A DNA stretch of 63,597 nucleotides from an uncultured virus (IMG/VR IMGVR_UViG_3300031134_000653). Its lineage: Duplodnaviria > Heunggongvirae > Uroviricota > Caudoviricetes. Every line of letters starts with the position of its first letter. Positions within the stretch are counted from its first letter, which is position 1. This document shows, in pieces, positions 1 through 63,597 of the stretch. Made by a program: the position numbers and the translations under genes. The DNA lies in the IMG/VR virus record IMGVR_UViG_3300031134_000653; one strand, written 5' to 3'. The notes under the pieces were generated by a model that was not told where the DNA came from, ran no database searches, and saw only the letters and a list, made by a program, of their open reading frames with translations.

Positions 1-498
1 TGAAACGACCTCTACTTTTGTTACACGAGGATAAGTTTGAGAAATAGGGATGCTTACTCCTGTTGATTCAAACTTGTAGCTTTGACCGACAGTAAGGTTA
101 GCTGCAGGTGAACCTCCTTGGAGAGCTTCTGTGTCCCATTCAAAGCGACCGCAGTCAGTTTCGAAGAAGTTGGTTGTGTTCGTTCGTGTGACTGTGCAGG
201 TTTCTGAACCTTCGAAGTATTTTCCTGATAGCAAATCAGGAATGGTCTGTGGATTCACAAACAGATAGAATCCGAGGCTGATTGCGATGAGAATAACAAA
301 GCCAGTAGCAACCCGACGAAGGTTCAATGCACCTTTTTGAGTTTGACCTGCAAGTTTTCTGCGTTTGCGTTTTGTCGTCATACGCTTAGGGGCTTGAATA
401 GGAGCTCTTACTCTGTTTCCAGCAGATCGAGTGGGAGTTTTAGAAAAAGATGGAGGCGCTTGAATAGGAGCTCGGGACTCACTTCTTTCATCAGGCAT
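1..498 (-). CDS. membrane-anchored hypothetical protein, runs off window edge
   Basis: Not in ORF track. Read by hand from ATG 498: MPDERSESRAPIQAP...KRKRRK...TM (VATGFVILIAISLGFYLFV)...TDCGRF; no stop before position 1; CCGATA motif upstream at 533-538. Confidence 0.75.
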   Translation of the reverse strand, partial: MPDERSESRAPIQAPPSFSKTPTRSAGNRVRAPIQAPKRMTTKRKRRKLAGQTQKGALNLRRVATGFVILIAISLGFYLFVNPQTIPDLLSGKYFEGSETCTVTRTNTTNFFETDCGRFEWDTEALQGGSPAANLTVGQSYKFESTGVSIPISQTYPRVTKVEVVS

Positions 499-612
499 AA
501 TTTTCCATTCGGGTTACTTTCTACACGCTTAATATCGGAACACTGAGGGTTGACTTTACTATACTCGTCTGGTAAGCTTCTGATAAGTCTATTTACACGA
601 AGAGGATCGTTC

Positions 613-1095
613 ATGACATTGCTTGTCAGCCAGATCGAGTCGACTAAAGGCTCCGTAACATTTCCGTTTGTTCAAGAGTTTGTAACAACCTTGCATTACG
701 GAAACATTTTGAAACCTGTACTTGAAACTACAGGCACTTCATACACTTCAGATATTTCTGCTGTCGATGGTGAAGCTGTAGAAACCTTGGTAATTACATT
801 CGACTCGGTTGAGCAGGTTTTTTCTTACCTGCTGTTCGAACAGCGTTACGTTATTGCAGAGATGCTCAAAGAAACTGCAGCTCTTGAGCAGCAGAAAATC
901 CGCAAGCCTGGAAGCTTCAAGAAGGTTTCTGTTCCTACAACACCTGCTAACGAAATTATCAGACGCATCAGTAAGTCTTACTCGAACGTAATTGCATTAG
1001 TTAGTGACACCACCCAGAAAGAACGGTTCACTGTTGAGGATGCAGTGGTAGCAGATTATTTAGCTCTTCTCCACAATGAATCAACTGCTCAGTAA
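613..1095 (+). CDS. hypothetical protein
   Basis: ORF; ATG 613 follows AGAGGA RBS. Confidence 0.7.
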   Translation: MTLLVSQIESTKGSVTFPFVQEFVTTLHYGNILKPVLETTGTSYTSDISAVDGEAVETLVITFDSVEQVFSYLLFEQRYVIAEMLKETAALEQQKIRKPGSFKKVSVPTTPANEIIRRISKSYSNVIALVSDTTQKERFTVEDAVVADYLALLHNESTAQ

Positions 1096-1128
1096 CATGC
1101 TGAAGCCCAATAGAGAATACAGGTCAGC

Positions 1129-2007
1129 ATGCAAGAAAGGCATACGAACGTGAAAACAGTCCATCTTATCTCCCACCAGAATTGGCATCGGGATGAACTG
1201 GCGACTTCTGGCGAATGGACTGTTGATTATTCGCATGGTTTAGATGTCCCTGCTTATGAGCAGAAGGATGCATGGTGGCTTCCTCAAGCCCAAGCTGTTC
1301 AGCTGCTGCGAGCGGTTGAACATCATGGTCTTCCTGAACTCACTTTCACCGCACCAGCTCCTTACCTTCTGGATACTGTCCCTTCAGAGCTTTTGGGTCG
1401 CAGGGTAGAGACGATGACAGCTGAAGAAGCTGTATCAACTCTTTTCGAATGGCCCACTCTGTGGTGGAAGATGGCTACTGCTAAAAATGACCTGTTCCTG
1501 GCTAAAGAGCGAGACCATGCTGAACTGTTGAACTTGGTTCAGACTTTGGAACTTCCCACTACAGCAATCCTTCAATCTTCGACACCTTTGCCAGAAATTA
1601 TTTCAGAGTACCGCTTCTTTGTGGCAAAGAAGAAGCATGAGTACCTCATCCTGGCATCCAGCGGATACCTCAACAACGGAGTCAGCGTGTATGACGGAGC
1701 TGTGTTTGAGGAGAAGGAAGAGGAGAAAGCTGCAGAAGTCGTAGAACAGCTTTTTGACGCAGACATTGACCTCCCGCCTTCTTTTGTTGTGGATGTTGCT
1801 GTCACTGTTGACGGGGCTTTCATTCTTGAGTTCAACCCATCCTGGTGTTCAGGGTGGTATGAGTGTGAGATTGATGGAGTTCTTACTACCATTGAACGAG
1901 CTTTCAGAGTGACTCCTCGTGAGTACAAAGCTTGGGCTTATAACCCTGACCCTGTGCTGTTACAGAAGTTTGCTAACCCTGGAAGACGAATCTGGGGAAC
2001 CAGTTGA
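1129..2007 (+). CDS. ATP-grasp domain protein (DUF4343/R2K-like)
   Basis: EYRFFV...FVVDVA...ILEFNPSWCSGWY motifs. Confidence 0.75.
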   Translation: MQERHTNVKTVHLISHQNWHRDELATSGEWTVDYSHGLDVPAYEQKDAWWLPQAQAVQLLRAVEHHGLPELTFTAPAPYLLDTVPSELLGRRVETMTAEEAVSTLFEWPTLWWKMATAKNDLFLAKERDHAELLNLVQTLELPTTAILQSSTPLPEIISEYRFFVAKKKHEYLILASSGYLNNGVSVYDGAVFEEKEEEKAAEVVEQLFDADIDLPPSFVVDVAVTVDGAFILEFNPSWCSGWYECEIDGVLTTIERAFRVTPREYKAWAYNPDPVLLQKFANPGRRIWGTS

Positions 2008-2083
2008 CTTTTTAGAATACATCGTGATATGTTTAGTGGACCAAAGCAGGAGAGCTTTGGTCCACTAAACATTTGGAGAGATA

Positions 2084-2578
2084 ATGACTACTGCAACGCT
2101 GACTGTTCTTCCTGCTTCTGGAGACAAGGTTGTCCAGAGTGACTACAAGGTGAAAAGCTACAACCCTCGACAGGGACGTGACACTGAGCAGTTCGCTGCA
2201 AGCCTATACCGTGGCACGAAGAAGGTTGCTATCGTGGAGAATGAAGGCTCTGGTGGAGCTCACTGGTTCAGCTTTGTCAGCACGGAGGAGGCTCTGCTTT
2301 GGGATGAGTATGTTGCTCAGTACGACTGGACTGAGGACATTGAGACTGAGGACTACAGCTTCACTCTTCATTTTGACAAGGATGCCGTGTTTGACCGTCT
2401 CGCCAACGAGGTGGTCGCTGCACGCTGGCTGAACAAGATGGAGCGGACCCACCAGAAGTTCGTCATCGTCAAGGACCTTGAGGATGTCAAGAAGAATGTC
2501 TTCCTGATTGCAGGAATCCTTGATGTCGGAGATTTCGTGTGGAATGGTTCTGGTTGGGACCTTCACCAGGAAGTCTGA
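2084..2578 (+). CDS. hypothetical phage-type protein
   Basis: ORF with GGAGAG RBS, TTGACT..TATGTT promoter, VENEGSGG motif. Confidence 0.75.
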   Translation: MTTATLTVLPASGDKVVQSDYKVKSYNPRQGRDTEQFAASLYRGTKKVAIVENEGSGGAHWFSFVSTEEALLWDEYVAQYDWTEDIETEDYSFTLHFDKDAVFDRLANEVVAARWLNKMERTHQKFVIVKDLEDVKKNVFLIAGILDVGDFVWNGSGWDLHQEV

Positions 2579-2586
2579 ACCAACTA

Positions 2587-2621
2587 AGAAGGGCTGCAAC
2601 CGTCATGGTTGCAGCCCTTCT
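2587..2621. terminator. bidirectional hairpin, 15-bp arms
   Basis: AGAAGGGCTGCAACC-gtcat-GGTTGCAGCCCTTCT between convergent genes. Confidence 0.8.
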
Positions 2622-2633
2622 CTTAACACTAAC

Positions 2634-3284
2634 TTATGAAGCGTCTTTACTTTTTGCTTCTTCTGCGGCTTTCTTCACACGTGCAGTAGCAGCACTAACA
2701 CTTTCAGATGCGTCTTCCTTCGCAGCTGTGGCTTTGCTTTGTACTGTGCGAGTTGTTTTCTTGGAAACGAACTTTCCATCAGAGACAGCGTTATCAGCTG
2801 TTTTTTCTGCCTTTTCCTTTACCTGACCTACAACGTCTTTGGCATCCTCTTTTACTGATTCGACTGTTGTAGGGGTTCTATCAGAAGCTTCTTTTACTGC
2901 ATCTTCCGCTTTGTCTTTAACATCAGCTACTTTGCTTTTCACTGCGTCAGCGGCTTTGCCGGTTGCTTTCTTAGCTTCTTCAACTGTTTTGTCACTGTCT
3001 TTACTGTCGACCTTAGCTGAAACTTTTTCTACTTTGTTTTCAACAGCGTCCTTCACATCAGCAGCAGTCTCTTTAGACTTTTCTGCCAAATCCCGTACAG
3101 CAGTTTTACCTTTGCTTGAAGCACCAAGGATGACATCCTTGTAGTCTTCAGGATTACGTGGGTCTTTGTTCTGCTTCTTCATTAAAGCGGACAGACCAGC
3201 GACAGCGCCGGCACCAGCAGCTACGCCAACTACTGTCCAGGAGATGATTGGATGTACTTTGAAGGATTTGGCTAATGTTTTCAT
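2634..3284 (-). CDS. membrane-anchored Lys/Ala/Glu-rich (LEA/YtxH-like) protein
   Basis: N-terminal TM then repetitive KDKAEDA-type helices. Confidence 0.7.
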   Translation of the reverse strand: MKTLAKSFKVHPIISWTVVGVAAGAGAVAGLSALMKKQNKDPRNPEDYKDVILGASSKGKTAVRDLAEKSKETAADVKDAVENKVEKVSAKVDSKDSDKTVEEAKKATGKAADAVKSKVADVKDKAEDAVKEASDRTPTTVESVKEDAKDVVGQVKEKAEKTADNAVSDGKFVSKKTTRTVQSKATAAKEDASESVSAATARVKKAAEEAKSKDAS

Positions 3285-3354
3285 GAAACTAGGTATCGGT
3301 CACTTTTTCCAACATCTCGCGTTTCTTTCAGGATTTGTACAGGAAAGCATGTAA

Positions 3355-3389
3355 AAACCCCTCTGGTTGAGAGATAACCAGAGGGGTTT
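3355..3389. terminator. hairpin, 14-bp arms
   Basis: AAACCCCTCTGGTT-gagagat-AACCAGAGGGGTTT downstream of adk operon. Confidence 0.7.
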
Positions 3390-3414
3390 AACCTCGCCGT
3401 TGAGGCTGAATGAA

Positions 3415-3681
3415 TTACTGTTTGACGAAACCGTCTTCAATTTTGACTACATCTCCCATTTGAAGGTAAGTACAGGCAGAAGCTTCAGCGTAGCCTCTCA
3501 CAGGTACTCCGTCTTTAGCTTCTGCTGTGACAAGGCAGTCTCGATTATCGATGTCACTGTTTTCATTGATAACTCGATGAGCTTCAACGACATGCAACTC
3601 CTGGTCGCTAAGCCATACAAAAAGAGCTATCCAGATGACTGCAATCACAGCCACAATAGCTACAATGGCTCTTTTCGGCAT
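3415..3681 (-). CDS. small membrane-anchored protein
   Basis: N-terminal TM, directly downstream of adk. Confidence 0.7.
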   Translation of the reverse strand: MPKRAIVAIVAVIAVIWIALFVWLSDQELHVVEAHRVINENSDIDNRDCLVTAEAKDGVPVRGYAEASACTYLQMGDVVKIEDGFVKQ

Positions 3682-3685
3682 GAGT

Positions 3686-4246
3686 TTAGCTCACTGACTC
3701 TAAAAACTGAACCATATCTTTTTGGATGTCTGCAACTTGACGGTCTCCGTCAAACAGAACACTTTGACCGGTTCCAGAGTAATGATTCAGCACTGGGTCC
3801 ATGGTTTGGGTGTAGATGTTCATACGCTCTTGGATAACTTCCTGAGTATCGTCCGCTCGTCCTCCGCTTTTTGCTCGGTTAAGAAGACGTTCAACACATG
3901 CAATTTCAGCTACCTCAATGTTGAGAACATAGTCGATTCTGATGCTCTCGTCTTGAAGGAAATGAACCTGGTTAAGAGTGCGAGGATAACCATCAAGAAT
4001 GAAACCGTTGGCACAGTCAGCTTCCTGCAGTCGCTCTTTTACCACCTGGTTGGTGATGTCATCCGAAGTGTAGTGACCGGCTTTCATCGATTCTGTGATG
4101 GCTTTACCTAAAGGCGTTTGACGCTCCACATGGTCACGGAAGATATCGCCTGTAGAGATGTGGGGGATGTTGAAATGTTCAGCCAACAGCTTAGCCTGGG
4201 TACCCTTACCTGAACCTGGCCTTCCAGCGAAGATGAGGTTGTACAT
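3686..4246 (-). CDS. adk: adenylate kinase (short LID)
   Basis: GRPGSGKGTQA P-loop, HISTGDIFR, GFILDGYPRT, GRADD. Confidence 0.95.
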   Translation of the reverse strand: MYNLIFAGRPGSGKGTQAKLLAEHFNIPHISTGDIFRDHVERQTPLGKAITESMKAGHYTSDDITNQVVKERLQEADCANGFILDGYPRTLNQVHFLQDESIRIDYVLNIEVAEIACVERLLNRAKSGGRADDTQEVIQERMNIYTQTMDPVLNHYSGTGQSVLFDGDRQVADIQKDMVQFLESVS

Positions 4247-4258
4247 TACAGCAGCTCC

Positions 4259-4798
4259 TTAGTTGTTTTTCAACCAGTCAGGAGTTCTCAGCCATTCAGG
4301 AATAGCATCTTCCTTGCGGGGGAACTCTTCGATATCCTCTTTGTAGTCTACCACATCCCAAGGAGAGTTATAGCTTTCGGTCTCAACTTCAGGAGCGATG
4401 TACCACTCTTCTGGTGTGGCGCCACTGTAAATCTGCTTGTCATAGTTGTAAGAAGTCTGGGTGATGAAACCATCTGCTGCAGTGGTGAACTGAACGGAGA
4501 ACCATGCTCCTTTTTCAGCGGAGAACTGCTGGGTTTTCAGTTTGTAAAGCTCGTAGATGCTCTCAGGGTTGATATCCCCGAAACGGAATTTGCCGTCTTT
4601 ACCTTCAATAATACTGCTGACGAACACACCATTCTTGACTACAGATACAAGAACATGAGCTCGTTCGTCAGTGGAGGTGAGAACTTTGAGGAGCTGAGCC
4701 TGGATATCAGCTCGAATAACACCAAGTAAGGTCAAGGCATCAGCAGGAACACTTTCAACTGAGAAAGTAACTTCGGGGGTAGGATTGTTTTCAGTCAT
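4259..4798 (-). CDS. putative immunity-type protein (YezG/DUF600-like, actinobacterial)
   Basis: GAWFS...G...YNYD...DIEEFPR...IPEWL C-terminal pattern. Confidence 0.55.
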   Translation of the reverse strand: MTENNPTPEVTFSVESVPADALTLLGVIRADIQAQLLKVLTSTDERAHVLVSVVKNGVFVSSIIEGKDGKFRFGDINPESIYELYKLKTQQFSAEKGAWFSVQFTTAADGFITQTSYNYDKQIYSGATPEEWYIAPEVETESYNSPWDVVDYKEDIEEFPRKEDAIPEWLRTPDWLKNN

Positions 4799-4867
4799 GT
4801 AAGGCATATCGGTTCTTATGACCGATAGAGGACATATACCAGTTACGCAATGAAGAACAGGATTCAC

Positions 4868-5176
4868 ATGACTGACGCAGCACCAGATTACGACATTGAC
4901 AGCATCTTAGAAGCAGTTGAAGAGACTGGGCTTCTTTTTGCCGGCACCGGCGAGCTTGAACTCCTCAAAGAATCCGTTGGCAGTGTCATCGTGGTTGACA
5001 CCATCATGTTTGCTTACACTCAGCTCAGTGACCGAGTAGTAGCAAATGGTAAACCACGCAGATACCGTTTCCGTTCACGCCTTGTGAGTTCCCTCTACAC
5101 TGAAAAGAATACTAAAGGTCGCTTCATCTTTGAAGACGGAACAGTAGTGTACTACGACCGTAGCGTCCTGGACTAA
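4868..5176 (+). CDS. hypothetical protein
   Basis: ORF, AGGA RBS, CCGATA at 4822-4827. Confidence 0.7.
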   Translation: MTDAAPDYDIDSILEAVEETGLLFAGTGELELLKESVGSVIVVDTIMFAYTQLSDRVVANGKPRRYRFRSRLVSSLYTEKNTKGRFIFEDGTVVYYDRSVLD

Positions 5177-5355
5177 GACAGCTCGTTTAGCTTCCGCTCA
5201 ATCTCTTTTGCCTGGACTTTGGTCATCTTTCTGTCTGAAGCTGACACATGGTTAGACTCTTCCTGTGCATCATCTTTTGCTGGAGCGGGTTTCACCAATA
5301 AGGCAATTGTCATGCCTGCCACAGCCAACATACCTACAATAATTAAGTTGAACAT
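5173..5355 (-). CDS. small membrane protein
   Basis: N-terminal TM, GGAAGGA RBS. Confidence 0.65.
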   Translation of the reverse strand: MFNLIIVGMLAVAGMTIALLVKPAPAKDDAQEESNHVSASDRKMTKVQAKEIERKLNELS

Positions 5356-5389
5356 TTTTTCCTTCCTTCTTCCAGTGTAACTCAGATGT

Positions 5390-5698
5390 TTAGTCTAAGA
5401 AGAAAAACACCGTTGGGTACAGTGTCAAAACAATCATGTGCAGTACTGTCAGAATCAGTAGAACCAGTTTATGGTTAGTTGGCTGATTATCTGAAGAACG
5501 TCGGACTGCACTGATGGCGAATAGAAGACCCGTGCTATGGATAACAAGGACTGTTAGCATCACGCCCCAAGAACGAATGTAGTCTAAATCTATGTCCCCT
5601 TTTGAAGCAGAATTGATGAATAAGAGAAGCATGATAATGAACAAGCTTCCTGATGCAACAGCATTTCTACTGTATGTTTGCTTGAAAAAGTCTTTCAT
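5390..5698 (-). CDS. membrane protein
   Basis: 3 hydrophobic segments, ATGA overlap. Confidence 0.7.
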   Translation of the reverse strand: MKDFFKQTYSRNAVASGSLFIIMLLLFINSASKGDIDLDYIRSWGVMLTVLVIHSTGLLFAISAVRRSSDNQPTNHKLVLLILTVLHMIVLTLYPTVFFFLD

Positions 5699-6186
5699 TC
5701 TAAGCTCTCCAATTGCAGGACCACGAAAATCACAATGGAGTAAACAATAACAAGAAGCTGCACAGAACCAAGGATCATACTTGCTGCAAATGTCATCACT
5801 AACGCTTTACGGTCAGGGTCAGAAACTTCAACAACCTGATGGTCCAGTGAAGTATCGTAAGTTTTTGTTTTGTACGCTTTGATGCTTTTGCTACTCTTCA
5901 TCAACTTCTGTTGGAGGAGTAAACCTTTAGTTGACAAAGCCATTCCCAGAAGGATCAGAACAGACACAAAAACGGTCCCTGGCAGGTCTTCCGCAGTCAC
6001 ATATAAGCGGACAACAGCTAAAGGAAGAATTACCAGCACAGCTCCTAGTAAAGAAAACGCTAACTCATTGGGCTGCGATTCGACATCTTCGTTCAGATGA
6101 AGAGTCTGATTTGTTGGATCGGACGACGAAACATCAGCACTTGTGTAATACACAGGTGCTGATTCGCTATCGTTCGTCTGGTCCAT
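5695..6186 (-). CDS. membrane protein
   Basis: 3 hydrophobic segments. Confidence 0.7.
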   Translation of the reverse strand: MDQTNDSESAPVYYTSADVSSSDPTNQTLHLNEDVESQPNELAFSLLGAVLVILPLAVVRLYVTAEDLPGTVFVSVLILLGMALSTKGLLLQQKLMKSSKSIKAYKTKTYDTSLDHQVVEVSDPDRKALVMTFAASMILGSVQLLVIVYSIVIFVVLQLESLE

Positions 6187-6191
6187 ACGTT

Positions 6192-6473
6192 TTAGAACAG
6201 CTGTACTGACCCGAGAATTTCAGCTGCTTGGGTGAAACTCCACCAACCTGCAGCCAACATGCTTGTGCCAATGACAAGCAGAATACCAAAAGTAGGCTTA
6301 CGACGCTCTTTGAGGAAATCGTCCACCTTTACTGTTCCTACGTTAGGCAGGAACAGGGTTGGAGCGAAAAGCAAAGAACCTGCTGCAAGGAACAGAGCTA
6401 CTACACCTAAAAGCAAGTAAGGAATCATAGGCATAAGCTGGCCTAAGCTGGCGAAATCTAATGTGTTGTTCAT
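6192..6473 (-). CDS. membrane protein
   Basis: 2 hydrophobic segments. Confidence 0.7.
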   Translation of the reverse strand: MNNTLDFASLGQLMPMIPYLLLGVVALFLAAGSLLFAPTLFLPNVGTVKVDDFLKERRKPTFGILLVIGTSMLAAGWWSFTQAAEILGSVQLF

Positions 6474-6518
6474 GAACTATTTTCTCTCGTGTTAAAGAAG
6501 TATCTGTTCGAGGTTAGC

Positions 6519-6887
6519 TTAATTTCCGATTCCAGCCCCGTAAAGGAGAGTTGAAATTACTGGGGCTGAGCTCATGATTATACCAAAAGCCACAATTCCC
6601 ACCATTGTCCATTTTTCCCACGCTGGTTGGAAACCAGTCTTCTTGATTTGGAAAGCTGCTGTTATGGTGCCAGTGAGCGAGAAGATAGCACTGAAAAGCC
6701 ACGAAGTGACACTGTTCATGTATCGTAGTGTTTCTGGGTTGTCAAAGGAAGCAATGAATACTGGTAGCCCTAAAAGTACGAAAACAGCACAGAAAGGAAT
6801 AAGCCAGACCCTATTCCTGTAAGGGGAAACTGGAAGAACGTATTGCCTGTTCATCTGATTTGGGTCGAATTTGTTTATCTCGCTCAT
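6519..6887 (-). CDS. membrane protein
   Basis: 3 TM; start coupled to upstream stop (TGATG). Confidence 0.7.
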   Translation of the reverse strand: MSEINKFDPNQMNRQYVLPVSPYRNRVWLIPFCAVFVLLGLPVFIASFDNPETLRYMNSVTSWLFSAIFSLTGTITAAFQIKKTGFQPAWEKWTMVGIVAFGIIMSSAPVISTLLYGAGIGN

Positions 6888-7300
6888 CAGATACCTCCAA
6901 CTGTCAAATAGCCTAAGAAAATTGCTAATGGGGCCAACACGTTGACAACACACAAAGGTACGATTACCCACAGGTTAGGTTTCATGACGTAAGGGTTGTA
7001 TCTCATGTCGCCAGTAACTCCGCTGTACCTGAAAACAATTTCTTGGTATCTCTTCCGCAGAAGTTCAATGCTAAGCGACACAACTGTCATAGCTAAAGAC
7101 AGGAATGCAAAAAGGACAATGGCAAGAATGGCCAGGAAGCCTTCAACCGGAGCGTTACTGGGGAAACCAAAGATTCCGAAAAAGATGGTGATACTGAATG
7201 CAGAAAAAACAGCAGCGACAATAGCTAATGACAACGAAGAGATACGTGAAGGCGGATTCTTTGGAGGCAGCATCAACGCTGGTTGGGAAGGCATGCTCAT
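6887..7300 (-). CDS. membrane protein
   Basis: 3 TM; CCGATA 9 nt upstream of ATG. Confidence 0.7.
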   Translation of the reverse strand: MSMPSQPALMLPPKNPPSRISSLSLAIVAAVFSAFSITIFFGIFGFPSNAPVEGFLAILAIVLFAFLSLAMTVVSLSIELLRKRYQEIVFRYSGVTGDMRYNPYVMKPNLWVIVPLCVVNVLAPLAIFLGYLTVGGI

Positions 7301-7348
7301 AACGAAGAATATCGGGTCATGGTAACTTTTGGTATAGAATCACTGCTT

Positions 7349-7921
7349 GTGAGTAAACTATATTTCCGACACAGTGCCATGAATGCAGGGAAAAGCACTA
7401 ACCTCCTTCAAGCTGCATACAACTATGAAGAGCGTGGCCAACGAGTCATTATTGCTAAACCCAGCATTGATACTAAAAGTGATCGTGTCTTATCTCGTTT
7501 AGGAGTGTCTGCTGAAGTGAACTGGCATGTAACGCCTGAAGTGGATGTCCGCGAACTCCTTCGTCAGGAAACCTCCAAAGTGGACTGTATCCTTATCGAT
7601 GAAGCTCAGTTCCTTTCACCTGAGCAGGTGGATCAGTTCTTCTACATTGCAGTCCAGGAAGACATCCCAGTTTTAGCTTACGGAATCCGCAGCGACTTTG
7701 CTACAAAGTCTTTCCCTGGTTCGATGCGTCTTTTGGAGATTGCTCATTCTTTGGAAGAAATGAAAACCATCTGTCGTTGTGGACGTAAAGCGTTATTCAA
7801 CGGAAGAAAAATTGATGGTGAGTTCGTCAAAGAAGGTTCTCAAGTAGCCATTGATGGACAGCAAGCTGAATATGAATCCCTCTGTGGAAACTGTTACATC
7901 AAATTCTTAGGCTGGTCATAA
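7349..7921 (+). CDS. tdk: thymidine kinase
   Basis: AMNAGKST, ILIDEAQFL, YGIRSDF, CRCGRKA, YESLCGNC; GTG start. Confidence 0.95.
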   Translation: MSKLYFRHSAMNAGKSTNLLQAAYNYEERGQRVIIAKPSIDTKSDRVLSRLGVSAEVNWHVTPEVDVRELLRQETSKVDCILIDEAQFLSPEQVDQFFYIAVQEDIPVLAYGIRSDFATKSFPGSMRLLEIAHSLEEMKTICRCGRKALFNGRKIDGEFVKEGSQVAIDGQQAEYESLCGNCYIKFLGWS

Positions 7922-8013
7922 CTAAACTGGTAACAGGCAACCAAAGTTAATCTGAACCTGGTTGCTTTAAATGCGATGCATATAAGGGTGTAAGACATCT
8001 GTTAGGGAGCGAA

Positions 8014-8460
8014 ATGAAAATTGAGAAAAGTGTCTACTACTATTTAGAAAACAAGTACATTGTTTTGTTGCATAGACGATCTAATGATTTTTCTGTCACC
8101 TTAAAAATGTGGGAAGTAAATAGCTGGTCGTATGATGAAGATAACAACCCCCAGCCTATCTGGGAAGGGGCAACTTTCTGTTTTGAACAGTACCGTAGCG
8201 CCGAAGGTAAAACGTTCTACAGCTTCGAATCAGAACCAGTTTATTCAGAACCCAGAGTTTTTGCTGAAGGCATCAAGCTTGCTGCTCACGTGGCTGATCT
8301 ATTCATACTGCAAGAACGGCCTAAAGAGCACCTCCCTCAATCAGATTGGGTCTACGATCCTGATGAGAAAAAGATTAGGTTGATTCCTATTGACTTCAAA
8401 GGTGATGACCTTTACACCTTGTTCTCCTCTTTCTATGACAAGAATTATATGGTAGAATGA
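8014..8460 (+). CDS. hypothetical protein
   Basis: ORF with GGGAG RBS. Confidence 0.65.
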   Translation: MKIEKSVYYYLENKYIVLLHRRSNDFSVTLKMWEVNSWSYDEDNNPQPIWEGATFCFEQYRSAEGKTFYSFESEPVYSEPRVFAEGIKLAAHVADLFILQERPKEHLPQSDWVYDPDEKKIRLIPIDFKGDDLYTLFSSFYDKNYMVE

Positions 8461-8499
8461 GTCTATCGATTCATTCTGAACATAAAGGATTTGCAATTC

Positions 8500-8979
8500 A
8501 TGTCTTCTTCTGAGTACATTCGCCCTGACCAGGCTTCGTTCGCGGTTCACACGGGAGCGTTCTACTTCCGTAACCTGGAGCAGGCTCGACTTGTTGGTCA
8601 GATGATTGACCACATCGCTACTGAGTCCAACGGTGTCATCGCTGGAACTCCTCGTTCTGTGTACCTGCAGGAGCTTGGTGGGAGTCGACCAGCCTTGTAC
8701 CCTATCCAGGTTGACCGTTCTAAGATTACACGTGGTCAGCAGGAGGTCAGTGCCCGTCTGGGTTCACTTGTCAAGAACCTCCGTAGTGCAATTCCTGAAT
8801 TGGCTGAGGTTGACTTCCTCGAAGAGGTCATGGTTCTTGAGAACCGCGACTGGACGATTGACTACCAGCGTCTGTTCTCAAACATTGCCGAGCATGTCGA
8901 CCGTGTTGCCACCCTGCCTGTGTTCAAGGATGCTGTTGCTCTGACACTTCAGAATGAAGCACTGCGTGGAGTGAAGTAA
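8500..8979 (+). CDS. hypothetical protein
   Basis: ORF, biased codon usage, AAGGA RBS. Confidence 0.75.
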   Translation: MSSSEYIRPDQASFAVHTGAFYFRNLEQARLVGQMIDHIATESNGVIAGTPRSVYLQELGGSRPALYPIQVDRSKITRGQQEVSARLGSLVKNLRSAIPELAEVDFLEEVMVLENRDWTIDYQRLFSNIAEHVDRVATLPVFKDAVALTLQNEALRGVK

Positions 8980-8981
8980 AC

Positions 8982-10667
8982 ATGCCTGACCAAATTATTG
9001 CTACTGTCCCAGAGACTGCTAAAAATCCAGGAGTTTCCCTCTTTGATTTACTGAATATGCCCAAAGGCATCTCAGACCCATTAATTTTTGTGAAACCTGG
9101 AAAAGCCGAGCAGTCAGTAGAGAGTAAAGACCCTAACTATCTGTACTTTGAAGACGCAAAGCCAGTCAAGTCATCAGACAAGGGTGACATTTATGCGTAT
9201 CCCAGCAGGTACCACGGAAAGTCAGAATCTGGCTTTCCGTTGGAGTCCACTGATCTTTACGTGAACGATAAAACAGTGATTGTCAAAACTGTTTCTCATT
9301 CAGAGGGTGTCTCGAAGACAGATAAGAAATGGCACCGTTGGCAGACCACACGAACCATCGTGTTTTCACTGAAACAAGAACGTTTTGGCATGCCTCATCT
9401 TCGCATTTACGAAATTCTCCCTAAACGAAAGACTCGGCACAGGACTTTTAGAGATGTATCCCGGTCCTACAACATTCCCCAGTTGCACACAAGTTGGTCT
9501 ATGTCCCGCAAGGATATAGACCATATTCAGCATGCAATAGCTGGTAAAGTTTATGTCGGTTCCAAAGAGGATAGTTATGCTGGTGGCGTAGACTCCAGTG
9601 CTGCCTACTACCATGCTTTGTACCATGTAGTACAGAAGTACAAAGAGCTTGGTGGTGCTATTGACTTGTCCGCTATCGATTCTAAGAACCTATTTACCTT
9701 CTTAGCCTATCCAAGTCTTCGAATGTTCCAGTCTTCCAATCTGAAGAACATTGCTTTTGCTGTGCAAGCTAATAGCTCGGCTTGGTTGCATGAGCCAGAT
9801 GTCCGCGTGTTTGTACGAAAAGTCTTTGGCAAAAAAGCTGTCCGTAAAGATGTCATCAAAGCTGTAGCTAAAACAACTGATGCTTTAGCCATCAGCATCT
9901 GCAGCTACATCAAAAACTATGTACCTGCAGACTGGATTAGGGATTTACTGAACGACCCAGATAAGTACCGTCTTATCACACCAGCAAAAACTCGTGCAGT
10001 GTGGGACACTCCTTCCACAGTTCTTTACCCTGAACTGAAGAAACTTTTCAAGAACGCTTCTGAACATGAGAAACGTAAACTTGTCTTCCTGCCTGCAGAT
10101 GATGACAAAAACAGTGAAAGAATGTTCACTGACGCTTTGCTGTCGTTGTCCAAAATTTCAGAAGAAGACCTGGTTGAAAATTGGAAAGTCCTCGACTTTA
10201 CAAACTGGAAGACTCTTCACGACAAGTTAGCTATTGTCCACCGAAACATCAAAATCAAACCCGTCCCAATTCCTCAGGACGGTCTCACTGGTCTACTGGA
10301 CGGGAAGAGTTTCCAAGGGTTGAACCCTGAAGGAACCGAAAAAATTTACACCATCTCATCTCCTAAAGTGAACCATGACTTGTATGATTGGGGTAACGAG
10401 ATGAGTAACTGTATTGCCAGTTATAACGACCGAGTGCTTAGGAACGAAACCTACGTGTTCGCCGTGTATGAAGGTAAGACACTGTTCGCTAACATCGAAA
10501 TTTACGGTGAACGAGTGCGGCAGTTCTACGCAAAATACAACGGACGAGTTGAACCACATCTTCACACAGCTTTGCAAACTGTCTTGGATTCTGCTTTGCT
10601 TGAGCTCAGAGCTCAGGAGGAAGTCGCTGAGAAGAAGAAAAAATCTAAGCGAAAAACAGCTGTTTGA
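8982..10667 (+). CDS. PcfJ-like domain protein
   Basis: C-terminal LHD...DLYDWGNEMSNCIASY...IEI...RQFYAKYN pattern. Confidence 0.75.
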   Translation: MPDQIIATVPETAKNPGVSLFDLLNMPKGISDPLIFVKPGKAEQSVESKDPNYLYFEDAKPVKSSDKGDIYAYPSRYHGKSESGFPLESTDLYVNDKTVIVKTVSHSEGVSKTDKKWHRWQTTRTIVFSLKQERFGMPHLRIYEILPKRKTRHRTFRDVSRSYNIPQLHTSWSMSRKDIDHIQHAIAGKVYVGSKEDSYAGGVDSSAAYYHALYHVVQKYKELGGAIDLSAIDSKNLFTFLAYPSLRMFQSSNLKNIAFAVQANSSAWLHEPDVRVFVRKVFGKKAVRKDVIKAVAKTTDALAISICSYIKNYVPADWIRDLLNDPDKYRLITPAKTRAVWDTPSTVLYPELKKLFKNASEHEKRKLVFLPADDDKNSERMFTDALLSLSKISEEDLVENWKVLDFTNWKTLHDKLAIVHRNIKIKPVPIPQDGLTGLLDGKSFQGLNPEGTEKIYTISSPKVNHDLYDWGNEMSNCIASYNDRVLRNETYVFAVYEGKTLFANIEIYGERVRQFYAKYNGRVEPHLHTALQTVLDSALLELRAQEEVAEKKKKSKRKTAV

Positions 10668-10721
10668 GTTGTAAATGTCAGGGGCACTTGATACAGTGTA
10701 GTTACTTACCAAGGAGAGAAA

Positions 10722-11195
10722 ATGACTAACGTAGACTACTCGAAGCATGTAGCAGCTGCATACATTGATAAAGCTGTCGCTGACGGCTGGACTGTCAGTG
10801 TTGGACCCTGGGGTTCCAGAGAAGATGACAACACTGTCATCCTCCGCAGAGAGGTCCCTGAGCTGAACGGTTACTTCAACATCTGGGCGGTGGACCGTGC
10901 CATGGTTTTCCCTGGACAGAAGACTATCCCTGACCAGCACATCGCTGGATGGTTTGTCGAGTACACTGAGGGAAAGTACGCCGCTGACCGTGAGCAGGCT
11001 CTGAGCTTGAAGCCTACTATGTTCACTGAAGCGTATGACCTGGATGTGTTCCTGTCTGCTGCTAACCAGTGCCCTCAGTGTGGAATCCAGGTTCCTGCTA
11101 ACCAGCTGACTGGCGTAGCTTTTGCCAACGCAGCATGCGACGCTTGCCTTCCTGCCACTCGTCAGCGACTTGAACCTGCTGGTTGGTACAACTGA
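10722..11195 (+). CDS. hypothetical protein with C-terminal zinc finger
   Basis: CPQC...CDAC; AAGGAGAG RBS. Confidence 0.8.
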   Translation: MTNVDYSKHVAAAYIDKAVADGWTVSVGPWGSREDDNTVILRREVPELNGYFNIWAVDRAMVFPGQKTIPDQHIAGWFVEYTEGKYAADREQALSLKPTMFTEAYDLDVFLSAANQCPQCGIQVPANQLTGVAFANAACDACLPATRQRLEPAGWYN

Positions 11196-11292
11196 CTTCA
11201 GACGCCTTGCAAAAACCCTGCTGAGCTGCAGGGTTTTTGTGTTTAAGCCGATAGTTTCATCAGGAAACATTCAGAAGAAAGGCATGTTGGAA

Positions 11293-11520
11293 ATGGCTGA
11301 CATGGACAACTACATTCCCTCCGAGAATGAAATTGACGAAGTACTCACGCAATACGATTCATGGTTGCAGGAAGAGTACGAAACTCATGGCGACCCTGTT
11401 GTCGCAATTGACAGAGCCACCGAAAGAGTTACCAGCTCCTCCTCCCACAAAGTCTTCTTTTGGGTGGCAGAAAATGATAATGCCCGTATCTACGATGTTG
11501 ATGATACAATAGTCAAATGA
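11293..11520 (+). CDS. acidic hypothetical protein
   Basis: ORF coupled to next gene; CCGATA at 11248-11253. Confidence 0.65.
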   Translation: MADMDNYIPSENEIDEVLTQYDSWLQEEYETHGDPVVAIDRATERVTSSSSHKVFFWVAENDNARIYDVDDTIVK

Positions 11521-11927
11521 CTAATTTCTTCAAAGGTGAGTACGACCACGAAGCACAAGCAAGTTACTTGAAATTCTGTGACTGCGAAGTAGAACACACT
11601 GCTGATTACACGCTGTCAACAAACTATGTGATGTTGGCTGACTACGGAGTCCCTGCACATGGGGCTCAAGAGCATATCATTGGTGTCGAATTCTTAGCTA
11701 ACCCGAATGATGAGAAGCAATTGCGTGAAGATTTAGAGCTACTGGAACTCACTGATGAGCAGAAGACTCTCATTGTGGCAGCTCGTGTCTGGTTCCCCCA
11801 GGAAGAAGCTGAAGAAAAAGAGGAAGCTTTGAGACAGCTTGTTGCGAATGACCCTCAGACGGTAGAGGCTCACAAGAAGATGCACAGCAACCCTGAGCTA
11901 TTCACGCCGGCAGCTGATTTACCCTGA
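11517..11927 (+). CDS. DUF2283-like protein
   Basis: YDHEAQASYLKF...DY...IIGVEFL. Confidence 0.55.
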   Translation: MTNFFKGEYDHEAQASYLKFCDCEVEHTADYTLSTNYVMLADYGVPAHGAQEHIIGVEFLANPNDEKQLREDLELLELTDEQKTLIVAARVWFPQEEAEEKEEALRQLVANDPQTVEAHKKMHSNPELFTPAADLP

Positions 11928-11936
11928 CTTACATTA

Positions 11937-11980
11937 AATGAAGAACCCCTCACCATGTTTCAGGTGAGGGGTTCTTCATT
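11937..11980. terminator. bidirectional hairpin, 18-bp arms
   Basis: AATGAAGAACCCCTCACC-atgtttca-GGTGAGGGGTTCTTCATT. Confidence 0.85.
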
Positions 11981-11985
11981 GTTAG

Positions 11986-12243
11986 TTACTCAGCGAGGTA
12001 GTCACCGAGGACGAGGTTGATGGCTTCGTTCAAATCAGTAGTCACTTGGACATCCTTGGCGTAGAACTCCGGGGAGAACTTCGGCCAACGCTCACCGAAC
12101 TGTGCCTTCATTCGAGACTCAGCGATGTCGCTAAGACGAACGATAACATCCTCAACAATAGCCGGGGACACAGCGAGGATGAAGCGGTCTGAACCTTCCA
12201 TCTCAAGCGGCTCTGCGGCAAAAATTAGACTAATCGTTTCCAT
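11986..12243 (-). CDS. hypothetical protein, leaderless
   Basis: TTGACA-17-TAGTGT-7-ATG. Confidence 0.7.
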   Translation of the reverse strand: METISLIFAAEPLEMEGSDRFILAVSPAIVEDVIVRLSDIAESRMKAQFGERWPKFSPEFYAKDVQVTTDLNEAINLVLGDYLAE

Positions 12244-12281
12244 GAGGTAAACACTACCTCATGGAAACGATTATGTCAAGC

Positions 12282-13046
12282 TTAGAAAAGCTTCAGGAAG
12301 TCCTGCTCCATGTAAGCTCGCGTGGCGTCCTTGGACACCCAACGGCTTCGAGTGACAGTCGTCGGAGCATCAGCAGGGCGACGCACACCTGCAGGAACAG
12401 CCTGGGCTGCATCCTGCTCGAACGTCTCCTTGAACGCCACACGACCGTTGAAGAAGCCCTCAGGAAGCTTCTCGTAAGGCGTACCCTCCAGAAGCCGCAG
12501 ACGGTCCTTGGAGGAGACACTCATCAGGCTCTTGTGGGAGTGCAGCACGTTAGCTGCCATCGTCACAGCGTTCTTCTGAGCATCGAAACGACGCCAACGC
12601 ACGTACTCATCCACCTCGTCCACATCAGCAAGCGTGTGAACACGAGCATCGAACACAGGAATCTGACCGACTCCATCAAACTTAAGAGCCTGCATGAACA
12701 GAGCAGTCACAGTTGCAGCACCGATGGAAAGCATCTTGTCGACACGACCACCGAACCACATCTGGCTGTTCTCACCAGCAAGGTCCGAGAAGACGATGCT
12801 GATTTCGTCCGACTGGGTGTAACCAGCGATGGCTCCAGGGATGGTCGCAGCCATCTTACGGGTCACTTCATCCATAACGCCCATGAAGTTCAGGTCGTAA
12901 GGCTTCTCGAAACGCTTGGTGAATGTGGAGAAGTTCTTACCATCAAAACGGATGACAGCGTAAGTCTTCTCCGGGAGGTAACGGAAAGAGTCCTTCTCCA
13001 GACCCTTGAACTTCACTCCGTCAGGGAGCATGTTGTTATCAGACAT
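12282..13046 (-). CDS. tRNA(His) guanylyltransferase Thg1-like protein
   Basis: RFDGKNFSTFT, KPYD, YTQSDEIS, WFGGRVDK, FDAR, WRRFDAQKN. Confidence 0.92.
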   Translation of the reverse strand: MSDNNMLPDGVKFKGLEKDSFRYLPEKTYAVIRFDGKNFSTFTKRFEKPYDLNFMGVMDEVTRKMAATIPGAIAGYTQSDEISIVFSDLAGENSQMWFGGRVDKMLSIGAATVTALFMQALKFDGVGQIPVFDARVHTLADVDEVDEYVRWRRFDAQKNAVTMAANVLHSHKSLMSVSSKDRLRLLEGTPYEKLPEGFFNGRVAFKETFEQDAAQAVPAGVRRPADAPTTVTRSRWVSKDATRAYMEQDFLKLF

Positions 13047-13356
13047 TAGCCTTCTCTTCTGTGTTGCGTGCCATGAGCTGAAGCCACAGCAGGTCATAAG
13101 TTCCTGAATCGACAAGCATTCGCTCGTCGTTGTTCAAATCGTACACGTAAAACGCTCCGATGTCCAGCTGCTTGTCTGCAGGGAAAGCATCGTACCATGC
13201 AGCAAACTCGTCAAGGGTGTCCCAGCCATCCAGACCAGGGAACATGCAGCGACCGTTCTCGTCATTGTCCGTGACGTTCTCGCCGTGAATCTCCTCATCA
13301 AGGTACGAATCCCAGCCGGCAGCATAAGCGTAGTAACGCTTCTCATCAGTAGTCAT
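13039..13356 (-). CDS. acidic hypothetical protein, leaderless
   Basis: TTGACA-17-TAATGT-7-ATG; overlaps Thg1 start. Confidence 0.75.
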   Translation of the reverse strand: MTTDEKRYYAYAAGWDSYLDEEIHGENVTDNDENGRCMFPGLDGWDTLDEFAAWYDAFPADKQLDIGAFYVYDLNNDERMLVDSGTYDLLWLQLMARNTEEKANV

Positions 13357-13404
13357 GAAGAGAACATTACCAGTTTATATATCCCCTGTCAAACCTTTTG
13401 GAGG

Positions 13405-14055
13405 TTAGCTTCTGGGAGTCAGTCTTCTCTGCCAAATCATGGGAACCTCAATGTAAGTTTCTGAATCCTCAGACCATTCAACTTTTAGTCCTTGATCTTT
13501 CAAAGCATCGAACACTTTACGTGCTACAGCTTTACTTCCTTCTTCACTACTGGGAATGGAATTGAAGTATAAGAGCAAACCTCGATGGGAGTCGTACGCT
13601 TTTTCGCTGGACTGCTCGTTGTAGAACACATACCCTTCAGCGTCAGGATACATTCCTTTTTCAGCTTTGGTCTCGTAATCGACCCAGGCACAAGAGTTAC
13701 AACACCATTCATCGTGATGTCCAACAATGGTGGGTGCCAACTGTGCATAAGCTGCGTCAAGTCGATCATTGTCTGTTTCGAATGGCCATGTTTGTTGTTT
13801 CAGTACTTCTTTGTCCCAAATTTTTTCAGCCATGGCAGGAGCAACAGCTGCTGCAACTTCTAACAGCTCAGCAGAAACATCTTCATATTCACTATAGTCC
13901 AAATCGTTTGCCTGAGCTAACTCTTCCAGATAATCAGGGAAGTAATCTGGTCGCTCGGTGAGTGCTTTAAGGAACTCCTCATAAGAAGGAGCAGCCCTTG
14001 CCAAATAATCCGAAGGAGTAGTGAAGAACAAAGGATCAGGAAGCTGATAATCCAT
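13405..14055 (-). CDS. DUF6891-like protein
   Basis: TDNDRLDAA...CCNSCA...GYVFYNEQ...LKVEW...WQRR. Confidence 0.7.
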   Translation of the reverse strand: MDYQLPDPLFFTTPSDYLARAAPSYEEFLKALTERPDYFPDYLEELAQANDLDYSEYEDVSAELLEVAAAVAPAMAEKIWDKEVLKQQTWPFETDNDRLDAAYAQLAPTIVGHHDEWCCNSCAWVDYETKAEKGMYPDAEGYVFYNEQSSEKAYDSHRGLLLYFNSIPSSEEGSKAVARKVFDALKDQGLKVEWSEDSETYIEVPMIWQRRLTPRS

Positions 14056-14135
14056 GAGTAAAGCCTTTCAAATAGTATGTTCAATTATCTCACATGAACC
14101 TCAGCTAAGCCTAAAAACCGTTTTTGACTTTACAG

Positions 14136-14165
14136 TTGACAACACGAAACACTCCATGCTATAGT
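14136..14165 (+). promoter_or_regulatory. sigma-A type promoter
   Basis: TTGACA-18-TATAGT with TG extension. Confidence 0.75.
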
Positions 14166-14272
14166 GAAGTTATGACATTCTACTAGACATTTATTCAGTA
14201 CCTGGATTCTTCCTGATGCCTGATGAGATACTCAAACCATTTCATCTAACATCTAATCAAAGGAAAAATACC

Positions 14273-14869
14273 ATGTCCCAGAACAACTTCCCCCTGTACG
14301 ATATTGCCGTTAAGTCGATTGAGATTCAGAACGAGCAGTACAAGTATGAGCAGGAGCAGCAGAAGCAGAAGCGTGAGTACGAAAGCCGACTCGCGGAATG
14401 CCAGGCTGAGCTTGCAGTCCAGATTTCAAACTACAACATTGTTGTCACTAACACCCTGAACAAGTTCCAGAGCGAGCCTGGCATTGTTTCTCGTGTGAGC
14501 AGTGAGCTCTACATCCCCCGTGATGCTGTCATTGTGAAGGCTTACACGCCTTACACCGCTACAGAGCCTCACTACGTCTTCAAGACCAGCTACGGCGAGA
14601 AGAAGATTCCTGTTTCGCTGTTCACGAACGACCCCATCAAGGTTGCCCAGTACACGCGAAAGCTTGTTCGTAAGTACCAGGCTGAGGCTCGTCGTGCTGA
14701 GTTGAAGAACTTGCAGGTGACTCAGGCTGCTGCTGAGAAGCAGCTTGCTAAGGCTCAGGCTGAAGCCAACGAAGCTGCACGTGAGGTTGAGCGTATTGCT
14801 GCTCGTATTGAAGCTCAGAAGAAGCGTGAAGAGAAGAAGGCTGCACGTCAGGCAGCTGTGACCGCATAA
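14273..14869 (+). CDS. coiled-coil hypothetical protein
   Basis: AAAGGA RBS, strongly biased codons. Confidence 0.8.
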   Translation: MSQNNFPLYDIAVKSIEIQNEQYKYEQEQQKQKREYESRLAECQAELAVQISNYNIVVTNTLNKFQSEPGIVSRVSSELYIPRDAVIVKAYTPYTATEPHYVFKTSYGEKKIPVSLFTNDPIKVAQYTRKLVRKYQAEARRAELKNLQVTQAAAEKQLAKAQAEANEAAREVERIAARIEAQKKREEKKAARQAAVTA

Positions 14870-14878
14870 CAGAACAGT

Positions 14879-14920
14879 AAAAGGTCGGAACAAACCGTAA
14901 CTGGTTTGTTCCGACCTTTT
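14879..14920 (+). terminator. hairpin, 18-bp arms
   Basis: AAAAGGTCGGAACAAACC-gtaact-GGTTTGTTCCGACCTTTT. Confidence 0.85.
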
Positions 14921-14966
14921 TGTTTGTCCTTTTCGAAGCAGCAGGCGACGGAATTTGATGACAAAA

Positions 14967-15006
14967 AGAAGAGGCTAACCTCCGTACTGCAAGGTTAGCC
15001 TCTTCT
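14967..15006 (-). terminator. hairpin, 15-bp arms
   Basis: AGAAGAGGCTAACCT-10-AGGTTAGCCTCTTCT after RNase H. Confidence 0.8.
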
Positions 15007-15015
15007 CTTTGGGTT

Positions 15016-15840
15016 CTAAACGTTGCGGTTGAACACAGCGTAAAGAGCGTCAGTCTCTCGAACGAAGTCCTCAGCGACATGACCAGCGGTGAACCGCTTA
15101 CGGGCGTGACGGGAGATGCTGTCAGCGATGTTGTTCAGGCGGTGGGCACGGTGACCCTTCACCCACTCAACCGTAACAGCACGGCTGTTCACAACCTCCA
15201 TCGTAGCCTTAGCCATGCTGACAAGACCATACTTGCGAGCCTCACGAGGGACGATGCCCTCAACAAGGTCGTAGTTGAACATGTCAACTGCGTTCGCACT
15301 GTCAGAGAAGATGTGGATACGACGAGCAGTGCTGTCAGCGTTAGCGACAACAGCGTTCATGATGCCCTCAAACTCAGAGACGTTCACGTTCACAAGACCA
15401 GAGTCACCGAAATCGTAACCACCGTTCACACCGTCAGAGCACCAAGCCCAAGCTGCAGGGATGTTCGTAACACCGTCAGGGCTGAGGTGACCACCCGAAG
15501 CGTCAGAGCCGATGTAAAGGATGTTCTGGTTCACCCGACGACGAGGAGCCGTCTGCTCGAAAGCACGGTCGAAGAACGTGTTCACGCTCGACTCCGTGAT
15601 AGGCATGAAGTGAGCCTTAGGGAACAGGACAAGCATGTTGTCCCGCGTCTGGGCGTTCATCTGAGGGGAGATGACAGTGATGTCCTCACCAGTGGAACGG
15701 ACAAGGAACTCAATGACAGTACCCATCTGAACGGTAAGGTCGCCGTCAGGTGCCGTCATCGTACCCTTGCCGTGGTCCGACAGGTACGCCCAGTCCGAAC
15801 GGGTGTTTCGCATCTTGCGGATGAATACTACGCTGGTCAT
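15016..15840 (-). CDS. ribonuclease HI-family protein with N-terminal extension
   Basis: IGSDAS, NVSEFEGI, IFSDS, EWVKGH, NNIAD catalytic pattern. Confidence 0.85.
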   Translation of the reverse strand: MTSVVFIRKMRNTRSDWAYLSDHGKGTMTAPDGDLTVQMGTVIEFLVRSTGEDITVISPQMNAQTRDNMLVLFPKAHFMPITESSVNTFFDRAFEQTAPRRRVNQNILYIGSDASGGHLSPDGVTNIPAAWAWCSDGVNGGYDFGDSGLVNVNVSEFEGIMNAVVANADSTARRIHIFSDSANAVDMFNYDLVEGIVPREARKYGLVSMAKATMEVVNSRAVTVEWVKGHRAHRLNNIADSISRHARKRFTAGHVAEDFVRETDALYAVFNRNV

Positions 15841-15949
15841 TGGGTTCCCCTTTCTCTTGTCTGAAGCATAGCAGAGGATTCTGCAGAAAGTCAAACAATT
15901 TCGAGAATCTTTTGACAGAAACATCTCTGGTATAGTTAGAAATACGATT

Positions 15950-17908
15950 ATGTCTAAACTTGTTCCCATTTCTCCTGAGTTGGCTGCCGAATGGCATCCA
16001 ACCAAGAACAACGTTGACATTGCCACAATCTCCGCCGGCAGTCACAGTTCAAGATGGTGGATAGGTCCTTGTGGACATGAGTTTTCCGCCTTGGTAAAAC
16101 ACCGATCAAAAGGTTCAGGATGTCCTTATTGTGCTGGAAAAGCAATTTTACCAGGCTTCAATGATCTGGCTACAGTTCGACCAGACTTGGCTCAAGACTG
16201 GGATCATTCTCGTAATTACTTGGCTGCTAATTCTGTTGGAATCTCCAATAAAATTCCTGTTGCTTGGAAATGTTCAGTTGGTCACGAATGGGTGAGCTCG
16301 GTTTCAGTAAGAAGTCGCAAACTCACGAATGAATGCCCTGTATGTCAAGGTAGAAAAACAATCAACCTTTTACCTGAACCTGTGGTGAAAGCAGTGCCTA
16401 ACAACTTGGCTGTAACAAACCCTGAGCTTTTGTCCAGTTGGGACAGTGGTCTCAACCAAGGATTAAGCTACGAACGGCTAACTCCAGGTTCAGAGATAAA
16501 AGCTTGGTGGAACTGCGAAATAGGCCACTCATACCAAATGCCTATTGCCAAACGAACTAACGGTAGAGGATGTCCTTTCTGTTCAGGTAAGTCAGTCCTG
16601 CCTGGTTTCAACGATTTAGTGACAAAGGACCCAGCTTTAGCTCAAGAATGGCATCCTACGCTCAATGGAGACCTCAAGCCCCGAGAGATTTCCGCTGGTT
16701 CGCATGCCAAATTCTGGTGGCAATGCAGTCAGGGCCATTCGTGGCAGGCTTCCATCGACAATCGAGGTCGAAATAAGAGAGGCTGTCCTTATTGTGCGGG
16801 GAAAGCTGTTCTCATTGGATTCAACGATTTAGCTACTACAGAACCAGTGCTTGCTACGGAATGGCATCCCACCCTAAATCTTGCATTGAGTCCTCAATCC
16901 GTTAGTAGAGGGTCAGACCAAAAAGTATGGTGGCAGTGTGACGAAGGACATGAATGGCAGATGTGGGTTTATGCTCGCTCAGGAGGACATGGCTGTCCTG
17001 AGTGTTGGGCAAAGAGCTACATTTCGAAACCTGAAAGAGAACTCTATGTTTTCCTTACTTCGTTAGGCTTTGAAGTCATTCAGTCTGACAGAAAAGTCTT
17101 AGGTAAAAATCAAGAGATTGATCTGTACCTCCCTGAGAAGCAGTTTGGTATTGAGTTCAATGGACTATACTGGCACAACGAGTATTGGAAAGATTCCCAG
17201 TACCATCTACAGAAGTTTGAAGCTGCTAAAGCTGCTGGAGTTCAATTAGTACAAATTTGGGAAGACGATTGGAATAAACGAAAGAACACTGTTCTTCGAG
17301 CGTTAGCTCACAAGCTGGGAGTCTCAAAAAAATTAGCGGGCCTTTATCCAGAGCTTTCTGTCGAAACAGAAACCGTTTATGCTCGCAAGACTTCAGTGAC
17401 GGAGCTATCTACCGAGCAGGCACGTACTTTTTTGGAGATGAATCACATCCAAGGTTTTGCCTCTGGCTCCTGTTATCTCGCTTTGTCAGATGACAATAGT
17501 CGTGTTCGTGCAGTTATGGTCCTCAAAAAGGAAGCAGATAACACTTTGAACATTGTCCGCTACGCGACAGCTGGAAGTGTTACAGGTGGGTTTACAAAAC
17601 TGTTAAAGCATTCTGAGAAGACGTATTTTCCGAGTTCGTTCATTACGTTCGCTGACCATACCATCAGTGATGGTGGGTTGTATGAGAACAATGGTTTTAC
17701 TGCTGATAAAGAACTACCACCAGATTACATGTATGTTGCAAGAGCAGAACGTAAACACAAGTTCGGTTACCGTCTTAAACGGTTCCAAAACGACCCTGCC
17801 CTTGTTTGGCAAGAAGGACTGACAGAACGAGAGCTTGCTCTACTAAACAATCTTCCTCGAATCTGGGACGCAGGTAAAACACGATATCGCTTGAATTGCT
17901 CAAACTAG
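15950..17908 (+). CDS. zinc-ribbon repeat protein with PD-(D/E)xK nuclease and C-terminal GNAT-like region (Hef-like homing endonuclease-type)
   Basis: About 5 WxCxxGHxW...GCPxC repeats; EIDLYLP..FGIEFNGLYWH; NHIQG, GGFTKLL, FAD, IWDAG. Confidence 0.8.
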   Translation: MSKLVPISPELAAEWHPTKNNVDIATISAGSHSSRWWIGPCGHEFSALVKHRSKGSGCPYCAGKAILPGFNDLATVRPDLAQDWDHSRNYLAANSVGISNKIPVAWKCSVGHEWVSSVSVRSRKLTNECPVCQGRKTINLLPEPVVKAVPNNLAVTNPELLSSWDSGLNQGLSYERLTPGSEIKAWWNCEIGHSYQMPIAKRTNGRGCPFCSGKSVLPGFNDLVTKDPALAQEWHPTLNGDLKPREISAGSHAKFWWQCSQGHSWQASIDNRGRNKRGCPYCAGKAVLIGFNDLATTEPVLATEWHPTLNLALSPQSVSRGSDQKVWWQCDEGHEWQMWVYARSGGHGCPECWAKSYISKPERELYVFLTSLGFEVIQSDRKVLGKNQEIDLYLPEKQFGIEFNGLYWHNEYWKDSQYHLQKFEAAKAAGVQLVQIWEDDWNKRKNTVLRALAHKLGVSKKLAGLYPELSVETETVYARKTSVTELSTEQARTFLEMNHIQGFASGSCYLALSDDNSRVRAVMVLKKEADNTLNIVRYATAGSVTGGFTKLLKHSEKTYFPSSFITFADHTISDGGLYENNGFTADKELPPDYMYVARAERKHKFGYRLKRFQNDPALVWQEGLTERELALLNNLPRIWDAGKTRYRLNCSN

Positions 17909-17946
17909 CAGATGTACTCTTTAACTAACGGAAAGGTATACCTATC

Positions 17947-18363
17947 ATGAATTCCAAAGAACTACAAGATGCAGAATTGAAGCAAGCCGCTACCTATGTA
18001 GAAAAGTTGAGTGAATATAGTAGGCTTTATACGTTACGGATGAGCGTAACAGCATGGCTGAATGCAATAAATTTGCAAACACATAAAAACACAGGTAATA
18101 TTAGTGTTCTCAAAAGAGAAGAACATACGCCTGAAATGATTGCACAACTAACATTGTTTCTACGGCTGATAGAACATATTGAAATTGATTCTTCCAAACC
18201 CGATGTTTATGCTATCAAACTATTCTTAACTGCATATCATATAAATCTCAGCACTATCACTGATTCAGTGGAAGAACCTATCTTCATTTCTAAGACTCTC
18301 CACCTTTTGTTCGAACAAAATCTAGAACGGTTAAGCGCCTTGTCTAAGCCTTATCTACCTTAA
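17947..18363 (+). CDS. hypothetical protein, AT-rich
   Basis: ORF, GAAAGG RBS. Confidence 0.6.
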   Translation: MNSKELQDAELKQAATYVEKLSEYSRLYTLRMSVTAWLNAINLQTHKNTGNISVLKREEHTPEMIAQLTLFLRLIEHIEIDSSKPDVYAIKLFLTAYHINLSTITDSVEEPIFISKTLHLLFEQNLERLSALSKPYLP

Positions 18364-18364
18364 G

Positions 18365-18472
18365 CTAATTGTTGGAAAGAATGATGATGGCTTCAGTCTC
18401 AGTGGACAGGTAAGAGTTCTGATGGGTTGCTACTGCTGGTGTTGCTGGGTTTTGGTTTGTGTTCTCAGACAC
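18365..18472 (-). CDS. 35-aa small protein
   Basis: Not in track. GTG start after AAAGGA; MSENTNQNPATPAVATHQNSYLSTETEAIIILSNN; CCGATA at 18541-18546. Confidence 0.5.
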   Translation of the reverse strand: MSENTNQNPATPAVATHQNSYLSTETEAIIILSNN

Positions 18473-18563
18473 GATTTTCCTTTGGATTGCGGTTGATTTC
18501 CCTACATCTTTGGAAGGTTTGGTTCAGGGTTCACTATTTTTATCGGTCACCTGGTGTTACTTC

Positions 18564-18947
18564 TCAAGCAGGGAGCTCATTCAGCATTTTACAGATGTCT
18601 GCAGCTTGCGTTTCAAACTCTTCAGCTGTAAGCGCGTGAAGAGTGCAGGAGGTTTTGCCATCAGCATCAGCAGAACCCCAAACAATACCAGGAAGCTCAC
18701 CTCGATGAATCACTTCCTCCACCCTCGTGACATGGTACTTCTGTGTAAGTGAACTGTAGAAGACGTTTCCCTTGAAAGCTACATAGTGCAGTTCAGGACC
18801 GTCGACCAGTTCAATTTCGGCAACATAGTACAATGACCGGGAGTGTAGACGGTTTTTGAGGTCAGCAAAGTCCTGTGCGACTGCTTTGTCTGTAAAGATT
18901 TTCTGAATTTCGGTATGGACTTCGTATTCGTGCAGCACAATAAACAT
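18564..18947 (-). CDS. hypothetical protein, paralogue family A
   Basis: IFTDKAVAQDFADLKN / ALTAEEFETQA pattern shared with 19760-21346 genes. Confidence 0.7.
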   Translation of the reverse strand: MFIVLHEYEVHTEIQKIFTDKAVAQDFADLKNRLHSRSLYYVAEIELVDGPELHYVAFKGNVFYSSLTQKYHVTRVEEVIHRGELPGIVWGSADADGKTSCTLHALTAEEFETQAADICKMLNELPA

Positions 18948-19031
18948 GTTTTCTCTTTCCTAAAAACAATGGGTTGACCAACTATACCATGAGCAGGTAA
19001 GGTCAGTCAACCCATTGGATGCAGTTGAGAG

Positions 19032-19733
19032 TCAGTTCTTTCGAAGTAGCTCATGCTGCAGGTCTGAAGCTGCGTTGTAAGCATTGGCTGTGTAGATAGC
19101 TTTCAAATTTTTGTCTGAATTATCAGCTCCGTTGAATTTTGACATAGCAGACAGACTTCCCCACTGTCGGTCAAAATCAATACGGCCACGGTCTTTTACC
19201 TTGTTCAGGTAAGAGTGGAACTGTTCCTCTGAGTAGCCTCGTTGAATTCCAGCTTGAACATATTCGAGAGCTGATGTCAGCTTCATTATTGTGTCAAGTC
19301 GCCCTGGTTTGTTACGGTCTTTCTGCATTTTGTACTCAGCTTCATACCTTAAAATAAGGGTCTTAGCTTTATCGAAGTATGCTTGTTGATCTTCAGTAGG
19401 CTGAAGACCGTTGTAACCATAACTTGCAGAATTTTGATTACGAAGCAAAGCTCTAAAATAGGATGAATCCACAACACTGGCTCTGCCTGAAAGCCACTGA
19501 TATCCAGGTGCTTTTATCTGGTCAAGGTTCTCAGCATTGTCTTGCTCTTCAATTTTCTTGTACTGGCGTTTCTTCTTCTGGACAGCAGCGACTTCAAGCT
19601 TAGCTGTTTCATAAGCATCATAGTCACCATTCTCTACTGCTTCATCAAGACGGATGAAAGCTCCGTGGTAGCGGCAGGCTGCTGGCTGCTTAGCACGACA
19701 AGGGTAGTCTGGTTTCAATGCACTTTTACTCAT
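19032..19733 (-). CDS. hypothetical protein with N-terminal CRAKQPAACRYHG tag
   Basis: Tag matches N-terminus of 42969..43691. Confidence 0.8.
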   Translation of the reverse strand: MSKSALKPDYPCRAKQPAACRYHGAFIRLDEAVENGDYDAYETAKLEVAAVQKKKRQYKKIEEQDNAENLDQIKAPGYQWLSGRASVVDSSYFRALLRNQNSASYGYNGLQPTEDQQAYFDKAKTLILRYEAEYKMQKDRNKPGRLDTIMKLTSALEYVQAGIQRGYSEEQFHSYLNKVKDRGRIDFDRQWGSLSAMSKFNGADNSDKNLKAIYTANAYNAASDLQHELLRKN

Positions 19734-19759
19734 ACCCTATATCTAACAACTATTTTGGG

Positions 19760-20248
19760 TTAGAACGGTGAAGGCATGCTTTCATTTTGAGCATGTGGCA
19801 GTTGCTCATTCAGCTCTGTCACTAAAACACGGGCTTTTTGAAGAGCTTCTCCAGCGGTTGCCCCGTAAGTTGAATACAGCCAACCCAGTTCGTGATTCGA
19901 CATGTCATCTTTGAGAGTCTCAGGCACTTTAGTTCCTTCAAGAACAATCTGCATCGATGGAGACTGGTTGTACGAATAAACACGGTCAGCAACCGGAACA
20001 AGCTCCCCTGATTCGTCCATGAGAAAACGTGATACTTCCACTTTGAACTGAGGCACATAGCGAATGTCAGTTTCTGTGTTCAGTTCCTGCTGGCGGACAA
20101 CCCATAAGCCGTCAGGGATTTCGTTAGCTCTTTCCTGAGCGTTCAACGCATCACACACAGATGCAGCAACATCCAAGTCAGAGAAAAATGGGTGATGATA
20201 GTGAACCATTTCACCGTCATTCATCTCAACTACGAAAATATCAGCCAT
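19760..20248 (-). CDS. hypothetical protein, paralogue family A
   Basis: VAASVCDALNA...YGATAGEALQKA. Confidence 0.75.
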   Translation of the reverse strand: MADIFVVEMNDGEMVHYHHPFFSDLDVAASVCDALNAQERANEIPDGLWVVRQQELNTETDIRYVPQFKVEVSRFLMDESGELVPVADRVYSYNQSPSMQIVLEGTKVPETLKDDMSNHELGWLYSTYGATAGEALQKARVLVTELNEQLPHAQNESMPSPF

Positions 20249-20291
20249 GCAGGGTTCCTTAGATATATGGTTATATCCAAGTATATCAGAC

Positions 20292-20729
20292 TCAGCTAAC
20301 CAAAGAGAGAACAGGCACTTGGGCTCGGTTGAGTTTCTCCGCAGCAGCGATAGCTTTAGCCTGAACTTCTTTCTCTGTGCGACCATAAACTGTAGCTGAC
20401 CAGTACTTCCATAATGAGTCAGGTTCGCTGATTTTATCCTCAGGCAGAGGAGTGCCGGCTGGAACTAACGTAATTTTTGGTTCTTGTGAGCTGGGAGTGT
20501 ACTTCTTGCTGAATGGGGCAATACCAACCTGCTGGCACACTTGAGCAACATACTCTTTAGTCTCTTCACGAACTGGTGTGGTGACAATACCCCAGTTATC
20601 AGACCCAGTTGCTTCATTCAAAGCTTTACAAGCAGACTTCGCTGTGTCTTCATTGGTGTAAGCAATGTGCTTGATTGTCGAGTTACAAGGGCCATTCAGG
20701 TTAGTGACAGTGTAGATAAGGTCAGACAT
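20292..20729 (-). CDS. hypothetical protein, paralogue family A
   Basis: TAKSACKALNEA...YGRTEKEVQAKA. Confidence 0.75.
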   Translation of the reverse strand: MSDLIYTVTNLNGPCNSTIKHIAYTNEDTAKSACKALNEATGSDNWGIVTTPVREETKEYVAQVCQQVGIAPFSKKYTPSSQEPKITLVPAGTPLPEDKISEPDSLWKYWSATVYGRTEKEVQAKAIAAAEKLNRAQVPVLSLVS

Positions 20730-20818
20730 TGATGTTTTGTTTCTTTCAAAGAGGGGGACAAAACACTTATCGGATTTTTTGGTTGTTTCTTCGACACCGT
20801 TTTTGTTTTTGGTTCAAA

Positions 20819-21346
20819 TCATGAACGACGTAAGGCTTCCTCAAACTGCTCATCATCACCAACAGTGATTTCATGTGTGCGGTTCACCTGAATGGCAAGC
20901 TCCACAGCTGACTGCTTCGCTTCTTCGTAGGTGCGGCTTGATACGACGTAAGTCCAGTGTTCATTACGTGCATGAGGAGGGTATTCAGCTGTCTCAGGAA
21001 GCTCCAACTCTTCAGGAAACAGCAGCACATTTTCCACATAACCGGCTGGCTCATAACGTGAACGCTCTGTGCTCCAGGAGACCCGCCACATGACAGCAGG
21101 CGAGAAAGATACTGAATCCTGAATGAGGTAAACCTCGCGGATGCTCCACGGTTCAGTAGGGAAATCTGTGTCCCTGTCCTGAGGTCCAATTGCTGCGTTC
21201 AACGCGTCACGTACTGATTCAGCAGTCTGTTGGTTCTCGTAGGTGAGAGTATGCAAGAACACAGGGTCAGGATGCACAACCTCATAGGTCTTCTTGTTCC
21301 GAGGAGGTGTACCAAAAGCCTGAAAGAAGGTATTAGGGATAGTCAT
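20819..21346 (-). CDS. hypothetical protein, paralogue family A
   Basis: TAESVRDALNAA...SRTYEEAKQSA. Confidence 0.75.
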   Translation of the reverse strand: MTIPNTFFQAFGTPPRNKKTYEVVHPDPVFLHTLTYENQQTAESVRDALNAAIGPQDRDTDFPTEPWSIREVYLIQDSVSFSPAVMWRVSWSTERSRYEPAGYVENVLLFPEELELPETAEYPPHARNEHWTYVVSSRTYEEAKQSAVELAIQVNRTHEITVGDDEQFEEALRRS

Positions 21347-21408
21347 GAGTTTTCCAATATTTGGTTGATCGTTGTAGCTGGGATGTAGGGCAAATGAAAC
21401 GAGCTGGC

Positions 21409-21954
21409 TCAGACCTTCAAAGGAAGGGCATGAGCCAGCTCGATGGGGGATAGGCTGATGAGTAGTTCACGAAATTCAGGGTACGGCAGGTGTGCATGCT
21501 CCATGATGAAAGCAATACGCTCTTCAGACAGTTCAGGTGCGTAGCGACCTGAAACCAGCATGTCCTGAAGGTTGAACAAAGCCCTCAGAGCGTGACGCTG
21601 CTTCCTGAAACCAGTCTGGGCTGCGAACTTGGTGATAATTCGCTCGTAAGCAGGAACAACTTCATAACCAGCCTGGTAAGAAGCCCGCAGGCTACCCAGC
21701 AAGTCAACCAAAGGCTCAGCAGCGAACATGGCGTCCAGAGCCTGATGGGAACCAAGAGCTGCTCGCTCCATGAAGTGTGAAAGAGTCATCTGGGTGGTGT
21801 CAATACCATCCACAATGGTCTGACGGACCTGACGGGGAGCATCACGAGTTTCAATCATGAAAGGCTCAGTGTGGACTTCAAAGTAGTCGTCGTCGGAAGC
21901 GTCTGTGGCGTAACCATACAGACGTGAACCAGCTTGCACTCGAAGCAACAACAT
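21409..21954 (-). CDS. DNA pol-beta superfamily nucleotidyltransferase
   Basis: GSRLYGYATDASDDD motif. Confidence 0.8.
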   Translation of the reverse strand: MLLLRVQAGSRLYGYATDASDDDYFEVHTEPFMIETRDAPRQVRQTIVDGIDTTQMTLSHFMERAALGSHQALDAMFAAEPLVDLLGSLRASYQAGYEVVPAYERIITKFAAQTGFRKQRHALRALFNLQDMLVSGRYAPELSEERIAFIMEHAHLPYPEFRELLISLSPIELAHALPLKV

Positions 21955-22021
21955 GATGCTCTCCTTTCGTATGAAAAGGACTATACCTGATTAGTCGATG
22001 AGTGTCAAGTATCGGGTCGGC

Positions 22022-22567
22022 TTAGGCTGCGACTTCAAGAACTGCAGGGGAAACAAATTCCGCCCAGTCCAAATTCTTGAACGTCTCATAGTCAACCCCT
22101 AAGTCCTCAGCCTTGTCATCAGCAGTGGAAACAAGAGTCCATTCAGCAGTCAAAGCGAACTGGTAAGGGATGAGGAATTCAAGATTCTCAGCTTCGATAA
22201 TCGCCTCAGGGTCATGTAAAGGAACTGAGTCTTCCCAGTAATTGCGAATGACATCCTTAGCAGCTTCCGAAGCGATGCCGTTGTCATCATAAAGATATGA
22301 CTCAGCAGCTTCAAACAAGCTCAACCAGTGGCCATGAACAACAACCTCATCAGGAATTTCAATTCTCCAGATGTCTGCATCACGCTTACTGAACAGTCGG
22401 TAATGCTGCCAAGCCTCAGCCTGCTTCAAACTAGCGGAAGCGAACACGCTTTCAGAACGAGGAGATTTACCTTCAAGGGATTCAGGGCAGGCAGAATCGA
22501 ACCAGACAGCACCTGTGTGCTTCAGCTGTGCTAACGGTGTGATACCACCTGACCTGTAAAGGAACAT
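22022..22567 (-). CDS. putative ART-fold protein, paralogue of 42969..43691
   Basis: LYRSG...VFAS...YW...EFLIP. Confidence 0.6.
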   Translation of the reverse strand: MFLYRSGGITPLAQLKHTGAVWFDSACPESLEGKSPRSESVFASASLKQAEAWQHYRLFSKRDADIWRIEIPDEVVVHGHWLSLFEAAESYLYDDNGIASEAAKDVIRNYWEDSVPLHDPEAIIEAENLEFLIPYQFALTAEWTLVSTADDKAEDLGVDYETFKNLDWAEFVSPAVLEVAA

Positions 22568-22630
22568 ACTTGTGACTTTATACCATAACTATGGGTTAAC
22601 GCAAGTTATCAGGAAAGAAAACATGACCCC

Positions 22631-23254
22631 TTAACTGGGCGCACTATCTGTCAGGTAAATCCAGGAAAGCTCAGCCGGTTCGTTAGGATAGAAGTAGTCA
22701 GGAACGAAATCAGGGTCACTTGTAATTTTGATGTAGTCGTTTCTATATTCAGTCCCTTCAGCTCCCCCATAAAGAACCCAAGGGTTGCCTATTGAAGAAA
22801 TCTCTTCAGAAAGGGCGTCCCCGTCGCATAAAGTGTAGTCATCCTGATCTGCTTCATGCTCAGTCAAACATTTCACATCAAATTGAGGTCCGACACGTTC
22901 CTGGACCCAACCCACTAAAGCATGGTCATGATGAGGGTCTTGTTCCAATTCGGAGTAAAGGTCTTCAGGAGTCTGCTGGTCTTCAATGTAATACCAGTCT
23001 ACAAAACGGTCGTTGAGTTCAAGGTGGACATTACCGTTGCTGAGGACAGTTTTCTGTGTCCCTGCAAACCATTCAAGTACTATGCTGTAGTCTTCAGGGT
23101 AGCGAGATTCTATCTCTTCATGCTCTGCTGTGACAGTCTCTTTGACCGCTTCACATGTTTCGTGGTTCAGGCAGGTAAAATCAGCAACCAGACGCTGAGC
23201 AGTAATAGTCAAAGACAGGTAATGATCGTCAGCTTCTGGTTTGAGGTTAATCAT
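22631..23254 (-). CDS. acidic hypothetical protein with internal duplication
   Basis: CLNHE.C/CLTEHE..C halves; leaderless TGG-TAAAGT-6-ATG. Confidence 0.7.
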   Translation of the reverse strand: MINLKPEADDHYLSLTITAQRLVADFTCLNHETCEAVKETVTAEHEEIESRYPEDYSIVLEWFAGTQKTVLSNGNVHLELNDRFVDWYYIEDQQTPEDLYSELEQDPHHDHALVGWVQERVGPQFDVKCLTEHEADQDDYTLCDGDALSEEISSIGNPWVLYGGAEGTEYRNDYIKITSDPDFVPDYFYPNEPAELSWIYLTDSAPS

Positions 23255-23319
23255 GTTCCTACTTTACCACACAACTGTTTTGTGGTAAAGTAGGAGGATA
23301 ATAAGTTACGGAGATAACT

Positions 23320-23646
23320 ATGAGTAGAACTTGGCTAATGTTTGGTGCTAAGTCAGAGGCCGCTACCACGGAAAATGGAGCTGTACTGTACAAGCACATT
23401 TGGGAGAACCCTCGTGCGTTAGCTATGTCCGGGGTTCCTTCTGATAAAATTCTTCAGCTTGAACTTCAGGAGAACCCTGAAGGAGAGTACATGGGCTGGA
23501 TTCCTGAGGACCGTCCAGAAAGTTTGAACATGGTGCAGCTGAAAAAGATTTTTGCCGTTCAGTTCCCTTATGGGGTCAAAGCAGCCATGGAAGCAGGACA
23601 GGGCGAAGCTGTTCCTTTGAGTATTGTAGAGAAGGTTCTAGCATGA
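23320..23646 (+). CDS. hypothetical protein, paralogue family B
   Basis: GEYMGW...IFAVQFPYG. Confidence 0.8.
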   Translation: MSRTWLMFGAKSEAATTENGAVLYKHIWENPRALAMSGVPSDKILQLELQENPEGEYMGWIPEDRPESLNMVQLKKIFAVQFPYGVKAAMEAGQGEAVPLSIVEKVLA

Positions 23647-23960
23647 ACTGGGAGCTGTTCGGGCGAGCTGATGTGAAAGATGACGGTACTGTTGTCTACA
23701 GTCGATTCCATGCAGACCGAAACAGGATGCGTTTCTTATCAGTTCCTGAAGATGACATCAAAACACTTGTTGTCACAGTGGACGAGGACGGACCCTACCT
23801 GGGTTGGGTTCGGGCAGACCGGACCATGATTGAACTCATTCTTCCTGCTCGTATTTTTGACATCCAATTCCCTTATGGTCACAAGGCTTCAGAAGAAAAG
23901 GGTCTTGGTAAAGCTTACCGTGTTTCTATCACGGAGAAAATTGAAGGAGATAACAAATGA
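23643..23960 (+). CDS. hypothetical protein, paralogue family B
   Basis: GPYLGW...IFDIQFPYG. Confidence 0.8.
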   Translation: MNWELFGRADVKDDGTVVYSRFHADRNRMRFLSVPEDDIKTLVVTVDEDGPYLGWVRADRTMIELILPARIFDIQFPYGHKASEEKGLGKAYRVSITEKIEGDNK

Positions 23961-24595
23961 TTCTTTCACAGAATTCAGAAGGTAACTGGGTTGATGTCCA
24001 GGATGAAGAGGGTAATGTAATTGCTCATCTGAGTCGAACACACTCACCCTCAAACTGTGCAGGACGAGGATGTGCTATTCACAACCATCCTTCCCAGCAT
24101 CCTTTGAACGATGCCCCAATCAACTGGGTCAACGACACAGGTGTGCTTGAACGAGTTTGCGAGCACAAAGTTGGTCATCCTGATGCTGACGCTGCCGAGT
24201 TCCAGGCGGCACAGGGTCGTGACTACTTGAACATCCACACTTGCGACGGTTGCTGCGGAGTAAAGGTTGACAAGGCTGACAAGTTCGCAGCTTCCATGCG
24301 TATCGAAATGCATAAGGGTCCTCGCCCTGTTGATGTCCTTTTTGGGGGTTCGGAGGCAGCCTATAAGACCGTACCCAACCCAGTGGCTCCGCCTCTGTCA
24401 AACCGCATTGGTTTCCAGCGGGTTGACACCCCTGAACTGGCGAAGAGGCAGGACACTCTGGAAGAACTTGACTTGATAGAGGATTTGTTCTATGCTTGGA
24501 GGAAAGAGAGCGTAAACAACAGCTCTTACCCGGCATCTCTCAAAGATGCTTTCCGTGCAGGATACCAAAGCCGACAGAAAAGAACTGATGACTAA
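23957..24595 (+). CDS. Cys/His-rich metal-binding phage-type protein
   Basis: CAGRGCAIHNHPSQH...RVCEHKVGHPD...HTCDGCC. Confidence 0.8.
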   Translation: MILSQNSEGNWVDVQDEEGNVIAHLSRTHSPSNCAGRGCAIHNHPSQHPLNDAPINWVNDTGVLERVCEHKVGHPDADAAEFQAAQGRDYLNIHTCDGCCGVKVDKADKFAASMRIEMHKGPRPVDVLFGGSEAAYKTVPNPVAPPLSNRIGFQRVDTPELAKRQDTLEELDLIEDLFYAWRKESVNNSSYPASLKDAFRAGYQSRQKRTDD

Positions 24596-24899
24596 GACTG
24601 AGCAGTATGAGAACCTGAGGGTCCGTGCTTTCCGTGCCATTGAGCGTCGTGATGAGACCGCACTGAAGGTCCAGGTGAGCATCCTGTGGGGGTTTGCTGC
24701 AGGCACTTTCCCTGAAGACGGCCGACTCGCGGAAGAGTTGGTTGCTTTCTCTGGAAAGGCTCCCACCTTCACGTTCCACATGCTGATTCGGGAGCTTGGT
24801 CGCATTGATGCTGTTTACCGAGCTAACCAGCTGCGTGAGACAGCTCTCAGCACTCTTCCTGCTCTGAATCAGAAGTCCAGTCTGTTTGACCTCATCTGA
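24588..24899 (+). CDS. hypothetical protein
   Basis: ORF overlapping upstream stop. Confidence 0.7.
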   Translation: MTKTEQYENLRVRAFRAIERRDETALKVQVSILWGFAAGTFPEDGRLAEELVAFSGKAPTFTFHMLIRELGRIDAVYRANQLRETALSTLPALNQKSSLFDLI

Positions 24900-24903
24900 A
24901 CTG

Positions 24904-24955
24904 GCTTAAACAGTAAAGGCAACCCATTCACTTGGGTTGCCTTTACTGTTTAAGC
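24904..24955. terminator. bidirectional hairpin, 23-bp arms
   Basis: GCTTAAACAGTAAAGGCAACCCA-ttcact-TGGGTTGCCTTTACTGTTTAAGC. Confidence 0.85.
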
Positions 24956-25201
24956 GTAAATGCCTTTGATTGACACCGTGTTCTGAATGTCAACATGCCT
25001 CATATGCTCCATTACATGCTGATCTGTTGATTCGATGAAAACCTTGCGGTAATGGATGCGTCCAGTTTCTTCTTTCACTGACGGCATAACTACAGCGTTA
25101 GTTTTTGTCTCATCCGAAGCAAGGCGAGTAACCAGGTTAGCAACGGTGGTGTCCAGAAGACGGTGATCGGAGGAGCTAAGTACAAAAGTGAAAGTTCTCA
25201 T
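24950..25201 (-). CDS. divergent ribosomal protein uS10/NusE-like protein lacking the extended loop
   Basis: SDHRLLD...LV...MPSVKE...HYRKVFI...VDIQNTVSIK aligns by eye with S10 DHRLID...LPTRKE...HLRLVDI...LDLAAGVDVQ. Confidence 0.65.
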   Translation of the reverse strand: MRTFTFVLSSSDHRLLDTTVANLVTRLASDETKTNAVVMPSVKEETGRIHYRKVFIESTDQHVMEHMRHVDIQNTVSIKGIYA

Positions 25202-25256
25202 GCCCAAAGATTACCATGCATAGATGAAGTACCAGTTTTATCTATACAGAATTTAC

Positions 25257-26063
25257 TCAGTTCGCCATTAAGTCGGTAAAACCGAACAGGTACAAATGTG
25301 TGAAGAAGTAGACACTGGAACCCAGGACCAAAGCAGTTCCGCCGGCTTGGATAAGACTCCTTCGAACATACCTTCTTCGGGACGCTCTCTGTAAGTTTTT
25401 GAACCAGGCGAATCGAGCAGTCTGCTCTTGGAGCTCGTCTTTGTAGGAATGAGACCAGAAATCGCTGAGAACCATCTCCTCCACCGGAAGTTCAGAGCTA
25501 AGGTTTTCTTTGTTTCGGCTTCTCTCCTGGGAACGTATGAATTTAACCAGCGTGCTAATTTCAAGCATCTCGACATCTGAATGGGCTTTGACTGTCAAAG
25601 ATTTCACTCCTACGTACACAATTAGAGGAATAACTGAAGTGCCGTATGCAAGCTTTTTCTCGACACGATCTGCTTCGTATTTAGAGTTGCGAATGTACGG
25701 TTGATTCTTTCCATCAACAAGCACTGTGCGGTTGGTTGACCAAATTCGTTTACCTTGAAGGTTCTTCGTATTGAGAGTGTAAACCACACCTGAAGGAGTA
25801 ATAATTACATGGTCAATATCTGAACCTCGCACACCAATGGGAACAGAATGGAGTACGACATAACCGTCTTTTTCCAGCTCCTTCAGGACTTTACCGACCT
25901 GAATTTCGCCTTGCAGCCCGATGTACCAGCTCCGAGTTTCGGGCGTAAGAGGTGACGCTCCGAAAGCACGAGCCAGCCAGTTTTGTGCAGGCAGCTCTGT
26001 TTGGAGTGAGTACAATTTATTCACGAGGCTGTACCCTGGCCGGTGTTCCAGAAGATTAACCAT
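25257..26063 (-). CDS. NERD (nuclease-related domain) protein with C-terminal TM
   Basis: GLQGEIQV...VLHSV...DIDHVIITPSGVVYTLNTKN. Confidence 0.85.
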   Translation of the reverse strand: MVNLLEHRPGYSLVNKLYSLQTELPAQNWLARAFGASPLTPETRSWYIGLQGEIQVGKVLKELEKDGYVVLHSVPIGVRGSDIDHVIITPSGVVYTLNTKNLQGKRIWSTNRTVLVDGKNQPYIRNSKYEADRVEKKLAYGTSVIPLIVYVGVKSLTVKAHSDVEMLEISTLVKFIRSQERSRNKENLSSELPVEEMVLSDFWSHSYKDELQEQTARFAWFKNLQRASRRRYVRRSLIQAGGTALVLGSSVYFFTHLYLFGFTDLMAN

Positions 26064-26095
26064 TGTTGTACTATCTGTTCAACAGGAGTCGAACG

Positions 26096-27346
26096 TCACC
26101 CTTCTGTCATAATTCGGTGAATGAAGCGGTTTGCGATAGCTGGTTTACGGCAGTACCACATGAACCCTGAAGCGGCGGTTTTTCTCCTATTCAGGGGCTT
26201 CTTACTATTGGTTCCGTAGTGATATCCATCGCAATGCGGGCAAGCGTAAACTTCTTTTACTCCGTCTGCTTCAACGTTGGTGAATTCTCGGATACCTTTG
26301 GCAGCTTCGCCAGGAGAGCTGTAATGGCGTTTACGACCACAAACCATGTATTCGACCATCAGGTCGATTGAGACCAGTTCGGGCGGGAGAATGTACTCCA
26401 GAGGCTTTACAGTGACATTGTTGAGGTACTTCAACCCTGCAAGGTTGTATCGTGCAGGGTTAGAGCTGGCAGAGGTCTGCACTGGCTTCGAAACCTGCAC
26501 TTGACGCACTTGTTCGACGGAAGAAGCTTCTCGGACTGGTTCGAAGCTGACCTTTTTCGGAAGGTTGACTTTCTTGACCGCCTGGGTTGTTGTTTTGGTT
26601 TTAGAACCAGGAGTGGAAAGTCCTTTAGCTCTTAGTACCACACCAAAAGCACCTGCAGCTCTTGTCTTTTTCCCTTTACGACGGGCAGACGTTTTCACTG
26701 GAATACTGTGGTTTTCAAGAACCGCTTCTTGGCTCGCAGAATAACGACGAAGCAACGTGTTGTACACACCATCCAGAACTTCTTCAAGGTAGACGAAAAC
26801 AAGCTCTGAAGTTGAAGGCTTCAGCTTCATAAGTTCATCCTTATGGGAAGCCTTCGATGCGAAGTGCTTGAACCGTCTGTCTTCTACCGAATGAAAGTCT
26901 TCGTGCGTTTTGCAGTAGCTAAGTCGAGGTGTTGTGATGATGACATGGTTCTCGTAATTCAGGCATGCCTCATCCTGCAAACTGGCAACAGCTGCTTCGC
27001 TTTCTTTCAGCCAGTGAGAAACAATAGTCCATTCAGGTCGAGCATGAATGTAGGCAAGGACCTCATCAGCCACATCTACGGTCTGAACTTCAGCGAAGAA
27101 CTGGAGAATCTTGGACTCAGGGAGTGTTTTTGAATGAGCAATTTCATCCCGAGCAGACTCCCAGAAAGAAAGGCTGATTATGTGATTCTGCTTACAGCGA
27201 GGGCAGGTCACAGAAACATGGTCTTTGAGGTTGAAAGTGGCATCCTGCTGACTGAGTTTCACGTTTCGAGTACATGAAAGTTCATAGAATGAATCGATGG
27301 CAGACTTGCGTTTAGTCTGACGCGGTTGACCTTTTCGTTTTGCCAT
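26096..27346 (-). CDS. zinc-finger protein, paralogue family C
   Basis: N-term CPRCKQNH; C-term CGRKRHY...YACPHCDGYHYG. Confidence 0.8.
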   Translation of the reverse strand: MAKRKGQPRQTKRKSAIDSFYELSCTRNVKLSQQDATFNLKDHVSVTCPRCKQNHIISLSFWESARDEIAHSKTLPESKILQFFAEVQTVDVADEVLAYIHARPEWTIVSHWLKESEAAVASLQDEACLNYENHVIITTPRLSYCKTHEDFHSVEDRRFKHFASKASHKDELMKLKPSTSELVFVYLEEVLDGVYNTLLRRYSASQEAVLENHSIPVKTSARRKGKKTRAAGAFGVVLRAKGLSTPGSKTKTTTQAVKKVNLPKKVSFEPVREASSVEQVRQVQVSKPVQTSASSNPARYNLAGLKYLNNVTVKPLEYILPPELVSIDLMVEYMVCGRKRHYSSPGEAAKGIREFTNVEADGVKEVYACPHCDGYHYGTNSKKPLNRRKTAASGFMWYCRKPAIANRFIHRIMTEG

Positions 27347-27445
27347 GGCACTCTCCTTAGACTCTGTATTCTATCAAAGAATGAAGCCCTTTGCAACTGA
27401 CTTCTTGTATGGTATTATTAGGTATCAACTAATTAGGAACGCATC

Positions 27446-27841
27446 ATGTACACCTCTGACATCACACGATACCCGCAGTCTGACAGACATAAGACGTTGA
27501 ACGATCTTGTGAACGCTCTCCTTCAGGTGAACCCTGACAGTCCTCTTACTTTCCGATACTTTGGAACACCTTCTCTTCGGTTTGTCTCTTACCGAGGTTA
27601 CTACCAGGACCTTGCAGTCACTTCAGGTGGAACTGATGTTGTCACAGTGAACGAGTTCATTTTTGCATTGCATAAAGCAGTCGGAAAAACTTACGTCGGA
27701 TGGAAAGGTGGAGATTTCGTAGCTGACTTCGATTCCCCGATTTGGGTTGTTTACGATGCTTCAAATGTTGGAGAATTCGTTACTGAAGTAATTGTTGAAA
27801 GTGACGGTTCAATCATCATTGAAAGCGAAAGCGATGACTGA
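27446..27841 (+). CDS. hypothetical phage-type protein
   Basis: SYRGYYQDLA...GWKGGDF...PIWV. Confidence 0.75.
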   Translation: MYTSDITRYPQSDRHKTLNDLVNALLQVNPDSPLTFRYFGTPSLRFVSYRGYYQDLAVTSGGTDVVTVNEFIFALHKAVGKTYVGWKGGDFVADFDSPIWVVYDASNVGEFVTEVIVESDGSIIIESESDD

Positions 27842-28361
27842 ACAGAAGAAGCTTGTCCTTGTCGATTTTGATGGGGTCTTCAATGCTTTAGACACCATTC
27901 CTTCTTCCTACCCTTCAGTGGTTCAGCATACAGATTTGAAGCATGTCCGTTACCGTCAGACAGACACCGAAAGTGAGTTCGTTGACGAAGCTCTCATTTC
28001 ACAAACAGCTGTAGAAGGCTTTGTTTCCGCTACAGAAACAGCTGAAGTTGTCTGGCTGACCACTTGGCTGGACCGTACTGAATGGTTCCCAAAAGCGTTC
28101 GGATTCCCAGCTTTTCCTTACGGGGGTTCAGAAGAACATGCTAGCACTACAACAGCTGCTGACTGGTGGAAACTGGATTACCTTCAGAACAACCATTTGG
28201 ATAGGGAAATTCTGTGGATTGACGATGACTTAGCAACTGAACCTGAAGCTTTAGCTTGGGTTGAAGCTCAGCAAGGACGTGTAACTATTATGTCTCCTGA
28301 CACCCGCACCGGGCTTACTGTGCAAAATTTGAACACAATCGAAAGGTGGGTGAACCAGTAA
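27834..28361 (+). CDS. HAD-family phosphatase (Swiss-army-knife RNA-repair-like)
   Basis: LVDFDGVFN, VWLTTW, WWKL, LWIDDD. Confidence 0.8.
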   Translation: MTEQKKLVLVDFDGVFNALDTIPSSYPSVVQHTDLKHVRYRQTDTESEFVDEALISQTAVEGFVSATETAEVVWLTTWLDRTEWFPKAFGFPAFPYGGSEEHASTTTAADWWKLDYLQNNHLDREILWIDDDLATEPEALAWVEAQQGRVTIMSPDTRTGLTVQNLNTIERWVNQ

Positions 28362-28615
28362 TGGCTGAAGAAACTCCTCGTAAAGAATGCCGGTCAGTTG
28401 ATTCTGAAGGAACTCCTTGCGTCAAAAGTCGTGGACATAAAGCTGCTAAGCATTCGGATGGAAAAGGTGGCTACTGGCTTGCAGGGATTAACAAGCCTGC
28501 AGTCAAAGTACCTAAGAGTTCTCCTGACCAGTTTGCTAATGCCAAAAAATATGTTGATGACGGTTACATGACAGAAGGTGACTACCAAAGCTGGGGTCGC
28601 ATCGAGTATTTTTGA
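28361..28615 (+). CDS. small Cys/His protein
   Basis: CRS...CVKSRGH...H; TAATG coupling. Confidence 0.7.
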   Translation: MAEETPRKECRSVDSEGTPCVKSRGHKAAKHSDGKGGYWLAGINKPAVKVPKSSPDQFANAKKYVDDGYMTEGDYQSWGRIEYF

Positions 28616-28800
28616 CTCGAAAAACATCGAATAGAGTGCGTTGTGTTAGAATGGAAACCGATACAACCACCAGAAACGAAATATTAAAGACCAACCGAAA
28701 GAGTAAAATGTTCTAGCTTCCTACCGCATCCTGCAGGTCCCCGTAACGTTGACAGAAGAATTCAGAATCTCATCAACTACTACAAAGGACTTTTATAACC

Positions 28801-29628
28801 ATGCATGAATCAAAGCTTGACACTACTCGCACTTTTGACACTTTTGTTGTCCCACCTGCTCAGAACATATACGAAAAATATACGTTCAGAGCGGAGAAGA
28901 AAGAAAACCGACCTGGTACTTGGAATTCGACTGTCGTAACAGTGGAACTCCATCATGAAGATGGTTCTGTGGAAGACATCTTCGAATATGAGCGTAACTA
29001 CTCTATGTACAAAACGTTCGAACCGTTCCGTCAGTTCAAAGACGGTGCTTGGCATGAGTATGCTCTTATCTCCACCCGTTATACGCGTTTCGAAGTGTTG
29101 GATTTAGAGAAACGCGAAATCATTGCAGTAGAACCTTACCCAGTTGTGACAGAAGAGATGCACACTCGTTGGAGGTCACTTGGATATGAAGACTGGTGTG
29201 AAAAAGAACCAGTTGGTACAGAGAAGCCTGGGTCAGGGTTCTGCCCAGTAGAGTTCTATGTCCCTGATTGGGCAGAGAACAAAGACGAAAACTCCCCTTA
29301 TCTTCTAAACTACAAAGAAGACGGGTTCCTTTACGACGAAGAAGACCTTCTTGACAGGACCGGCCAGTTTGCGTTGTACATGGGTTGCATCTGGGGAGAT
29401 GACTCCGGTGGTTGGAAGATTCGTTACATCGACCTGAGCCGTATCAGCGAAGGTGTTGTCACTTCAGATGAGCGTTTCGGTTACATCTCTTTTGCTGGCA
29501 AGTCCTTGAAAGAGATTGACATTTGGGAAGAAGGTCGAATGGTCATCCCTGTTGAGATGGTTGTTGATGCCAGTACAGGTAAAGCTTTCAAGATTGAAGC
29601 AAATTGGTCTGACGAAGATGAAGACTAA
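28801..29628 (+). CDS. hypothetical protein
   Basis: 275-aa ORF; GFCPVEFYVP, GCIWGDD. Confidence 0.8.
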   Translation: MHESKLDTTRTFDTFVVPPAQNIYEKYTFRAEKKENRPGTWNSTVVTVELHHEDGSVEDIFEYERNYSMYKTFEPFRQFKDGAWHEYALISTRYTRFEVLDLEKREIIAVEPYPVVTEEMHTRWRSLGYEDWCEKEPVGTEKPGSGFCPVEFYVPDWAENKDENSPYLLNYKEDGFLYDEEDLLDRTGQFALYMGCIWGDDSGGWKIRYIDLSRISEGVVTSDERFGYISFAGKSLKEIDIWEEGRMVIPVEMVVDASTGKAFKIEANWSDEDED

Positions 29629-29813
29629 ACTGAACGCTTAGCACTAACCCTGCTGATGACACTGTGGACAAGGATGAAACCAGCGAGAGCAAACACCACT
29701 CCGAGGACGAAAATGCCTGTGCTGAAAGACAGAACAGCAAAAACAAAAAGGATAGCAGCAAGTGCCACGCCTGGAGCAAGGTTAGAATCTTCTGAAGTGT
29801 TTGAAGTGGTCAT
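29625..29813 (-). CDS. small membrane protein, leaderless
   Basis: 2 TM; TAAGAT-6-ATG. Confidence 0.6.
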   Translation of the reverse strand: MTTSNTSEDSNLAPGVALAAILFVFAVLSFSTGIFVLGVVFALAGFILVHSVISRVSAKRSV

Positions 29814-29855
29814 AGCATCATCTTAGCACATATTTAGTCTCAGTTTTTGTAGAAC

Positions 29856-29904
29856 AAAGAGGTAAGGCTCTGAATCTTAACTCGATTCAGAGCCTTACCT
29901 CTTT
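29856..29904. terminator. hairpin, 21-bp arms
   Basis: AAAGAGGTAAGGCTCTGAATC-7-GATTCAGAGCCTTACCTCTTT. Confidence 0.85.
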
Positions 29905-29907
29905 TTG

Positions 29908-30840
29908 TTAGCTCAGTCGGAAATCAAGCTCTTCCTTGTAAGCCTGACGACCCATGTCATCGTCCTTGAGGCTCCAGATGCGTTCCTCATCCATCTTCCT
30001 CAAACGAGCAGCATCCTCAGGAGACAGAGTGTTGAAGTACTGCACTGCCTGCTCACGGAACTCCATCAGCTGCTCATCCGTGAAATTGGAGCCAGCAGGA
30101 ATCTTGCGGAGGATGTTTCGGAGCTCACGGTCGATGGTGTACTCCTTGCCGTCTTCAGACTGAAGCCACTTCTCGTTATCGATACGAGCCTTCTCGCGTC
30201 GAGCAATCTCAGCCTTCTCAGCAGCTGCAGCTGCTGCCTCCCTCTTCAGACGGGATGAACGGTGGCTCTCCATGTACTCAACCAGACGAGTCTTGACCTC
30301 CTTCACGTCATAGTGAAGGGTCACTTCGACCTCAAGGGGGAACGTCAGACCTGCACCAAGGTTCACTCGGGGAGCCTGGTAAGGATAGCCGTTGTTAGCG
30401 TAAGGGTCTTCATCGCTGTCCTGTCGAACAGCACCCTTGAAGGGGTTGAACTCCTCGTAACGCTCATCCTGGAAGCCCTCAGGGTAGAACTGAGCAGAAG
30501 TCAGCCAACCAACATAGGTGATTGTGTGGTTGAAAGTCGATACCATCTGCAAACCCTTGAGTTCGAAGTTGGCAAGGGTAACAGAGTCAGTCTCCTCATC
30601 ACGAGCAAAAGCGTGTCCCAGCTCGACCTTGAACTGGGGAAGCGTTGCACTGCCACGGTTGTACATCTCGATTGCACCACCAGCAATATAGAACAGCGTT
30701 CGCTCACCTTCCTTGTAACGGTCAGCATGCTCGATGGTGATGTAGGAAGTTGCCCCGTTGTGTTCATCATCAATCAGGTACGGGAAAACAGGGTTCTCGA
30801 CCGTAATGTGCGAAGGTCGCTGCTTGGAGTCAGTAGTCAT
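29908..30840 (-). CDS. hypothetical protein, leaderless
   Basis: TTGACA-17-TAGACT-6-ATG; GC3-rich codons. Confidence 0.8.
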   Translation of the reverse strand: MTTDSKQRPSHITVENPVFPYLIDDEHNGATSYITIEHADRYKEGERTLFYIAGGAIEMYNRGSATLPQFKVELGHAFARDEETDSVTLANFELKGLQMVSTFNHTITYVGWLTSAQFYPEGFQDERYEEFNPFKGAVRQDSDEDPYANNGYPYQAPRVNLGAGLTFPLEVEVTLHYDVKEVKTRLVEYMESHRSSRLKREAAAAAAEKAEIARREKARIDNEKWLQSEDGKEYTIDRELRNILRKIPAGSNFTDEQLMEFREQAVQYFNTLSPEDAARLRKMDEERIWSLKDDDMGRQAYKEELDFRLS

Positions 30841-30893
30841 GATTCCAGTCTAACCAATGCTGAATTGTTTGTCAACTGATACTGGTGAAATGA

Positions 30894-31928
30894 CTACTTG
30901 GTCTCAGCGATGAGTCGTTCATCAACCATCTGGATAATAGGGAAATTCATATGGTCGCCTTTTTTGAACTTGCCCCATCGTTGGTAGCTTTCGTCGCTTT
31001 GTGAGTAACCTCTGCTGTATTGGCTGTTGAGGTCTTTTCTGTCTGAAGCAAACTCAAAACGCTGTGAACGGCGGTTACCTGTGATGCGGAACTTCGTGTT
31101 GCGAGGTAGGAGTATCTCTTTCTCCAGGGATTGGATGTCTCCTCCTCTTGATTTTTCCTCTGGCTGAAGGGAAGCTCCTTGCTTTGAGAGTATCTCCATG
31201 ACTACATACCCATGGTTTTTTGTTCCACCATTTCTGTCATGCATGTGAGCCATAATGAATTCAGGGTCAGCTGTAGTTGACATGAACCCTTTCTCCTTGA
31301 AAGCTTCCCCTGTTTTGAAGTACCGTTCGATGTATTCGTTAGGTGACACTCCGGCTGGCACTCTGAAGAAACGGTACAGTTTACGTGGACCTTCAGGTTC
31401 CTTCGCGGAAGCCAAAGCTTCGTCTAAATTCTTGATATCCCGGGGAACATTCTCCTCTAAGTCTTCTCGATAGAAAGGGTTCTCTCGAATCAGCTCTGGA
31501 AGTCCTTTCTTTCTCAGAACAGTGTTCACTAATTCGAATAAAGTCATTGTGTAACGTCTTACGCTGTTTGACTGGTCTCGGGTGAGGCTGTTAGCCCACT
31601 CTTCTTGCTCTTCGAAAAGCTTAGCTGTGTGGGCAAGGCGTTCTTCAGTGTCAAGACCAGTTATAGCTTCACGTGATTTCTTACTCAGTAAATCCAGCAG
31701 TTCTTGCGGTATCGGCTTCTGATTCGGCTTCTCCTGAAAAGGTAACGTCTCAGGAAGGTGCTCTCTCACCAAGTCCTTGTGGGCTTCTTTCCAACTCTGG
31801 ACGGCTTTCTCTGCAAGACGTTCTTTGTTGTACTCATTGCGATGCTTGTAACGTGCTTTTCTTCTGACATTAGCTATGGCGTCTGCGTATTCACAGCGTT
31901 GTCCGCCATCTGCTTTTGCTTTGCACAT
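30894..31928 (-). CDS. ADP-ribosyltransferase (VIP2/exoenzyme R-S-E type) with MCKAKADGGQRC N-terminus
   Basis: KLYRFF, KGFMSTT, EKEILLPRNTKFRI. Confidence 0.85.
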   Translation of the reverse strand: MCKAKADGGQRCEYADAIANVRRKARYKHRNEYNKERLAEKAVQSWKEAHKDLVREHLPETLPFQEKPNQKPIPQELLDLLSKKSREAITGLDTEERLAHTAKLFEEQEEWANSLTRDQSNSVRRYTMTLFELVNTVLRKKGLPELIRENPFYREDLEENVPRDIKNLDEALASAKEPEGPRKLYRFFRVPAGVSPNEYIERYFKTGEAFKEKGFMSTTADPEFIMAHMHDRNGGTKNHGYVVMEILSKQGASLQPEEKSRGGDIQSLEKEILLPRNTKFRITGNRRSQRFEFASDRKDLNSQYSRGYSQSDESYQRWGKFKKGDHMNFPIIQMVDERLIAETK

Positions 31929-32156
31929 AGGATTCCCTTTTCTCCGTCTTTTGACATACTCTTTATCGGTCAATTCCTTATGTTTGCAAGGAATTTAGAG
32001 GGGTCAATTATGAAACGAGGCTGATTATATAGGAACTTTATCTTGGCTCCAGTCACGCCCATACTTTACTATAAGTGCATATATGAGTGGTTTTAGATAC
32101 CCTGGTGCGATTAGATCAAGACTGGTAGATTGAAGTCCTATGAAGGAGAGAATCCA

Positions 32157-32549
32157 GTGCTCAGCTTAGGTATTATCCTTGCCCACCTTGTAGGTGACTA
32201 CATCCTGCAAACCGATTGGATGGCAGCAGAAAAAACCAAAAGGTGGAAAGCGGCCATTATCCATGGTCTCGTCTACACCATTCCTTATGTCTTCGTGACC
32301 CAATCACCTCTGGCTCTTCTCGTCATCGGTGGAACACACATGGTGATTGACCGGTATCGTCTGGCTCGTTACGTTATCTGGTTCAGCAACCAAATCGGAC
32401 CCAAGGAATATCGATACTCCTGGGAAGAGGCCAAAAAGAACGCCGGTTACGGTCCTAACAAGCCTGCCCATATCAGTGTCTGGTTGTTGTTTATCATCGA
32501 CAACACCATCCACCTGGGTATCAACGCAGCAGCTGTCTACTGGCTCTAA
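32157..32549 (+). CDS. DUF3307 membrane protein
   Basis: AHLVGDYILQTDWMAAEK, HG, THMVIDR, DNTIH. Confidence 0.85.
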   Translation: MLSLGIILAHLVGDYILQTDWMAAEKTKRWKAAIIHGLVYTIPYVFVTQSPLALLVIGGTHMVIDRYRLARYVIWFSNQIGPKEYRYSWEEAKKNAGYGPNKPAHISVWLLFIIDNTIHLGINAAAVYWL

Positions 32550-32758
32550 TAGTCGACAATTTTGCCTCTTTGGCGATTCTCTTTGTTTCCCTGGTATACT
32601 TTCTGTAGTGGCTACCGCAGTTGCCCGCCTCGAAACATTGTCTCCTACGCAGTAATGTTGATGAGAGTAAGGTTCCTTGAATCCTGCCAAATCTTGTCTA
32701 ACTCATTGAACCTACAATCAGCAGACAAGCGTAGGTTGTGTGCAGAAAATAGGAAATC

Positions 32759-33163
32759 ATGACCAAAGACAACGCTCAGAAGACAATCATTCGCAACCGA
32801 ATGAAACGCACAGGTGAGTCTTATGCTGTCGCCATGCGAAAACTGCAGCCACCAAAATTTGAAGTTATTGACTTGGGCGAAGACGGTGAATGTTGGTTCG
32901 TCGTCGGTACCATCGATGAGAAGGAAGCAATCACAGCTATCAAACAGTGGATTGACAACATCATCTGGCCCGACCCAGGAACCCCTGCAGGTTACGACCA
33001 TCCTGATGAAAATCATCTAGCTTACGTTGCAGGTGACGATTTCTACTTCGTTCCAGCCTACCCAGATAACCCAGACTCTGAATACGAACTGAAGAAGGTT
33101 TCGAAGAACCCTTCAGAGTATAAGGATGAAGAGCTGTTCTCAGGTATGCTCGTCCAGGTATAA
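32759..33163 (+). CDS. hypothetical protein with RNRMKRTGESY N-terminal motif
   Basis: N-terminal motif recalled from actinobacterial proteins; long structured leader upstream. Confidence 0.75.
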   Translation: MTKDNAQKTIIRNRMKRTGESYAVAMRKLQPPKFEVIDLGEDGECWFVVGTIDEKEAITAIKQWIDNIIWPDPGTPAGYDHPDENHLAYVAGDDFYFVPAYPDNPDSEYELKKVSKNPSEYKDEELFSGMLVQV

Positions 33164-33206
33164 CAGTAACGCCGGCACAATCAGTTCATGTGCCGGCGTT
33201 ACTGTT
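33162..33206. terminator. bidirectional hairpin, 18-bp arms
   Basis: AACAGTAACGCCGGCACA-9-TGTGCCGGCGTTACTGTT. Confidence 0.85.
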
Positions 33207-33478
33207 TAGTCGTCAAGAAGAATGTCTTGTTCCGTGTCCACAATTGCATGGACATCTTCGAAGCTGTTCTCTGACATGTATTTGTCGAACTCTTCCTGCT
33301 CTTCTGCAGTCCGCTCCAACTTACCCCACCTAATCAATGCTTCTTTAGCAATTGGGTTATCATCGGCAGCAACAGACTGTCTCAAAATTTCCGTTCTTGT
33401 CTCATGCTCAGTGGGGCGAGACAAAGCAAAAGCAAAGGCTTTGACGGCCGCTTCATCATCTTTAGTTAGTTTATCCAT
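33206..33478 (-). CDS. hypothetical protein
   Basis: AFAFALSRP...EILRQ resembles N-terminus of neighbour; AAGGAG RBS. Confidence 0.7.
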   Translation of the reverse strand: MDKLTKDDEAAVKAFAFALSRPTEHETRTEILRQSVAADDNPIAKEALIRWGKLERTAEEQEEFDKYMSENSFEDVHAIVDTEQDILLDD

Positions 33479-33503
33479 AGCTACTCCTTAGCCTGTTTTT
33501 TGT

Positions 33504-34028
33504 TTAGTCAAGTATCAAATCGTCTGCATTGCCTATGCGAATATTGCTCAGCCCTCTTCTTAAAGCTGCATCAAGAAGATCATCAACTGTAATTTCTGGA
33601 GCTGAGACAATCACCACTTCTTTCGCCTTACGAAGCTGCAGCTGGCGTATAAGCTCATCACAATAAAGAGCACTGGCATAGCTGACATTTCGACCTATCA
33701 GTATGACTTTCTTGTCTGACAAGTTGTTGGGCTGATGAGACATCAGCTCTTGAGCTGCATCTTGAGACCCAGCTAACAGAGGAAGAGTTATCCTTACCTC
33801 ATCAGGATTCTCTGAAAGTTTGAACTTATTGGTATCTGTGTCCCCTTGCTCTGAAGCAGCATTCTCGGACAGAACACGAAAAGCAAAAGCATCGCCATTC
33901 TCAGCTTGGATGCGAAGTAACTCCACAGTAACATCCCTGGAGTTAGGGAAAGCTAAGGCTGCAGCAAACTGGCTCAGCGTCTCCCTGTCATGATCGTTCA
34001 TCGTTTCCAGATGTTGGTTCAAATCCAT
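33504..34028 (-). CDS. hypothetical protein with possible STAS-like C-terminus
   Basis: KVILIGRNVSYASALYCDELI. Confidence 0.6.
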   Translation of the reverse strand: MDLNQHLETMNDHDRETLSQFAAALAFPNSRDVTVELLRIQAENGDAFAFRVLSENAASEQGDTDTNKFKLSENPDEVRITLPLLAGSQDAAQELMSHQPNNLSDKKVILIGRNVSYASALYCDELIRQLQLRKAKEVVIVSAPEITVDDLLDAALRRGLSNIRIGNADDLILD

Positions 34029-34117
34029 TGCGCACTCCATCAAAGTATAATAGTTACAGTCTACACCATTTGTTGAGTAGAGGCAGAGTGAAATCTATTT
34101 TTCAAAGATTACGATGG

Positions 34118-34615
34118 TCAATTGGGTTCAGGGACAAACTCATAGTCTACATTTATAGCATCTATAAAATCTTCTAAAATGTCTTCATTAGGTGGACCAT
34201 ATTGTTTATCTACTAGAGCAACATGACCAGAATTGAATACATCTTGCATCGTTGGCTGCATGACTTGTTCTCGGGTGTAGTAAAATTTAGCTTTCCCGTA
34301 AGGAAGGATAGCAGCAACTGGAAATGATATAACACTATTCTTGTTTTTACGAGGAAATGTGATGCAAGCCTTATAGACATCCCAAGGGTTTTTGTCATAT
34401 AAGTCGAAAACATTCTTTGAACCACAAGAGATGGAGTCGCCATTAACTTTGATAGAGGTATTATCTAACCTGTATTTTTCAAATCCTAAGTTTAATACAA
34501 ATTGTTCTGGATGCGGAGCAACTATTAGATATAAGTTATCATCTGGTTTTGCCGCTTCACTTACTGAAATGTTTACTTTTCGAGGCTTTTTATCGTCTCT
34601 TGTTTTCCGGGTCAA
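34118..34615 (-). CDS. hypothetical protein, AT-rich island
   Basis: ORF, start uncertain. Confidence 0.6.
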   Translation of the reverse strand: MTRKTRDDKKPRKVNISVSEAAKPDDNLYLIVAPHPEQFVLNLGFEKYRLDNTSIKVNGDSISCGSKNVFDLYDKNPWDVYKACITFPRKNKNSVISFPVAAILPYGKAKFYYTREQVMQPTMQDVFNSGHVALVDKQYGPPNEDILEDFIDAINVDYEFVPEPN

Positions 34616-35138
34616 GTAAGCTCTTCCAATCTTTATCCTTTAGAGACGTAATCATCCTTGAGTAGGCTATCGGAAGAATAATCTCTAAGAAAGCTGGATC
34701 GCTTGTTCTTTTTCTTCTACCGTTATTGATGGTAGGGTCGGTGTTCCAAATACGTACTGAGTAATATCCAGTTTTTGAGCGCTCAAAACGAATATGGTCG
34801 TGGTAAACAGACCACACAAAAACTAGACCGCCTTCATTATTTTGAAGTATATTTGGCCAAATGAAGTTTGGAACTTTCCAAAATTGAAGCTCATCTATAA
34901 TATCATCGCTGGTTGCCTCAATAGGCAAGTTCAATTCATTCAGAGAAATTTGCTTGACCTTGGATAGCCTGCGCTCTAAGTAGTCCCGATAATCTTCCCT
35001 CACCATCATTTCTTCAACTTGGTCAACACCTTGAAATAGGGCATGGCTAGTTATTTGTTCGGCTGGAACAAGAGCACCAGGAACAAGTGCAAATTGCTCC
35101 TTGGGTAAATTATTGAGGGTGTCTGTTGCGATAGTCAT
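34590..35138 (-). CDS. hypothetical protein, AT-rich island
   Basis: AGGAG RBS; CCGATA at 35158-35163. Confidence 0.7.
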   Translation of the reverse strand: MTIATDTLNNLPKEQFALVPGALVPAEQITSHALFQGVDQVEEMMVREDYRDYLERRLSKVKQISLNELNLPIEATSDDIIDELQFWKVPNFIWPNILQNNEGGLVFVWSVYHDHIRFERSKTGYYSVRIWNTDPTINNGRRKRTSDPAFLEIILPIAYSRMITSLKDKDWKSLLDPENKRR

Positions 35139-35190
35139 GAGTTCTCCTATACATTACTATCGGTAATAACTTCAAGCCTCAGATAGGTAT

Positions 35191-36384
35191 TTACTGTGAA
35201 TTTAGCCACGTTCCTATCAATTTTACTGTCTTGCTCAGGTCTTTGTCTTTACGAGAATATGGAATATTTAGTTGGTATAAATGCGGATGACTTAAAGGTA
35301 TCATTGCCAATTTATTCTCTCTTATTCTAATAACTCGAAAACCATTTTCTATCAACAGAAGAGTCTTTTGTACGTCTTTCTTCACTACGTCTTTATCACG
35401 ATGCCATAAAAATCCATCATATTCTATAGCAACATCATAATTTTTGTATTTACCTAATATATCAGGATATATTATTCTATCAGATAATACTAGTTTAGTT
35501 CTATGGGTGTTGGGCACTTCAGCCAGTAAAGTTGTAGCGAGTATGTCTCGATAAGCCTGTTCTATCTTTGAAGTTGAAGTAGAGCAACACTCGGGGCATT
35601 GCGTTCCTTGCTCTTTTGTTCGATTGAAAACAGAAGCTGTCCATCTATGACCTAAAGAGCAAACCCATTTTATTTTCTTTTCACTCCCTGAGGTAACTTC
35701 GTTAGGAGTAAGAGTGTTGTGCAAATAATCCCACTCTTTTAGTAAAATAGGATGAGTGGTAGCTAAGTTCGTTACTCCAACGTCTGGAGAATAACGGGAA
35801 CAGTATGGACAGCCAGACCCCCGCACTCTAGTACGTGGAGAAGACTGCCAGCTGTGAGTTTTGTTGATAGAACATTGCCACCATACCTTTTTGGCCGTTC
35901 CAGTAGTAACTTCTTCTGGAGTAATGTCATTCTTTTCTGGGTGCCATTGAATAGCAAGTTCTGGGTGTTTAAAACGGAAGTCATTGAACCCGACTAGGAT
36001 TTGTTTACCGCTACAAATCTTACATTCATACTTGTTCAATGTTCGATCAGCAATTCTATCCTCCCATAGATGGTCAGAATAAGATGAACATCTCCACCAA
36101 ACTTTTTTGTTTGAACCAGCTTGTACAGGCTTATTGGGAATACCATTGCGTTCGATAACCCATTGTTGCCAAACATCAGGATAAGTAAATTCTATACCTG
36201 AACAAGTAGGACATCCTCTGGCGGTGCGAGCAACATCTCTAATAGGCATAATCCACTTGTGTTGATTCAAACACACAAAGTAAGATTTTTTAGGAGAGTT
36301 GACTGAGAGAGCTAAAACTTCTGGTTCAGGAAAATAATCTAAATCATTTTCTTGATAATACTGGTATAACGTTTGACCAATCAT
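35191..36384 (-). CDS. zinc-ribbon repeat protein with C-terminal PD-(D/E)xK (Vsr/DUF559-like) nuclease
   Basis: KKVWWxC..H.W...CPxC repeats; PDI..IEYDGFLWH...D..KT...GFRVIRIRE. Confidence 0.8.
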   Translation of the reverse strand: MIGQTLYQYYQENDLDYFPEPEVLALSVNSPKKSYFVCLNQHKWIMPIRDVARTARGCPTCSGIEFTYPDVWQQWVIERNGIPNKPVQAGSNKKVWWRCSSYSDHLWEDRIADRTLNKYECKICSGKQILVGFNDFRFKHPELAIQWHPEKNDITPEEVTTGTAKKVWWQCSINKTHSWQSSPRTRVRGSGCPYCSRYSPDVGVTNLATTHPILLKEWDYLHNTLTPNEVTSGSEKKIKWVCSLGHRWTASVFNRTKEQGTQCPECCSTSTSKIEQAYRDILATTLLAEVPNTHRTKLVLSDRIIYPDILGKYKNYDVAIEYDGFLWHRDKDVVKKDVQKTLLLIENGFRVIRIRENKLAMIPLSHPHLYQLNIPYSRKDKDLSKTVKLIGTWLNSQ

Positions 36385-36460
36385 TATTACATGATATCAA
36401 ATAATAACGATTGAGCTTATGTAACTAATTCTTCGTAGAAATTAAATCTAGAATACAAGA

Positions 36461-37504
36461 CTACTTTTCCTGCTGGCGGAATTTAGCTGCATAAAACGAA
36501 TTTTGATTTAGCCCAGTTTGATTTGAATTGATGTCTGTATCAAACAACTCTTTACGCTTTTGTGCTATAACCAAGTTATCTTTCTGGTTCAAATTGTTTA
36601 CTATTTGTTCTCTGGCTTGCCCCTCAGCACTATCATTAGGAACAAATCTCACATAAAAATACCTGGTTTTTTTATCAACCTTAAAGGTCATACGGTGTTC
36701 TAGAGGAAACGAAGTAATCACTTTATCCAAATTGTCAAAATACTTATCTATAAAATTGTCTTTTTGGCTAAGCGGATAAACAAATTGAAAATTATGGTCA
36801 CTGGCCAAAAACGATTGAGCAAACCAAAAATCAGCAAGACTATAGGTGTTTTGACGTTCTCGAAGAATCTCTACAAAAACATCTTGAGAAGGTTTAGTCT
36901 CAAATTCTACGTGAGCAAGTACTGCAACGGTAGGGCTAATAGGAAATGCAGTTTGTCTGTTCATAACATGAAAGGGAGAAGAAAGACAAAGCGGTGTAGG
37001 TTCTCTTAAGACCAAAATAGAGGGGATGGGGACATTCACTATTAGTTCACCGCTACTTAGACCTCTTAGGATGTCAGCTAAGTTCTCTTTTGTTCCATCT
37101 GATTTATGAAGTAGGAGGTCATATACTTCACTAACTCCAGCTTCTAAAGTCTTTGGCTGTCGAAGAGATAAGGTCAGAATATAATTGCTTAGGTATCTAT
37201 ATTCTAAAGGAGATAATCTCACTCTGGTTGCATGAGGTTTAGCAGTTTCTGCAACTATCTTTTTTAATACATCCCCAACTTTTCCTTCGATTACAGCAAA
37301 TAAACCTTCAGTGTCGGTTCCGTACTCCTGATAAAGGTTGTTTACAGCTCCTACATTTTCGGCTTTAGAGGCAATATGTTTTAGTCCCATTCCATCTTTT
37401 TCTATGAAGGCAAATCCAATTTTTCTGAGACGAGGGGAAAAGGAAGTATCATCTGAAAATAATGCTATGTGAGAAGCAGGAACGTAATGCTGTTTTTTAC
37501 CCAT
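36461..37504 (-). CDS. DUF4238-like protein
   Basis: KKQHYVP start, NLY, IEG, LRQP, FPISP. Confidence 0.7.
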   Translation of the reverse strand: MGKKQHYVPASHIALFSDDTSFSPRLRKIGFAFIEKDGMGLKHIASKAENVGAVNNLYQEYGTDTEGLFAVIEGKVGDVLKKIVAETAKPHATRVRLSPLEYRYLSNYILTLSLRQPKTLEAGVSEVYDLLLHKSDGTKENLADILRGLSSGELIVNVPIPSILVLREPTPLCLSSPFHVMNRQTAFPISPTVAVLAHVEFETKPSQDVFVEILRERQNTYSLADFWFAQSFLASDHNFQFVYPLSQKDNFIDKYFDNLDKVITSFPLEHRMTFKVDKKTRYFYVRFVPNDSAEGQAREQIVNNLNQKDNLVIAQKRKELFDTDINSNQTGLNQNSFYAAKFRQQEK

Positions 37505-37589
37505 TGAAATTTCCTCGATTAGTATTAGGCTGTATACCTATATCGACCAGCAACAGCTCCTGCAAATCCACCGACTCATCAGGAGCGTG

Positions 37590-39137
37590 TCAAGCAGGCT
37601 GAAGACCAGCTGTTCTCTGAGTGAGCATGAATTTGTTCGCTCTGAATGCGTCATACAGGTACCATTCTCGTGCGTCCTGCATGACAGCTTCAGCAGTGTG
37701 CTCTCGGAGAGCTTTCACTCCGTAATGGTACCCCTCGCAGTATAAGCAGGAGTAGATGGTTGACTCAACTTTGCCGCCTAAGATGATTGCAGCAATGTAA
37801 GCCTCTACTCCTGTTTCATATTTGACTTTACGACCACACTCATAGAACTCTTTCAACTGCTCATCAGTCACCTGGCTGACACTAACAACATGTTCTGCAG
37901 CATAATTGTAATTGCGGATGCCTTCTCGCTCTTTAGCTCCGAGGAAGATTTTGTTCAAAGTCACCAAATCAGAATGAATCAGGTCCCTGATGAAAGCTTT
38001 CACCAAGTTGAAACTCAGAACAAAGTCAGGAGTGAGCAGTTCAGCTGACTCATCAGCGTAGTAAAAAGCTGCAACAAATTTTTGATACACCTGTTCATCA
38101 ACATAGTGTTTAGTTTTCTTGTCATGCTGGAAGCAGTAAATGAACCTTGTTGCTGTAGGTCCAGCGGACAGTGCTGACTGATGAACCTGCTCAACAAATG
38201 CTGCATGCAGCTCGCTAAAACGATTCATGATTTGAATCGCTTTGGGCCATTCAAGTCGATTTTGAACATAAGGTAAGCAGTAGTCGAAGACATTCTTTTC
38301 TGTTTGCTTCACACGCTCCAAAAACTTCAACCGATGTTTCAAGGATGCAGGAAAAAGTTGGTCTTTGACACTCTGAGCCACATGAGTGAGGACAAGATGA
38401 GCTTCATCAGTTTTTGGGTTCACATATACCGCGTTGAAGGAAGGCACGAAACGATGCAGTTCAGCGGGTAAGTCAACTTCGTTCTTTTTGAGTTCAGCAT
38501 AAAACTCATCAATCAGGTATTCATAGTTCTCAGCTTCTTCAGCTGACCAGGAAGTCACATATTTTTGAGCCCGTTGGTCAATCATAGCTTCCAAATGAGC
38601 AAGAACAATCGATGGCATGGTCTTAGTCAAGTGAGAGTACTGTCTCTTCATGTCCAAAGAATGCAGAAACGAGTTCACCAAAGTTGTGGGAACAGCCACA
38701 CGGTGATTAGCAGTGCGAAGAGTCACCAACGTCAAATCTTTCAACGGCAGAGCATCTCGAACTACAGGTTCGTCAGCCAGCACACTTTTCTCAAACTGGT
38801 CAATGAGAAGTTCTTGCTGAGCAAACCAGTAAGGGTATTCTCTGCTCCATGTTTCATGGGCTTCGATTTCTTCTATGTATGCTTCACGAAGAACACCACT
38901 GCTAAGACTGCAATGAATGAATTCGTTCTTCTCTTTGTTCGTCAAAGAGCTGCTGTTCACTTCAGCCAGCAAAGCTTTCCAGTGCTGTTTCTCAACTACA
39001 TGAGTATGGCTGCAGTATCGACAATAAACCCCTTTGTGTAGTGAGGGGTTGTAATCGTCCAGCTGGTTTGGAAGATCAAACTGGTTCTCGCAAATGAGCT
39101 CGCGGAACCGAGTTCGCATGGCTAATACTGGGTCCAT
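37590..39137 (-). CDS. zinc-finger protein, paralogue family C
   Basis: N-term CRYCSHTH; C-term CGRKVKY...YSCLYCEGYHYG. Confidence 0.8.
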   Translation of the reverse strand: MDPVLAMRTRFRELICENQFDLPNQLDDYNPSLHKGVYCRYCSHTHVVEKQHWKALLAEVNSSSLTNKEKNEFIHCSLSSGVLREAYIEEIEAHETWSREYPYWFAQQELLIDQFEKSVLADEPVVRDALPLKDLTLVTLRTANHRVAVPTTLVNSFLHSLDMKRQYSHLTKTMPSIVLAHLEAMIDQRAQKYVTSWSAEEAENYEYLIDEFYAELKKNEVDLPAELHRFVPSFNAVYVNPKTDEAHLVLTHVAQSVKDQLFPASLKHRLKFLERVKQTEKNVFDYCLPYVQNRLEWPKAIQIMNRFSELHAAFVEQVHQSALSAGPTATRFIYCFQHDKKTKHYVDEQVYQKFVAAFYYADESAELLTPDFVLSFNLVKAFIRDLIHSDLVTLNKIFLGAKEREGIRNYNYAAEHVVSVSQVTDEQLKEFYECGRKVKYETGVEAYIAAIILGGKVESTIYSCLYCEGYHYGVKALREHTAEAVMQDAREWYLYDAFRANKFMLTQRTAGLQPA

Positions 39138-39150
39138 TCAGTCCTCCAGC

Positions 39151-39342
39151 TTAGTTGGCTACCACTCGGGCGATGCGCTCGGCATCAAGCGGGAGCTTCT
39201 GGATTCCCAGAAGGATGGTGTAGTTGCCGTTCTCCTCCGAAAGGAGACCCGAGATTGCTCGACCGTTCTTCATCTTCACGATGACCTGGTTGTTGATGTT
39301 GTTCTGGAGCGACTGTGCGACGCTGTTCTCATTGTTAATCAT
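39151..39342 (-). CDS. small Sm/Hfq-like (LSm fold) protein
   Basis: Helix then VIVKMKNGRAISGLL Sm1-like motif, 63 aa, GC3-rich codons. Confidence 0.5.
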   Translation of the reverse strand: MINNENSVAQSLQNNINNQVIVKMKNGRAISGLLSEENGNYTILLGIQKLPLDAERIARVVAN

Positions 39343-39393
39343 TATGGTTTGATACTACCATGGTCTCAAGAGAAAGACAAGAGAGTTTGAAGT

Positions 39394-39582
39394 TCAAACT
39401 TTCAACGAGTAGACGAGGAAAGTAAAACCAGGATCAGGACTTGCAACCCAACCCAGTTTGGTCAGTTCTTCAACATGAGCGTCGGAGATGACATCATCAA
39501 CAATACTGATGGTGATAACCCCTGGACCAGCTCCTGGTCCGCCCCATAGAAGATATGAATCGTATTCGGTAAAAATGTTCAT
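39394..39582 (-). CDS. small hypothetical protein
   Basis: ORF only. Confidence 0.45.
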   Translation of the reverse strand: MNIFTEYDSYLLWGGPGAGPGVITISIVDDVISDAHVEELTKLGWVASPDPGFTFLVYSLKV

Positions 39583-39675
39583 GCCGCGTGTCAGCGAGTG
39601 ATGTAAGTCAATTTATCCAAAATACCATAAAGACCGATACTTATTGAGGTACAACCACTTCCCCCGAAAGAAAAC

Positions 39676-41262
39676 ATGCTTAAGTTTCACTCTGTCCTAA
39701 AATCTTCCCGCGCTGCCATCGATCTGGCTTCCATCATGGTTGGTGTTATCATCATTGGTCTGATTGGTGGCGTCATCGCGGCTACCGTCTTCGCTGTCAT
39801 CCCTTGGTCTCAAGACAAAGCAGCCAAACAGCAGCTGGAAGCTATTGCTACGGCTGAAAATGCCCAGTACGGTAAATCCTCCGAAGGTAACAGTAAGCCT
39901 TTCTATGGCGACTCTGCGACTTTAGCTTCAGGTGGTTGGTTGCAGCAAGGCGAAAACTATTGTGTAGTCACTCCAGATGAGGATAAGCAATCCTACAAAG
40001 CAGCTGTCAAATCAGCCTCTGGAAAAGTGTTTGTTTCTACCAACAAAGCCCCTAACCCTGTCGAAGCAATGACAGGCGAAACTACTTGTATTGGTGTTGG
40101 CACCGGAACTGGGGGCTCAACTCCTGAAGTGGGCAATCCTACGAACCCTACTGCTGTGAACTTCCTTCCATCAAACATGGGTACTGCCGCTCATATGATT
40201 GTCAACAAAAATAACAAGCTTTACTCTTGGGGTAACAATATTTATGGGCAGTTGGGTGATGGCACTACGGTCAACAAGAAAGCTCCTGCAAGTGTTCAGG
40301 ATGGTCGATTCACACAAATTACATCTAACTTAAACTTCACAGTAGCTTTACAGGATGACAACACTTTGTGGGCTTGGGGAAGAAATGACAGCGACTGGCT
40401 AAACGTAGGCAGTGTAGGCAACATAGTAACTCCCACAAAAGTTGTTGTCGCTGGAACACCTCTTGCAGGAAAAACCATCAAACAAATTTCTGCAAGCAAT
40501 TCTTTCTACTATGTTCTGACATCTGACAATGAAGTGTACAAATCAACTGTACGCTTTGGAACTAAAGTTAACTTTGCGGGAACTTCATTGGTTGGGAAAG
40601 AAATAGTAAAACTCGCTACTGATGTTGATTCTGATGCATATTTCCTTCTTTCTTCAGAAGGTAAAGTCTATGGAGGAGGAGATGGAAGGAACTATGTCCA
40701 AGCTGACAGAGACGGAACCATCCACACAGCACCTTTCCATGAAATTCAAACCACAAACAGCACTATGGCAGGCAAATTCATTACTGACATTGCGGTAGGA
40801 GGAAACACTGTTCGGGTACTCACATCAGACAACAAACTGTACGGATGGGGATACAACGAAACTGGTCAGTTAGGTTTTGCCAACAAGTCTATTTTAGTAC
40901 CTACAGAAACTTCGTTAGTGAACACTCCGTTAGCAGGTAAAACGATGACTAGCCTTGCAGCTGGCTCTGGACATACTCTAGTCTTGACTGATGAAGGTAA
41001 AGTATACTCAGCAGGCTCGAACGCTGCCGGAGAAAGAGGTTCCAGTAGTACAACTGTAGCGGTTCCTTATATTGCAGTTGAAACAGCAAACACTCCAATG
41101 GCTGACCAAAAAATTGTGGCAGTATCAGCTGGAAAAGCTTCATCCTATGCGTTAGATTCCAACGGCAAGTTGTATGCTTGGGGTGTGAATGCTAGTGGAC
41201 AGATGGGTAACGGAACTACAACCATTCAAAAATTGCCTATAGAAGTGACGTTTGCTGAATAA
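39676..41262 (+). CDS. pilin-like N-terminus fused to RCC1/BLIP-II beta-propeller
   Basis: AAIDLASIMVGVIIIGLIGGVIAATVFAVIPWSQD; repeated LYxWGxNxxGQLG. Confidence 0.85.
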   Translation: MLKFHSVLKSSRAAIDLASIMVGVIIIGLIGGVIAATVFAVIPWSQDKAAKQQLEAIATAENAQYGKSSEGNSKPFYGDSATLASGGWLQQGENYCVVTPDEDKQSYKAAVKSASGKVFVSTNKAPNPVEAMTGETTCIGVGTGTGGSTPEVGNPTNPTAVNFLPSNMGTAAHMIVNKNNKLYSWGNNIYGQLGDGTTVNKKAPASVQDGRFTQITSNLNFTVALQDDNTLWAWGRNDSDWLNVGSVGNIVTPTKVVVAGTPLAGKTIKQISASNSFYYVLTSDNEVYKSTVRFGTKVNFAGTSLVGKEIVKLATDVDSDAYFLLSSEGKVYGGGDGRNYVQADRDGTIHTAPFHEIQTTNSTMAGKFITDIAVGGNTVRVLTSDNKLYGWGYNETGQLGFANKSILVPTETSLVNTPLAGKTMTSLAAGSGHTLVLTDEGKVYSAGSNAAGERGSSSTTVAVPYIAVETANTPMADQKIVAVSAGKASSYALDSNGKLYAWGVNASGQMGNGTTTIQKLPIEVTFAE

Positions 41263-41263
41263 T

Positions 41264-42139
41264 TCAGCCCATGTAGTAGATGCTGGCATCATCAAAGTAG
41301 GCGATACGTCCTGGAGAAACACCTTCAGCTCTAATCTGGATACCAATTTTGCTGTAGTTGGCTTCATTTACAGTACCTCTAACCGAAACATACTGCCAGT
41401 CACCAGTAGCTTGTACCAGCCCGCCACCGGCACCTTCAGAGTAAGGACCTTCGGTTCTTAGAGCTACATGCCAACTTGTTCCGACTTCAGCTTTGAACCA
41501 CATTCCGGCAGTGTACGTTCCACCTTTAGTGATTGTGTTCTGCCATACAATTGTTCCGTCGTAAGGGTTCACTGTGACGATTTTGCGTGAAGTTCCTGGG
41601 GAATGAGTGATGGTCTTTTCAGTGCTTACAGTTGGACCGAAGTAGTTTTCCCAATCAGTTCCTTTTTCGTAGGTTGGGTCAGCAAACAGGTTACCTGATT
41701 TGAAAGGACCCGCTGTTGGCCATGCACAGTTTGCAGGGTAATCTGCTGGAGCCGCAGCTGGCCATGGTGTTGGAACGACCTTAGCCTGATTAGTTTTGGA
41801 AGAAAGGTAGAAAGTTTTTCCTGTTGATGAAGTTTTGAATGCTCCATAGCATTTGTTTTCATCTGAGAACACTGCAACTTGTGCTGCATTCAAATCCATG
41901 AGTTCAGGCAAAACACTTGAGAACCTGCCTTCAGTCAGACCTGAATTAGCACTTTCAGCAACAACTACATTCTGAAGCTGCTGTTTCGCTGCATTGTCTT
42001 GAGCCCACGGGATGACAGCAAACACGGTAGCAGCAATAACTGCTCCGATGAGACCTATTACGATGATGCCCACCATGATGGATGCAAGATCGACAGCAGC
42101 TTTACTGCTTTTTAGGACGTTAGAAAATGATTTGTACAT
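41264..42139 (-). CDS. pilin-like N-terminus fused to carbohydrate-binding (CBM4/9-like) domain
   Basis: Same N-terminus as 39676; NLFADPTYEKG..W, YTAGMWFK, WQYVSV, YFDDASI. Confidence 0.8.
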   Translation of the reverse strand: MYKSFSNVLKSSKAAVDLASIMVGIIVIGLIGAVIAATVFAVIPWAQDNAAKQQLQNVVVAESANSGLTEGRFSSVLPELMDLNAAQVAVFSDENKCYGAFKTSSTGKTFYLSSKTNQAKVVPTPWPAAAPADYPANCAWPTAGPFKSGNLFADPTYEKGTDWENYFGPTVSTEKTITHSPGTSRKIVTVNPYDGTIVWQNTITKGGTYTAGMWFKAEVGTSWHVALRTEGPYSEGAGGGLVQATGDWQYVSVRGTVNEANYSKIGIQIRAEGVSPGRIAYFDDASIYYMG

Positions 42140-42364
42140 AGGCGTTTCTTTAGGGGAAGACATTATGCCTAGAGTATCGGTCATGTCTACTTTCTAAGTG
42201 AAGCTTCAGAAAACGCTCAGGTAGCGAATCGTCACTACTATTCAGAAAATCGAAAGTACCCCGTCAGAAGTCTATTTATAGCATGTAGTTATACTACTCA
42301 GACAGTTTGATTTTCGTACTCCATTTATTAAAGATGTAATTGCTTAATCTGTTATTGTCTTGAT

Positions 42365-42940
42365 ATGGATAACTTGCATCTTTCGGACACTCCAATATCA
42401 TCTTACGAATCTGAATACGGTCTCATGCTTTGGGTTCTTCTTGGTATTTTTGTTATTTCAATCATAGGAGCATTTGTAACATCTGCCAAATGGGGAACAC
42501 TGAAATTATCCAAGAAAAAATTCTTGGTAGCTGGACACATTTTGGTTCTAATTTCCGTCATTGCAACGTCAACCATTTTTGGTGTCAAAGATCATCGAAA
42601 TTGGATTGATAGCTTTGCTAAACAAGATGAACTTGGAGTGAGCACTGAGGAAGCTAACACACTAGCTTTTCAACAATGGGCGAACAATCGCTATGCGTTG
42701 TCTTTAGACAAAGCTGATTCACGGGATATCTTGGGTATAGTTGACCCGATCAGGGAAGAATATAGATACGCTTCCTATAAGAGCGACTACTATCAATATG
42801 TTGAGAACATGAAGCAACCTGTCCAAACGGGGGAAGCTCTTCTCAAGATTAATGGCGAGGTGATGGATATCCGACTTGTGTGGGATGGTGAAGAGTATTT
42901 GTTGATGCGTGCTGAAAGCGGAGAGTTAGAACGCAGATGA
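42365..42940 (+). CDS. membrane protein
   Basis: 2 TM plus soluble domain. Confidence 0.7.
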   Translation: MDNLHLSDTPISSYESEYGLMLWVLLGIFVISIIGAFVTSAKWGTLKLSKKKFLVAGHILVLISVIATSTIFGVKDHRNWIDSFAKQDELGVSTEEANTLAFQQWANNRYALSLDKADSRDILGIVDPIREEYRYASYKSDYYQYVENMKQPVQTGEALLKINGEVMDIRLVWDGEEYLLMRAESGELERR

Positions 42941-42968
42941 CATTCCATTAATAGAACTGTAAGCCTCA

Positions 42969-43691
42969 TCATTGATTATGGTTTAGAGGTTTTTCGTTCA
43001 GCATGTTCTCCAGCTCTTGAGAGCCATCTTGTTCATACACTCTTTGGCTAACCTTTTCAGGTTTCACAATGGACACAGAACGCATGTCTTTTTCCGCCGA
43101 GAGAAGTAACTCCCACTCTTTTGGGCTGTACTTTTTAGGTTGTTGTTTGGCTCGTTTCATGTATTCACGCATGGTGATACCTGAATCCCAGTATTCTTTG
43201 TGATGAGCCTCGTTGTCATTCCCAGAGGAAGCTTTTTCCCAAGCATGGATGGAGTAAACATATGTGGAGTCAATGTCTACTCTGATTTCACGGACCTGGA
43301 TATCGACAACATTTGAATGCCATTTACCTCGGACCCATCGTGTTACTCCACCAAGAGTTGGTGAAGCGAAAACGCCGTCAGTTCTCCCTTGCCGATTTTC
43401 TGGCTTCATACTGTCAGACTTCACATAAGAATCCTTTTCCACCCCACGTTCTGTTGGGGCAAAAGGTTCACCTGAACGATACACAGCAACAGTGGTCGTT
43501 CCATCAGCTTCTTTTCGGACATCCCAGGAGGCTTCAAAATCTGGCGTGACGATGGCTTGGAATTTGAGCTCTTCTTCGCGTTCTCTGATCTGGTTCATGA
43601 ACGCAATCCGCTGTCGGTACGCTTTGCCATGCAGCCGGCAAGTAGCAGGATTCTTTTTGCGGCATTTTCCGCGAAGGTCTTGTGATGGCAT
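42969..43691 (-). CDS. putative ART-fold protein with CRKKNPATCRLHG tag
   Basis: VYRSG...VFASPT...YWDSG...EWELLL. Confidence 0.7.
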   Translation of the reverse strand: MPSQDLRGKCRKKNPATCRLHGKAYRQRIAFMNQIREREEELKFQAIVTPDFEASWDVRKEADGTTTVAVYRSGEPFAPTERGVEKDSYVKSDSMKPENRQGRTDGVFASPTLGGVTRWVRGKWHSNVVDIQVREIRVDIDSTYVYSIHAWEKASSGNDNEAHHKEYWDSGITMREYMKRAKQQPKKYSPKEWELLLSAEKDMRSVSIVKPEKVSQRVYEQDGSQELENMLNEKPLNHNQ

Positions 43692-43712
43692 GCACGATTT
43701 CTAACAGCTAAC

Positions 43713-43752
43713 AAAAGCAACGCTCTACCTAACTTGGTAGAGCGTTGCTTTT
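43713..43752 (-). terminator. hairpin, 17-bp arms
   Basis: AAAAGCAACGCTCTACC-taactt-GGTAGAGCGTTGCTTTT. Confidence 0.85.
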
Positions 43753-44377
43753 AGTTCCAGTAGCCAACGTGGCGCTGCTGGCGGGTGTTCACTGCGTCGT
43801 AGTCGTCACCCCACAGGTCTTCCCCGTCGTTGTAGTCCTCAGCCATGGCTTCCAGCATGAGGCGTTCGGTGGCTCGCTGGCTGGAGTGGTACTGGGTCTT
43901 CAAGTCCTTCTTGAAGGGGCGAGCGGCTCGGCGGTGGGAGTCGACCCAGGTGTAGCACAGTTCCTGCATCTCGTCTCCGACGTAACGGACAGGGCGGACC
44001 TGCTCGTTTTCTGCGGTGCAGTGGTCGGGGCGGTGACCTACGAGGGTCTTCTCGCGGAGAGGGCGCTCGTAGGTGGTGACGATTTCGGTGGGCTGCAGGT
44101 CGTAGAAGTTGTACCAGTTCAGCTCTCCGCTTTCACGGAGCTTGAAGTACTCGGTGGTGGTGTAGACCTTGCTGGTGCGGTCACGGAAGACCACACGGTA
44201 TCCCTTCACGGGAGGTCGCTCGACGGTCTCCATGACCTGGTTGCCGTCAGCGTCCTTCACAGGCAGCCAGTGGTAGACTTCCTCCCCTGCCAGGTGGTGG
44301 TAGTGGGAGACGCTACGCAGTTCGTTCTTGTCGTTAGAACGCACCCAGTACGGGCGGTCCTTGAAAGTTCTCGACAT
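43751..44377 (-). CDS. hypothetical protein, paralogue family D (MSRTFKDRP)
   Basis: Shares MSxTFKDRPxWVxSND, PDHCT, YHS, DxWGDxYxxVNTRQ with neighbour. Confidence 0.85.
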   Translation of the reverse strand: MSRTFKDRPYWVRSNDKNELRSVSHYHHLAGEEVYHWLPVKDADGNQVMETVERPPVKGYRVVFRDRTSKVYTTTEYFKLRESGELNWYNFYDLQPTEIVTTYERPLREKTLVGHRPDHCTAENEQVRPVRYVGDEMQELCYTWVDSHRRAARPFKKDLKTQYHSSQRATERLMLEAMAEDYNDGEDLWGDDYDAVNTRQQRHVGYWN

Positions 44378-44471
44378 ATTCTTTTCTACCTTTCGGTAGA
44401 TAGCTCTCTGAAAGCCCCTTGTGGACTTTCCGGTCTATCTACTTATGAAGGTAGCGAATGGCGTTCGACAT
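44378..44471 (-). promoter_or_regulatory. leader peptide (44471-44439, MSNAIRYLHK) plus translational attenuator
   Basis: uORF with AAGGA RBS; mutually exclusive GUAGAUAG/CUAUCUAC and CUACC-GAAA-GGUAG helices. Confidence 0.75.
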
Positions 44472-44525
44472 GTAATTCAATCCTTAGATAATGTTTTGGA
44501 TAAGCGTTTGACTGCTTATGATTCT

Positions 44526-44554
44526 ACTATAGTGCATGCCTGAGGTCTTGTCAA
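44526..44554 (-). promoter_or_regulatory. sigma-A type promoter
   Basis: TTGACA-17-TATAGT. Confidence 0.8.
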
Positions 44555-44564
44555 CCTCAGAGTT

Positions 44565-45263
44565 TCAATCCCACCAACCGTTGTGTTTCTTCTGGCGAGT
44601 GTTCACAGATTCATACTCGTCACCCCACATGTCTTCAACATTGGATGCGTTTTTGGCAGCTTCACGAAGAAGGTTGCTTTCAGTGCGGCGAGCTTTGGAG
44701 TGGTACTGGCGGCGGTCCTTTTTGTCAGGACGATTTCTGTAGTAACGCTCCCAAGGTCTCTGAATGACAGGGAAGCAAAGGTGAGTCTCGTCAGGAGTCC
44801 ACAATCCTTCGCTGTCTTTGGTCAACGGAACATCCATGGTGCAGTGGTCAGGGTATGTTCCGACCACACGGAACTCGCGTTCGATGGTTTTTCTCATGAA
44901 CGTCTGATTGAGGTAAACCACTTCTTCGATGTTGGCAATCAGCTCATCAGTTTTGTGACTGCGAGCATGAGTGGTGAAGTAGTAGTCTCCTCTGCGTCCC
45001 ACTTCAGTGCTGCGACCATTGAAGATGTAGAATTCCTTGGAGGAAACATATCTCCAAGTTTTGTCTCTGAGAAGGAAAGCATACTCGACAGTCATCGGAG
45101 TTGCGACGTACTTGTAGTCAGGGTTGCCGTTCTCATCAACAGCTTCAGCCCAGCGTTTGCGGGGACGACCAGCGTAGTGGTGGTTATGCTTAATTTGTCG
45201 TCCACGGCTGTTCAAGTCATTGCTTTTGACCCACAGTGGACGGTCTTTGAATGTGTTGGACAT
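44565..45263 (-). CDS. hypothetical protein, paralogue family D (MSNTFKDRP)
   Basis: Paralogue of 43751..44377. Confidence 0.85.
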   Translation of the reverse strand: MSNTFKDRPLWVKSNDLNSRGRQIKHNHHYAGRPRKRWAEAVDENGNPDYKYVATPMTVEYAFLLRDKTWRYVSSKEFYIFNGRSTEVGRRGDYYFTTHARSHKTDELIANIEEVVYLNQTFMRKTIEREFRVVGTYPDHCTMDVPLTKDSEGLWTPDETHLCFPVIQRPWERYYRNRPDKKDRRQYHSKARRTESNLLREAAKNASNVEDMWGDEYESVNTRQKKHNGWWD

Positions 45264-45360
45264 TCGTTCCTACCTTATAGGTAGGCAGTTCATATTAGGC
45301 CCCGAGTGGACCTGAAAGACTACCTACCTATGTAGGTAGAAAAATTTGTGAATTCTTCAT
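45264..45360 (-). promoter_or_regulatory. leader peptide (45360-45328, MKNSQIFLPT) plus translational attenuator
   Basis: Same architecture as 44378-44471. Confidence 0.75.
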
Positions 45361-45473
45361 AGACCATCAGTTCCGCTTTCTTCCATCACCAACCATTGTA
45401 GGCGATTGCCAACTATTATTGGCATGTATCAATCATTATACGCTCAAACGTATCCTAAGTCAATAAATTTGGT

Positions 45474-45698
45474 CTATGCAGCTTCCATGTTGAACCCACC
45501 ATGACGCAGCACATCATCACTGATGCGAACAACAGCGTCACTTGATTCATCAGCAAACTCACCAATGAAAGAACCTTGGTGATGGTCAAGAAGACGGACG
45601 CGACGAACGTCGGTACCTCGTTTCGGCACAAGTACAATGACAGGCTTCTCTCCGTTACGCACCTGTACGATCAGTTTGTTCACAAGATCAGTGTTCAT
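45474..45698 (-). CDS. small hypothetical protein
   Basis: AAGGAG RBS. Confidence 0.7.
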   Translation of the reverse strand: MNTDLVNKLIVQVRNGEKPVIVLVPKRGTDVRRVRLLDHHQGSFIGEFADESSDAVVRISDDVLRHGGFNMEAA

Positions 45699-45757
45699 AA
45701 GGTTCTCCTTTTCGTTAATACTATTCTAACATCTCCTACTGTGATAATATTATCCGC

Positions 45758-46261
45758 ATGGCTGACTATAAACTGAGAGAAAATATAACTGAGCTGAAAA
45801 CGTTCTCAGTTTTCATTGAAGACCCCCGCGAATCAGATGGTGGAGGCTGGTCTTACTCAGCTCGTGAGTCAGATGAGTTTATTATTCTCGACTGGGCTGG
45901 TAGCATTAGGAAACAGTACCTACCTACTTTGATTCAGTTGCTCATTTTTGTTGCCGAAAAAGATGTTGAGCGGCACAACCTACCAGCTTTCAACATCGGA
46001 AGCATGGTGTATGACACTGATGAGGAATTGGCTGATGATGTTGTAGAGTCTTACTCAGAATCAGCTATTGGTGTTGACCTACATGAAATGTTCATCATTA
46101 CCACAGCCCATGTTGAACCTAAACGTCGTCAAGTAACCACTATCACTGTGAACCGAATTACAGACAGCTACCATGTCTTTGTTGGCTCAAGCCATACTCT
46201 GACTTTCCAGAGCTGGGAAATTGAAGGCATTACAGTTCTACTTCAAGCTTTAGCTGTTTGA
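45758..46261 (+). CDS. hypothetical protein, leaderless
   Basis: TGA-TAATAT-7-ATG. Confidence 0.7.
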   Translation: MADYKLRENITELKTFSVFIEDPRESDGGGWSYSARESDEFIILDWAGSIRKQYLPTLIQLLIFVAEKDVERHNLPAFNIGSMVYDTDEELADDVVESYSESAIGVDLHEMFIITTAHVEPKRRQVTTITVNRITDSYHVFVGSSHTLTFQSWEIEGITVLLQALAV

Positions 46262-46291
46262 CATTGCTCCAGAAACGTGTAAGCTAACATC

Positions 46292-46960
46292 ATGACCACA
46301 ACGGTTCTTAGCACTGACGGATTCGTCATTGGCACCGAAACTGACTACAGCACCCGCTGCATGGATTGCGGCATGGGCTACAGCGATGAAATCATGGACA
46401 AAATGTGCCAGATTTTCAACCTGAGCAAGACTGTCAACTGCCGTAAATGTGGTAAGACTTACAGCAACATTGCAGAGTTCGAGATTTGGGTCCGTCATGA
46501 TGCAGCCAAGTTCTTCAACGTTGACACTGTTCGCAAGACTCGCTGGTTCCATGCAACTGACAACCCGAACTGGTTCCAAGACATTCTTAGCGGTGGAAAC
46601 GTAAAATCTGACTACTACGGTCAGGGCGATGTGATGGTCCATCTTGGAATCAAGGATTCAGCTCTTGCCCGTGCTGAACAGCGTCATGACGAGTTCATCA
46701 ACTGCTACGGTGTTGAAATTCCTCAGTGGTACCTTTATGAAGTTGAGCTGAAGGATGATGCTGCAATTTTTCCTGAGATGCAGGATGATGAGGATGGTTT
46801 CCCTTCGAACAGTGCCGCTCCTGAAGAAATGTACACTGACGGGTTTGAATGGCATCCTCATGGTGTGACTCGCTATGTGAACGCTTTTGAGCAGCCTGGT
46901 TCGATTAGCCTTCTTGCTAATGCTCATACGTTCAGCTTGATTGCACGACACGAAATCTAA
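46292..46960 (+). CDS. zinc finger plus possible H-type ART-fold domain
   Basis: CMDC/CRKC; WFHAT...VHLG...LYEVEL...YVNAFE; leaderless TTGACA..TAAGCT-6-ATG. Confidence 0.6.
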   Translation: MTTTVLSTDGFVIGTETDYSTRCMDCGMGYSDEIMDKMCQIFNLSKTVNCRKCGKTYSNIAEFEIWVRHDAAKFFNVDTVRKTRWFHATDNPNWFQDILSGGNVKSDYYGQGDVMVHLGIKDSALARAEQRHDEFINCYGVEIPQWYLYEVELKDDAAIFPEMQDDEDGFPSNSAAPEEMYTDGFEWHPHGVTRYVNAFEQPGSISLLANAHTFSLIARHEI

Positions 46961-46962
46961 AA

Positions 46963-46998
46963 AGAAGGCCCCTGACCAATGTTGGTCAGGGGCCTTCT
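46963..46998. terminator. bidirectional hairpin, 17-bp arms
   Basis: AGAAGGCCCCTGACCAA-tg-TTGGTCAGGGGCCTTCT. Confidence 0.85.
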
Positions 46999-47021
46999 CA
47001 TAATGAATTTTTCTATGTCCC

Positions 47022-47309
47022 TTATACTGCAAACTGGTGAGTGCAGTTGTTCTCTCTTGCCGCAACAGCAAGGATAGTCATATCTGAATCCTCAGGCCAG
47101 TCTTTCAGAGTAGCGGTCCTCCATTGCCCTTTCAGGACCAAGTTCATCAGCTCCAAAGCACCACTTTTGAACATGACGAAGTTGTCACTCAGGTCAAAGA
47201 GAATCAAAGTGGCATCCGCCGGCACAGTCTGAGCCACTCGACGTGCACTATTTTTTGTCAGGAAAACAGGCATGCGTAGCACATGCTCAACATCAGCAAA
47301 ATCATTCAT
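47022..47309 (-). CDS. small protein, possibly STAS-like
   Basis: TKNSARRV...ILFDLS...SGALELM. Confidence 0.5.
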   Translation of the reverse strand: MNDFADVEHVLRMPVFLTKNSARRVAQTVPADATLILFDLSDNFVMFKSGALELMNLVLKGQWRTATLKDWPEDSDMTILAVAARENNCTHQFAV

Positions 47310-47716
47310 AGGTTTCTCAAATCTCTCATCTCAGCCCAAGCTTCTTTATCCGCAAGGGAAGCGTTCGGTAATACATGGTAACCATAGTAACGGTAGTTGT
47401 CATTATCCTGAGGGATAACAATATCTCCATATACTTTGTTCATCCGCTCAGCCAAATTAGCGTAGCCTGCAAGGTCTTCTTTGTACTCTGATGGATGGTC
47501 GGCACTGAAAATCAGACCAATTTGATATCGCAAATGGGTGCCATCAGCGAAAGCCTCAGGCTGGGTAACTGCAATAGGGTGAGTGCGAAGAATTTCCTCT
47601 GTAACACTTTCTCTCAGCTGCCAGTGGAGACTGCGTGATTCGACTTCATTAAGGATGTAACCTTCAAGTAATGCCAACTGGGTTGCTTCAGGCAGAAGGT
47701 GGAACTCTTCAGTCAT
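47306..47716 (-). CDS. hypothetical protein
   Basis: Coupled ORF in methyltransferase operon. Confidence 0.7.
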   Translation of the reverse strand: MTEEFHLLPEATQLALLEGYILNEVESRSLHWQLRESVTEEILRTHPIAVTQPEAFADGTHLRYQIGLIFSADHPSEYKEDLAGYANLAERMNKVYGDIVIPQDNDNYRYYGYHVLPNASLADKEAWAEMRDLRNL

Positions 47717-48575
47717 GGTGGACTTTCTTTTTCGCCACGATGAGGCAATTGCTGTTCGGGTAGGGAAGCCTCTTGTTTCCAGCCTGAATGTAAGCTTTCT
47801 CCATCAGGTTAGCAGGATACCCAGTCTGAATGTACTCCTCAGCATGCGTCACTTCGAACCCGTGAGTTTCAAGGAACTGGACATACTCAGTCAGAGTGAA
47901 CAGGCCGTAAAGCTCTTGAGCCTCACGAGGGTAGTTGACTTCGCCCCAAGTGTAAGTGTACAAAAACTCCATTGCCGATTCCATGTCACCGACAAGAATA
48001 TTATCCGTTCCAGCTTTCAGCTGAAGGTCCACTTTTCGTATTCCAGTGCCTCGGAAAGGAATCATGTTCAAGTACTTCTCTGCCAGACGAATCCCCTCTG
48101 GGTCCTTCATCACAATTTCCACCGGCATATCCCAATCAGCAGGCATGATGCCGTCACGGATGATAAGAACTCCATCGTCTTTGAGGACATGTCGGAACTG
48201 GTTGAGGGAGTATTCGACGCTCTCAATTGTGCATTCAGTTCCATCTACGCCTCGACCATACGAGTAAATTTCGTGAATAATGGAGGAGCATGTGATGGAA
48301 TCGAAAACCAGAGGCGGAATCAGCTCGTCAATCTGGTGAGTGTAACCTTCAATGGTCTGAACGCCCAGGTTGGTGGAATGATTCACAGCCTCTCTGGAAC
48401 CGTCAAGGCCTGTCACTTCGTAGCCAGCTTCGTTCAACAGAGCAGCGAATTCACCACCACCTGAACCAATGTCCAGAACCTTACCTTGTTTCAGGTACGG
48501 AACCATGTGGGCTTTGTCTCCGATGGAGGACTTCATACGATTGAAGTACACTTCATCTTGCGTTTCTGCAAGCAT
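47709..48575 (-). CDS. class I SAM-dependent methyltransferase
   Basis: VLDIGSGGG, GLDGS, FDSITCSSIIHE, LKDDGVLIIRD. Confidence 0.9.
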   Translation of the reverse strand: MLAETQDEVYFNRMKSSIGDKAHMVPYLKQGKVLDIGSGGGEFAALLNEAGYEVTGLDGSREAVNHSTNLGVQTIEGYTHQIDELIPPLVFDSITCSSIIHEIYSYGRGVDGTECTIESVEYSLNQFRHVLKDDGVLIIRDGIMPADWDMPVEIVMKDPEGIRLAEKYLNMIPFRGTGIRKVDLQLKAGTDNILVGDMESAMEFLYTYTWGEVNYPREAQELYGLFTLTEYVQFLETHGFEVTHAEEYIQTGYPANLMEKAYIQAGNKRLPYPNSNCLIVAKKKVHHD

Positions 48576-48647
48576 GTGGATGTTTCGGCTTTCTTTCAGT
48601 AGATGAATTAGTTTACACGGTCATCTTACCACAGCAAAAAGCTGGAA

Positions 48648-49301
48648 TCAATCATTCCCAAACAAGATTCGGGTTTTGAAGAGGTCTTCTTTGATTTCTC
48701 CATACACGTTCTGGTAAGGAACCGACTCAGGGTACTCTCGCCAAGCTTTCAGGCATGAGTTAGCTAACTTGCGTACTCTTTCGTCAAAGTTTTTCGCATC
48801 AGTGAAAGTGAAGAACCCCACAGGGCTTCCACTTTTACGTCCATGCCAAGACCAGCTTGAGAAAGATATATGTCGTTGAGGAGTAGCTGTACCCCAACCT
48901 TGACTGCTCCACGAATCACTAAAGTTCCAACCTTGACTCATCATCCAAGAGTAAGTGTCATACCCTACGACATCAGAGGGGACTTCATCTTTGTACTCAT
49001 GTTGCTTAACAGCAAGCGGTTCGTCTTGTTTTGTGATTCCTTCGTAGAAAGAAAGATCACAACTGATTGATACTGGCAAAGCCTGTGAAACAGAACGAAA
49101 CAACGGTAAAAGAGTGCTGTAGTCGTTAAAATGTTGAGCATGACCATCAAGCTGTCTTCTGGTTCGAGACCGACTGAAGTTCGTGCTGACCAGTCGATAC
49201 CAGGACGGGACACCGTTTTTGTCGATTTGAGAACCCAGGGAAGTGCTGAAGCCAGAATCAAGCAACGCTTTTCTGTGTTCATCAATTTTCGGGTATGACA
49301 T
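48648..49301 (-). CDS. hypothetical protein
   Basis: 217-aa ORF. Confidence 0.7.
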   Translation of the reverse strand: MSYPKIDEHRKALLDSGFSTSLGSQIDKNGVPSWYRLVSTNFSRSRTRRQLDGHAQHFNDYSTLLPLFRSVSQALPVSISCDLSFYEGITKQDEPLAVKQHEYKDEVPSDVVGYDTYSWMMSQGWNFSDSWSSQGWGTATPQRHISFSSWSWHGRKSGSPVGFFTFTDAKNFDERVRKLANSCLKAWREYPESVPYQNVYGEIKEDLFKTRILFGND

Positions 49302-49366
49302 AAATGGGTCTTCCGTAGGTGGAAACCCAGTTTAGCACAGAACTATCCCTGCTACAGGTTTAGAAC

Positions 49367-49852
49367 TTACGACCAGACAACCGTAAGACCCTCTGAGAGG
49401 GCATAGGAGCCAATCTGACGCAACACGGTCAGCTTTTCTTCCAGGTACCCTTCTTCCCGACCGCCGTACGTTACAGAGCCGTCAGTGAAAGGAAGCATTC
49501 CTGCATCAGCTGGAGCAATGGCTTCTGCAAGGAGGACACGACCAAGGAATGCTTCAGCTTCCATGCTGCCACAAATGCGAGTGTCATCTTCCATGATGCC
49601 CAAAGCGTCCAACACATGAGCTGCGTTGAAGTTGCTCATGTTGAGGCTCAGGTCTTCACCGTCAATAGCTTCAATGCGTGCAGGGTAAGCACGGCAGAAC
49701 TCGTCTTCGCAAGTTGAAGGGAACAGTGGGTGAGCAGTGACAGACTCCTGGTAGTTGTCGAAGACTCCTGACAGAGTGGTCATCCCACAGCTGCAGACAA
49801 GCTGGAACTGATACGCATCAGCTTTCTGTTCAACAGCAAAGGTGATAGACAA
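49367..49852 (-). CDS. hypothetical protein
   Basis: NMSNFNA..VLDALG...FLGRVLLA...GGREEGYL; TTG start after GGGAG. Confidence 0.75.
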   Translation of the reverse strand: MSITFAVEQKADAYQFQLVCSCGMTTLSGVFDNYQESVTAHPLFPSTCEDEFCRAYPARIEAIDGEDLSLNMSNFNAAHVLDALGIMEDDTRICGSMEAEAFLGRVLLAEAIAPADAGMLPFTDGSVTYGGREEGYLEEKLTVLRQIGSYALSEGLTVVWS

Positions 49853-49857
49853 GTGAT

Positions 49858-50025
49858 TTAGCTCCCGTAAGTAAGGATAAGGCTGCGACGAGCGTCGAAC
49901 TCATGGTTCAGTGTCTGCCTTTTGATGGAAAGGTCACGGAAAGAAATTTTCTTGCCGTTCAGTTTAGCAAGCTTAGCATAATATGCCCGACCCAGTTCGT
50001 CCAATGTGGTAATTGTGTCAAACAT
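49858..50025 (-). CDS. 55-aa basic protein
   Basis: Not in track. MFDTITTLDELGRAYYAKL...LTYGS; GAGGGA RBS. Confidence 0.6.
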   Translation of the reverse strand: MFDTITTLDELGRAYYAKLAKLNGKKISFRDLSIKRQTLNHEFDARRSLILTYGS

Positions 50026-50201
50026 TTTTCTTTCCCTCTCTTAGCTCTTACGTACATAATACACTAACGGGTTCTGGCAAAACAAGAGCCCAGCTAAACA
50101 AATACGTCCATTTAAAATGAGTAGATTCCTAAGCTTGAAAAAGCTGGTAGAACAACTGACAAAAACTGAATGTTTTGCCCCAAATACCCGATAATGAAGA
50201 T

Positions 50202-50387
50202 ATGAAAACGATGAAGTTACCTTCTGAATCAGGCACCCCACTTGTTCTGTCAGACAGAATGAACAAAGTGGCTATTGCCGCCGCCTGCACTGCTGTTTTA
50301 GGGATGGCAGTGTTAGGTGGATGCGTTGCTGTAACTGCAGGAGAGATTCCTGCACCAGTGGACTCTTCCACCTCTCAAGCTGAGTAA
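50202..50387 (+). CDS. small membrane protein or lipoprotein
   Basis: Hydrophobic stretch ending LGGC; CCGATA 8 nt before ATG. Confidence 0.55.
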   Translation: MKTMKLPSESGTPLVLSDRMNKVAIAAACTAVLGMAVLGGCVAVTAGEIPAPVDSSTSQAE

Positions 50388-50428
50388 AAAGCTTGCATTA
50401 CCATCATTAAGTATGGTAAAATTATCGA

Positions 50429-50881
50429 ATGCACAATTCTACGTATTCTGAAGATGGCCAGAACATTGTTTCCCCTGGGGCTTTCTCATCTGAAACTCCT
50501 GATAAGTTTCCTGTTGAACTTCTTGATGCGATCCTCGACAGTAAGGTCAGCACCTACCGTTTGAAAGATGCTCTGTCTTTCCGTCGCATCACACGTAATG
50601 CAACTTCTGAATGGGTAAAAGTCGCTGACCTTGTGGATGTTGACCTGCGAGGTAAGTCTGTGTACATCTACTTTGGAAACTGGGAAGACTCCGAATGGAT
50701 GTTCTCTGACGGGATTGCTTCCGTGGTGGAGGAAGGTAGCGACGAATATGGTCAGCCTAACTATGTATTCAAAAGCATTGACCGTTCAGAAGGTCATAAC
50801 TATTACCCCTTGGACAGCATCAGCTGGGGTCCAAATGAGAAAGCTCTCATCGTTACCCCGAATGAAGAGGTTAGCTCATGA
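50429..50881 (+). CDS. hypothetical protein, paralogue family E
   Basis: LVDVDLRGKSVYIYFGNW. Confidence 0.75.
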   Translation: MHNSTYSEDGQNIVSPGAFSSETPDKFPVELLDAILDSKVSTYRLKDALSFRRITRNATSEWVKVADLVDVDLRGKSVYIYFGNWEDSEWMFSDGIASVVEEGSDEYGQPNYVFKSIDRSEGHNYYPLDSISWGPNEKALIVTPNEEVSS

Positions 50882-51288
50882 CTTTAACCTCTCTCCCAAC
50901 AGGGGTACCTACTGAAATTCCTTTGTCTTTTGACATGCAGGAAAGCGAAACGTACGGTTGGTCTGAACGAATTCCTGAACAGCTGAACGGAAAACGGCTG
51001 AAACAAGTTCAAAAATTCTCTCTCTTTGAACTTGTTAACGTTGACCTTTCCAAAACGCATTGTGTCATCCTGTTCGACTATGGATGGGATGACCCTTCAG
51101 TATGGTTGGAGTCTTCTCATGTCAAGACGGTTGAACAGTTGCCATTTTACGACCAGGATGACTCTCGTTATCCGAGGTATAGGTTCATCACAGAGGCTCA
51201 CCAAAATGAACATTATGATGAGCTAACTCAGAATTACACTTTCTCCGGCAGCAAAGATGTCTTCGTTGCCGTATACAAACAGAGGTAA
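50878..51288 (+). CDS. hypothetical protein, paralogue family E
   Basis: LVNVDLSKTHCVILFDYGW. Confidence 0.75.
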   Translation: MTLTSLPTGVPTEIPLSFDMQESETYGWSERIPEQLNGKRLKQVQKFSLFELVNVDLSKTHCVILFDYGWDDPSVWLESSHVKTVEQLPFYDQDDSRYPRYRFITEAHQNEHYDELTQNYTFSGSKDVFVAVYKQR

Positions 51289-51295
51289 AAAATAT

Positions 51296-51904
51296 ATGAA
51301 CTATGAAGAGCAACTTGCTTACGGTCAGCTGCAGCGTGAAACTGAGCTGGTGCTTCGTACACTTGTCGGAAAAATGTGGGGCAACGGTGGAATCCGTTTT
51401 GACACAGACACCCTCGACCTGGCTGACCCGAATGACCGTTCCACTTTGACTTGGCTTGCCCGCATTACAGCTGGCTATGTCCTGGCTGAGCGTGACGCAT
51501 GGAGTCCTCAGGTCGAGACTATGATTCACACAATCGATAAGAAGAATCAGCGGACAGCGACACTTGACTCGTTGCTTGAACAAATTCGTGACCTAGCAAA
51601 AGCTGATGTAGTTGATGTTGATGAGCTGAAGAAGCTTGCTGGTAGTTACCGTAACCCTATGGAAAATTACTACGATGAGATGCGTGAAAAGCGTGAGCGT
51701 AACAAGTTTCTGAATGGCTGGGCTGAAGAAATTAAGGCTCGTCCGGAGAACGCAGCCGTTGAGACGGAAGTAGAAGCAACACCTGACCCTGATGCGGTGG
51801 AGGAAAATATTGCTGCTGCAGCTGCTTTTACTAAGTCATGGAGCGATGATTGGGGTAATGATGAAGATTACCAAGAACGTTCTGAAGGTACTCCTGAACA
51901 GTAA
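51296..51904 (+). CDS. hypothetical protein
   Basis: GAGG RBS, acidic tail. Confidence 0.75.
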   Translation: MNYEEQLAYGQLQRETELVLRTLVGKMWGNGGIRFDTDTLDLADPNDRSTLTWLARITAGYVLAERDAWSPQVETMIHTIDKKNQRTATLDSLLEQIRDLAKADVVDVDELKKLAGSYRNPMENYYDEMREKRERNKFLNGWAEEIKARPENAAVETEVEATPDPDAVEENIAAAAAFTKSWSDDWGNDEDYQERSEGTPEQ

Positions 51905-51908
51905 ATTC

Positions 51909-51961
51909 GGTTAAATAGTTGTACCCCTGAAAGTGGATTTCAGGGGTACAACTATTTAACC
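51909..51961. terminator. bidirectional hairpin, 24-bp arms
   Basis: GGTTAAATAGTTGTACCCCTGAAA-gtgga-TTTCAGGGGTACAACTATTTAACC. Confidence 0.85.
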
Positions 51962-51967
51962 TGGGAA

Positions 51968-52657
51968 TCAACCACCCAGCAGGCTGGTGACACCAAAGTT
52001 GTTGTTCGACTGTGTGGTTTGTGTGACAACAGATGGAACGCGGGACTGCGTAATGACATCTCCAGGTCCTTGGACATCGACAACCAAACCTTCTTTGCTC
52101 TTCATACTGTTCAACCATCCGCCGGCTTTACGGGTCCGCATCTGAACTGTTGACTCCCAGCCAACAAGGTGACCTGTGTCAATTGTGAGGCCTTCACCTG
52201 GCTTGAGAGAAATAACGTCCAAAGCACCGTAACTGGAGCCAATCAAAGTTCCTGTACCGCGAGCTCGAAGAACAACAAGTCCTTCACCCGCGAACAAACC
52301 ACTAATGGAAGCATCAGGCTTGATTTCAATGTTTCCGTCATTAGCCAGCCACGAACCTTTGGTAAGAACAAAGTCAGTGCTGGAGTCAATACCGATGGCA
52401 AACACATCACCAACCATTTCAGGGATGATATCCACCCAGCCGCCGGACTGAGGTGCGGTGAAAGTCGTGATGTGGAAGTTCTCGCCACCTACCATACGTC
52501 CAAGGCTTTTGAGAAGACCACCATCTGCTTTGGCTGAGATGTTCATCCCTAAGCTTTGAGCCATCATACTTCCAGGCTGCGCTTTGATTGATTCGTTAGG
52601 TGCCAGCGTACACCGAGCTACAGCGTAAGCTGGGGAATGTCTGATTTCTACCTGCAT
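51968..52657 (-). CDS. AIM24 / TIGR00266 family protein
   Basis: ESIKAQPGSM, GGENF, FAGEGL, IDTGHLVGW, GPGDVITQSR. Confidence 0.9.
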   Translation of the reverse strand: MQVEIRHSPAYAVARCTLAPNESIKAQPGSMMAQSLGMNISAKADGGLLKSLGRMVGGENFHITTFTAPQSGGWVDIIPEMVGDVFAIGIDSSTDFVLTKGSWLANDGNIEIKPDASISGLFAGEGLVVLRARGTGTLIGSSYGALDVISLKPGEGLTIDTGHLVGWESTVQMRTRKAGGWLNSMKSKEGLVVDVQGPGDVITQSRVPSVVTQTTQSNNNFGVTSLLGG

Positions 52658-52660
52658 AAT

Positions 52661-53365
52661 TCAGTCCTTGTCGCTCTCGTTTGTTGCGTTATCGGTTATT
52701 TTGTCCAGGAGGTTGTACTCCTTCTGGAAAGAAGTCAAAGCTTCACGAAACTCCACAATCGAATCGAAAGCAGATTTCTCTTCAGCTTTATGCCATGTCC
52801 CAGCGGCATGGTTTTCGTTCATATAAACACGCGATTCATTTCCGATGAGCATAAGAGCAGTTGTTGAGACAATCCATTCTTCTGGAGTCTCCTGACCGTA
52901 AACAAAGCTGAAGCTCACTGCTGTCTTAATACGAGCCTCATCATATTCAGTAGATGTGGTGATATGGTCAAGTAACCAAGCGTGAGCCTTTTGACCCCAG
53001 ACAGCTCGTTCAGCCTTATACTGCTTTTCTGGAGCAAGCTTCCAGTAGAAGATGTCTTCGTACTCATGCCAGGAACGAAGGTCATGTTCCCATCCGAAAA
53101 GGTCAAGCTTGTCGGCAAATTCTTTTCCTGACACAACTACAAGATGGGTGTGAGGGTCTCCGTAAACATCTCCGGGGAGCTCCCACACAAAATCGTCACG
53201 CTCCCACTGACCAGTCTTTCGCAAAGGCTGATCTTTATCAGGGATCAAAGCATACACAATGTCTTCATCTTTGTGGAAGAACGGAAGATTGTAAGTGTAG
53301 CTTCCCTGGTTTCCATATTGGCCTCCACGCATACCGTAGAGCTTCAAGTTTTTTGTATCGTCCAT
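52661..53365 (-). CDS. hypothetical protein, paralogue family F
   Basis: LKLYG...PFF...ERDDFVW...YGDP...FYWK. Confidence 0.8.
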   Translation of the reverse strand: MDDTKNLKLYGMRGGQYGNQGSYTYNLPFFHKDEDIVYALIPDKDQPLRKTGQWERDDFVWELPGDVYGDPHTHLVVVSGKEFADKLDLFGWEHDLRSWHEYEDIFYWKLAPEKQYKAERAVWGQKAHAWLLDHITTSTEYDEARIKTAVSFSFVYGQETPEEWIVSTTALMLIGNESRVYMNENHAAGTWHKAEEKSAFDSIVEFREALTSFQKEYNLLDKITDNATNESDKD

Positions 53366-53431
53366 GTGTCTATGCTACCAGGCTTTACTTGGTGAGAACA
53401 GAAGAAGCAATTACAAGAAGTGGGTCATGTC

Positions 53432-54103
53432 TCATCTACTCTGTACTACTGAGTGTTCTTCCTTAAAAGCTTTCAAAGCTTTACGAAGACTGTATTTTGA
53501 AGTGAAAGCTGCAGTTTCGTCCTTGGTTAAAAACTTCCCTGTTGCGTAGCCTTCATAAGTTGACGTTAGACCAGACCCAATTAAGTTCAAAGCCGTAATA
53601 GAAGCAACCCATTCTTGAGCAGATTGTGACCCGTACACAAAAATGATACCAACTGCTACATTGACAGCATCTTCATCCAGAGGTTCAGAAGAATTTATAC
53701 GTTCCAGCAACCAACGGCAAACTTGAGGCGCCCAAGTTGCTCTTTCTGCGTCAAATGCTTCTTTGGAAACCATTTTCCAGTAAAACTTTTCAGCTATAGG
53801 GTTCCATGAACGAATGCTGTGAAAGATTCCCAGCAAATCCAGCTGCTGAGCGAATTCTTCTCCGGCAAGAACAACAACATCCGAGGAGGGGTCTCCATAG
53901 GTTTCTGGCTCAACTGGCCAAACAAAATCTGTTCTTTCCCGATCCGTTATGAACCTTAGGTCGGAGCTTACGTCAGCTGTTGTTTTGTAAACAAGCTGTG
54001 CACCTTGCTGGAAGAAAGGAATAACCTTGCTGTAGTATTGTTCGTTGCCCCATTGATCTGCAGGGATACCATACAGTTTTAGCTGTTCTGCATTTTTGCT
54101 CAT
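53432..54103 (-). CDS. hypothetical protein, paralogue family F
   Basis: LKLYG...PFF...ERTDFVW...YGDP...FYWK. Confidence 0.8.
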   Translation of the reverse strand: MSKNAEQLKLYGIPADQWGNEQYYSKVIPFFQQGAQLVYKTTADVSSDLRFITDRERTDFVWPVEPETYGDPSSDVVVLAGEEFAQQLDLLGIFHSIRSWNPIAEKFYWKMVSKEAFDAERATWAPQVCRWLLERINSSEPLDEDAVNVAVGIIFVYGSQSAQEWVASITALNLIGSGLTSTYEGYATGKFLTKDETAAFTSKYSLRKALKAFKEEHSVVQSR

Positions 54104-54183
54104 AAGATCAGAATATCAGTCTTTGTAGAAGACAAGAGAAAAGGACTGAAAGATTCATTCCCTTTCAGTCCTTTTCCAAGAGC

Positions 54184-54492
54184 CTACGCGAGGATTCCGC
54201 GTTTGTTGAGTGTCTGCAGAAGAGACGCTGCTGCCCATCGACGTGTCAAGTTCAGCTTATCGAAATGGTAGTTCTTGAAGCTCTCATTCTTCTCCACCCA
54301 AATCCAATCACGGATTCCACCGACACTGTTCTTCACTCGTCCAATCGCCCCGACAACTGCTCCGTTGACGATGACTTTGTACGCTACGCGGACTTCTTCG
54401 CTGTCTGCGATGATGCGTTTGAACTGCACGTTCTTCCAGTTGATACGGTCAGGAAGGCTGGATGGCTTGTGGTTCTCTTTGAATATGTTCAT
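54184..54492 (-). CDS. hypothetical protein
   Basis: AAGGAG RBS; CCGATA at 54518-54523. Confidence 0.75.
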   Translation of the reverse strand: MNIFKENHKPSSLPDRINWKNVQFKRIIADSEEVRVAYKVIVNGAVVGAIGRVKNSVGGIRDWIWVEKNESFKNYHFDKLNLTRRWAAASLLQTLNKRGILA

Positions 54493-54587
54493 GGCTATCT
54501 CCTTGTATATGGCTAATTATCGGTGCAAGCAGAATGCGGGCTGGAAAGATTTGGTGTCTTTCCAACCCGCATTCTGTGAAGTTTTTG

Positions 54588-55076
54588 TTACTGCTGGTGC
54601 TGAACCTGCTCGTACTGGAGGGGCTGCGTAGCCTGCTGCTGCATGAACTCCTGCTCAATCTCCTCAGCCGTGTCGAACGAATCAACAGGGATGACAGCCT
54701 GACCAGTCACCGCAGCCTGCTGAATGGCAGCCTGCATTGCAGCACGCTGAGCAATCAGCTTCTTGCGGACCCGAAGGACCTCACGGATGAAGACAGCGGC
54801 AGGAACAACCGCCCAGATGACGAACGCCGTGAAAATCGTCCAGTTGCTCTGAGCCAGAGCCGTGGTGTGGATGGTGAGGTAGGTGAACGTGAAAGCCGCG
54901 ACCCACAGGAAGCCGACAGCAATCTGAGCGAGGAAGGTCTTCCAAACCGTACCCCAGAGGACGGCAAGGACAGCCTTACCAGTCTGAGCCATGGGAGCCA
55001 CGATGGGCTTCAGCGTCTCACGGTTCTGGTAAGCAGCACCGACCGCCGAGGTGACAATCTTAGTGGGGAAAGGCAT
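54588..55076 (-). CDS. membrane protein with Gln-rich tail
   Basis: 2-3 TM, GC3-rich codons. Confidence 0.75.
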   Translation of the reverse strand: MPFPTKIVTSAVGAAYQNRETLKPIVAPMAQTGKAVLAVLWGTVWKTFLAQIAVGFLWVAAFTFTYLTIHTTALAQSNWTIFTAFVIWAVVPAAVFIREVLRVRKKLIAQRAAMQAAIQQAAVTGQAVIPVDSFDTAEEIEQEFMQQQATQPLQYEQVQHQQ

Positions 55077-55150
55077 TGGTTTCTCTTCTCTCTTGTTCAA
55101 CCGATGATGTAACATCAGCTTATCAAAGGAAAATCACCAGCGCAACCTAT

Positions 55151-55402
55151 TCAGGCAGAAAGGGGAAAGAAAATTGAAACTTTCTTCTGTAGAGCGGTTT
55201 CAGTTTCGTCCGTTCCATAGAAAACAGCCTGGTTCTGAGCTGCCGGGTCAATGACAGCTACACCCACGATGTCATTGTCATCCCTCAAAACAAGTACGTT
55301 GTTCTTAGGGAACACATTCGATGCTACAGAGAACAGAGCTGTAATTTTGCTCCTTGTTGGTGTTGACATCTCATCAGGGCTGTACAAAGTGTAAGACTTC
55401 AT
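55151..55402 (-). CDS. small hypothetical protein
   Basis: ORF. Confidence 0.6.
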   Translation of the reverse strand: MKSYTLYSPDEMSTPTRSKITALFSVASNVFPKNNVLVLRDDNDIVGVAVIDPAAQNQAVFYGTDETETALQKKVSIFFPLSA

Positions 55403-55452
55403 AATACTTTATCTCTATCAATCAGGCTGGTGACAGCAAACGGAGTGTTCTG

Positions 55453-56256
55453 TTAGTTTGTTTTCTCGGCAGGTTCTTCAGAGACATCCTTCTTTACGAA
55501 GTTCTCATTTGGACCTTTTCGTCCATCCCGCAGTAGACCATGCTCGTCATAATCTCGGTGGATGAGTTTGGCCAACTTGATGTAGGCTTTGTCGAAGCTT
55601 TTCTCGTACACATCCAGGTTGTAGTCATGGTAGAACATTGCCGACCCAGGGGAGGAAGTCCCACCAGCTTCCAGCATCACTGTTGTCTTCAGCTTGCCCT
55701 TTTTGTTGGTCTTGCTGATAACTCCCAACCAAAGTGCGTCCCAACCACCTTCGGTTGACACTGAAGGGTGTTCACCTTTGTAAGGCTTCTCCAAAGTCCA
55801 GAACATAGGGTGCAAGTTGATGTACCTGTAAACAGCTGCCAAGTCAGCAGGGTTCTTCTCGTACTTTTTGACTGCGTTCAAGAAAGCTTTGTAGCCCCAA
55901 CCAGCTGACTGCATGCTTGTCAGTTCAGAAGACAGCCCAGCAGTCATGGGAATGGAATAATCCTGGTGCGCAAGTTCGTCTGCTTCCACAGTGAAAAGAG
56001 GATGACGACCCTCTGTTTTCAGCAGTTCTAAGACTTCTTTGAGAGTTCCTTCGAACGGACGGTCAACACCTGTCAGTTCGTTGTATCGATGCACTTTGTA
56101 CATGTTCACTGCATGGAAATCTACATCACGCAGAACGAACTTGTTTTCCCCATCAGGAATCACCACTGTGTGCGGGGTCACTTTGTCGGCATTGTACAGA
56201 TCAAGAATCCACTGAGGGAGTTCTGTTTTCAACTGGTTTGTTTTTTCGGTACTCAT
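55453..56256 (-). CDS. hypothetical protein
   Basis: 267-aa ORF; HPMFW, LEAG, HDYNLDV. Confidence 0.75.
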   Translation of the reverse strand: MSTEKTNQLKTELPQWILDLYNADKVTPHTVVIPDGENKFVLRDVDFHAVNMYKVHRYNELTGVDRPFEGTLKEVLELLKTEGRHPLFTVEADELAHQDYSIPMTAGLSSELTSMQSAGWGYKAFLNAVKKYEKNPADLAAVYRYINLHPMFWTLEKPYKGEHPSVSTEGGWDALWLGVISKTNKKGKLKTTVMLEAGGTSSPGSAMFYHDYNLDVYEKSFDKAYIKLAKLIHRDYDEHGLLRDGRKGPNENFVKKDVSEEPAEKTN

Positions 56257-56417
56257 TATTATTTATGTTAACATGAAAACTTGAGTTAGTCAAATAAAGC
56301 TTCCATCTTTTTGGCAGTGTTCCATCTGAAGCCGATAACTCACAAGACATTAGCGCTCCTTGCAACACCCCCGGCAGTAGCGTGCAAACCCACGAGACTG
56401 ACTAGTAGAAGGAAACT

Positions 56418-57473
56418 ATGGAGCCGCTGTTTTATGTTGTGAAACTCTTAGCTTTAGCTTACATGGGTGGAATGCCCACACCTCCAACGACTGTACCTGC
56501 TGAAGTGCAAGTGCAGTATGTTGCAAACGCCACAGTAATCTCTGAAGACACTGTAGTGGTTGAGAAGAAGCAGGAAGAAGAGAAGAAAGAAGCAGAAGCT
56601 GCTGAACAAGTTCCTGTTGAAGAATCACCAACAGTAAAAGAGAACTTGCAGCTTCCTTTACCTTCGAAATCGTACGCTTTCACCAGCAACTACGGGTCAC
56701 GCTGCCCTCCTACTAGAGGAGCTTCCTCATTCCATCGTGGAGTTGATTTAGCTGCTCCAGATGGAACTCCTCTGTATGCTATTCAAGCTGGAACTATCAC
56801 AAAGGTTGTTGACGGAGTTAAAGGTGGGACAGGAGGAACAGTCATTCTGGCAACCACTATCAATGGTGAACGAGTGGACTTTTTCTACCACCACATGGCT
56901 AACTCTTCCCAGTATGTGAAAGTCGGAGATGTCGTCACTGCTGGACAACAGATTTCAGCAGTAGGTTCAACAGGTGTTTCTACTGGAGCTCACCTTCACC
57001 TCGAAGTATGGGAAGGTGGATATGGTTCAGGCGAATCAACCAACCCAGAACTGTACTTCAAGAAAATCCAGCTTCCTGTGATTGACAACGCCTATGCCTC
57101 AAGTGTTGTATCAGAAGAGACATCATGCCCTGCTCCTGTTAGCGCTCCTGCTCCTTTGCAGTTCCCGACAACAGTGCCACCAAAGGCAACTCCTTCTGCT
57201 CCAGCTGCAGCCCCTGCAGCCCCTGCATCCCCTGCGCCGTCAGCTGCACCTTCAAGTCCAGCACCTACGCCAAGCAAACCAGCAACACCAACTCCTGCAC
57301 CAACTCCTACTACCCCAGCACCAGCACCAGCTCCATCTCCCGCACCTACTACTCCACCGAAGCCTGTGACTCCAGTACCAACCACACCGCCGGCTCCTGT
57401 AGAACCAGTAGTTCCAGCACCAGTTCCGAGTGCTGCACCAGCCCCAGCTGCTTCAGCTGCTCCTGTTGGGTAA
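56418..57473 (+). CDS. M23 family peptidase with Pro/Ala/Thr-rich tail
   Basis: HRGVD, YHHM, VGSTGVSTGAHLHLE. Confidence 0.92.
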   Translation: MEPLFYVVKLLALAYMGGMPTPPTTVPAEVQVQYVANATVISEDTVVVEKKQEEEKKEAEAAEQVPVEESPTVKENLQLPLPSKSYAFTSNYGSRCPPTRGASSFHRGVDLAAPDGTPLYAIQAGTITKVVDGVKGGTGGTVILATTINGERVDFFYHHMANSSQYVKVGDVVTAGQQISAVGSTGVSTGAHLHLEVWEGGYGSGESTNPELYFKKIQLPVIDNAYASSVVSEETSCPAPVSAPAPLQFPTTVPPKATPSAPAAAPAAPASPAPSAAPSSPAPTPSKPATPTPAPTPTTPAPAPAPSPAPTTPPKPVTPVPTTPPAPVEPVVPAPVPSAAPAPAASAAPVG

Positions 57474-57479
57474 CTAACT

Positions 57480-57514
57480 AAGAAGGCCCGCAACCATTGG
57501 TTGCGGGCCTTCTT
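57480..57514 (+). terminator. hairpin, 17-bp arms
   Basis: AAGAAGGCCCGCAACCA-t-TGGTTGCGGGCCTTCTT. Confidence 0.85.
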
Positions 57515-57650
57515 CATACACACATAGCATCAGGATTGCCTGACACTTTCAATAATAGGTTGAAGGTTTGTGGAAGTCAAATCGAAAACTGCATTATCCA
57601 AGCAATATACAAAATAGCCAGTAAAGTAGATTATGACGAAAGGAACAACC

Positions 57651-57767
57651 ATGCGATTAGGTCGTATTTTGAGCGTGCAAAACATTGTAGATGTACCAGC
57701 TGTAGAAACATCTGATGAAACAACGGAGGAGAACAGTCTTGTTACGTCCTCTTCCAAGGGACGATGA
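57651..57767 (+). CDS. 38-aa small protein coupled to next gene
   Basis: Not in track. GAAAGGA RBS; MRLGRILSVQNIVDVPAV...; ATGA overlap with 57764. Confidence 0.6.
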   Translation: MRLGRILSVQNIVDVPAVETSDETTEENSLVTSSSKGR

Positions 57768-58366
57768 CTAACAAGAAATACATTGGAACACCTACAAACA
57801 TCACAGACTCTTTGACTCCAGTTGTAGGTTACAAAGCTGCATCCCTGCTGATGCACCTAAAGACTAAATACGCTTCAGTTCTTCCTGCTCATTTTAGTAA
57901 CCAGTCTTTTGAATTCTCAGATCGGTGCCAATGTCGTAAAGCTGCGAGGAAAAGACACGACTTTCTTGCATGCAGCTGCGGTTTCTACGCATACAAAGAC
58001 TTAGCAGATGCAAGCCATCATCGACACATCCAGCAAGGAACACTTGTTTTTGAAGTGGCTCTTTCAGGGGCTGTCGTTACAGCTGAAAACGGGTATAAAG
58101 CTGAACGCCAACGAGTAACTCGAATCTATGCAAACAACTGCAAATACTGTCCAGAAGAAGCCTACTGTTTCGCTCTGCCTGAGATAGCCAAATCTCCTTT
58201 CGAGCGTTTGACTACCGTGTGTTTCGCTCATGCGTTACACCTAGACTTATCTCAGCGGATAATGTTTGAAGAGATAGCCCAAAAAGCTTCTTACGAAGGA
58301 TACCCACCTGTTGAAATAGCTCCTAACAAAAATTCTTTGCCCTACTATCCCGAAGGTTCCTACTAA
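57764..58366 (+). CDS. Cys-rich hypothetical protein (CSCGFYA motif)
   Basis: H..CSCGFYAY...VALSG.V...GYKAERQRV. Confidence 0.75.
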   Translation: MTNKKYIGTPTNITDSLTPVVGYKAASLLMHLKTKYASVLPAHFSNQSFEFSDRCQCRKAARKRHDFLACSCGFYAYKDLADASHHRHIQQGTLVFEVALSGAVVTAENGYKAERQRVTRIYANNCKYCPEEAYCFALPEIAKSPFERLTTVCFAHALHLDLSQRIMFEEIAQKASYEGYPPVEIAPNKNSLPYYPEGSY

Positions 58367-59625
58367 TGCCCAGACATGCGAAAATGCGTCCAGTAAGCAA
58401 GAGAAGTAAAATTTTGCGTGGAGTTGGACTTGTAGCTGGTTTCGCTCTCATCCTTGGAGTCGGCGTTGGAGGCTACACTGTTTGGGACTTGAACAGAAAT
58501 TTGAAGCAAAACTCTGTTGACATTGGAACCGGTAACCCGACAGCTCAGACTAAAGCTCCTGAAGTTGAGACAACTGTTGACGAATTCGAAGGTGCTTTCA
58601 CCATGCTCCTTGTCGGTAACGACGATGGTAACGGTGAATCCAAATACGGAGTTCGAGATAAAGCTTTGAACGACGTAAACATTCTTCTGCATATCTCTGC
58701 AGATCACACCAAAGCAACAGCCATTTCAGTCCCAAGAGACACTCTGGTCGACATCCCTCAATGCACTAACGAAGAAACTGGAGCAATCACACCAGCTTCT
58801 TACGGAGTGAAAATTAACCAGTCTTTGAGTCGAGGGGGTTTGAAGTGCGTGGTTGACACTTTCCGCCAGTTGACAGGTGAAGAAATTCCTTATGCTGCGA
58901 TGATTCAATTCGAAGGCGTAATTGCTCTGTCTAACGCAGTTGGAGGTGTTCCTGTTTGCGTGTCTTCAGATATCAATGACTCACTTTCTGGACTGAACCT
59001 GACCGCTGGAGAACACACTCTGCAAGGAGACCAGGCCCTGGCGTTCCTGCGTACTCGACATGGAGTAGGTGATGGTTCTGACTTGGGGCGTATCTCGAAT
59101 CAGCAGGTGTTCCTGTCTTCCTTGATGAGAACCTTGAAGTCCTCCGACACTTTATCTAACCCTAAAAAGGTTTATGACATTGCCCAAGTGGCTGCCGAAA
59201 ATATGACTTTTTCAACAAATTTGGCATCAGTGCCGACTTTAGCGTCTTTGGCTTACACGTTGAAGGATGTTCCTTTGGGTAACATTTCATTCCTCCAATA
59301 CCCTACTTACTACACGACTGTCAGCGGTTCTGAGCAGGTTGTGACAGATGATGCGTCTGCAAGAATCATGCTGGATGCAGTCTTTTCTGACCAAAAAATT
59401 GAAATCACAGGAGGTACTGGTCCTGGACAAATCGGTTCTGTAGACCAAACCCCTGAGCCAACAGTGGCTCCTGTGAGTCCTTCCACTCCAACGTCTTCCC
59501 CGACAAGCGCAGCCGGACCTACTGGGACCCCTACTTCAGAGGAGACAGCTGTAGCTTTACCTGACTCAGTGACAGGGCAGACAGCTGAACAAAGTACTTG
59601 TTCTCGTGGGTTCGGTGACTATTAA
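58366..59625 (+). CDS. LCP (LytR-CpsA-Psr) family protein
   Basis: TM; LLVGND, SVPRDT, AVGGVPVC, ALAFLRTRHG..DGSDLGRISNQQ. Confidence 0.93.
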   Translation: MPRHAKMRPVSKRSKILRGVGLVAGFALILGVGVGGYTVWDLNRNLKQNSVDIGTGNPTAQTKAPEVETTVDEFEGAFTMLLVGNDDGNGESKYGVRDKALNDVNILLHISADHTKATAISVPRDTLVDIPQCTNEETGAITPASYGVKINQSLSRGGLKCVVDTFRQLTGEEIPYAAMIQFEGVIALSNAVGGVPVCVSSDINDSLSGLNLTAGEHTLQGDQALAFLRTRHGVGDGSDLGRISNQQVFLSSLMRTLKSSDTLSNPKKVYDIAQVAAENMTFSTNLASVPTLASLAYTLKDVPLGNISFLQYPTYYTTVSGSEQVVTDDASARIMLDAVFSDQKIEITGGTGPGQIGSVDQTPEPTVAPVSPSTPTSSPTSAAGPTGTPTSEETAVALPDSVTGQTAEQSTCSRGFGDY

Positions 59626-59628
59626 ACG

Positions 59629-59851
59629 AAGAAGACCCCTGAGCTGCTTGAGAGAGGAGAGAGAGATTAGCAGCTCAGGGGTCTTCTTTGAGGAAGGGTT
59701 ATGCCAGGAGGTGTCTCGACCGGCACATTTTCACTCGACCATTTTTAGGAGAGAGAGAAGTTAGGCTTCGTGAACCTTCCTGTCAGTAGTAAACACTATG
59801 TAATGAAAAAGCATTCCGCTTTCTAACTTCGTAATGTCTCTGTGCTGACAT
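59629..59851 (-). ncRNA. candidate sRNA with anti-SD tracts (may also encode a 22-aa leaderless peptide 59851-59783)
   Basis: Promoter TTGACT-17-TAATGT (59885-59857); ends in 20-bp hairpin 59629-59688 with CU-rich loop. Confidence 0.6.
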
Positions 59852-59913
59852 TGATAACATTACTCATTAGAGACTTAGAAGTCAAATCGTCTTTCGTTCG
59901 GGCGTGTCGGGGT

Positions 59914-60441
59914 TTACTTCAAAGTTGTTTGAGCGTAACCGCCAACAGAGTTCCCACTTAGAGCAGTCATGTACACTTCATAGTTCAGTTGGTCTGCCAT
60001 GATGGAGTATTGGACTCCTACTAATGAAGGATACCGGTTCACAATTAGGTCAGCTGGGGCTTCTTCAGGGGTAGCTTCAGGGTTTGCTTCTAACCAGCTT
60101 GTGATGTTCGCAGCTGTTGCTTCTGTATCAGCAGTAACTTCACCTTGCACTCTCATGGTGTCTTTTACCTCAGTGTATTCAGCAAACTGCTCAGGAGTGA
60201 GGTCTCTGGTTTTTGGGTCATCTTCAGGTAATGTTGCACCCTTTTCAGAGTACTGCTGCCAACGTTCAGCATCATGGGAGATGGGGTTGTATGTTGGGTA
60301 TTTTGTTTGGTCTTCTGGTGAGACCTGTTCGTTGATGACGTTTCCGTAGGATTCGGTAGGTACTGGCTCTGGAGCTTCGTTGGTGCAACCAACCAGAAGA
60401 AGCATTGGCAGTACCAGGATCGGGATAAAAATTTTCTTCAT
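59914..60441 (-). CDS. lipoprotein
   Basis: MKKIF...LLVGC lipobox; CCGATA 8 nt before ATG. Confidence 0.8.
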   Translation of the reverse strand: MKKIFIPILVLPMLLLVGCTNEAPEPVPTESYGNVINEQVSPEDQTKYPTYNPISHDAERWQQYSEKGATLPEDDPKTRDLTPEQFAEYTEVKDTMRVQGEVTADTEATAANITSWLEANPEATPEEAPADLIVNRYPSLVGVQYSIMADQLNYEVYMTALSGNSVGGYAQTTLK

Positions 60442-60518
60442 ACAACCATTATCGGGTTTTAGGCCGATGATGCTAGAACAACTGATAAACTGTAAGTGTT
60501 GTCTATTTAGGAGAAAAT

Positions 60519-60788
60519 ATGTTCGCATTCCTTATTGTACTTTTTGCTGTCATCGGCGGTGGGGTGGGTTTCCTGCTTTCCCGTGTCGATAACACAGCTT
60601 CCTCAGCTTTGAGATGGAAAACCATTGGTCTGGGTGTACTTGGAGGAGCTCTTGTTGGTGCAGGTATCTGGCTGTCCTTCTGGCTTCTTGCCGCTGCAGT
60701 TAGACTGATTTTCTGGGTGATTCTCCTGGTTATTGCAGCTGCTGTGATTTACTTCGTGTACCGTTCGTTGAAGCGTAGATACGCATGA
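60519..60788 (+). CDS. membrane protein
   Basis: 3 TM; AGGAG RBS. Confidence 0.75.
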   Translation: MFAFLIVLFAVIGGGVGFLLSRVDNTASSALRWKTIGLGVLGGALVGAGIWLSFWLLAAAVRLIFWVILLVIAAAVIYFVYRSLKRRYA

Positions 60789-61033
60789 GTTCAGTTCGAA
60801 AAGAACTACTAAGAGGAGGGTTCGTGCTTGCAGTAATTGCTGCAGCAGGAGCCCTCCTCTTCAGCTGGAAAACATTTGCCATGCCAAGTCTGTCTGCAGC
60901 GTTTCTTATTGATGGTAATGCGGAGACGCAAATCCAGAATCTGCTGCTCATTATGGGCATCATGCTGATTGTACTTGTCGGCTTAGTCGTATGGACCACA
61001 ATTTTGACAGTGAGAGTATTTCACAAGTCTTAA
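60785..61033 (+). CDS. membrane protein
   Basis: 2 TM; ATGA overlap. Confidence 0.7.
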   Translation: MSSVRKELLRGGFVLAVIAAAGALLFSWKTFAMPSLSAAFLIDGNAETQIQNLLLIMGIMLIVLVGLVVWTTILTVRVFHKS

Positions 61034-61037
61034 ACAT

Positions 61038-61080
61038 GAAGAAGGCATACCATGAGCAAGTAAACTGGTATGCCTTCTTC
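61038..61080. terminator. hairpin, 15-bp arms
   Basis: GAAGAAGGCATACCA-13-TGGTATGCCTTCTTC. Confidence 0.8.
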
Positions 61081-61176
61081 GTGTTCTTTAGAGTTAACCA
61101 ACCAAGGAAAGGTTCTAATACCCTTTTCGGTAGAAAATAGCTTTTCTGTACAAAAAACGCACTTTATTTCTGTGAA

Positions 61177-61575
61177 TCACCTGAATCGTTCGATTTGTGT
61201 ACTTCTACCTAAATCACGAACCTGTACAGTGAAATCTTCTGAAATCGCAGGCAGGTTGGACACCTTCCATACTGTAGGTCCTCCATAATCGGCTGTACAC
61301 ATCCCTGAATACTGCTTCAGATGAACTTCCGCCCCTGTCTCATTCAAAGAAATACGTTCGACTTCTGGCGGGCAGGAAGATGACCCATACAGGTAAAGCT
61401 TGATGGTTGTGTCATCGACTTGGACCCAGCCTGGAGTTAGCTCTGGAATGTTCTCTTCAGGTGTGTTCTGAACTTTTTCGAAGTCAGTGTCTGATCCAGC
61501 AGAACATCCTGCTAAAAGCATGGTCAACCCACTGACTGTCAAAACTGTCCCGGCTACTATTTTAGAGCGTTTCAT
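61177..61575 (-). CDS. lipoprotein (actinobacterial GSSSCP type)
   Basis: LLAGC lipobox; YGSSSCPP...CTADY. Confidence 0.8.
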   Translation of the reverse strand: MKRSKIVAGTVLTVSGLTMLLAGCSAGSDTDFEKVQNTPEENIPELTPGWVQVDDTTIKLYLYGSSSCPPEVERISLNETGAEVHLKQYSGMCTADYGGPTVWKVSNLPAISEDFTVQVRDLGRSTQIERFR

Positions 61576-61927
61576 CAGACAGCACTTCGTAGTTGTACGA
61601 AACTTCATCCTGGTCGCTGTAAGTGTCACTGATGTAGGAATCTATGTCCTCGTAGTAGAGCCATTCTTCATCGTTAGGTGAGATGAGAATGAAACTTACG
61701 CTTTCATCCCCGGCTCCAGCTGTGATTTCTAAGACTTTATGTTCGCCTTCTTCATAGCCGGCAGAGTCACCATAGAAGTCTTCGTCATCATCATCTGGTC
61801 GGGTGACTTCGAAGATAAAGACAGCTTCGATGATTTGGGTTATCTCTGAGTTGGCTACGGACGCAGGCATGTCAGGGTCTGGAATGAAAGCAGTCTCTTC
61901 TTCCAGATATTCTAAAACAGTTGTCAT
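61562..61927 (-). CDS. highly acidic hypothetical protein
   Basis: GAAGGGA RBS; D/E-rich. Confidence 0.7.
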   Translation of the reverse strand: MTTVLEYLEEETAFIPDPDMPASVANSEITQIIEAVFIFEVTRPDDDDEDFYGDSAGYEEGEHKVLEITAGAGDESVSFILISPNDEEWLYYEDIDSYISDTYSDQDEVSYNYEVLSDETL

Positions 61928-62189
61928 GATGTTCCCTTCGTCTTTTGCACAGTGTGGTCTTATTTATTCGCAACCCTAAGAAAAATAGTTAGCTTTCCCC
62001 TTGAAGTATGTTTTCTCTTGTGTCCCGTTATCAGTACAAAAGCTGAGTTTTGGGTGTGAATTCCAGAAAATCCCACGTTTGAAGGATAAAAGCAAGCCAT
62101 AACACTGATTCTTCTCAAAATCTGTTAAAGTTGGTCTTGTGCAACTCGCAAAGGGGAAGATGAACACTTTCTCAGGAAGGTCCGATTCT

Positions 62190-62906
62190 ATGTCTTTGAA
62201 AGCCCCTCATTTCGTAATACTCGCCGCTGGTATAGGCTCCCGTTTAGGTCGAAGCCATCCAAAATGTCTTACCCTACTCAAAACAGGTGAGACGATTCTG
62301 CAAAGGCAACTTCGCCTCATCCACCAAGTAAATCCAGCATCAGTAACGATTGTGGTTGGTTTCGAAAGTGATACCATCAGAACTGTTGCAACAGCTTTAC
62401 ACCCTGAAACTCGTTTTGTGGAAAACCTGCAGTACAGATCAACTAACACTTCAAAAAGCTTACTGAAAGCACTCGAAGCGACAAACAAGCATCAAGATAC
62501 CCTTTGGTTGAATGGGGATGTCGTATTCTCAGAGACTCTCCTGCCTCAGTTGTTAAAGAGTTTGCATTCATCAACAGTGGGCGTAACAAACCATCAAGTT
62601 GGGGAAGAAGAAATCAAGTACACTCTTGACGAAGAAGGCTGCATTATCCAGCTTTCTAAAACAGTTCCGCTGGAAGAAGCGGAAGGTGAGGGAGTCGGAG
62701 TTAACTTTGTGCAAGCTGCAGACAGCCAAAGGTTCATTGCAGCTCTGAAAGCTGTTCAGGATGAGGACTATTTTGAGAAAGCTATGGAAATCACCGCATT
62801 GACAAAGCAAATCAGCTGGGTTCCGTACAACTTGTCAGATGAGTCGCTAACAGCCATTGAAGTTGACTTTGAAGCTGACTTACAAGAAGCAAACGAATCT
62901 CTTTAA
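62190..62906 (+). CDS. NTP transferase (phosphocholine cytidylyltransferase LicC-like family)
   Basis: ILAAGIGSRLG...PKCL, TNTSKSL, LNGDV, EVDFEADL. Confidence 0.88.
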   Translation: MSLKAPHFVILAAGIGSRLGRSHPKCLTLLKTGETILQRQLRLIHQVNPASVTIVVGFESDTIRTVATALHPETRFVENLQYRSTNTSKSLLKALEATNKHQDTLWLNGDVVFSETLLPQLLKSLHSSTVGVTNHQVGEEEIKYTLDEEGCIIQLSKTVPLEEAEGEGVGVNFVQAADSQRFIAALKAVQDEDYFEKAMEITALTKQISWVPYNLSDESLTAIEVDFEADLQEANESL

Positions 62907-63087
62907 CCCAAAAGAGGGCTGGAAGTTTTCTCTTCCAGCCCTCCCTTTTTGGAAAAGGAAATGCAACAGCATCTAATGATTAGGATGCGTACTGTTATAC
63001 TATCAATTGATTTTCGAAGATTCGATTTTCAGCGATTTTACACCATCAACTGATAAGGTAATTACCACCTGTTGAAGAAAGAAAAGT

Positions 63088-63597
63088 ATGTCAAAAGTTG
63101 TCGAAGTAGAAGCACCGAATCTGCATCCAGATATTGCAGTGCCTCGTTTCCCTGCGACAAGGCTGACTGACGATCATTATGCCAGCCTCCGAAGAGTATC
63201 GAAGCTTCCCTTGGTTTCTTTCATTCTCACCATTGCCGCGTTTGTCGTAGGTCTAATCAACGCTGATTGGATTCCAGTTCTGAATCTTCTTGCTTTGGCT
63301 TTCGCGGCACTAACAGTGTTGTCTACGGTAGTACTGCTGCTGTTTGTTGTCCAAGCAAGAAAAAAGCAGCAAGCAGCTTTGCAGTCAGCTATTCAGGTGC
63401 TACTGCCTTTGGTTCGTAAAAAATACGACTTGGATGTCAATGCTGACTTGCTGGAGTCTTTGATGTCAGGGGCTAATCTTCCACTGTTTATGCAAGGTGA
63501 GATTACTCGTGTTGGGCTACGGAACCTTCGCAAACAAGCAATTTTAGTTGTCTTTGAAACTGTGGAAGAATCTGAAGACAGTATCACAGCTGAATAA
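63088..63597 (+). CDS. membrane protein
   Basis: 2 TM. Confidence 0.7.
   Translation: MSKVVEVEAPNLHPDIAVPRFPATRLTDDHYASLRRVSKLPLVSFILTIAAFVVGLINADWIPVLNLLALAFAALTVLSTVVLLLFVVQARKKQQAALQSAIQVLLPLVRKKYDLDVNADLLESLMSGANLPLFMQGEITRVGLRNLRKQAILVVFETVEESEDSITAE

What the first reader, a model, noticed from the sequence alone, without database searches (positions are those of the whole stretch)
24950..25201. Natural loop-less S10/NusE homologue
Seen: the 83-aa protein keeps the S10 globular core pattern (DHRLLD; MPSVKE; HYRKVFI; VDIQ..VSIK) but replaces the roughly 20-residue extended loop with a few residues. It is monocistronic, leaderless and outside any ribosomal operon. Established: engineered E. 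coli S10 lacking this loop retains NusB-dependent antitermination function but loses ribosome incorporation. Inference: a transcription-only NusE used for antitermination or as a NusB/NusG decoy, which fits an element full of strong terminators.
Basis: partly seen in the sequence, partly recalled or inferred. Interest (0 to 1): 0.75.

Follow-up and report, generated by a model that had tools for sequence, protein, structure and literature searches.

The report
Loop-less S10 mimic on giant element
A giant non-chromosomal DNA element, probably of leaf-dwelling actinobacteria, carries a slimmed-down copy of ribosomal protein S10 that has lost the parts needed to sit in the ribosome but seems to keep the surface that grips the transcription factor NusB, so it may hijack or jam the host's rRNA transcription machinery.

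Summary
Confirmed. The 83-aa ORF (25201-24950, minus strand) is a real gene (dN/dS 0.09) of a family of at least 12 divergent proteins of 82-91 aa; several lie on 637-805 kb contigs. The family profile finds uS10 (E 1e-7); the fold's best match is engineered loop-deleted E. coli S10 (3D3B). 15-17 loop residues and the RNA-binding basic residues are gone in 12 of 12; H15, D19, R72, P43 mostly stay. A model with Microbacteriaceae NusB scores 0.88 against 0.02, possibly from memory of 3D3B. The NusG pocket residue M88 is lost in 12 of 12 and that face is the least conserved, so I favour a NusB decoy or jammer (0.4) over a working antiterminator (0.22); the predicted NusB face as a whole is not specially conserved, so a new partner stays open (0.2). 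The terminator argument is weak. Host probably Microbacteriaceae; phage or megaplasmid unresolved. Binding, expression and function are untested. JGI already labels some members 'S10'; I found no paper describing them. This scan noted the same gene on another genome (e1-7842643).

The parts
24950..25201 (-). Gene for the 83-aa loop-less uS10/NusE homologue (P0001). P0001 residues H13, R14, D17, V24, P40, R52 equal E. coli H15, R16, D19, V26, P43, R72; R68 stands where M88 is.
25208..25216 (-). Extended -10 element TGG-TAATCT, 6 nt before the ATG: leaderless promoter of the element-wide type; no TTGACA-like -35 seen
   Evidence: the ortholog in L001 has the same spacing
24904..24955 (.). Perfect 23-bp inverted repeat overlapping the stop codon, shared with the convergent gene ending at 24899: probable bidirectional terminator
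   Evidence: I3; -39.9 and -41.3 kcal/mol, z -10 and -12; also in L001
25257..26063 (-). Upstream NERD-domain gene, syntenic in L001; context only, no functional link shown
   Evidence: PF08378 E 8e-14; dN/dS 0.04

Best explanation
The element captured rpsJ from a Microbacteriaceae-like host and stripped it to a ribosome-excluded NusE mimic. Made from its own leaderless sigma-A-type promoter, it binds host NusB through helix 1 and strand 2, as S10 does. It cannot enter the 30S subunit (loop and strand-1 basic residues lost) and probably cannot dock on the NusG KOW domain (M88 pocket and strand 4 changed). It would therefore form dead-end NusB complexes, perhaps still able to sit on boxA through R16/H15, that take NusB from host S10 and weaken boxA-dependent antitermination (rRNA, and CRISPR arrays where those use it). 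Shown: homology, fold, loop loss, purifying selection, residue pattern. Predicted: NusB binding (about 0.7 likely). Inferred: loss of ribosome and NusG binding, decoy action, target.
For: Of 41 positions conserved in 90% or more of 57 host S10s, only D14, H15, D19, P43, R72, V96 are kept in 8 or more of 12 family members. H15, R16, D19, V26 contact NusB (PMC8341153 Fig. 6 legend); P41 and P43 are modelled stacking on NusB aromatics (PMC13753749 section 6); R16 and H15 form the boxA U8 pocket (PMC3177189), and position 16 is R/K in 8 of 12 family members against 0 of 30 Microbacteriaceae S10s. ESMFold2 with Leifsonia sp. Leaf264 NusB: 0.88 in 3 of 3 runs, best of 3 controls 0.02; the mark was reached by 116 of 157 solved complexes and 2 of 215 mismatched pairs; contacts agree 100%, partner pLDDT 85 or more; interface is helix 1 plus strand 2. 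R5, R7, R9, K11 are K/R in 2 of 48 cells; positions 9, 11, 45, 46 bind dsRNA. V84 and M88 line the NusG pocket (PMC8116511): M88 0 of 12, V84 3 of 12 (others L, M, I); NusG binds strand 4 and the loop before it (PMC5224480), a set with mean identity 0.19 against 0.32 overall. dN/dS 0.091, 16 synonymous and 6 non-synonymous changes, p 2e-7.
Against: The complex score may come from memory of 3D3B, 3R2C and the like: it shows likeness, not binding. The 19 predicted NusB-interface positions are no more conserved within the family than random positions (0.31 against 0.32; 61% of random sets reach it; buried positions were not excluded). G38-P39 is lost in 12 of 12, P41 kept in 4 of 12, V26 in 2 of 12. 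D14, D19, R72, V96 could be kept for folding alone. M88 also varies among Actinomycetota (19 of 27 M, 5 Q), and NusG adds partly through backbone strand pairing (recalled), so NusG binding is not excluded. Host NusB used in the model is a stand-in. No expression data cover the gene.
Confidence: 0.4

Rival explanations
1. Working transcription-only NusE: it pairs with NusB, loads on boxA-like sites, reaches RNA polymerase through NusG or an element factor, and protects the element's long transcripts (or host rRNA) from Rho without draining ribosomal S10.
For: Engineered loop-less S10 keeps antitermination (PMC3177189, PMC5224480). NusB model passes. R16/H15 boxA pocket kept. Position 84 stays hydrophobic in 12 of 12. 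NusG:S10 binding occurs in Actinobacteria (PMC13753749 section 9).
Against: M88 0 of 12, NusG face least conserved, dsRNA contacts lost. Transcription units in the window are short, many leaderless and closed by their own hairpins. No N-like or NusG-like gene among the 93 ORFs scanned against Pfam, but the window is under a tenth of the element.
Confidence: 0.22
2. Repurposed scaffold: the S10 fold now serves another partner (an element protein, RNA polymerase or an RNA), and the kept S10 residues are structural.
For: The family conserves positions of its own: S12, T35, S78-T79-D80, L29, R68, K/R73. The predicted NusB face is not more conserved than average. About 20-24% identity to host S10.
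Against: H15 and P43 are exposed NusB contacts and are among only 6 host-conserved positions kept; the model places the native interface with low error.
Confidence: 0.2
3. NusG decoy: binds the NusG KOW domain, blocking Rho or ribosome coupling.
For: Second Foldseek hit is the NusE:NusG-CTD complex 2kvq (same NusE construct, so not specific). A free loop-less NusE can bind NusG-CTD without NusB in Thermotoga.
Against: M88 0 of 12; strand 4 and the preceding loop are the most variable part. Not modelled: only one complex job was available.
Confidence: 0.08
4. Alternative ribosomal protein that replaces host S10 in 30S subunits, or the sole S10 of a reduced 0.8-Mb cellular genome.
For: Viral ribosomal proteins can enter host ribosomes (PMC13157829). 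Contigs of 777-805 kb are the size of small cellular genomes.
Against: The loop is needed for 30S insertion (PMC5224480) and strand-1 basics are gone. No rplC or other ribosomal gene nearby, no tRNA or Rfam match, 20 of 86 ORFs with any Pfam hit. Not found in GTDB contigs.
Confidence: 0.06

Closest known systems
Engineered NusE/S10 delta-loop (E. coli 46-67 replaced by Ser; PDB 3D3B, 3D3C, 2KVQ; A. aeolicus 3R2C; T. maritima 2MEW)
   Same: Same four-strand, two-helix core; best structural match (TM 0.81); loop removed at the same place; H15, R16, D19, V26, P43 present in P0001.
   Different: Natural, under selection, 7-9 residues left in place of 24; also lacks the RNA-binding basics, G38-P39 and M88, which the engineered proteins keep. 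About 20% identity.
Bacterial uS10 / NusE (rpsJ; PF00338, TIGR01049), nearest the Microbacteriaceae type
   Same: D14, D19, R72, V96 invariant; signature S12/T35/V37 (2 or more of 3) in 11 of 12 family members, 29 of 30 Microbacteriaceae, 2 of 27 other sampled Actinomycetota.
   Different: No ribosome loop, below all curated cut-offs, not in the S10 operon, not found in 401 Microbacteriaceae or 401 Actinomycetota genomes searched.
Virus-encoded ribosomal proteins (bS21, bL12, HPF and others; 10.1101/174177, PMC13157829, PMC11748809)
   Same: Host ribosomal-protein gene captured and kept by a mobile element.
   Different: Those are near-complete proteins thought to act in the ribosome; uS10 was not named in the main texts searched, and this one seems kept for the non-ribosomal job.
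Lambda N / HK022 Nun use of host Nus factors
   Same: A mobile element acting on the NusB-NusE-boxA system.
   Different: Those recruit host NusE with an unrelated arginine-rich protein; here the element encodes its own NusE-like subunit. No N-like gene or nut site was identified.

Membership tests
uS10 superfamily (homology) | Sequence-profile homology | tested here: met
   Family profile versus PDB sequences: uS10 chains fill the top of the list, best E 1e-7; 6 of 10 members hit PF00338 at E up to 1
uS10 superfamily (homology) | S10 globular fold | tested here: met
Functional ribosomal protein uS10 (rpsJ) | Curated model cut-off (PF00338, TIGR01049, NF001861) | tested here: not met
   13 against 21.2 bits; 16.3 against 72.75; 16.7 against 85
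Functional ribosomal protein uS10 (rpsJ) | Ribosome-binding loop, residues 46-67 | tested here: not met
   7-9 residues instead of 24 between positions 43 and 68 in 12 of 12
Functional ribosomal protein uS10 (rpsJ) | Basic RNA-binding residues of strand 1 (5, 7, 9, 11) | tested here: not met
   K/R in 2 of 48 cells
Functional ribosomal protein uS10 (rpsJ) | Position at the head of the S10 operon | tested here: not met
   Window and L001 neighbours
NusE (antitermination subunit) | NusB-contact residues H15, R16, D19, V26, P41, P43 | tested here: inconclusive
   P0001 has 5 of 6 (no P41); family H15 9, R/K16 8, D19 12, V26 2, P41 4, P43 8 of 12; whole predicted face not enriched in conservation
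NusE (antitermination subunit) | Binds NusB | tested here: inconclusive
   Model 0.88 against best control 0.02; 116 of 157 solved and 2 of 215 mismatched pairs reach the mark; may be memory of solved complexes
NusE (antitermination subunit) | NusG-KOW pocket V84 and M88 | tested here: not met
   M88 0 of 12, V84 3 of 12; binding itself not modelled
NusE (antitermination subunit) | boxA binding and terminator read-through | not testable with these tools
   Short recalled boxA-like motifs gave scattered hits with no null
Phage-encoded ribosomal protein | Carrier is a phage | tested here: inconclusive
N/Nun-type antitermination system | N-like protein and nut (boxA-boxB) site | not tested
   Only 64 kb of about 780 kb available

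The most novel reading that the evidence does not exclude
Giant Microbacteriaceae elements encode a natural separation-of-function NusE that acts as an anti-Nus factor: it traps host NusB, possibly on boxA itself, and so shuts down rRNA or CRISPR-array antitermination. That would be a new kind of host-takeover or anti-defence protein made from a ribosomal protein.
Probability: 0.3. Interest if true: 0.87.

Novelty: new variant of a known kind. Interest (0 to 1): 0.72.

Why it matters
S10's two jobs were separated only by engineering; here evolution appears to have done it, and went further by removing the RNA and probably the NusG surfaces. It gives a ready tool to test whether NusB-S10-boxA antitermination matters in Actinobacteria, an open question (PMC13753749), and suggests that mobile elements can capture a ribosomal protein for its moonlighting job. 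It also marks a group of roughly 0.8-Mb elements that are missing from the viral and genome collections searched.

Tried and rejected
Single-sequence searches gave only weak or no hits: PDB phmmer E 0.44, PHROGs none, ESM Atlas none for P0001 or P0009, phage and plasmid tblastn only chance hits. No family member in viral contigs, GTDB contigs, 5 handle genomes (only canonical S10), 401 Microbacteriaceae genomes or 401 Actinomycetota genomes (1 hit, a full-length S10); these are samples, not proof of absence, and the sample includes genomes marked unpublished (G445, G461). E. coli S10 against phage records gave 13 full-length matches at 52-98% identity, several plainly bacterial contigs, none loop-less. 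No longer or fused form among 8000 candidates (weak). BFVD fold search gave only generic ferredoxin-like folds. Expression: the one run on record as RNA (X2, phyllosphere label, small share) has 6 short contigs on the stretch, none over the gene; X1 is only guessed to be RNA; contigs cannot show starts or levels. Window DNA 1-20000 had no match in the 5 handle genomes, and Leaf264 loci are 64-68% GC against 47%, so that strain does not seem to carry this element. P0005 (2924-aa repeat protein) was dropped as a chance hit; P0027 (66 aa, internally deleted copy of P0010) and near-identical cluster members were left out of the 12-member counts. Luo et al. 2008 is not held; I rely on its description in other papers. 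Supplementary tables of the viral ribosomal-protein papers were not seen and could list uS10.

Full report
Observation. The minus-strand ORF 25201-24950 gives an 83-residue protein, P0001, with the motifs quoted. It is a real gene: the ortholog on a 788,683-bp contig (L001; 15.7 kb syntenic at 94%) differs by 16 synonymous and 6 non-synonymous changes, dN/dS 0.091, p 2e-7, within the range of 14 neighbours (0.008-0.23). A contig of another run spans the whole gene (X4 record 25).

Homology. Alone it scores weakly: Pfam S10 E 0.13, the three NCBIfam S10 models E 0.007-0.15 and nothing else. A search of 1.84 billion representatives gave 11 hits, of which 9 are other 82-91 aa proteins at 29-38% identity and one a chance repeat protein; three more came. 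The 10-sequence profile ranks uS10 chains first in the PDB (best E 1e-7) with a 17-18 column gap at the loop. The AF2 model (pLDDT 87.7) matches best the engineered loop-deleted E. coli S10 of the NusB complex (3d3b_J, E 7.6e-7, TM 0.81); the independent aligner also puts uS10 proteins first (Z 12.4, rmsd 1.8, 83 aligned). JGI names 5 of the 23 cluster members listed 'ribosomal protein S10', so the label exists in a database, without note of the deletion.

What is lost and kept (E. coli numbers, 12 representatives). The segment between P43 and R68 is 7-9 residues against 24 in 7 of 7 canonical proteins; residues 46-67 are the loop needed for 30S insertion and dispensable for antitermination (PMC5224480 and PMC3177189, passages). 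Strand-1 basics 5, 7, 9, 11 are K/R in 2 of 48 cells; positions 9, 11, 45, 46 bind dsRNA in the NusB-NusE structure and in the 30S (PMC3177189). Of 41 positions conserved in 90% or more of 57 actinobacterial S10s, six are kept in 8 or more of 12: D14, H15, D19, P43, R72, V96. H15, R16, D19, V26 are the named NusB contacts (PMC8341153, figure legend), P41 and P43 are modelled on NusB aromatics (PMC13753749 section 6), and R16 with H15 makes the boxA U8 pocket. Position 16 is R/K in 8 of 12 but in 0 of 30 Microbacteriaceae hosts. V84 and M88 line the NusG pocket (PMC8116511, one passage): M88 is absent in 12 of 12, though it also varies in hosts (28 of 30 and 19 of 27). NusG binds strand 4 and the loop before it (PMC5224480 section 24); a 13-position set for that face, partly chosen from recall, has mean identity 0.19 against 0.32, lower than 99% of random sets.

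Results against my reading. The 19 predicted NusB-interface positions are not more conserved than random ones (0.31, 61% of random sets reach it; buried positions not removed). G38-P39 is lost in all, P41 kept in 4, V26 in 2 of 12. The family conserves its own positions (S12, T35, S78-T79-D80, R68, K/R73), which could serve another partner.

Complex model. With NusB of Leifsonia sp. Leaf264 (28-row alignment) ESMFold2 scored 0.88 in 3 of 3 runs, best of 3 controls 0.02; the mark was reached by 116 of 157 solved complexes and 2 of 215 mismatched pairs; contacts agree 100%, partner pLDDT 85 or more. The interface is residues 13-14, 17, 20-21, 24-25, 28, 33-41, 48, 50, the native helix-1/strand-2 face. 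Like complexes are solved, so this may be memory; the NusB is a stand-in. NusG was not modelled.

Gene layout. TGG-TAATCT lies 6 nt before the ATG; TAnnnT stands at -12/-13 in 15 of 63 hand-picked starts (P 3e-11), so a leaderless transcript is likely. A perfect 23-bp inverted repeat (24904-24955, z -10 to -12) closes the gene and its convergent neighbour. Co-transcription with the NERD gene 55 nt upstream is not excluded. The window holds 22 perfect repeats with arms of 12 bp or more, none in 3 shuffles; at least 6 lie between convergent ORFs. These do not argue for antitermination: NusB-NusE on boxA acts against Rho, and intrinsic read-through needs an N-type protein (PMC10931766 section 2.7 passages).

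The carrier. P0001's own contig is 140,203 bp; near-identical alleles lie on contigs of 776,559, 782,330 and 788,683 bp, a distant member on 637,428 and 805,269 bp, and neighbouring genes share those contigs. The window has no tRNA or Rfam match, 20 of 86 ORFs with a Pfam hit, genes common in large phages (thymidine and adenylate kinase, Thg1, RNase H, R2K ligase, PcfJ, an ADP-ribosyltransferase) but no convincing virion gene. Phage or megaplasmid is unresolved. The host is probably Microbacteriaceae: the LCP protein's best five plasmid hits are Clavibacter, Cnuibacter and Cryobacterium; the pilin-like N-termini match 8 loci, 7 in Microbacteriaceae; and 2 or more of S12/T35/V37 occur in 11 of 12 family members, 29 of 30 Microbacteriaceae S10s and 2 of 27 other sampled Actinomycetota (also best mean score). 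The family was not found in 401 Microbacteriaceae or 401 Actinomycetota genomes searched.

Mechanism. Most likely (0.4) a NusB decoy or jammer: it binds NusB, cannot enter ribosomes, probably cannot hand over to NusG, and so weakens boxA-dependent antitermination of rRNA or CRISPR arrays (the targets named in the PMC13753749 abstract). Rivals: working transcription-only NusE (0.22), scaffold with a new partner (0.2), NusG decoy (0.08), ribosomal or cellular S10 (0.06). NusB binding under either of the first two is about 0.7 likely.

Novelty. Ten full-text searches showed no natural loop-less or element-encoded S10; term searches in four papers on viral ribosomal proteins and huge phages found no uS10 or NusE in the main text (supplements not seen). 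The library lacks most subscription journals. It is a homologue, not a member, of functional uS10; it probably works like half a NusE. Class: new variant of a known kind; interest 0.72.

Noticed in passing
window 12231-12273 and 23250-23302; L001 about 9947-9993: Some long inverted repeats overlap promoters and start codons instead of gene ends (one arm holds the -10 box or the ATG). The one upstream of the S10-like gene is perfect in L001 but degenerate in the window, as template-switch mutation would give.
   Followed up: partly
window 39676-41262 (+) and 41264-42184 (-): Two convergent genes with a pilin-like N-terminus shared with Microbacteriaceae chromosomal proteins; one carries RCC1 repeats. 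A Leifsonia homologue (L016) lies next to type IV pilus-like genes, judged by eye.
   Followed up: partly
window 30894-31973 (-): Intact ADP-ribosyltransferase-domain protein (PF03496, weak Alt-like PHROG hit), strongly conserved (dN/dS 0.02); nearest plasmid hits in Streptomyces. Its N-terminus resembles those of ORFs 19032-19733 and 42969-43691 (C..K....C..H/Y motif, by eye).
   Followed up: partly
window 51968-54103 (-): AIM24 gene preceded by two paralogous unknown genes, each with its own leaderless promoter pattern.
   Followed up: no
window 15950-17908 and 35191-36384: DUF4379 zinc-finger repeat proteins with a restriction-endonuclease-like domain, homing-endonuclease-like; the second lies in a low-GC (38%) stretch, 34-38 kb. 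L001 lacks about 2.5 kb (15879-18364) covering the first.
   Followed up: no
window 18564-21346 (-): Run of related short genes (18564, 19760, 20292, 20819) with a weak DUF7336-like N-terminal pattern, possibly a paralog array.
   Followed up: no
proteins P0004, P0026: A sub-branch keeps S10-like LPT and LPAGV motifs; P0004 is recorded from marine (Tara) and other sources on short contigs, so the family may reach beyond leaf and soil hosts.
   Followed up: no

Follow-up and report, generated by a model that had tools for sequence, protein, structure and literature searches.

Tandem paralogous phage genes, each behind a short reading frame and a probable ribosome-read translational attenuator

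Two paralogous genes and their leaders

The window analysed here, a stretch of 63,597 nucleotides from an uncultured virus of the Caudoviricetes (IMG/VR IMGVR_UViG_3300031134_000653), carries two tandem genes, A and B (Table 1), whose products are identical at 82/239 residues (34%, E 2e-33), in agreement with a preliminary description of the pair as paralogues. Each gene has a separate predicted sigma-70-like promoter, and each is preceded by a short upstream open reading frame (uORF), with the stops of uORF A and uORF B lying 61 and 64 nt 5' of the main ATG, respectively. The coordinates and sequences that the preliminary description gave for the genes and uORFs held on checking, as did the ten-codon length, TAG stop and spacing of both window uORFs. 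In leader B, either of two frames may be the one used, with an alternative frame also starting at an ATG and ending at the third TAG of the TAGGTAGGTAG block, which contains stops in all three frames. The motif CTACC-N(1-12)-GGTAG occurs six times in the window against an expectation of 0.21, with five of the six occurrences inside 43725-45339, and the top of the terminator-like hairpin of gene A also reads CUACC...GGUAG. Metatranscriptome contigs from three runs span both leaders and portions of both genes, leaving 43500-43960 uncovered; this is weak evidence of transcription, DNA carry-over being possible, and because the coverage comes from contigs it carries no transcript ends, strand or level.

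Table 1. Positions of the genes, signals and leader segments in the window
Feature	Position	Strand	Description
Terminator-like hairpin 3' of gene A	43711-43750	-	15-bp stem, U tail
Gene A	43751-44377	-	208 aa, paralogue of gene B
Leader A 3:4 hairpin	44386-44399	-	CUACC-GAAA-GGUAG
Leader A segment 3, GAAA loop and segment 4	44386-44403	-	segment 3 is CUAUCUAC; segment 4, AAGGUAG, is the Shine-Dalgarno sequence
Leader A apical hairpin	44410-44430	-	GAAAGUCC-ACAAG-GGGCUUUC
Leader A segment 2	44435-44442	-	GUAGAUAG, includes stop codon; 5' arm of helix 2:3
Leader A segment 1	44448-44454	-	CUACCUU, uORF codons 6-8; MFE partner is segment 4
uORF A	44439-44471	-	MSNAIRYLHK, 10 codons + TAG; AAGGA 11 nt upstream
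Promoter-like site, gene A	44526-44554	-	TTGACA-17-TATAGT, 11/12 consensus positions
Gene B	44565-45263	-	232 aa, MSxTxKDRPxWV family member
Leader B segment 4	45267-45275	-	AAGGUAGGA, Shine-Dalgarno region of gene B
Leader B segment 3	45277-45291	-	3' arm of 2:3; CCUACCU at its 3' end forms the anti-SD arm of 3:4
Leader B apical hairpin	45297-45313	-	AGGUCC-ACUCG-GGGCCU
Leader B segment 2	45318-45331	-	5' arm of helix 2:3, begins at uORF stop codon
Leader B segment 1	45334-45342	-	UUCUACCUA, last uORF codons; MFE partner is segment 4
uORF B	45328-45360	-	MKNSQIFLPT, 10 codons + TAG
Alternative uORF B, other frame	45320-45367	-	MVYEEFTNFSTYIGR, 15 codons + TAG
Promoter-like site, gene B	45435-45463	-	TTGACT-17-TATAAT, 11/12 consensus positions

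Four segments can be assigned to each leader, of which segment 1 would be the last codons of the uORF, segment 2 the bases from the stop codon on, segment 3 the far arm of the hairpin that follows, and segment 4 the Shine-Dalgarno (SD) region of the main gene. These segments can pair alternatively owing to the similarity of 1 to 3 and of 2 to 4. Folding recovered all the elements named in the preliminary description, that is the four segments, hairpin 3:4 and helix 2:3 in both leaders, and the inner GUCC/GGGC hairpin; its pairing scheme stood as regards the existence of the 3:4 hairpins, but had overlooked the minimum free energy (MFE) fold, which in both window leaders is one long nested hairpin with a 1:4 pairing enclosing helix 2:3. 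The fold energies of leaders A and B beat 200/200 dinucleotide shuffles, with z scores of -3.8 and -4.8. The search of Rfam that had been proposed, run with cmscan on 43000-46500 at E <= 10, gave no gathering-score match on the leaders and hence no curated family; the four rows returned were chance-level eukaryotic snoRNA and miRNA models.

The proteins themselves, and their neighbours, have no match in Pfam, PHROG, NCBIfam or PADLOC, with a Pfam search of all 42 A3 members returning two single-member chance rows. A profile search of the PDB returned one row only (E 0.82). An invariant His-x-His and two invariant Cys are candidate zinc ligands. The AlphaFold model (pLDDT 82, pTM 0.53) found nothing in the PDB at E <= 0.001 by Foldseek, its best match in BFVD had an E value of 2.8e-3 and a TM score of 0.15, and VIA-align wide aligned the C-terminal helix only (Z < 5). 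Only clusters labelled 'hypothetical protein' were found in the ESM Atlas, the best of them 96% viral, while a word-index homologue search matched a 95% twin alone and tblastn of gene B against GenBank phages gave no match. A scan of genome contigs produced one locus, in an Arthrobacter MAG, two further viral scans added L068 alone, and the family is almost entirely viral. Streptomyces phage LuckySocke gp45 and its homologue in BRock, annotated as 'hypothetical protein', belong to the same family, with 51-56% identity to L038, a metagenomic member tied to genes A and B by the family profile; they lie between tRNA genes, and in contrast to genes A and B have a differing upstream region without a consistent uORF.

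Leaders and pairings among the homologues

A profile search yielded 153 representative proteins of the family, with metagenomic and viral contigs providing a set of 31 distinct leaders with a uORF, the two of the window included; a second leader copy in L020 was recovered by a covariance model. The leaders are mutually related, and counts over them are therefore counts of non-independent events. Their uORFs have a median length of 10 codons (range 3-22; 31 leaders), so that the length of exactly ten codons, which the preliminary description had taken for a conserved trait, does not extend to the homologues. Directly 5' of the uORF, 17 of 23 evaluable leaders can form a duplex with the anti-SD at -4 kcal/mol or lower. 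The uORF stop is TAG in 27/31 (28 with the five-codon frame of L016), TAA in 3-4 and TGA in none, compared with a TAG share of 29% among long-ORF stops at these loci and of 9% in the window (binomial p 3.5e-10 on a conservative 26/31). The distance from this stop to the main start is 52-66 nt in the long form of the leader and 27-35 nt in the short form. Comparison of the leader peptides found neither conservation across leaders nor a run of one regulatory codon, and since the peptides are unconserved no stall motif can be named. Codons for Asn, Tyr, His and Asp account for 48/168 in frame versus 19/168 and 19/168 in the other frames, in a test that was post hoc. The attenuator leader is absent from 17 relatives of Streptomyces-phage type and from three others.

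The nested 1:4/2:3/apex arrangement, with the stop codon at the junction, is the MFE fold of 16 of 24 long-form leaders, in which it forms an irregular duplex of 21-29 bp, and the last 43 nt alone fold into a hairpin over the SD region in 23 of 24. Specificity of the pairings was assessed in 24 leaders by a partner-swap test (RNAduplex, 20000 permutations), in which the energy of each segment with its own partner was compared with that obtained with the partners of other leaders. Helix 2:3 was far stronger with its own partner (-22.5 versus -10.6 kcal/mol; 0/20000), which was the best partner in 24/24 leaders, and leader-specific pairing was likewise seen for 3:4 (-10.9 versus -6.9 kcal/mol; 0/20000) and for 1:4, between the 3' codons of the uORF and the ribosome-binding site (RBS) (-8.5 versus -5.4 kcal/mol; 0/20000). 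For 1:2, which appears in the MFE fold of some leaders (L006 and L035 among them), the energies were -8.9 and -7.8 kcal/mol, with 459/20000 permutations reaching the observed value; the 1:4 pairing is better supported than 1:2. The control pairings 1:3 (7400/20000) and 2:4 (15930/20000) gave no specific complementarity. With windows fixed by landmarks (25 leaders), 1:4 remained at 0/20000 at all five boundaries, and the 3:4 signal was robust at three of five, with 0, 0 and 24/20000 at m-13, m-15 and m-17.

Covariation was counted on a MAFFT alignment (10 leaders, unfitted), in which 2:3 and the apex were 78.6% paired, compared with 62.8% after shuffling (0/500) and 32-40% when slid, with compensatory changes at 12 of the 17 pairs of 2:3 and the inner hairpin. 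On the same alignment 3:4 was 62.9% paired, a modest excess over controls that 34/500 shuffles matched. The partner-swap test favoured leader-specific 2:3 and 3:4 pairing, and uORFs and covarying helices, the absence of which upstream of homologues the preliminary description had named as evidence against its model, are both present upstream of the relatives. RNAalifold found no consensus structure on a MAFFT alignment of all 24 leaders, which we attribute to misalignment rather than to absence of structure. A covariance model built from the window pair (R1) matched only L005 (E 1.5e-5) and L006 (E 0.009) confidently, with weak rows alone for L024, L011, L012, L027 and L016 when filters were off; it also matched reverse-strand echoes of palindromic leaders. 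Models of another subgroup (R2 and R3) gave good matches to L024 and L020 and weak ones to L021, L028, L007, L041, L013, L047 and L027, whilst on the window R3 placed leader B at E 6.2 among noise and missed leader A. As the covariance models fail to bridge the subgroups, the common descent of all the leaders is argued from their shared architecture.

Ribosome position and access to the main Shine-Dalgarno region

The effect of a ribosome on the uORF was followed in 26 leaders with a thermodynamic footprint model (leading edges at P+11, P+14 and P+17), outside which kinetics and co-transcriptional folding lie. In this model, opening the RBS costs 12.4 kcal/mol in free RNA, falls to a minimum of 7.1-7.4 kcal/mol when the P site lies 3-5 codons before the last codon, and returns to 11.1-11.2 kcal/mol at termination, with a series of 12.4, 3.8 and 8.9 for leader A and of 15.7, 9.0 and 14.6 for leader B. 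The nascent peptide at the predicted 'on' position is ~4-7 residues long. The computations show the parts of the device to be present and conserved, with co-varying pairings and a thermodynamic profile of the predicted shape. The ermC-type structural logic put forward in the preliminary description is accordingly upheld by a conserved leader ORF, a 3:4 hairpin over the RBS, a competing 2:3 helix and a model in which the RBS opens only with a ribosome 3-5 codons short of the uORF end, and each gene probably stands behind a conserved ribosome-read translational attenuator of that logic.

In the switch that we propose, transcription from each promoter would give an mRNA whose 5' short reading frame bears its own SD. 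With the uORF free of ribosomes, the leader would adopt the long hairpin (1:4 around 2:3 around the apex), or alternatively a side-by-side form with 3:4, and in either the RBS would be buried. A ribosome at the stop codon would cover segment 1 and melt the start of 2:3, so that segment 4 could be recaptured by the anti-SD end of segment 3 and the gene kept off. A ribosome ~3-5 codons before the last, as on a pause, would cover segment 1 and leave 2:3 intact, so that segment 4 would become single-stranded and the gene would be turned on. On this three-state scheme the leader would therefore signal that elongation along the uORF has slowed or stopped. The pausing of ribosomes at this place, its cause and the action of the induced protein are steps that we infer. 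Our best guess is that the protein is translation- or tRNA-related and used by phages when decoding is disturbed.

A fairly unlikely alternative is plain positive coupling, in which the signal is nothing more than uORF translation and neither pause nor stress is sensed: a passing ribosome would briefly open 1:4 and let a 30S subunit load, with 3:4 doing no more than re-closing the RBS afterwards. Because every translating ribosome crosses the 'on' window, such coupling yields part of the same picture, including an RBS buried in free RNA (12.4 kcal/mol) and made cheaper to open by a mid-uORF ribosome; unconserved peptides are what a sequence-independent mechanism predicts, and the good SDs of the uORFs also agree with it. 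However, coupling needs neither a second, co-varying anti-SD (3:4) nor a stop codon exactly at the foot of 2:3, and the modelled re-closure at termination leaves a short open time per passage. The stop, 52-66 nt from the main start, is also unlike classical termination-reinitiation coupling, with the layout of that mechanism (a stop at or a few bases from the main start) found in neither the long nor the short form. Trp- or his-type attenuation of transcription, with 3:4 as a terminator and the uORF ribosome choosing between terminator and antiterminator, is extremely unlikely despite the four-segment layout it shares with the classical attenuators: the 3' arm of 3:4 is the main SD itself, a few bases 5' of the ATG, the sole candidate from a terminator scan is the poorly tailed 1:2 hairpin of leader B, and a U run follows 3:4 in 0/24 leaders. 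The lack of any run of at least four U after 3:4 (24 leaders, by eye) places regulation at translation and not at termination.

It is very unlikely that the uORF is incidental and the long hairpin a target for a protein or RNase, be it an RNase III site or an autoregulatory operator of the basic protein. The irregular duplex of the nested fold would suit such a role, and the CUACC/GGUAG of the gene A terminator would be expected of a shared binding site; the arm sequences, however, vary freely among relatives with pairing alone kept, which makes a sequence-specific operator unlikely, and an SD-preceded ATG uORF with the same structural end in 31 leaders is beyond chance. Highly improbable is a sensor of the TAG codon, in which RF1 activity or amber suppression by a phage tRNA(CUA) alters the fold by way of read-through or slow termination. 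The preference for TAG and absence of TGA at the uORF stop would fit it, as would the CUA-anticodon tRNAs that L012 and L035 carry within 2.4 kb of the gene. Against it, a ribosome at the stop leaves the RBS closed in the model, and on read-through the RBS stays closed until ~11 codons beyond; the next in-frame stop is unconserved, lying 3-16 codons on and absent before the main gene in 8/25. An amber read-through sensor was set aside on these grounds, there being no conserved downstream stop and no RBS opening on read-through. Helix 2:3, moreover, begins its pairing with the G of the TAG, which faces the anti-SD CC, and the preference for TAG can thus be explained by structure and shared ancestry.

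Relation to known attenuators and possible role

Genes of the erm type are reported to be activated when a ribosome stalled on the leader destabilises an inhibitory stem-loop (PMC5118997). The phage leaders resemble those of ermC and ermB in having a short, SD-preceded leader ORF and four segments with mutually exclusive pairings, in which 3:4 sequesters the main SD and 2:3 forms with a ribosome on segment 1. In the ermC scheme, 1:2 is a defining helix of the uninduced state and the leader spans 19 codons. In contrast to ermC, segment 1 of the phage leaders also pairs with segment 4 to give a nested ground state, the stop codon lies at the foot of 2:3, support for 1:2 is weak, the leader is of ~10 codons with an unconserved peptide, and the downstream gene encodes an uncharacterised phage protein and not an rRNA methylase. 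The leaders of cat and cmlA are likewise very short, with chloramphenicol stalling after a few codons proposed to open an SD hairpin; each of these has just one hairpin, with a defined peptide for stalling, whereas the phage leaders have two anti-SD partners and no conserved peptide. In trpL, hisL and pheL, tRNA supply sets the position of the ribosome and thereby the choice of helices. The phage leaders share with them a ribosome position on a short frame that would select the helix, as well as an excess of certain codons (Asn, Tyr, His and Asp), but these systems act by transcription termination and use runs of a single codon, and the phage leaders have neither terminator nor run. The leader is a distinct version of a known kind of ribosome-read attenuator, and full-text literature searches found no description of it or of the protein family.

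Relatives of the two proteins lie mostly inside phage tRNA gene arrays, with PTH2, RtcB, Macro and RNA ligase genes as neighbours, which suggests a role in translation or RNA repair and lends indirect support to the translation-related function guessed at in the preliminary description. The tRNAs of the queuosine family, which decode Tyr, His, Asp and Asn codons, are the set cut by anticodon nucleases of the colicin E5 type. It is possible, though unlikely, that the leader lets the phage gauge the supply of tRNA, with the induced protein repairing or bypassing damage as a counter-defence. A host that depletes or cleaves tRNAs in defence would slow the ribosome on the uORF, and the pause would switch on a protein of the tRNA array that adjoins the PTH2, RtcB, Macro and RNA ligase genes. 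Were this true, the disturbance of decoding by the defence would itself induce the counter-defence.

Most known ribosome-read attenuators precede genes for antibiotic resistance or amino-acid biosynthesis, and the version described here is widely spread before an uncharacterised, almost wholly viral family, mostly in tRNA clusters. The leader is a compact, peptide-independent design for sensing the speed of elongation, with two partners for the RBS and a stop codon at the foot of a helix. If the attenuator model is true, phages have a sensor of their own for disturbances of translation, and the protein under its control would rank as a strong candidate for a new factor in translation or tRNA maintenance. 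Together, the leader and the family offer a testable handle on why non-tRNA genes occur within phage tRNA arrays.

Paralogous genes and their leaders in the window

Genes A and B, the window's tandem members of the MSxTxKDRPxWV family, are paralogues as proposed in the preliminary description, with 82 of 239 aligned residues identical (E 2e-33). Each is preceded by a leader with a short upstream ORF (uORF), and the positions, TAG stops and 61 and 64 nt spacings reported for uORF A and uORF B proved exact. Both have 10 codons as described, but this length is only the mode among relatives, the uORFs of the 31 leaders compared below ranging from 3 to 22 codons (median 10). Leader B holds a second ATG uORF in another frame, and its TAGGTAGGTAG block places a stop codon in all frames.

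Coordinates of features in the window and in loci of the family (L numbers denote contigs carrying homologues)
Feature	Position	Strand	Details
Gene A	43751-44377	-	208 aa
Gene B	44565-45263	-	232 aa
Promoter of gene A, sigma-70-like	44554-44526	-	TTGACA-17-TATAGT, 11/12 positions
Promoter of gene B, sigma-70-like	45463-45435	-	TTGACT-17-TATAAT, 11/12 positions
uORF A	44471-44439	-	MSNAIRYLHK then TAG, 61 nt before main ATG
uORF B	45360-45328	-	MKNSQIFLPT then TAG, 64 nt before main ATG
Second uORF of leader B	45367-45320	-	15 codons
Terminator hairpin of gene A	43711-43750	-	top reads CUACC...GGUAG, motif common to both leaders
Cys-motif protein	42969-43691	-	240 aa
Cys-motif protein	19032-19733	-	233 aa
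Family genes of L020	1035-1473, 2416-2902		each with own uORF leader
LuckySocke region	L054, 12862-20365		family gene between tRNA-Arg(acg) and tRNA-Arg(tct); RNA ligase nearby
PTH2 neighbours	L007:2715-3626, L012:958-1941, L035:1068-2048		Pfam
RtcB RNA ligase neighbours	L048:782-2050, L016:1371-2561		Pfam
Macro neighbours	L011:3222-3686, L023:3299-3769		Pfam
tRNA with anticodon CUA	L012:792-865, L035:145-219		amber-suppressor type, ARAGORN label 'Pyl'

Leaders A and B fold at -32.5 and -40.1 kcal/mol (z -3.8 and -4.8), with 0 of 200 shuffles as good in either case. Their segments, namely the last uORF codons (1), the stretch from the stop codon onward (2), the far arm (3) and the main SD (4), do pair as claimed for a switchable fold, but the minimum free energy (MFE) structure of both leaders is one nested hairpin, in which segment 1 pairs with segment 4 and encloses helix 2:3 and its apical hairpin, and not the form with helix 3:4, which hides the ribosome-binding site (RBS). 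The window contains six CTACC-N-GGTAG palindromes where 0.21 would be expected; five fall within the gene A/B locus, and one forms the top of the gene A terminator.

Plant, phyllosphere and straw metagenomes contain the stretch, as do six metatranscriptome runs. Both leaders, together with portions of genes A and B, are spanned by contigs from three RNA runs, with DNA carry-over possible; one such contig, covering 44072-44619, crosses the promoter of gene A. Contig data carry no strand, ends or level. Strain variants seen in RNA-run and DNA-run contigs include one at 45348, changing codon 5 of uORF B from Gln to Glu, and one at 45364, 4 nt ahead of the start codon of uORF B; of 18 listed variants, none lies in a paired segment of either leader, which is not significant with ~1 expected by chance.

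A common leader plan and its pairing

Pattern scans for family loci returned 1 genomic, 33 metagenomic and ~19 distinct viral loci, and the 130-150 nt upstream of every locus were inspected. With the window's two counted and duplicates removed (L003 and L004 as near-copies of the window, L026 and L029 as near-copies of L025; L043, L055 and L067 as repeats of L023, L059 of L041 and L066 of L048), 31 distinct leaders follow one plan, running from an SD through an ATG uORF, its stop, a hairpin beginning at that stop and a short SD hairpin, with a GAAA-like loop and the main SD as its 3' arm, to the main ATG. The stop lies 52-66 nt before the main ATG in the long form (26/31) and 27-35 nt before it in the short form (5/31), and a good SD precedes 17 of the 23 uORFs that could be evaluated. 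Locus L020 contains a second family gene and thus repeats the window's tandem layout, with its second leader (uORF MKSTGFVMSR then TAG), that of the copy at 1035-1473, flagged by the covariance model R3 (E 0.086). Inspection of 17 BRock-type loci found a different upstream region and no consistent uORF, and the upstream regions of L002, L019 and L031 have no such leader. Streptomyces-phage-type relatives (L001, L014, L015, L032, L037-L040, L042, L045, L046, L049-L053 and L054) share another kind of region, located ~20-60 nt ahead of the family gene, with a conserved (T)AGCACTA just before the SD, a hairpin around CCGG/CUGG, and a uORF only in some.

As MAFFT was unable to align all leaders, pairing was assessed by an alignment-free partner-swap test, with each segment duplexed (RNAduplex) with its own partner or with those from all other leaders. 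Own partners were favoured in helix 2:3 (-22.5 versus -10.6 kcal/mol, own partner best in 24/24), 1:4 (-8.5 versus -5.4 kcal/mol) and 3:4 (-10.9 versus -6.9 kcal/mol), each with 0 of 20000 permutations reaching the observed value, compared with 459 for 1:2 (-8.9 versus -7.8 kcal/mol) and 7400 and 15930 for the controls 1:3 and 2:4. When the test was repeated on 25 leaders with segments set by landmarks alone, 1:4 gave 0/20000 at all five boundaries and 3:4 gave 0, 0 and 24 at m-13, m-15 and m-17, the 3:4 signal fading (2213 and 10874 of 20000) where the boundary cut into segment 3. Of 24 long-form leaders, 16 have an MFE structure in which 1:4 encloses 2:3 and the apex, the stop codon falling at the junction, and the MFE structure of the remaining eight sets 3:4 beside 2:3; the last 43 nt folded alone form the SD hairpin in 23/24.

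An unfitted MAFFT alignment, comprising ten leaders from one subgroup, served for the covariation counts. Helix 2:3 with the apical hairpin is 78.6% paired, compared with 62.8% in shuffled (0/500) and 32-40% in slid alignments, and 12 of 17 pairs show compensatory changes. Helix 3:4 is 62.9% paired versus 30-46% when slid, a value that 34/500 shuffles reach. Matches of the covariance models R1, R2 and R3 were confined to their own subgroups: R1, built on the window's pair, found L005 (E 1.5e-5) and L006 (E 0.009), and R2 and R3 gave strong hits for L024 and L020 and weak, correctly placed hits for seven others, R3 reaching leader B at E 6.2 only and leader A not at all. Rfam gave no match for the leaders.

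Ribosome position, stop codon and leader codons

A modelled ribosome kept a stretch of RNA unpaired that began 12 nt behind the first P-site base and reached 11, 14 or 17 nt beyond it, and the energy cost of opening the main RBS (-15 to +5) was averaged over 26 leaders. The predicted mean is 12.4 kcal/mol in free RNA, reaches a minimum of 7.1-7.4 kcal/mol when the P site lies 3-5 codons upstream of the final sense codon, and is 11.1-11.2 kcal/mol with the stop codon in the A site, the profile having an equal shape at all three footprint sizes. The corresponding values (free, mid-uORF, stop) are 12.4, 3.8 and 8.9 kcal/mol for leader A, and 15.7, 9.0 and 14.6 kcal/mol for leader B. A mid-uORF ribosome would cover segment 1 while 2:3 keeps segment 3 occupied, leaving segment 4 without a partner; a terminating ribosome would melt the foot of 2:3, with the anti-SD end of segment 3 passing to segment 4. 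Helix 3:4 is not followed by a U run in the leaders inspected, which places control at translation.

TAG ends 27 of the 31 uORFs and TAA those of L024, L028 and L044, with L016 ending in TAA or TAG depending on frame and TGA absent, compared with a TAG share at the ends of long ORFs of 29% in leader-bearing loci and 9% in the window (binomial p 3.5e-10 on a conservative 26/31, overstating independence because the leaders are akin to one another). This preference can be explained by structure, as pairing in 2:3 begins at the G of TAG, which faces the CC of the anti-SD. A sensor of TAG read-through was not supported by read-through analysis.

The leader peptides show no conservation when compared across leaders. 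Asn, Tyr, His and Asp codons, however, make up 48/168 of the final sense codons (up to six per uORF) in frame versus 19/168 in each of the other frames (Fisher p 2.5e-6, post hoc since the pattern was noticed and tested on the same data), and 76/274 of all uORF codons versus 16.4% for long ORFs at these loci. Among later-found leaders, that of L068 fits (3/6 last codons) and the second of L020 has no such codons; the main family proteins do not avoid these residues.

The interpretation in the preliminary description is partly supported. As modelled, the switch logic of the leaders is well supported by comparative and thermodynamic computation and is the same as that of erm-type attenuation, the principle of which is given in PMC5118997.

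The protein family and its genomic setting

Pfam, PHROGs, NCBIfam and PADLOC gave no match naming the family, a PDB profile search with it gave none, and a word-index search found one 95% twin only; exhaustive HMMER profile search recovered 153 representative proteins at E <=0.001 (64 at <=1e-10), nearly all of 120-240 aa. The family begins at residue 1 with MSRTxKDRPYWV and ends in GWW. In a 42-sequence alignment S2, T4, K6, D7, P9, V12, H28, C141 and C163 are invariant and M1, W11, H26 and several basic residues nearly so, with the H-x-H and two Cys suggesting a putative metal site. An AlphaFold model (pLDDT 82, pTM 0.53) had no Foldseek match in PDB or BFVD, and VIA-align matched its C-terminal helix alone (Z <5). 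ESM Atlas places the family among 'hypothetical protein' clusters, the best being 96% viral, and the gene is annotated hypothetical in all cultured carriers, the Streptomyces phages GiJojo, LuckySocke, Alone3, pSt2308 and BRock. Full-text literature searches found no prior description of the leader or the family. Metagenome contig L003 (788,683 bp) carries a copy of gene A with 99% identity.

Small unknown genes form a patchwork across the window, interspersed with genes of mobile or host-takeover type (15950-17908 (+), 35191-36384 (-), 30894-31973 (-), 7283-7921 (+) and 39676-41262 (+)), including those for two DUF4379/homing-endonuclease proteins, an ADP-ribosyltransferase-like protein and a thymidine kinase; an RCC1-repeat protein whose N-terminus has a hydrophobic segment is also encoded. 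Two further proteins share by eye a similar Cys motif at their start (C-R-x-K-x-P-x-x-C-R-x-H-G), with no family match. No phage structural genes were found among 53 ORFs scanned, and no tRNA genes in the 63.6 kb.

In relatives, the family gene is located within tRNA gene arrays of phages: 36 of 47 family loci scanned have one or more tRNA genes within 2.5 kb (up to 12 per locus), including 19 of the 27 uORF-leader loci among them, and L068 has 19 tRNAs in 5.6 kb. A Pfam survey of 71 neighbouring ORFs at 17 loci identified PTH2, RtcB and Macro proteins, and NUDIX neighbours in L012 and L035. The CUA tRNAs of these two loci lie upstream of the PTH2-domain gene and the family gene.

On these models the leader is most likely a ribosome-mediated translational attenuator, a variant attached to an uncharacterised viral protein family, and a stall-induced gene inside tRNA arrays would fit the theme of this genomic context.

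Follow-up and report, generated by a model that had tools for sequence, protein, structure and literature searches.

The spacer at 59626–59913 of the window (the whole 63,597-nt stretch of DNA analyzed here) carries a gene for a small RNA (sRNA) that is conserved and under selection as an RNA and that turns up in RNA libraries. The preliminary description of this stretch had proposed an independent sRNA gene on the minus strand, and we found the promoter, the transcription-start region, and the terminator of this gene to be conserved in three lineages. We lean toward reading the product as a trans-acting sRNA whose redundant CU seeds would pair with GA-rich leaders or ribosome-binding sites (RBSs), as the C/U-rich loops of LhrC, RsaE/RoxS, and 6C do, although it belongs to none of these families; we infer both this mode of action and the targets. 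The features of the locus and a candidate target are compiled in Table 1.

Table 1. Positions of the sRNA unit, its parts, its neighbors, and a candidate target in the window
Feature	Position	Strand	Remarks
LCP (LytR_cpsA_psr) gene	58366–59625	+	Pfam PF03816, E = 1.8e-38; convergent with the sRNA; linkage kept in 3/3 lineages
Lipoprotein-like ORF, 204 aa	59914–60528	−	Upstream of the sRNA promoter; without a Pfam family; absent from L005
Upstream box GACACGCCCGA	59898–59908	−	11–12 nt upstream of TTTGAC; invariant in 6/6 aligned loci (3 lineages)
−35 hexamer TTGACT	59880–59885	−	TTTGAC invariant; L003 TTGACG, L005 TTGACT
−10 hexamer TAATGT	59857–59862	−	Relatives TATTGT; spacer 17 nt (18 in L005)
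sRNA, ~220 nt	59629–59851	−	Predicted 5′ end 59849–59851; 3′ end just past the hairpin
5′ hairpin (RNA nt 1–70)	59782–59851	−	RNAalifold, 3 strains
Central domain	59691–59781	−	Closing helix AGGAAGG/CCUUCCU (59781–59775 with 59697–59691; RNA nt 71–77 with 155–161)
Central CU tract CUUCUCUCUCUCCU	59747–59760	−	Core UCUCUCUCUCCU kept in all 3 lineages
CACCUCCU	59706–59713	−	Only in the window's lineage; mostly paired in the model
Shared bidirectional terminator hairpin	59629–59688	both	Arms 59629–59648 and 59669–59688, 20 bp, 100% complementary, 20-nt loop
GA-rich leader AAGAGAGAAGAGAAACCA, then AUG	55077–55100	−	Small membrane-protein gene 54588–55076; candidate target

Genomic setting and host

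The 288-nt spacer holds the minus-strand RNA unit and is bounded by the LCP gene on the plus strand and the lipoprotein-like gene on the minus strand; the cell-wall genes around the sRNA comprise these two and an M23 peptidase gene. No gene follows the RNA on the sense strand, and a leader or riboswitch was therefore rejected. A terminator is absent between the lipoprotein gene and the sRNA promoter, so part of the RNA could be derived from a 3′UTR.

The best named relatives of the LCP protein belong to Microbacteriaceae (Planctomonas, Leifsonia, and Gryllotalpicola; 43–52% identity), and all of its matches at 55–69% identity are metagenomic proteins. The G+C content of the window is 38–50%, and its DNA was found in plant, phyllosphere, straw, and food metagenome runs. 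The host is an uncultured low-GC plant-associated actinobacterium related to Microbacteriaceae. The sRNA locus had been described as part of an "element," which it is not: it shares synteny over 7 kb or more with a 788-kb contig (L013, ~92% nucleotide identity) and an 883-kb contig (L003), and thus belongs to the chromosomal core. Phage and plasmid collections searched with 1.6 kb around the sRNA site gave no match. The left part of the window has an island-like look.

Conservation across lineages

Among 158 LCP-centered loci from metagenomes and species genomes, the sRNA unit was found directly downstream of the LCP gene in six, which fall into three lineages. The LCP identities of these loci are 100% in L001 (an identical strain), 96% in L002 and L013, 66% in L003 and L004, and 62% in L005. 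The alignment of the six spacers contains four invariant blocks, GACACGCCCGA, TTTGAC, GTA.TGT, and TGTC; outside such motifs the MAFFT alignment of the three lineages is unreliable, as the sequences are too diverged, and the upper terminator stem is misaligned. What the lineages share is the box, the promoter, and the core UCUCUCUCUCCU; most other sequence differs, including the hairpin stems. In L005, a Peptidase_M78/IrrE-like gene takes the place of the lipoprotein gene, and the box and the promoter nevertheless remain with the RNA, which therefore travels with its own promoter and the LCP gene.

The CU tracts vary in length by 2 nt, and this was seen in three independent cases: the loop of L002 is 2 nt longer, the central tract of L004 is 2 nt shorter than that of L003, and an RNA contig (X18) lacks 2 nt at 59749. 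These steps are dinucleotide slippage, tolerated in a tract that is itself retained.

A search of genome contigs with the single LCP protein confirmed nothing, and an alignment-based search of genome contigs yielded 80 loci with a best LCP identity of 52%, none of which carried the RNA. The pattern of the box plus the −35 hexamer occurred in neither of two genomes. Its sole match in 401 sampled Microbacteriaceae genomes (L159) was judged to be due to chance, being high in GC and followed by neither TAWTGT nor a CU tract. The 28 matches of this pattern in viral contigs were judged in the same way: none had a CU tract downstream, and one (L172) has such a tract ~385 nt upstream. The exact hairpin-stem pattern had no match in viral contigs. 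Among the loci and genomes searched, the sRNA was found in one narrow clade only.

Promoter and upstream box

The preliminary description had reported a near-consensus promoter, TTGACT-17-TAATGT. This promoter does lie where it had been placed and is conserved, with the form TTGACG-17-TATTGT in L003 and TTGACT-18-TATTGT in L005, but the term "near-consensus" is generous, since the −10 hexamer agrees with TATAAT at three of six positions. A consensus promoter scan of the window did not list the site. The actinobacterial −10 element has the form TANNNT, and the hexamer TAATGT, conserved across lineages, does fit it. The conserved TGTC starts 7 nt after the −10 hexamer in all three lineages.

The box GACACGCCCGA occurs once in exact form in the window; when up to two mismatches are allowed, nine sites were counted against 8.7 expected. 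It is probably the site of an activator or another regulator.

RNA structure and CU tracts

The 228-nt RNA folds with a predicted energy of −87.9 kcal/mol, and none of 200 shuffled sequences was as stable (mean −54.4, sd 4.0; z = −8.4). The perfect 20-bp terminal hairpin and the positions of the tracts had all been given correctly in the preliminary description. The doubled GGUCGAG noted there does occur twice, and the long-range AGGAAGG/CCUUCCU helix forms in the fold, closing the central domain. Closing purine/pyrimidine helices of an analogous kind are found in L003 (AAGGAAAG/CUUUCCUU) and in L005 (UUGGAGGG/CCCUCCAA).

Three CU tracts had been thought to be displayed by the RNA. Two of them, the central tract and the terminator-loop tract, are conserved across lineages and predicted to be unpaired in the relatives; the third, CACCUCCU, is lineage-specific, and its CCUCCU part has an unpaired probability of only 0.01–0.03 in the thermodynamic model. 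In the same kind of model, the mean unpaired probability of the central tract is 0.94 in L003 and 0.84 in L005, and 0.29 in the window, where it is mostly paired. The terminator loop, which on the minus strand carries UCUCUCUCUCCUCUCUC (59666–59650), has an unpaired probability of 1.00 and holds the only fully exposed CU tract in the model of the window RNA. Two exact copies of GGAGAGAGAGA exist in the window, both within the sRNA spacer; when up to one mismatch is allowed, the three sites counted do not differ significantly in number from the 2.2 expected.

The terminator hairpin begins 4 nt past the stop codon of the LCP gene. It has the build of an intrinsic terminator on either strand, with its 20-bp stem followed by UUCGUUU on the minus strand and by UGAGG after the CUUCUU stem end on the plus strand. 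A terminator scan of the window did not list it because its 20-nt loop exceeds the 8-nt loop limit of the scan. In total, 16 perfect hairpins of 17–24 bp were found in the window. In this genome, terminators are normally long perfect hairpins, and the present one resembles the 15 others in serving as an ordinary bidirectional terminator. It differs from them in its loop, which is 20 nt rather than 1–13 nt long and whose sequence is kept while the stem changes; only this 20-nt loop is unusual.

Comparison of the window's lineage with L003/L004 illustrates this point. Fifteen positions of the terminator loop are invariant between them, whereas the stem shows one G-C to A-U exchange in its lower part and a wholly different upper part (5 bp versus 7 bp), with pairing kept throughout. 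L005 has a plain terminator, and a near-identical CU loop, AAUCUCUCUCUCCUAUCUCUC, sits there on a separate AACCU/AGGUU hairpin within the UUGGAGGG/CCCUCCAA helix.

Selection as an RNA

The 3′ 152 nt of the RNA (59630–59781) are identical to L013 at 151 positions and to L002 at 150, although these strains are only ~91% identical to the window and three flanking genes agree with them at 73–83% of third codon positions. Within this part, the central domain is identical at 91/92 positions to L013 and at 90/92 to L002. The 5′ hairpin is more variable than the 3′ part of the RNA, and RNAalifold with three strains identified two compensatory G-C to A-U pairs in it (12:63 and 22:52). One-sided changes that keep a pair were found at 3:70 and 11:64 in the 5′ hairpin and at 128:149 in the central domain, and broken pairs at 26:48 in the 5′ hairpin and 163:226 at the base of the terminator stem. 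The tally over the RNA is therefore two compensatory and three one-sided pair-preserving changes against two broken pairs.

G-U pairs are also numerous in the RNAalifold structure; on the opposite strand, each would become an A-C mismatch. In three of four loci, the predicted fold of the minus sense is more stable than that of the plus sense. These comparisons indicate that the RNA is under strong purifying selection, with its structure apparently held by compensatory change.

Presence in metatranscriptomes

Five phyllosphere metatranscriptome runs contain a small share of the region, and four of them were placed on 58300–61100. Three of these four runs each yielded one contig that lies wholly within the RNA (59682–59842, 59674–59842, and 59662–59841). 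The RNA contigs show no base mismatches, and the one at 59662–59841 has a 2-nt deletion. Their shared end at 59841/2 lies 7–10 nt downstream of the predicted start, as expected from the loss of extreme 5′ ends, and the other end falls in the perfect inverted repeat, where assemblies break. The LCP gene was covered in none of the four runs, which is weak negative evidence. The lipoprotein gene was covered only in the fourth run, which has no RNA contig. Matches of 18 nt by two longer contigs at 59205–59222 and 60405–60422 were regarded as spurious.

The three runs with RNA contigs share the same year and habitat and may stem from one sampling campaign. Their contigs, which are strandless, lack true ends, and come from RNA libraries that can contain DNA, fit a discrete transcript of relatively high abundance made from the conserved promoter. 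The sRNA gene is apparently expressed, and we infer the strand of the detected RNA.

Mode of action and candidate targets

In the reading that we prefer, the RNA would be transcribed from the minus strand, from ~59851 to 59629, starting at a conserved promoter of its own, of the sigma-A type, and a putative regulator would act at the GACACGCCCGA box ahead of it. Transcription would end in the hairpin, which is the terminator of the convergent LCP gene as well. An internal loop and the unusually large terminator loop would then each present the repeated UCUCUCUCUCCU, and one or both CU tracts may pair with GA-rich leaders or Shine-Dalgarno sequences and thereby alter the translation or the stability of the mRNAs. 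As far as sequence comparison can tell, the unit has the general makeup of a trans-acting sRNA gene: its own conserved promoter and terminator, no conserved reading frame, and a structure that appears to be maintained by compensatory changes.

Most models of the window, L003, and L005 RNAs leave the CU tracts unpaired. On the target side, the RBSs of the AGGAGAG type that had been pointed out before positions 10722, 21954, 27346, and 32157 are real: AGGAGAG occurs 16 times in the window, and four of these copies lie 3–6 nt before these long-ORF starts. None of the 26 occurrences of AGGAGG lies 3–6 nt before a long-ORF start. Of 70 gene starts picked by hand, about 16 have a leaderless appearance.

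Target prediction, which the preliminary description had suggested, was run as RNAduplex over the window only and gave no discriminating target, since the best non-self matches (~−20 kcal/mol) were mostly intragenic rather than at RBSs; duplexes between the full-length sRNA and leaders gave implausibly long interactions. One lead came from the small membrane-protein gene at 54588–55076, whose L003 orthologue has the leader GAGAGAGAAGAGAGAAGAUA followed by AUG. Among ten orthologous starts, this leader had the strongest predicted pairing in both lineages (~−15 and ~−20 kcal/mol), and it was weakly better than shuffled leaders, 21 of 300 and 6 of 300 shuffles equaling it. The conserved GA-rich leader of this gene is a candidate target as judged from these pairing models.

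Several observations weigh against the base-pairing reading. Besides the intragenic placement of the best duplexes, the central tract is predicted to be mostly paired and CCUCCU to be paired in the window RNA, the independent lineages are only three, and CT repeats are prone to slippage and could partly recur by mutation bias. We also considered, as a speculative extension to which we give little weight, that the slippage-prone (CU)n microsatellites serve as seeds whose 2-nt steps would tune the set of GA-rich leaders, or the strength of pairing with them, between strains, and that the RNA may be an anti-Shine-Dalgarno mimic damping leadered but not leaderless mRNAs.

A different role for the same tracts, which we consider possible at a rather low probability, is that they bind a protein recognizing single-stranded pyrimidine RNA, so that the RNA acts as a sponge or a scaffold and not through base pairing. 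Candidates for such a protein are Rho, with its preference for YC dimers, ribosomal protein S1, cold-shock proteins, and KH-domain proteins. The repetition of the motif, with two copies of UCUCUCUCUCCU, agrees with this idea, 2-nt length steps would suit a binder that reads composition, and no convincing mRNA target was found in the window. Redundant, length-tolerant CU motifs are, however, equally typical of base-pairing sRNAs, to the extent that the published accounts cited below cover them, and the GA-rich leader described above favors pairing.

It is somewhat less probable still that the RNA is a cis-encoded partner of the LCP mRNA, controlling the stability or the termination of its 3′ end by loop-loop pairing or convergent transcription. 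Because the terminator is shared, the LCP mRNA has at its 3′ end a 20-nt GA loop of which the CU loop of the sRNA is the perfect complement; the central tract also fits 12 nt of this GA loop. The plus-strand spacer indeed forms the strongest duplexes found in the window (−37.9 and −33.8 kcal/mol), the hairpin begins close to the LCP stop codon, and the sRNA stays linked to the LCP gene in all three lineages although the other neighbor is replaced in L005. Such complementarity is nevertheless automatic in any shared bidirectional terminator, and synteny alone can account for the linkage. In L005, moreover, the terminator has no GA/CU loop, and the CU tract sits on a separate hairpin beyond the reach of the LCP mRNA.

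That the spacer has no dedicated RNA function, and merely combines a bidirectional terminator with a fortuitous promoter-like sequence and CT microsatellites made by slippage, is improbable. The 16 long perfect hairpins of the window, the slippage in the CT tracts, and a −10 hexamer that is weak relative to TATAAT and unlisted by the scan agree with this explanation. Against it stand the identity of 150–151 of 152 nt against 73–83% at third codon positions, the invariance of the box, the −35 and −10 elements, and the CU core at 62–66% LCP identity, the compensatory pairs, and the RNA contigs confined to the unit in three of four runs.

Very improbable, finally, is a small-protein mRNA whose 5′ part encodes the leaderless 22-aa peptide MSAQRHYEVRKRNAFSLHSVYY of the preliminary description: the ORF is present, its ATG (59851–59849) is a plausible transcription-start position, and leaderless-looking starts are common (TANNNT peaks 6 nt before the start codon, in 9 of 70 genes), but the frame is not conserved, as L013 differs at 8 of 66 nt (4 changes in 22 amino acids and 2 silent changes), L003 has no ATG at the site, and L005 has an unrelated 12-aa ORF; of the six replacement changes in L013, three restore or create RNA pairs, one keeps its pair as G-U, and one breaks a pair, and an RNA starting at the G of the conserved TGTC would lack the AUG.

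Relation to known RNAs

Comparison with Rfam, which had been proposed as a check on the sRNA, matched no family: Rfam 15 gave no match at the gathering score over the whole window. With E values up to 10, the spacers of the window, L003, and L005 gave only sub-threshold matches, with no family common to the lineages and LhrC not among them. These matches were mostly driven by the terminator hairpin, and eight of the ten in the window were miRNA precursors. A full-text literature search returned no description of this RNA and none of any regulatory RNA in Microbacteriaceae or in uncultured plant-associated relatives.

The closest documented analogue, judging by design and by the passages of PMC4132741 that concern it, appears to be LhrC of Listeria. 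LhrC (LhrC1–5 in Listeria monocytogenes) is described there as induced by envelope stress via LisRK and as binding the ribosome-binding region of lapB. The likeness is one of design only: both are stand-alone sRNAs with a redundant CU-rich motif in internal and terminator loops. As portrayed in the same passages, LhrC pairs with the RBS region of an mRNA for a cell-envelope protein and its promoter needs an envelope-stress regulator; the present RNA sits among cell-wall genes and has a conserved upstream box as a putative regulator site. In contrast to these parallels, the two RNAs have no similarity in sequence or by covariance model, the present motif consists of (CU)n repeats with CCU at the end, UCCC being absent from the window RNA, and the host is an actinobacterium with one copy in the window.

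RsaE/RoxS, FsrA, SprD, and RNAIII have unpaired C/U-rich motifs that pair with Shine-Dalgarno regions. The present RNA shares such unpaired motifs with them and differs in the motif itself, in architecture, and in phylum, with no Rfam match. All four are UCCC-motif sRNAs of Firmicutes in the portion of PMC4132741 that treats them. 6C RNA, by the corresponding portion of PMC6486639, is an actinobacterial sRNA that binds several mRNAs via C-rich hairpin loops without a known chaperone. It resembles the present RNA in being actinobacterial and in having pyrimidine-rich hairpin loops. As far as that source characterizes it, 6C differs in that the loops of its two hairpins carry C runs and that it is conserved across high-GC Gram-positives, whereas the present RNA has tracts alternating C and U, was found in one narrow clade only, and does not match the 6C model.

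The RNA is a new family of a known kind and adds no new principle, sRNAs with CU- or C-rich loops being known in Firmicutes and Actinobacteria. It is unusual in its (CU)n seeds, which resemble microsatellites and vary in length between strains, and in the conservation of its 20-nt terminator loop and of its upstream box.

Significance

Regulatory RNAs are nearly unstudied in Microbacteriaceae and their uncultured plant-associated relatives. The candidate family described here is well supported for a computational case, by a promoter with a putative box, by selection, by covariation, and by metatranscriptome contigs, and it illustrates that a terminator loop can bear a conserved functional motif. 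With its setting among cell-wall genes and a design like that of envelope-stress sRNAs, it may offer an entry point to post-transcriptional control in these bacteria.

Translation starts and terminator-like repeats

We surveyed 70 gene starts in the window, picked by hand, for signals upstream of the start codon. The motif TANNNT peaked exactly 6 nt upstream, occurring there in 9 genes against a background of 1–3 per offset, and this peak suggests that leaderless mRNAs are numerous in the window. An SD-like 4-mer was found at 25 of the 70 starts, and none of the 26 occurrences of AGGAGG in the window serves as an RBS. The window also contains 16 intergenic sites with perfect inverted repeats of 17–24 bp and short loops, often lacking an obvious U tract, which look like the organism's usual intrinsic terminators.

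Gene content around the sRNA locus and in the left part of the window

The 200-aa ORF preceding the LCP gene, the convergent neighbor of the candidate sRNA, overlaps the LCP start codon in an ATGA arrangement that suggests translational coupling of the two genes. A tblastn search with this ORF found no homologue in L003, a locus of a second lineage. In the most distant lineage (L005), a Peptidase_M78/IrrE-like gene takes the place of the lipoprotein gene adjoining the sRNA promoter, and a small membrane-protein gene homologous to window 60519-60788 is retained as its neighbor.

Judged by its gene content, a variable island appears to make up the left two-thirds of the window. Encoded there are a NERD nuclease-related protein, an RCC1-repeat protein, a PcfJ-like protein and two treble-clef zinc-finger proteins of the DUF4379 type that also match REase_MTES_1575 weakly; one further ORF carries a domain of the ADP-ribosyltransferase exoenzyme type. 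G+C falls to 38–39% at 34–38 kb.

Coordinates of features in the window and related loci
Feature	Location	Strand	Remarks
200-aa ORF	window 57764-58366	+	no known family; ends on LCP start (LCP 58366-59625, +)
Peptidase_M78/IrrE-like gene	L005 1849-2385	-	E = 7.5e-05
Small membrane-protein gene and GA-repeat leader	window 54588-55100	-	L003 counterpart about 230-270, - strand of locus
Inverted-repeat examples	window 51909-51961, 24904-24955, 29856-29904, 57480-57514		perfect, 17-24 bp
ORFs of island-like region	window 8982-10667, 15950-17908, 25257-26063, 30894-31973, 35191-36384, 39676-41262		domain matches
21-nt purine run AGGAAGAAGAGAAGAAAGAAG	window 56572-56592	+	within M23 peptidase gene

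Purine-rich candidate pairing sites

Upstream of the small membrane-protein gene at 54588-55076, whose product falls in no Pfam family, lies a leader of GA repeats without a canonical GGAG. This leader is kept in both the window and L003 lineages, between which LCP identity is only 66%. The purine run in the M23 peptidase gene encodes a Glu/Lys-rich linker and might offer a CU-rich RNA one more place to pair. The identical strain L001 has the identical run at this position, and L013 of the same lineage has a purine run there too (AAGAAGAAGAGAAGAAAGAAG).
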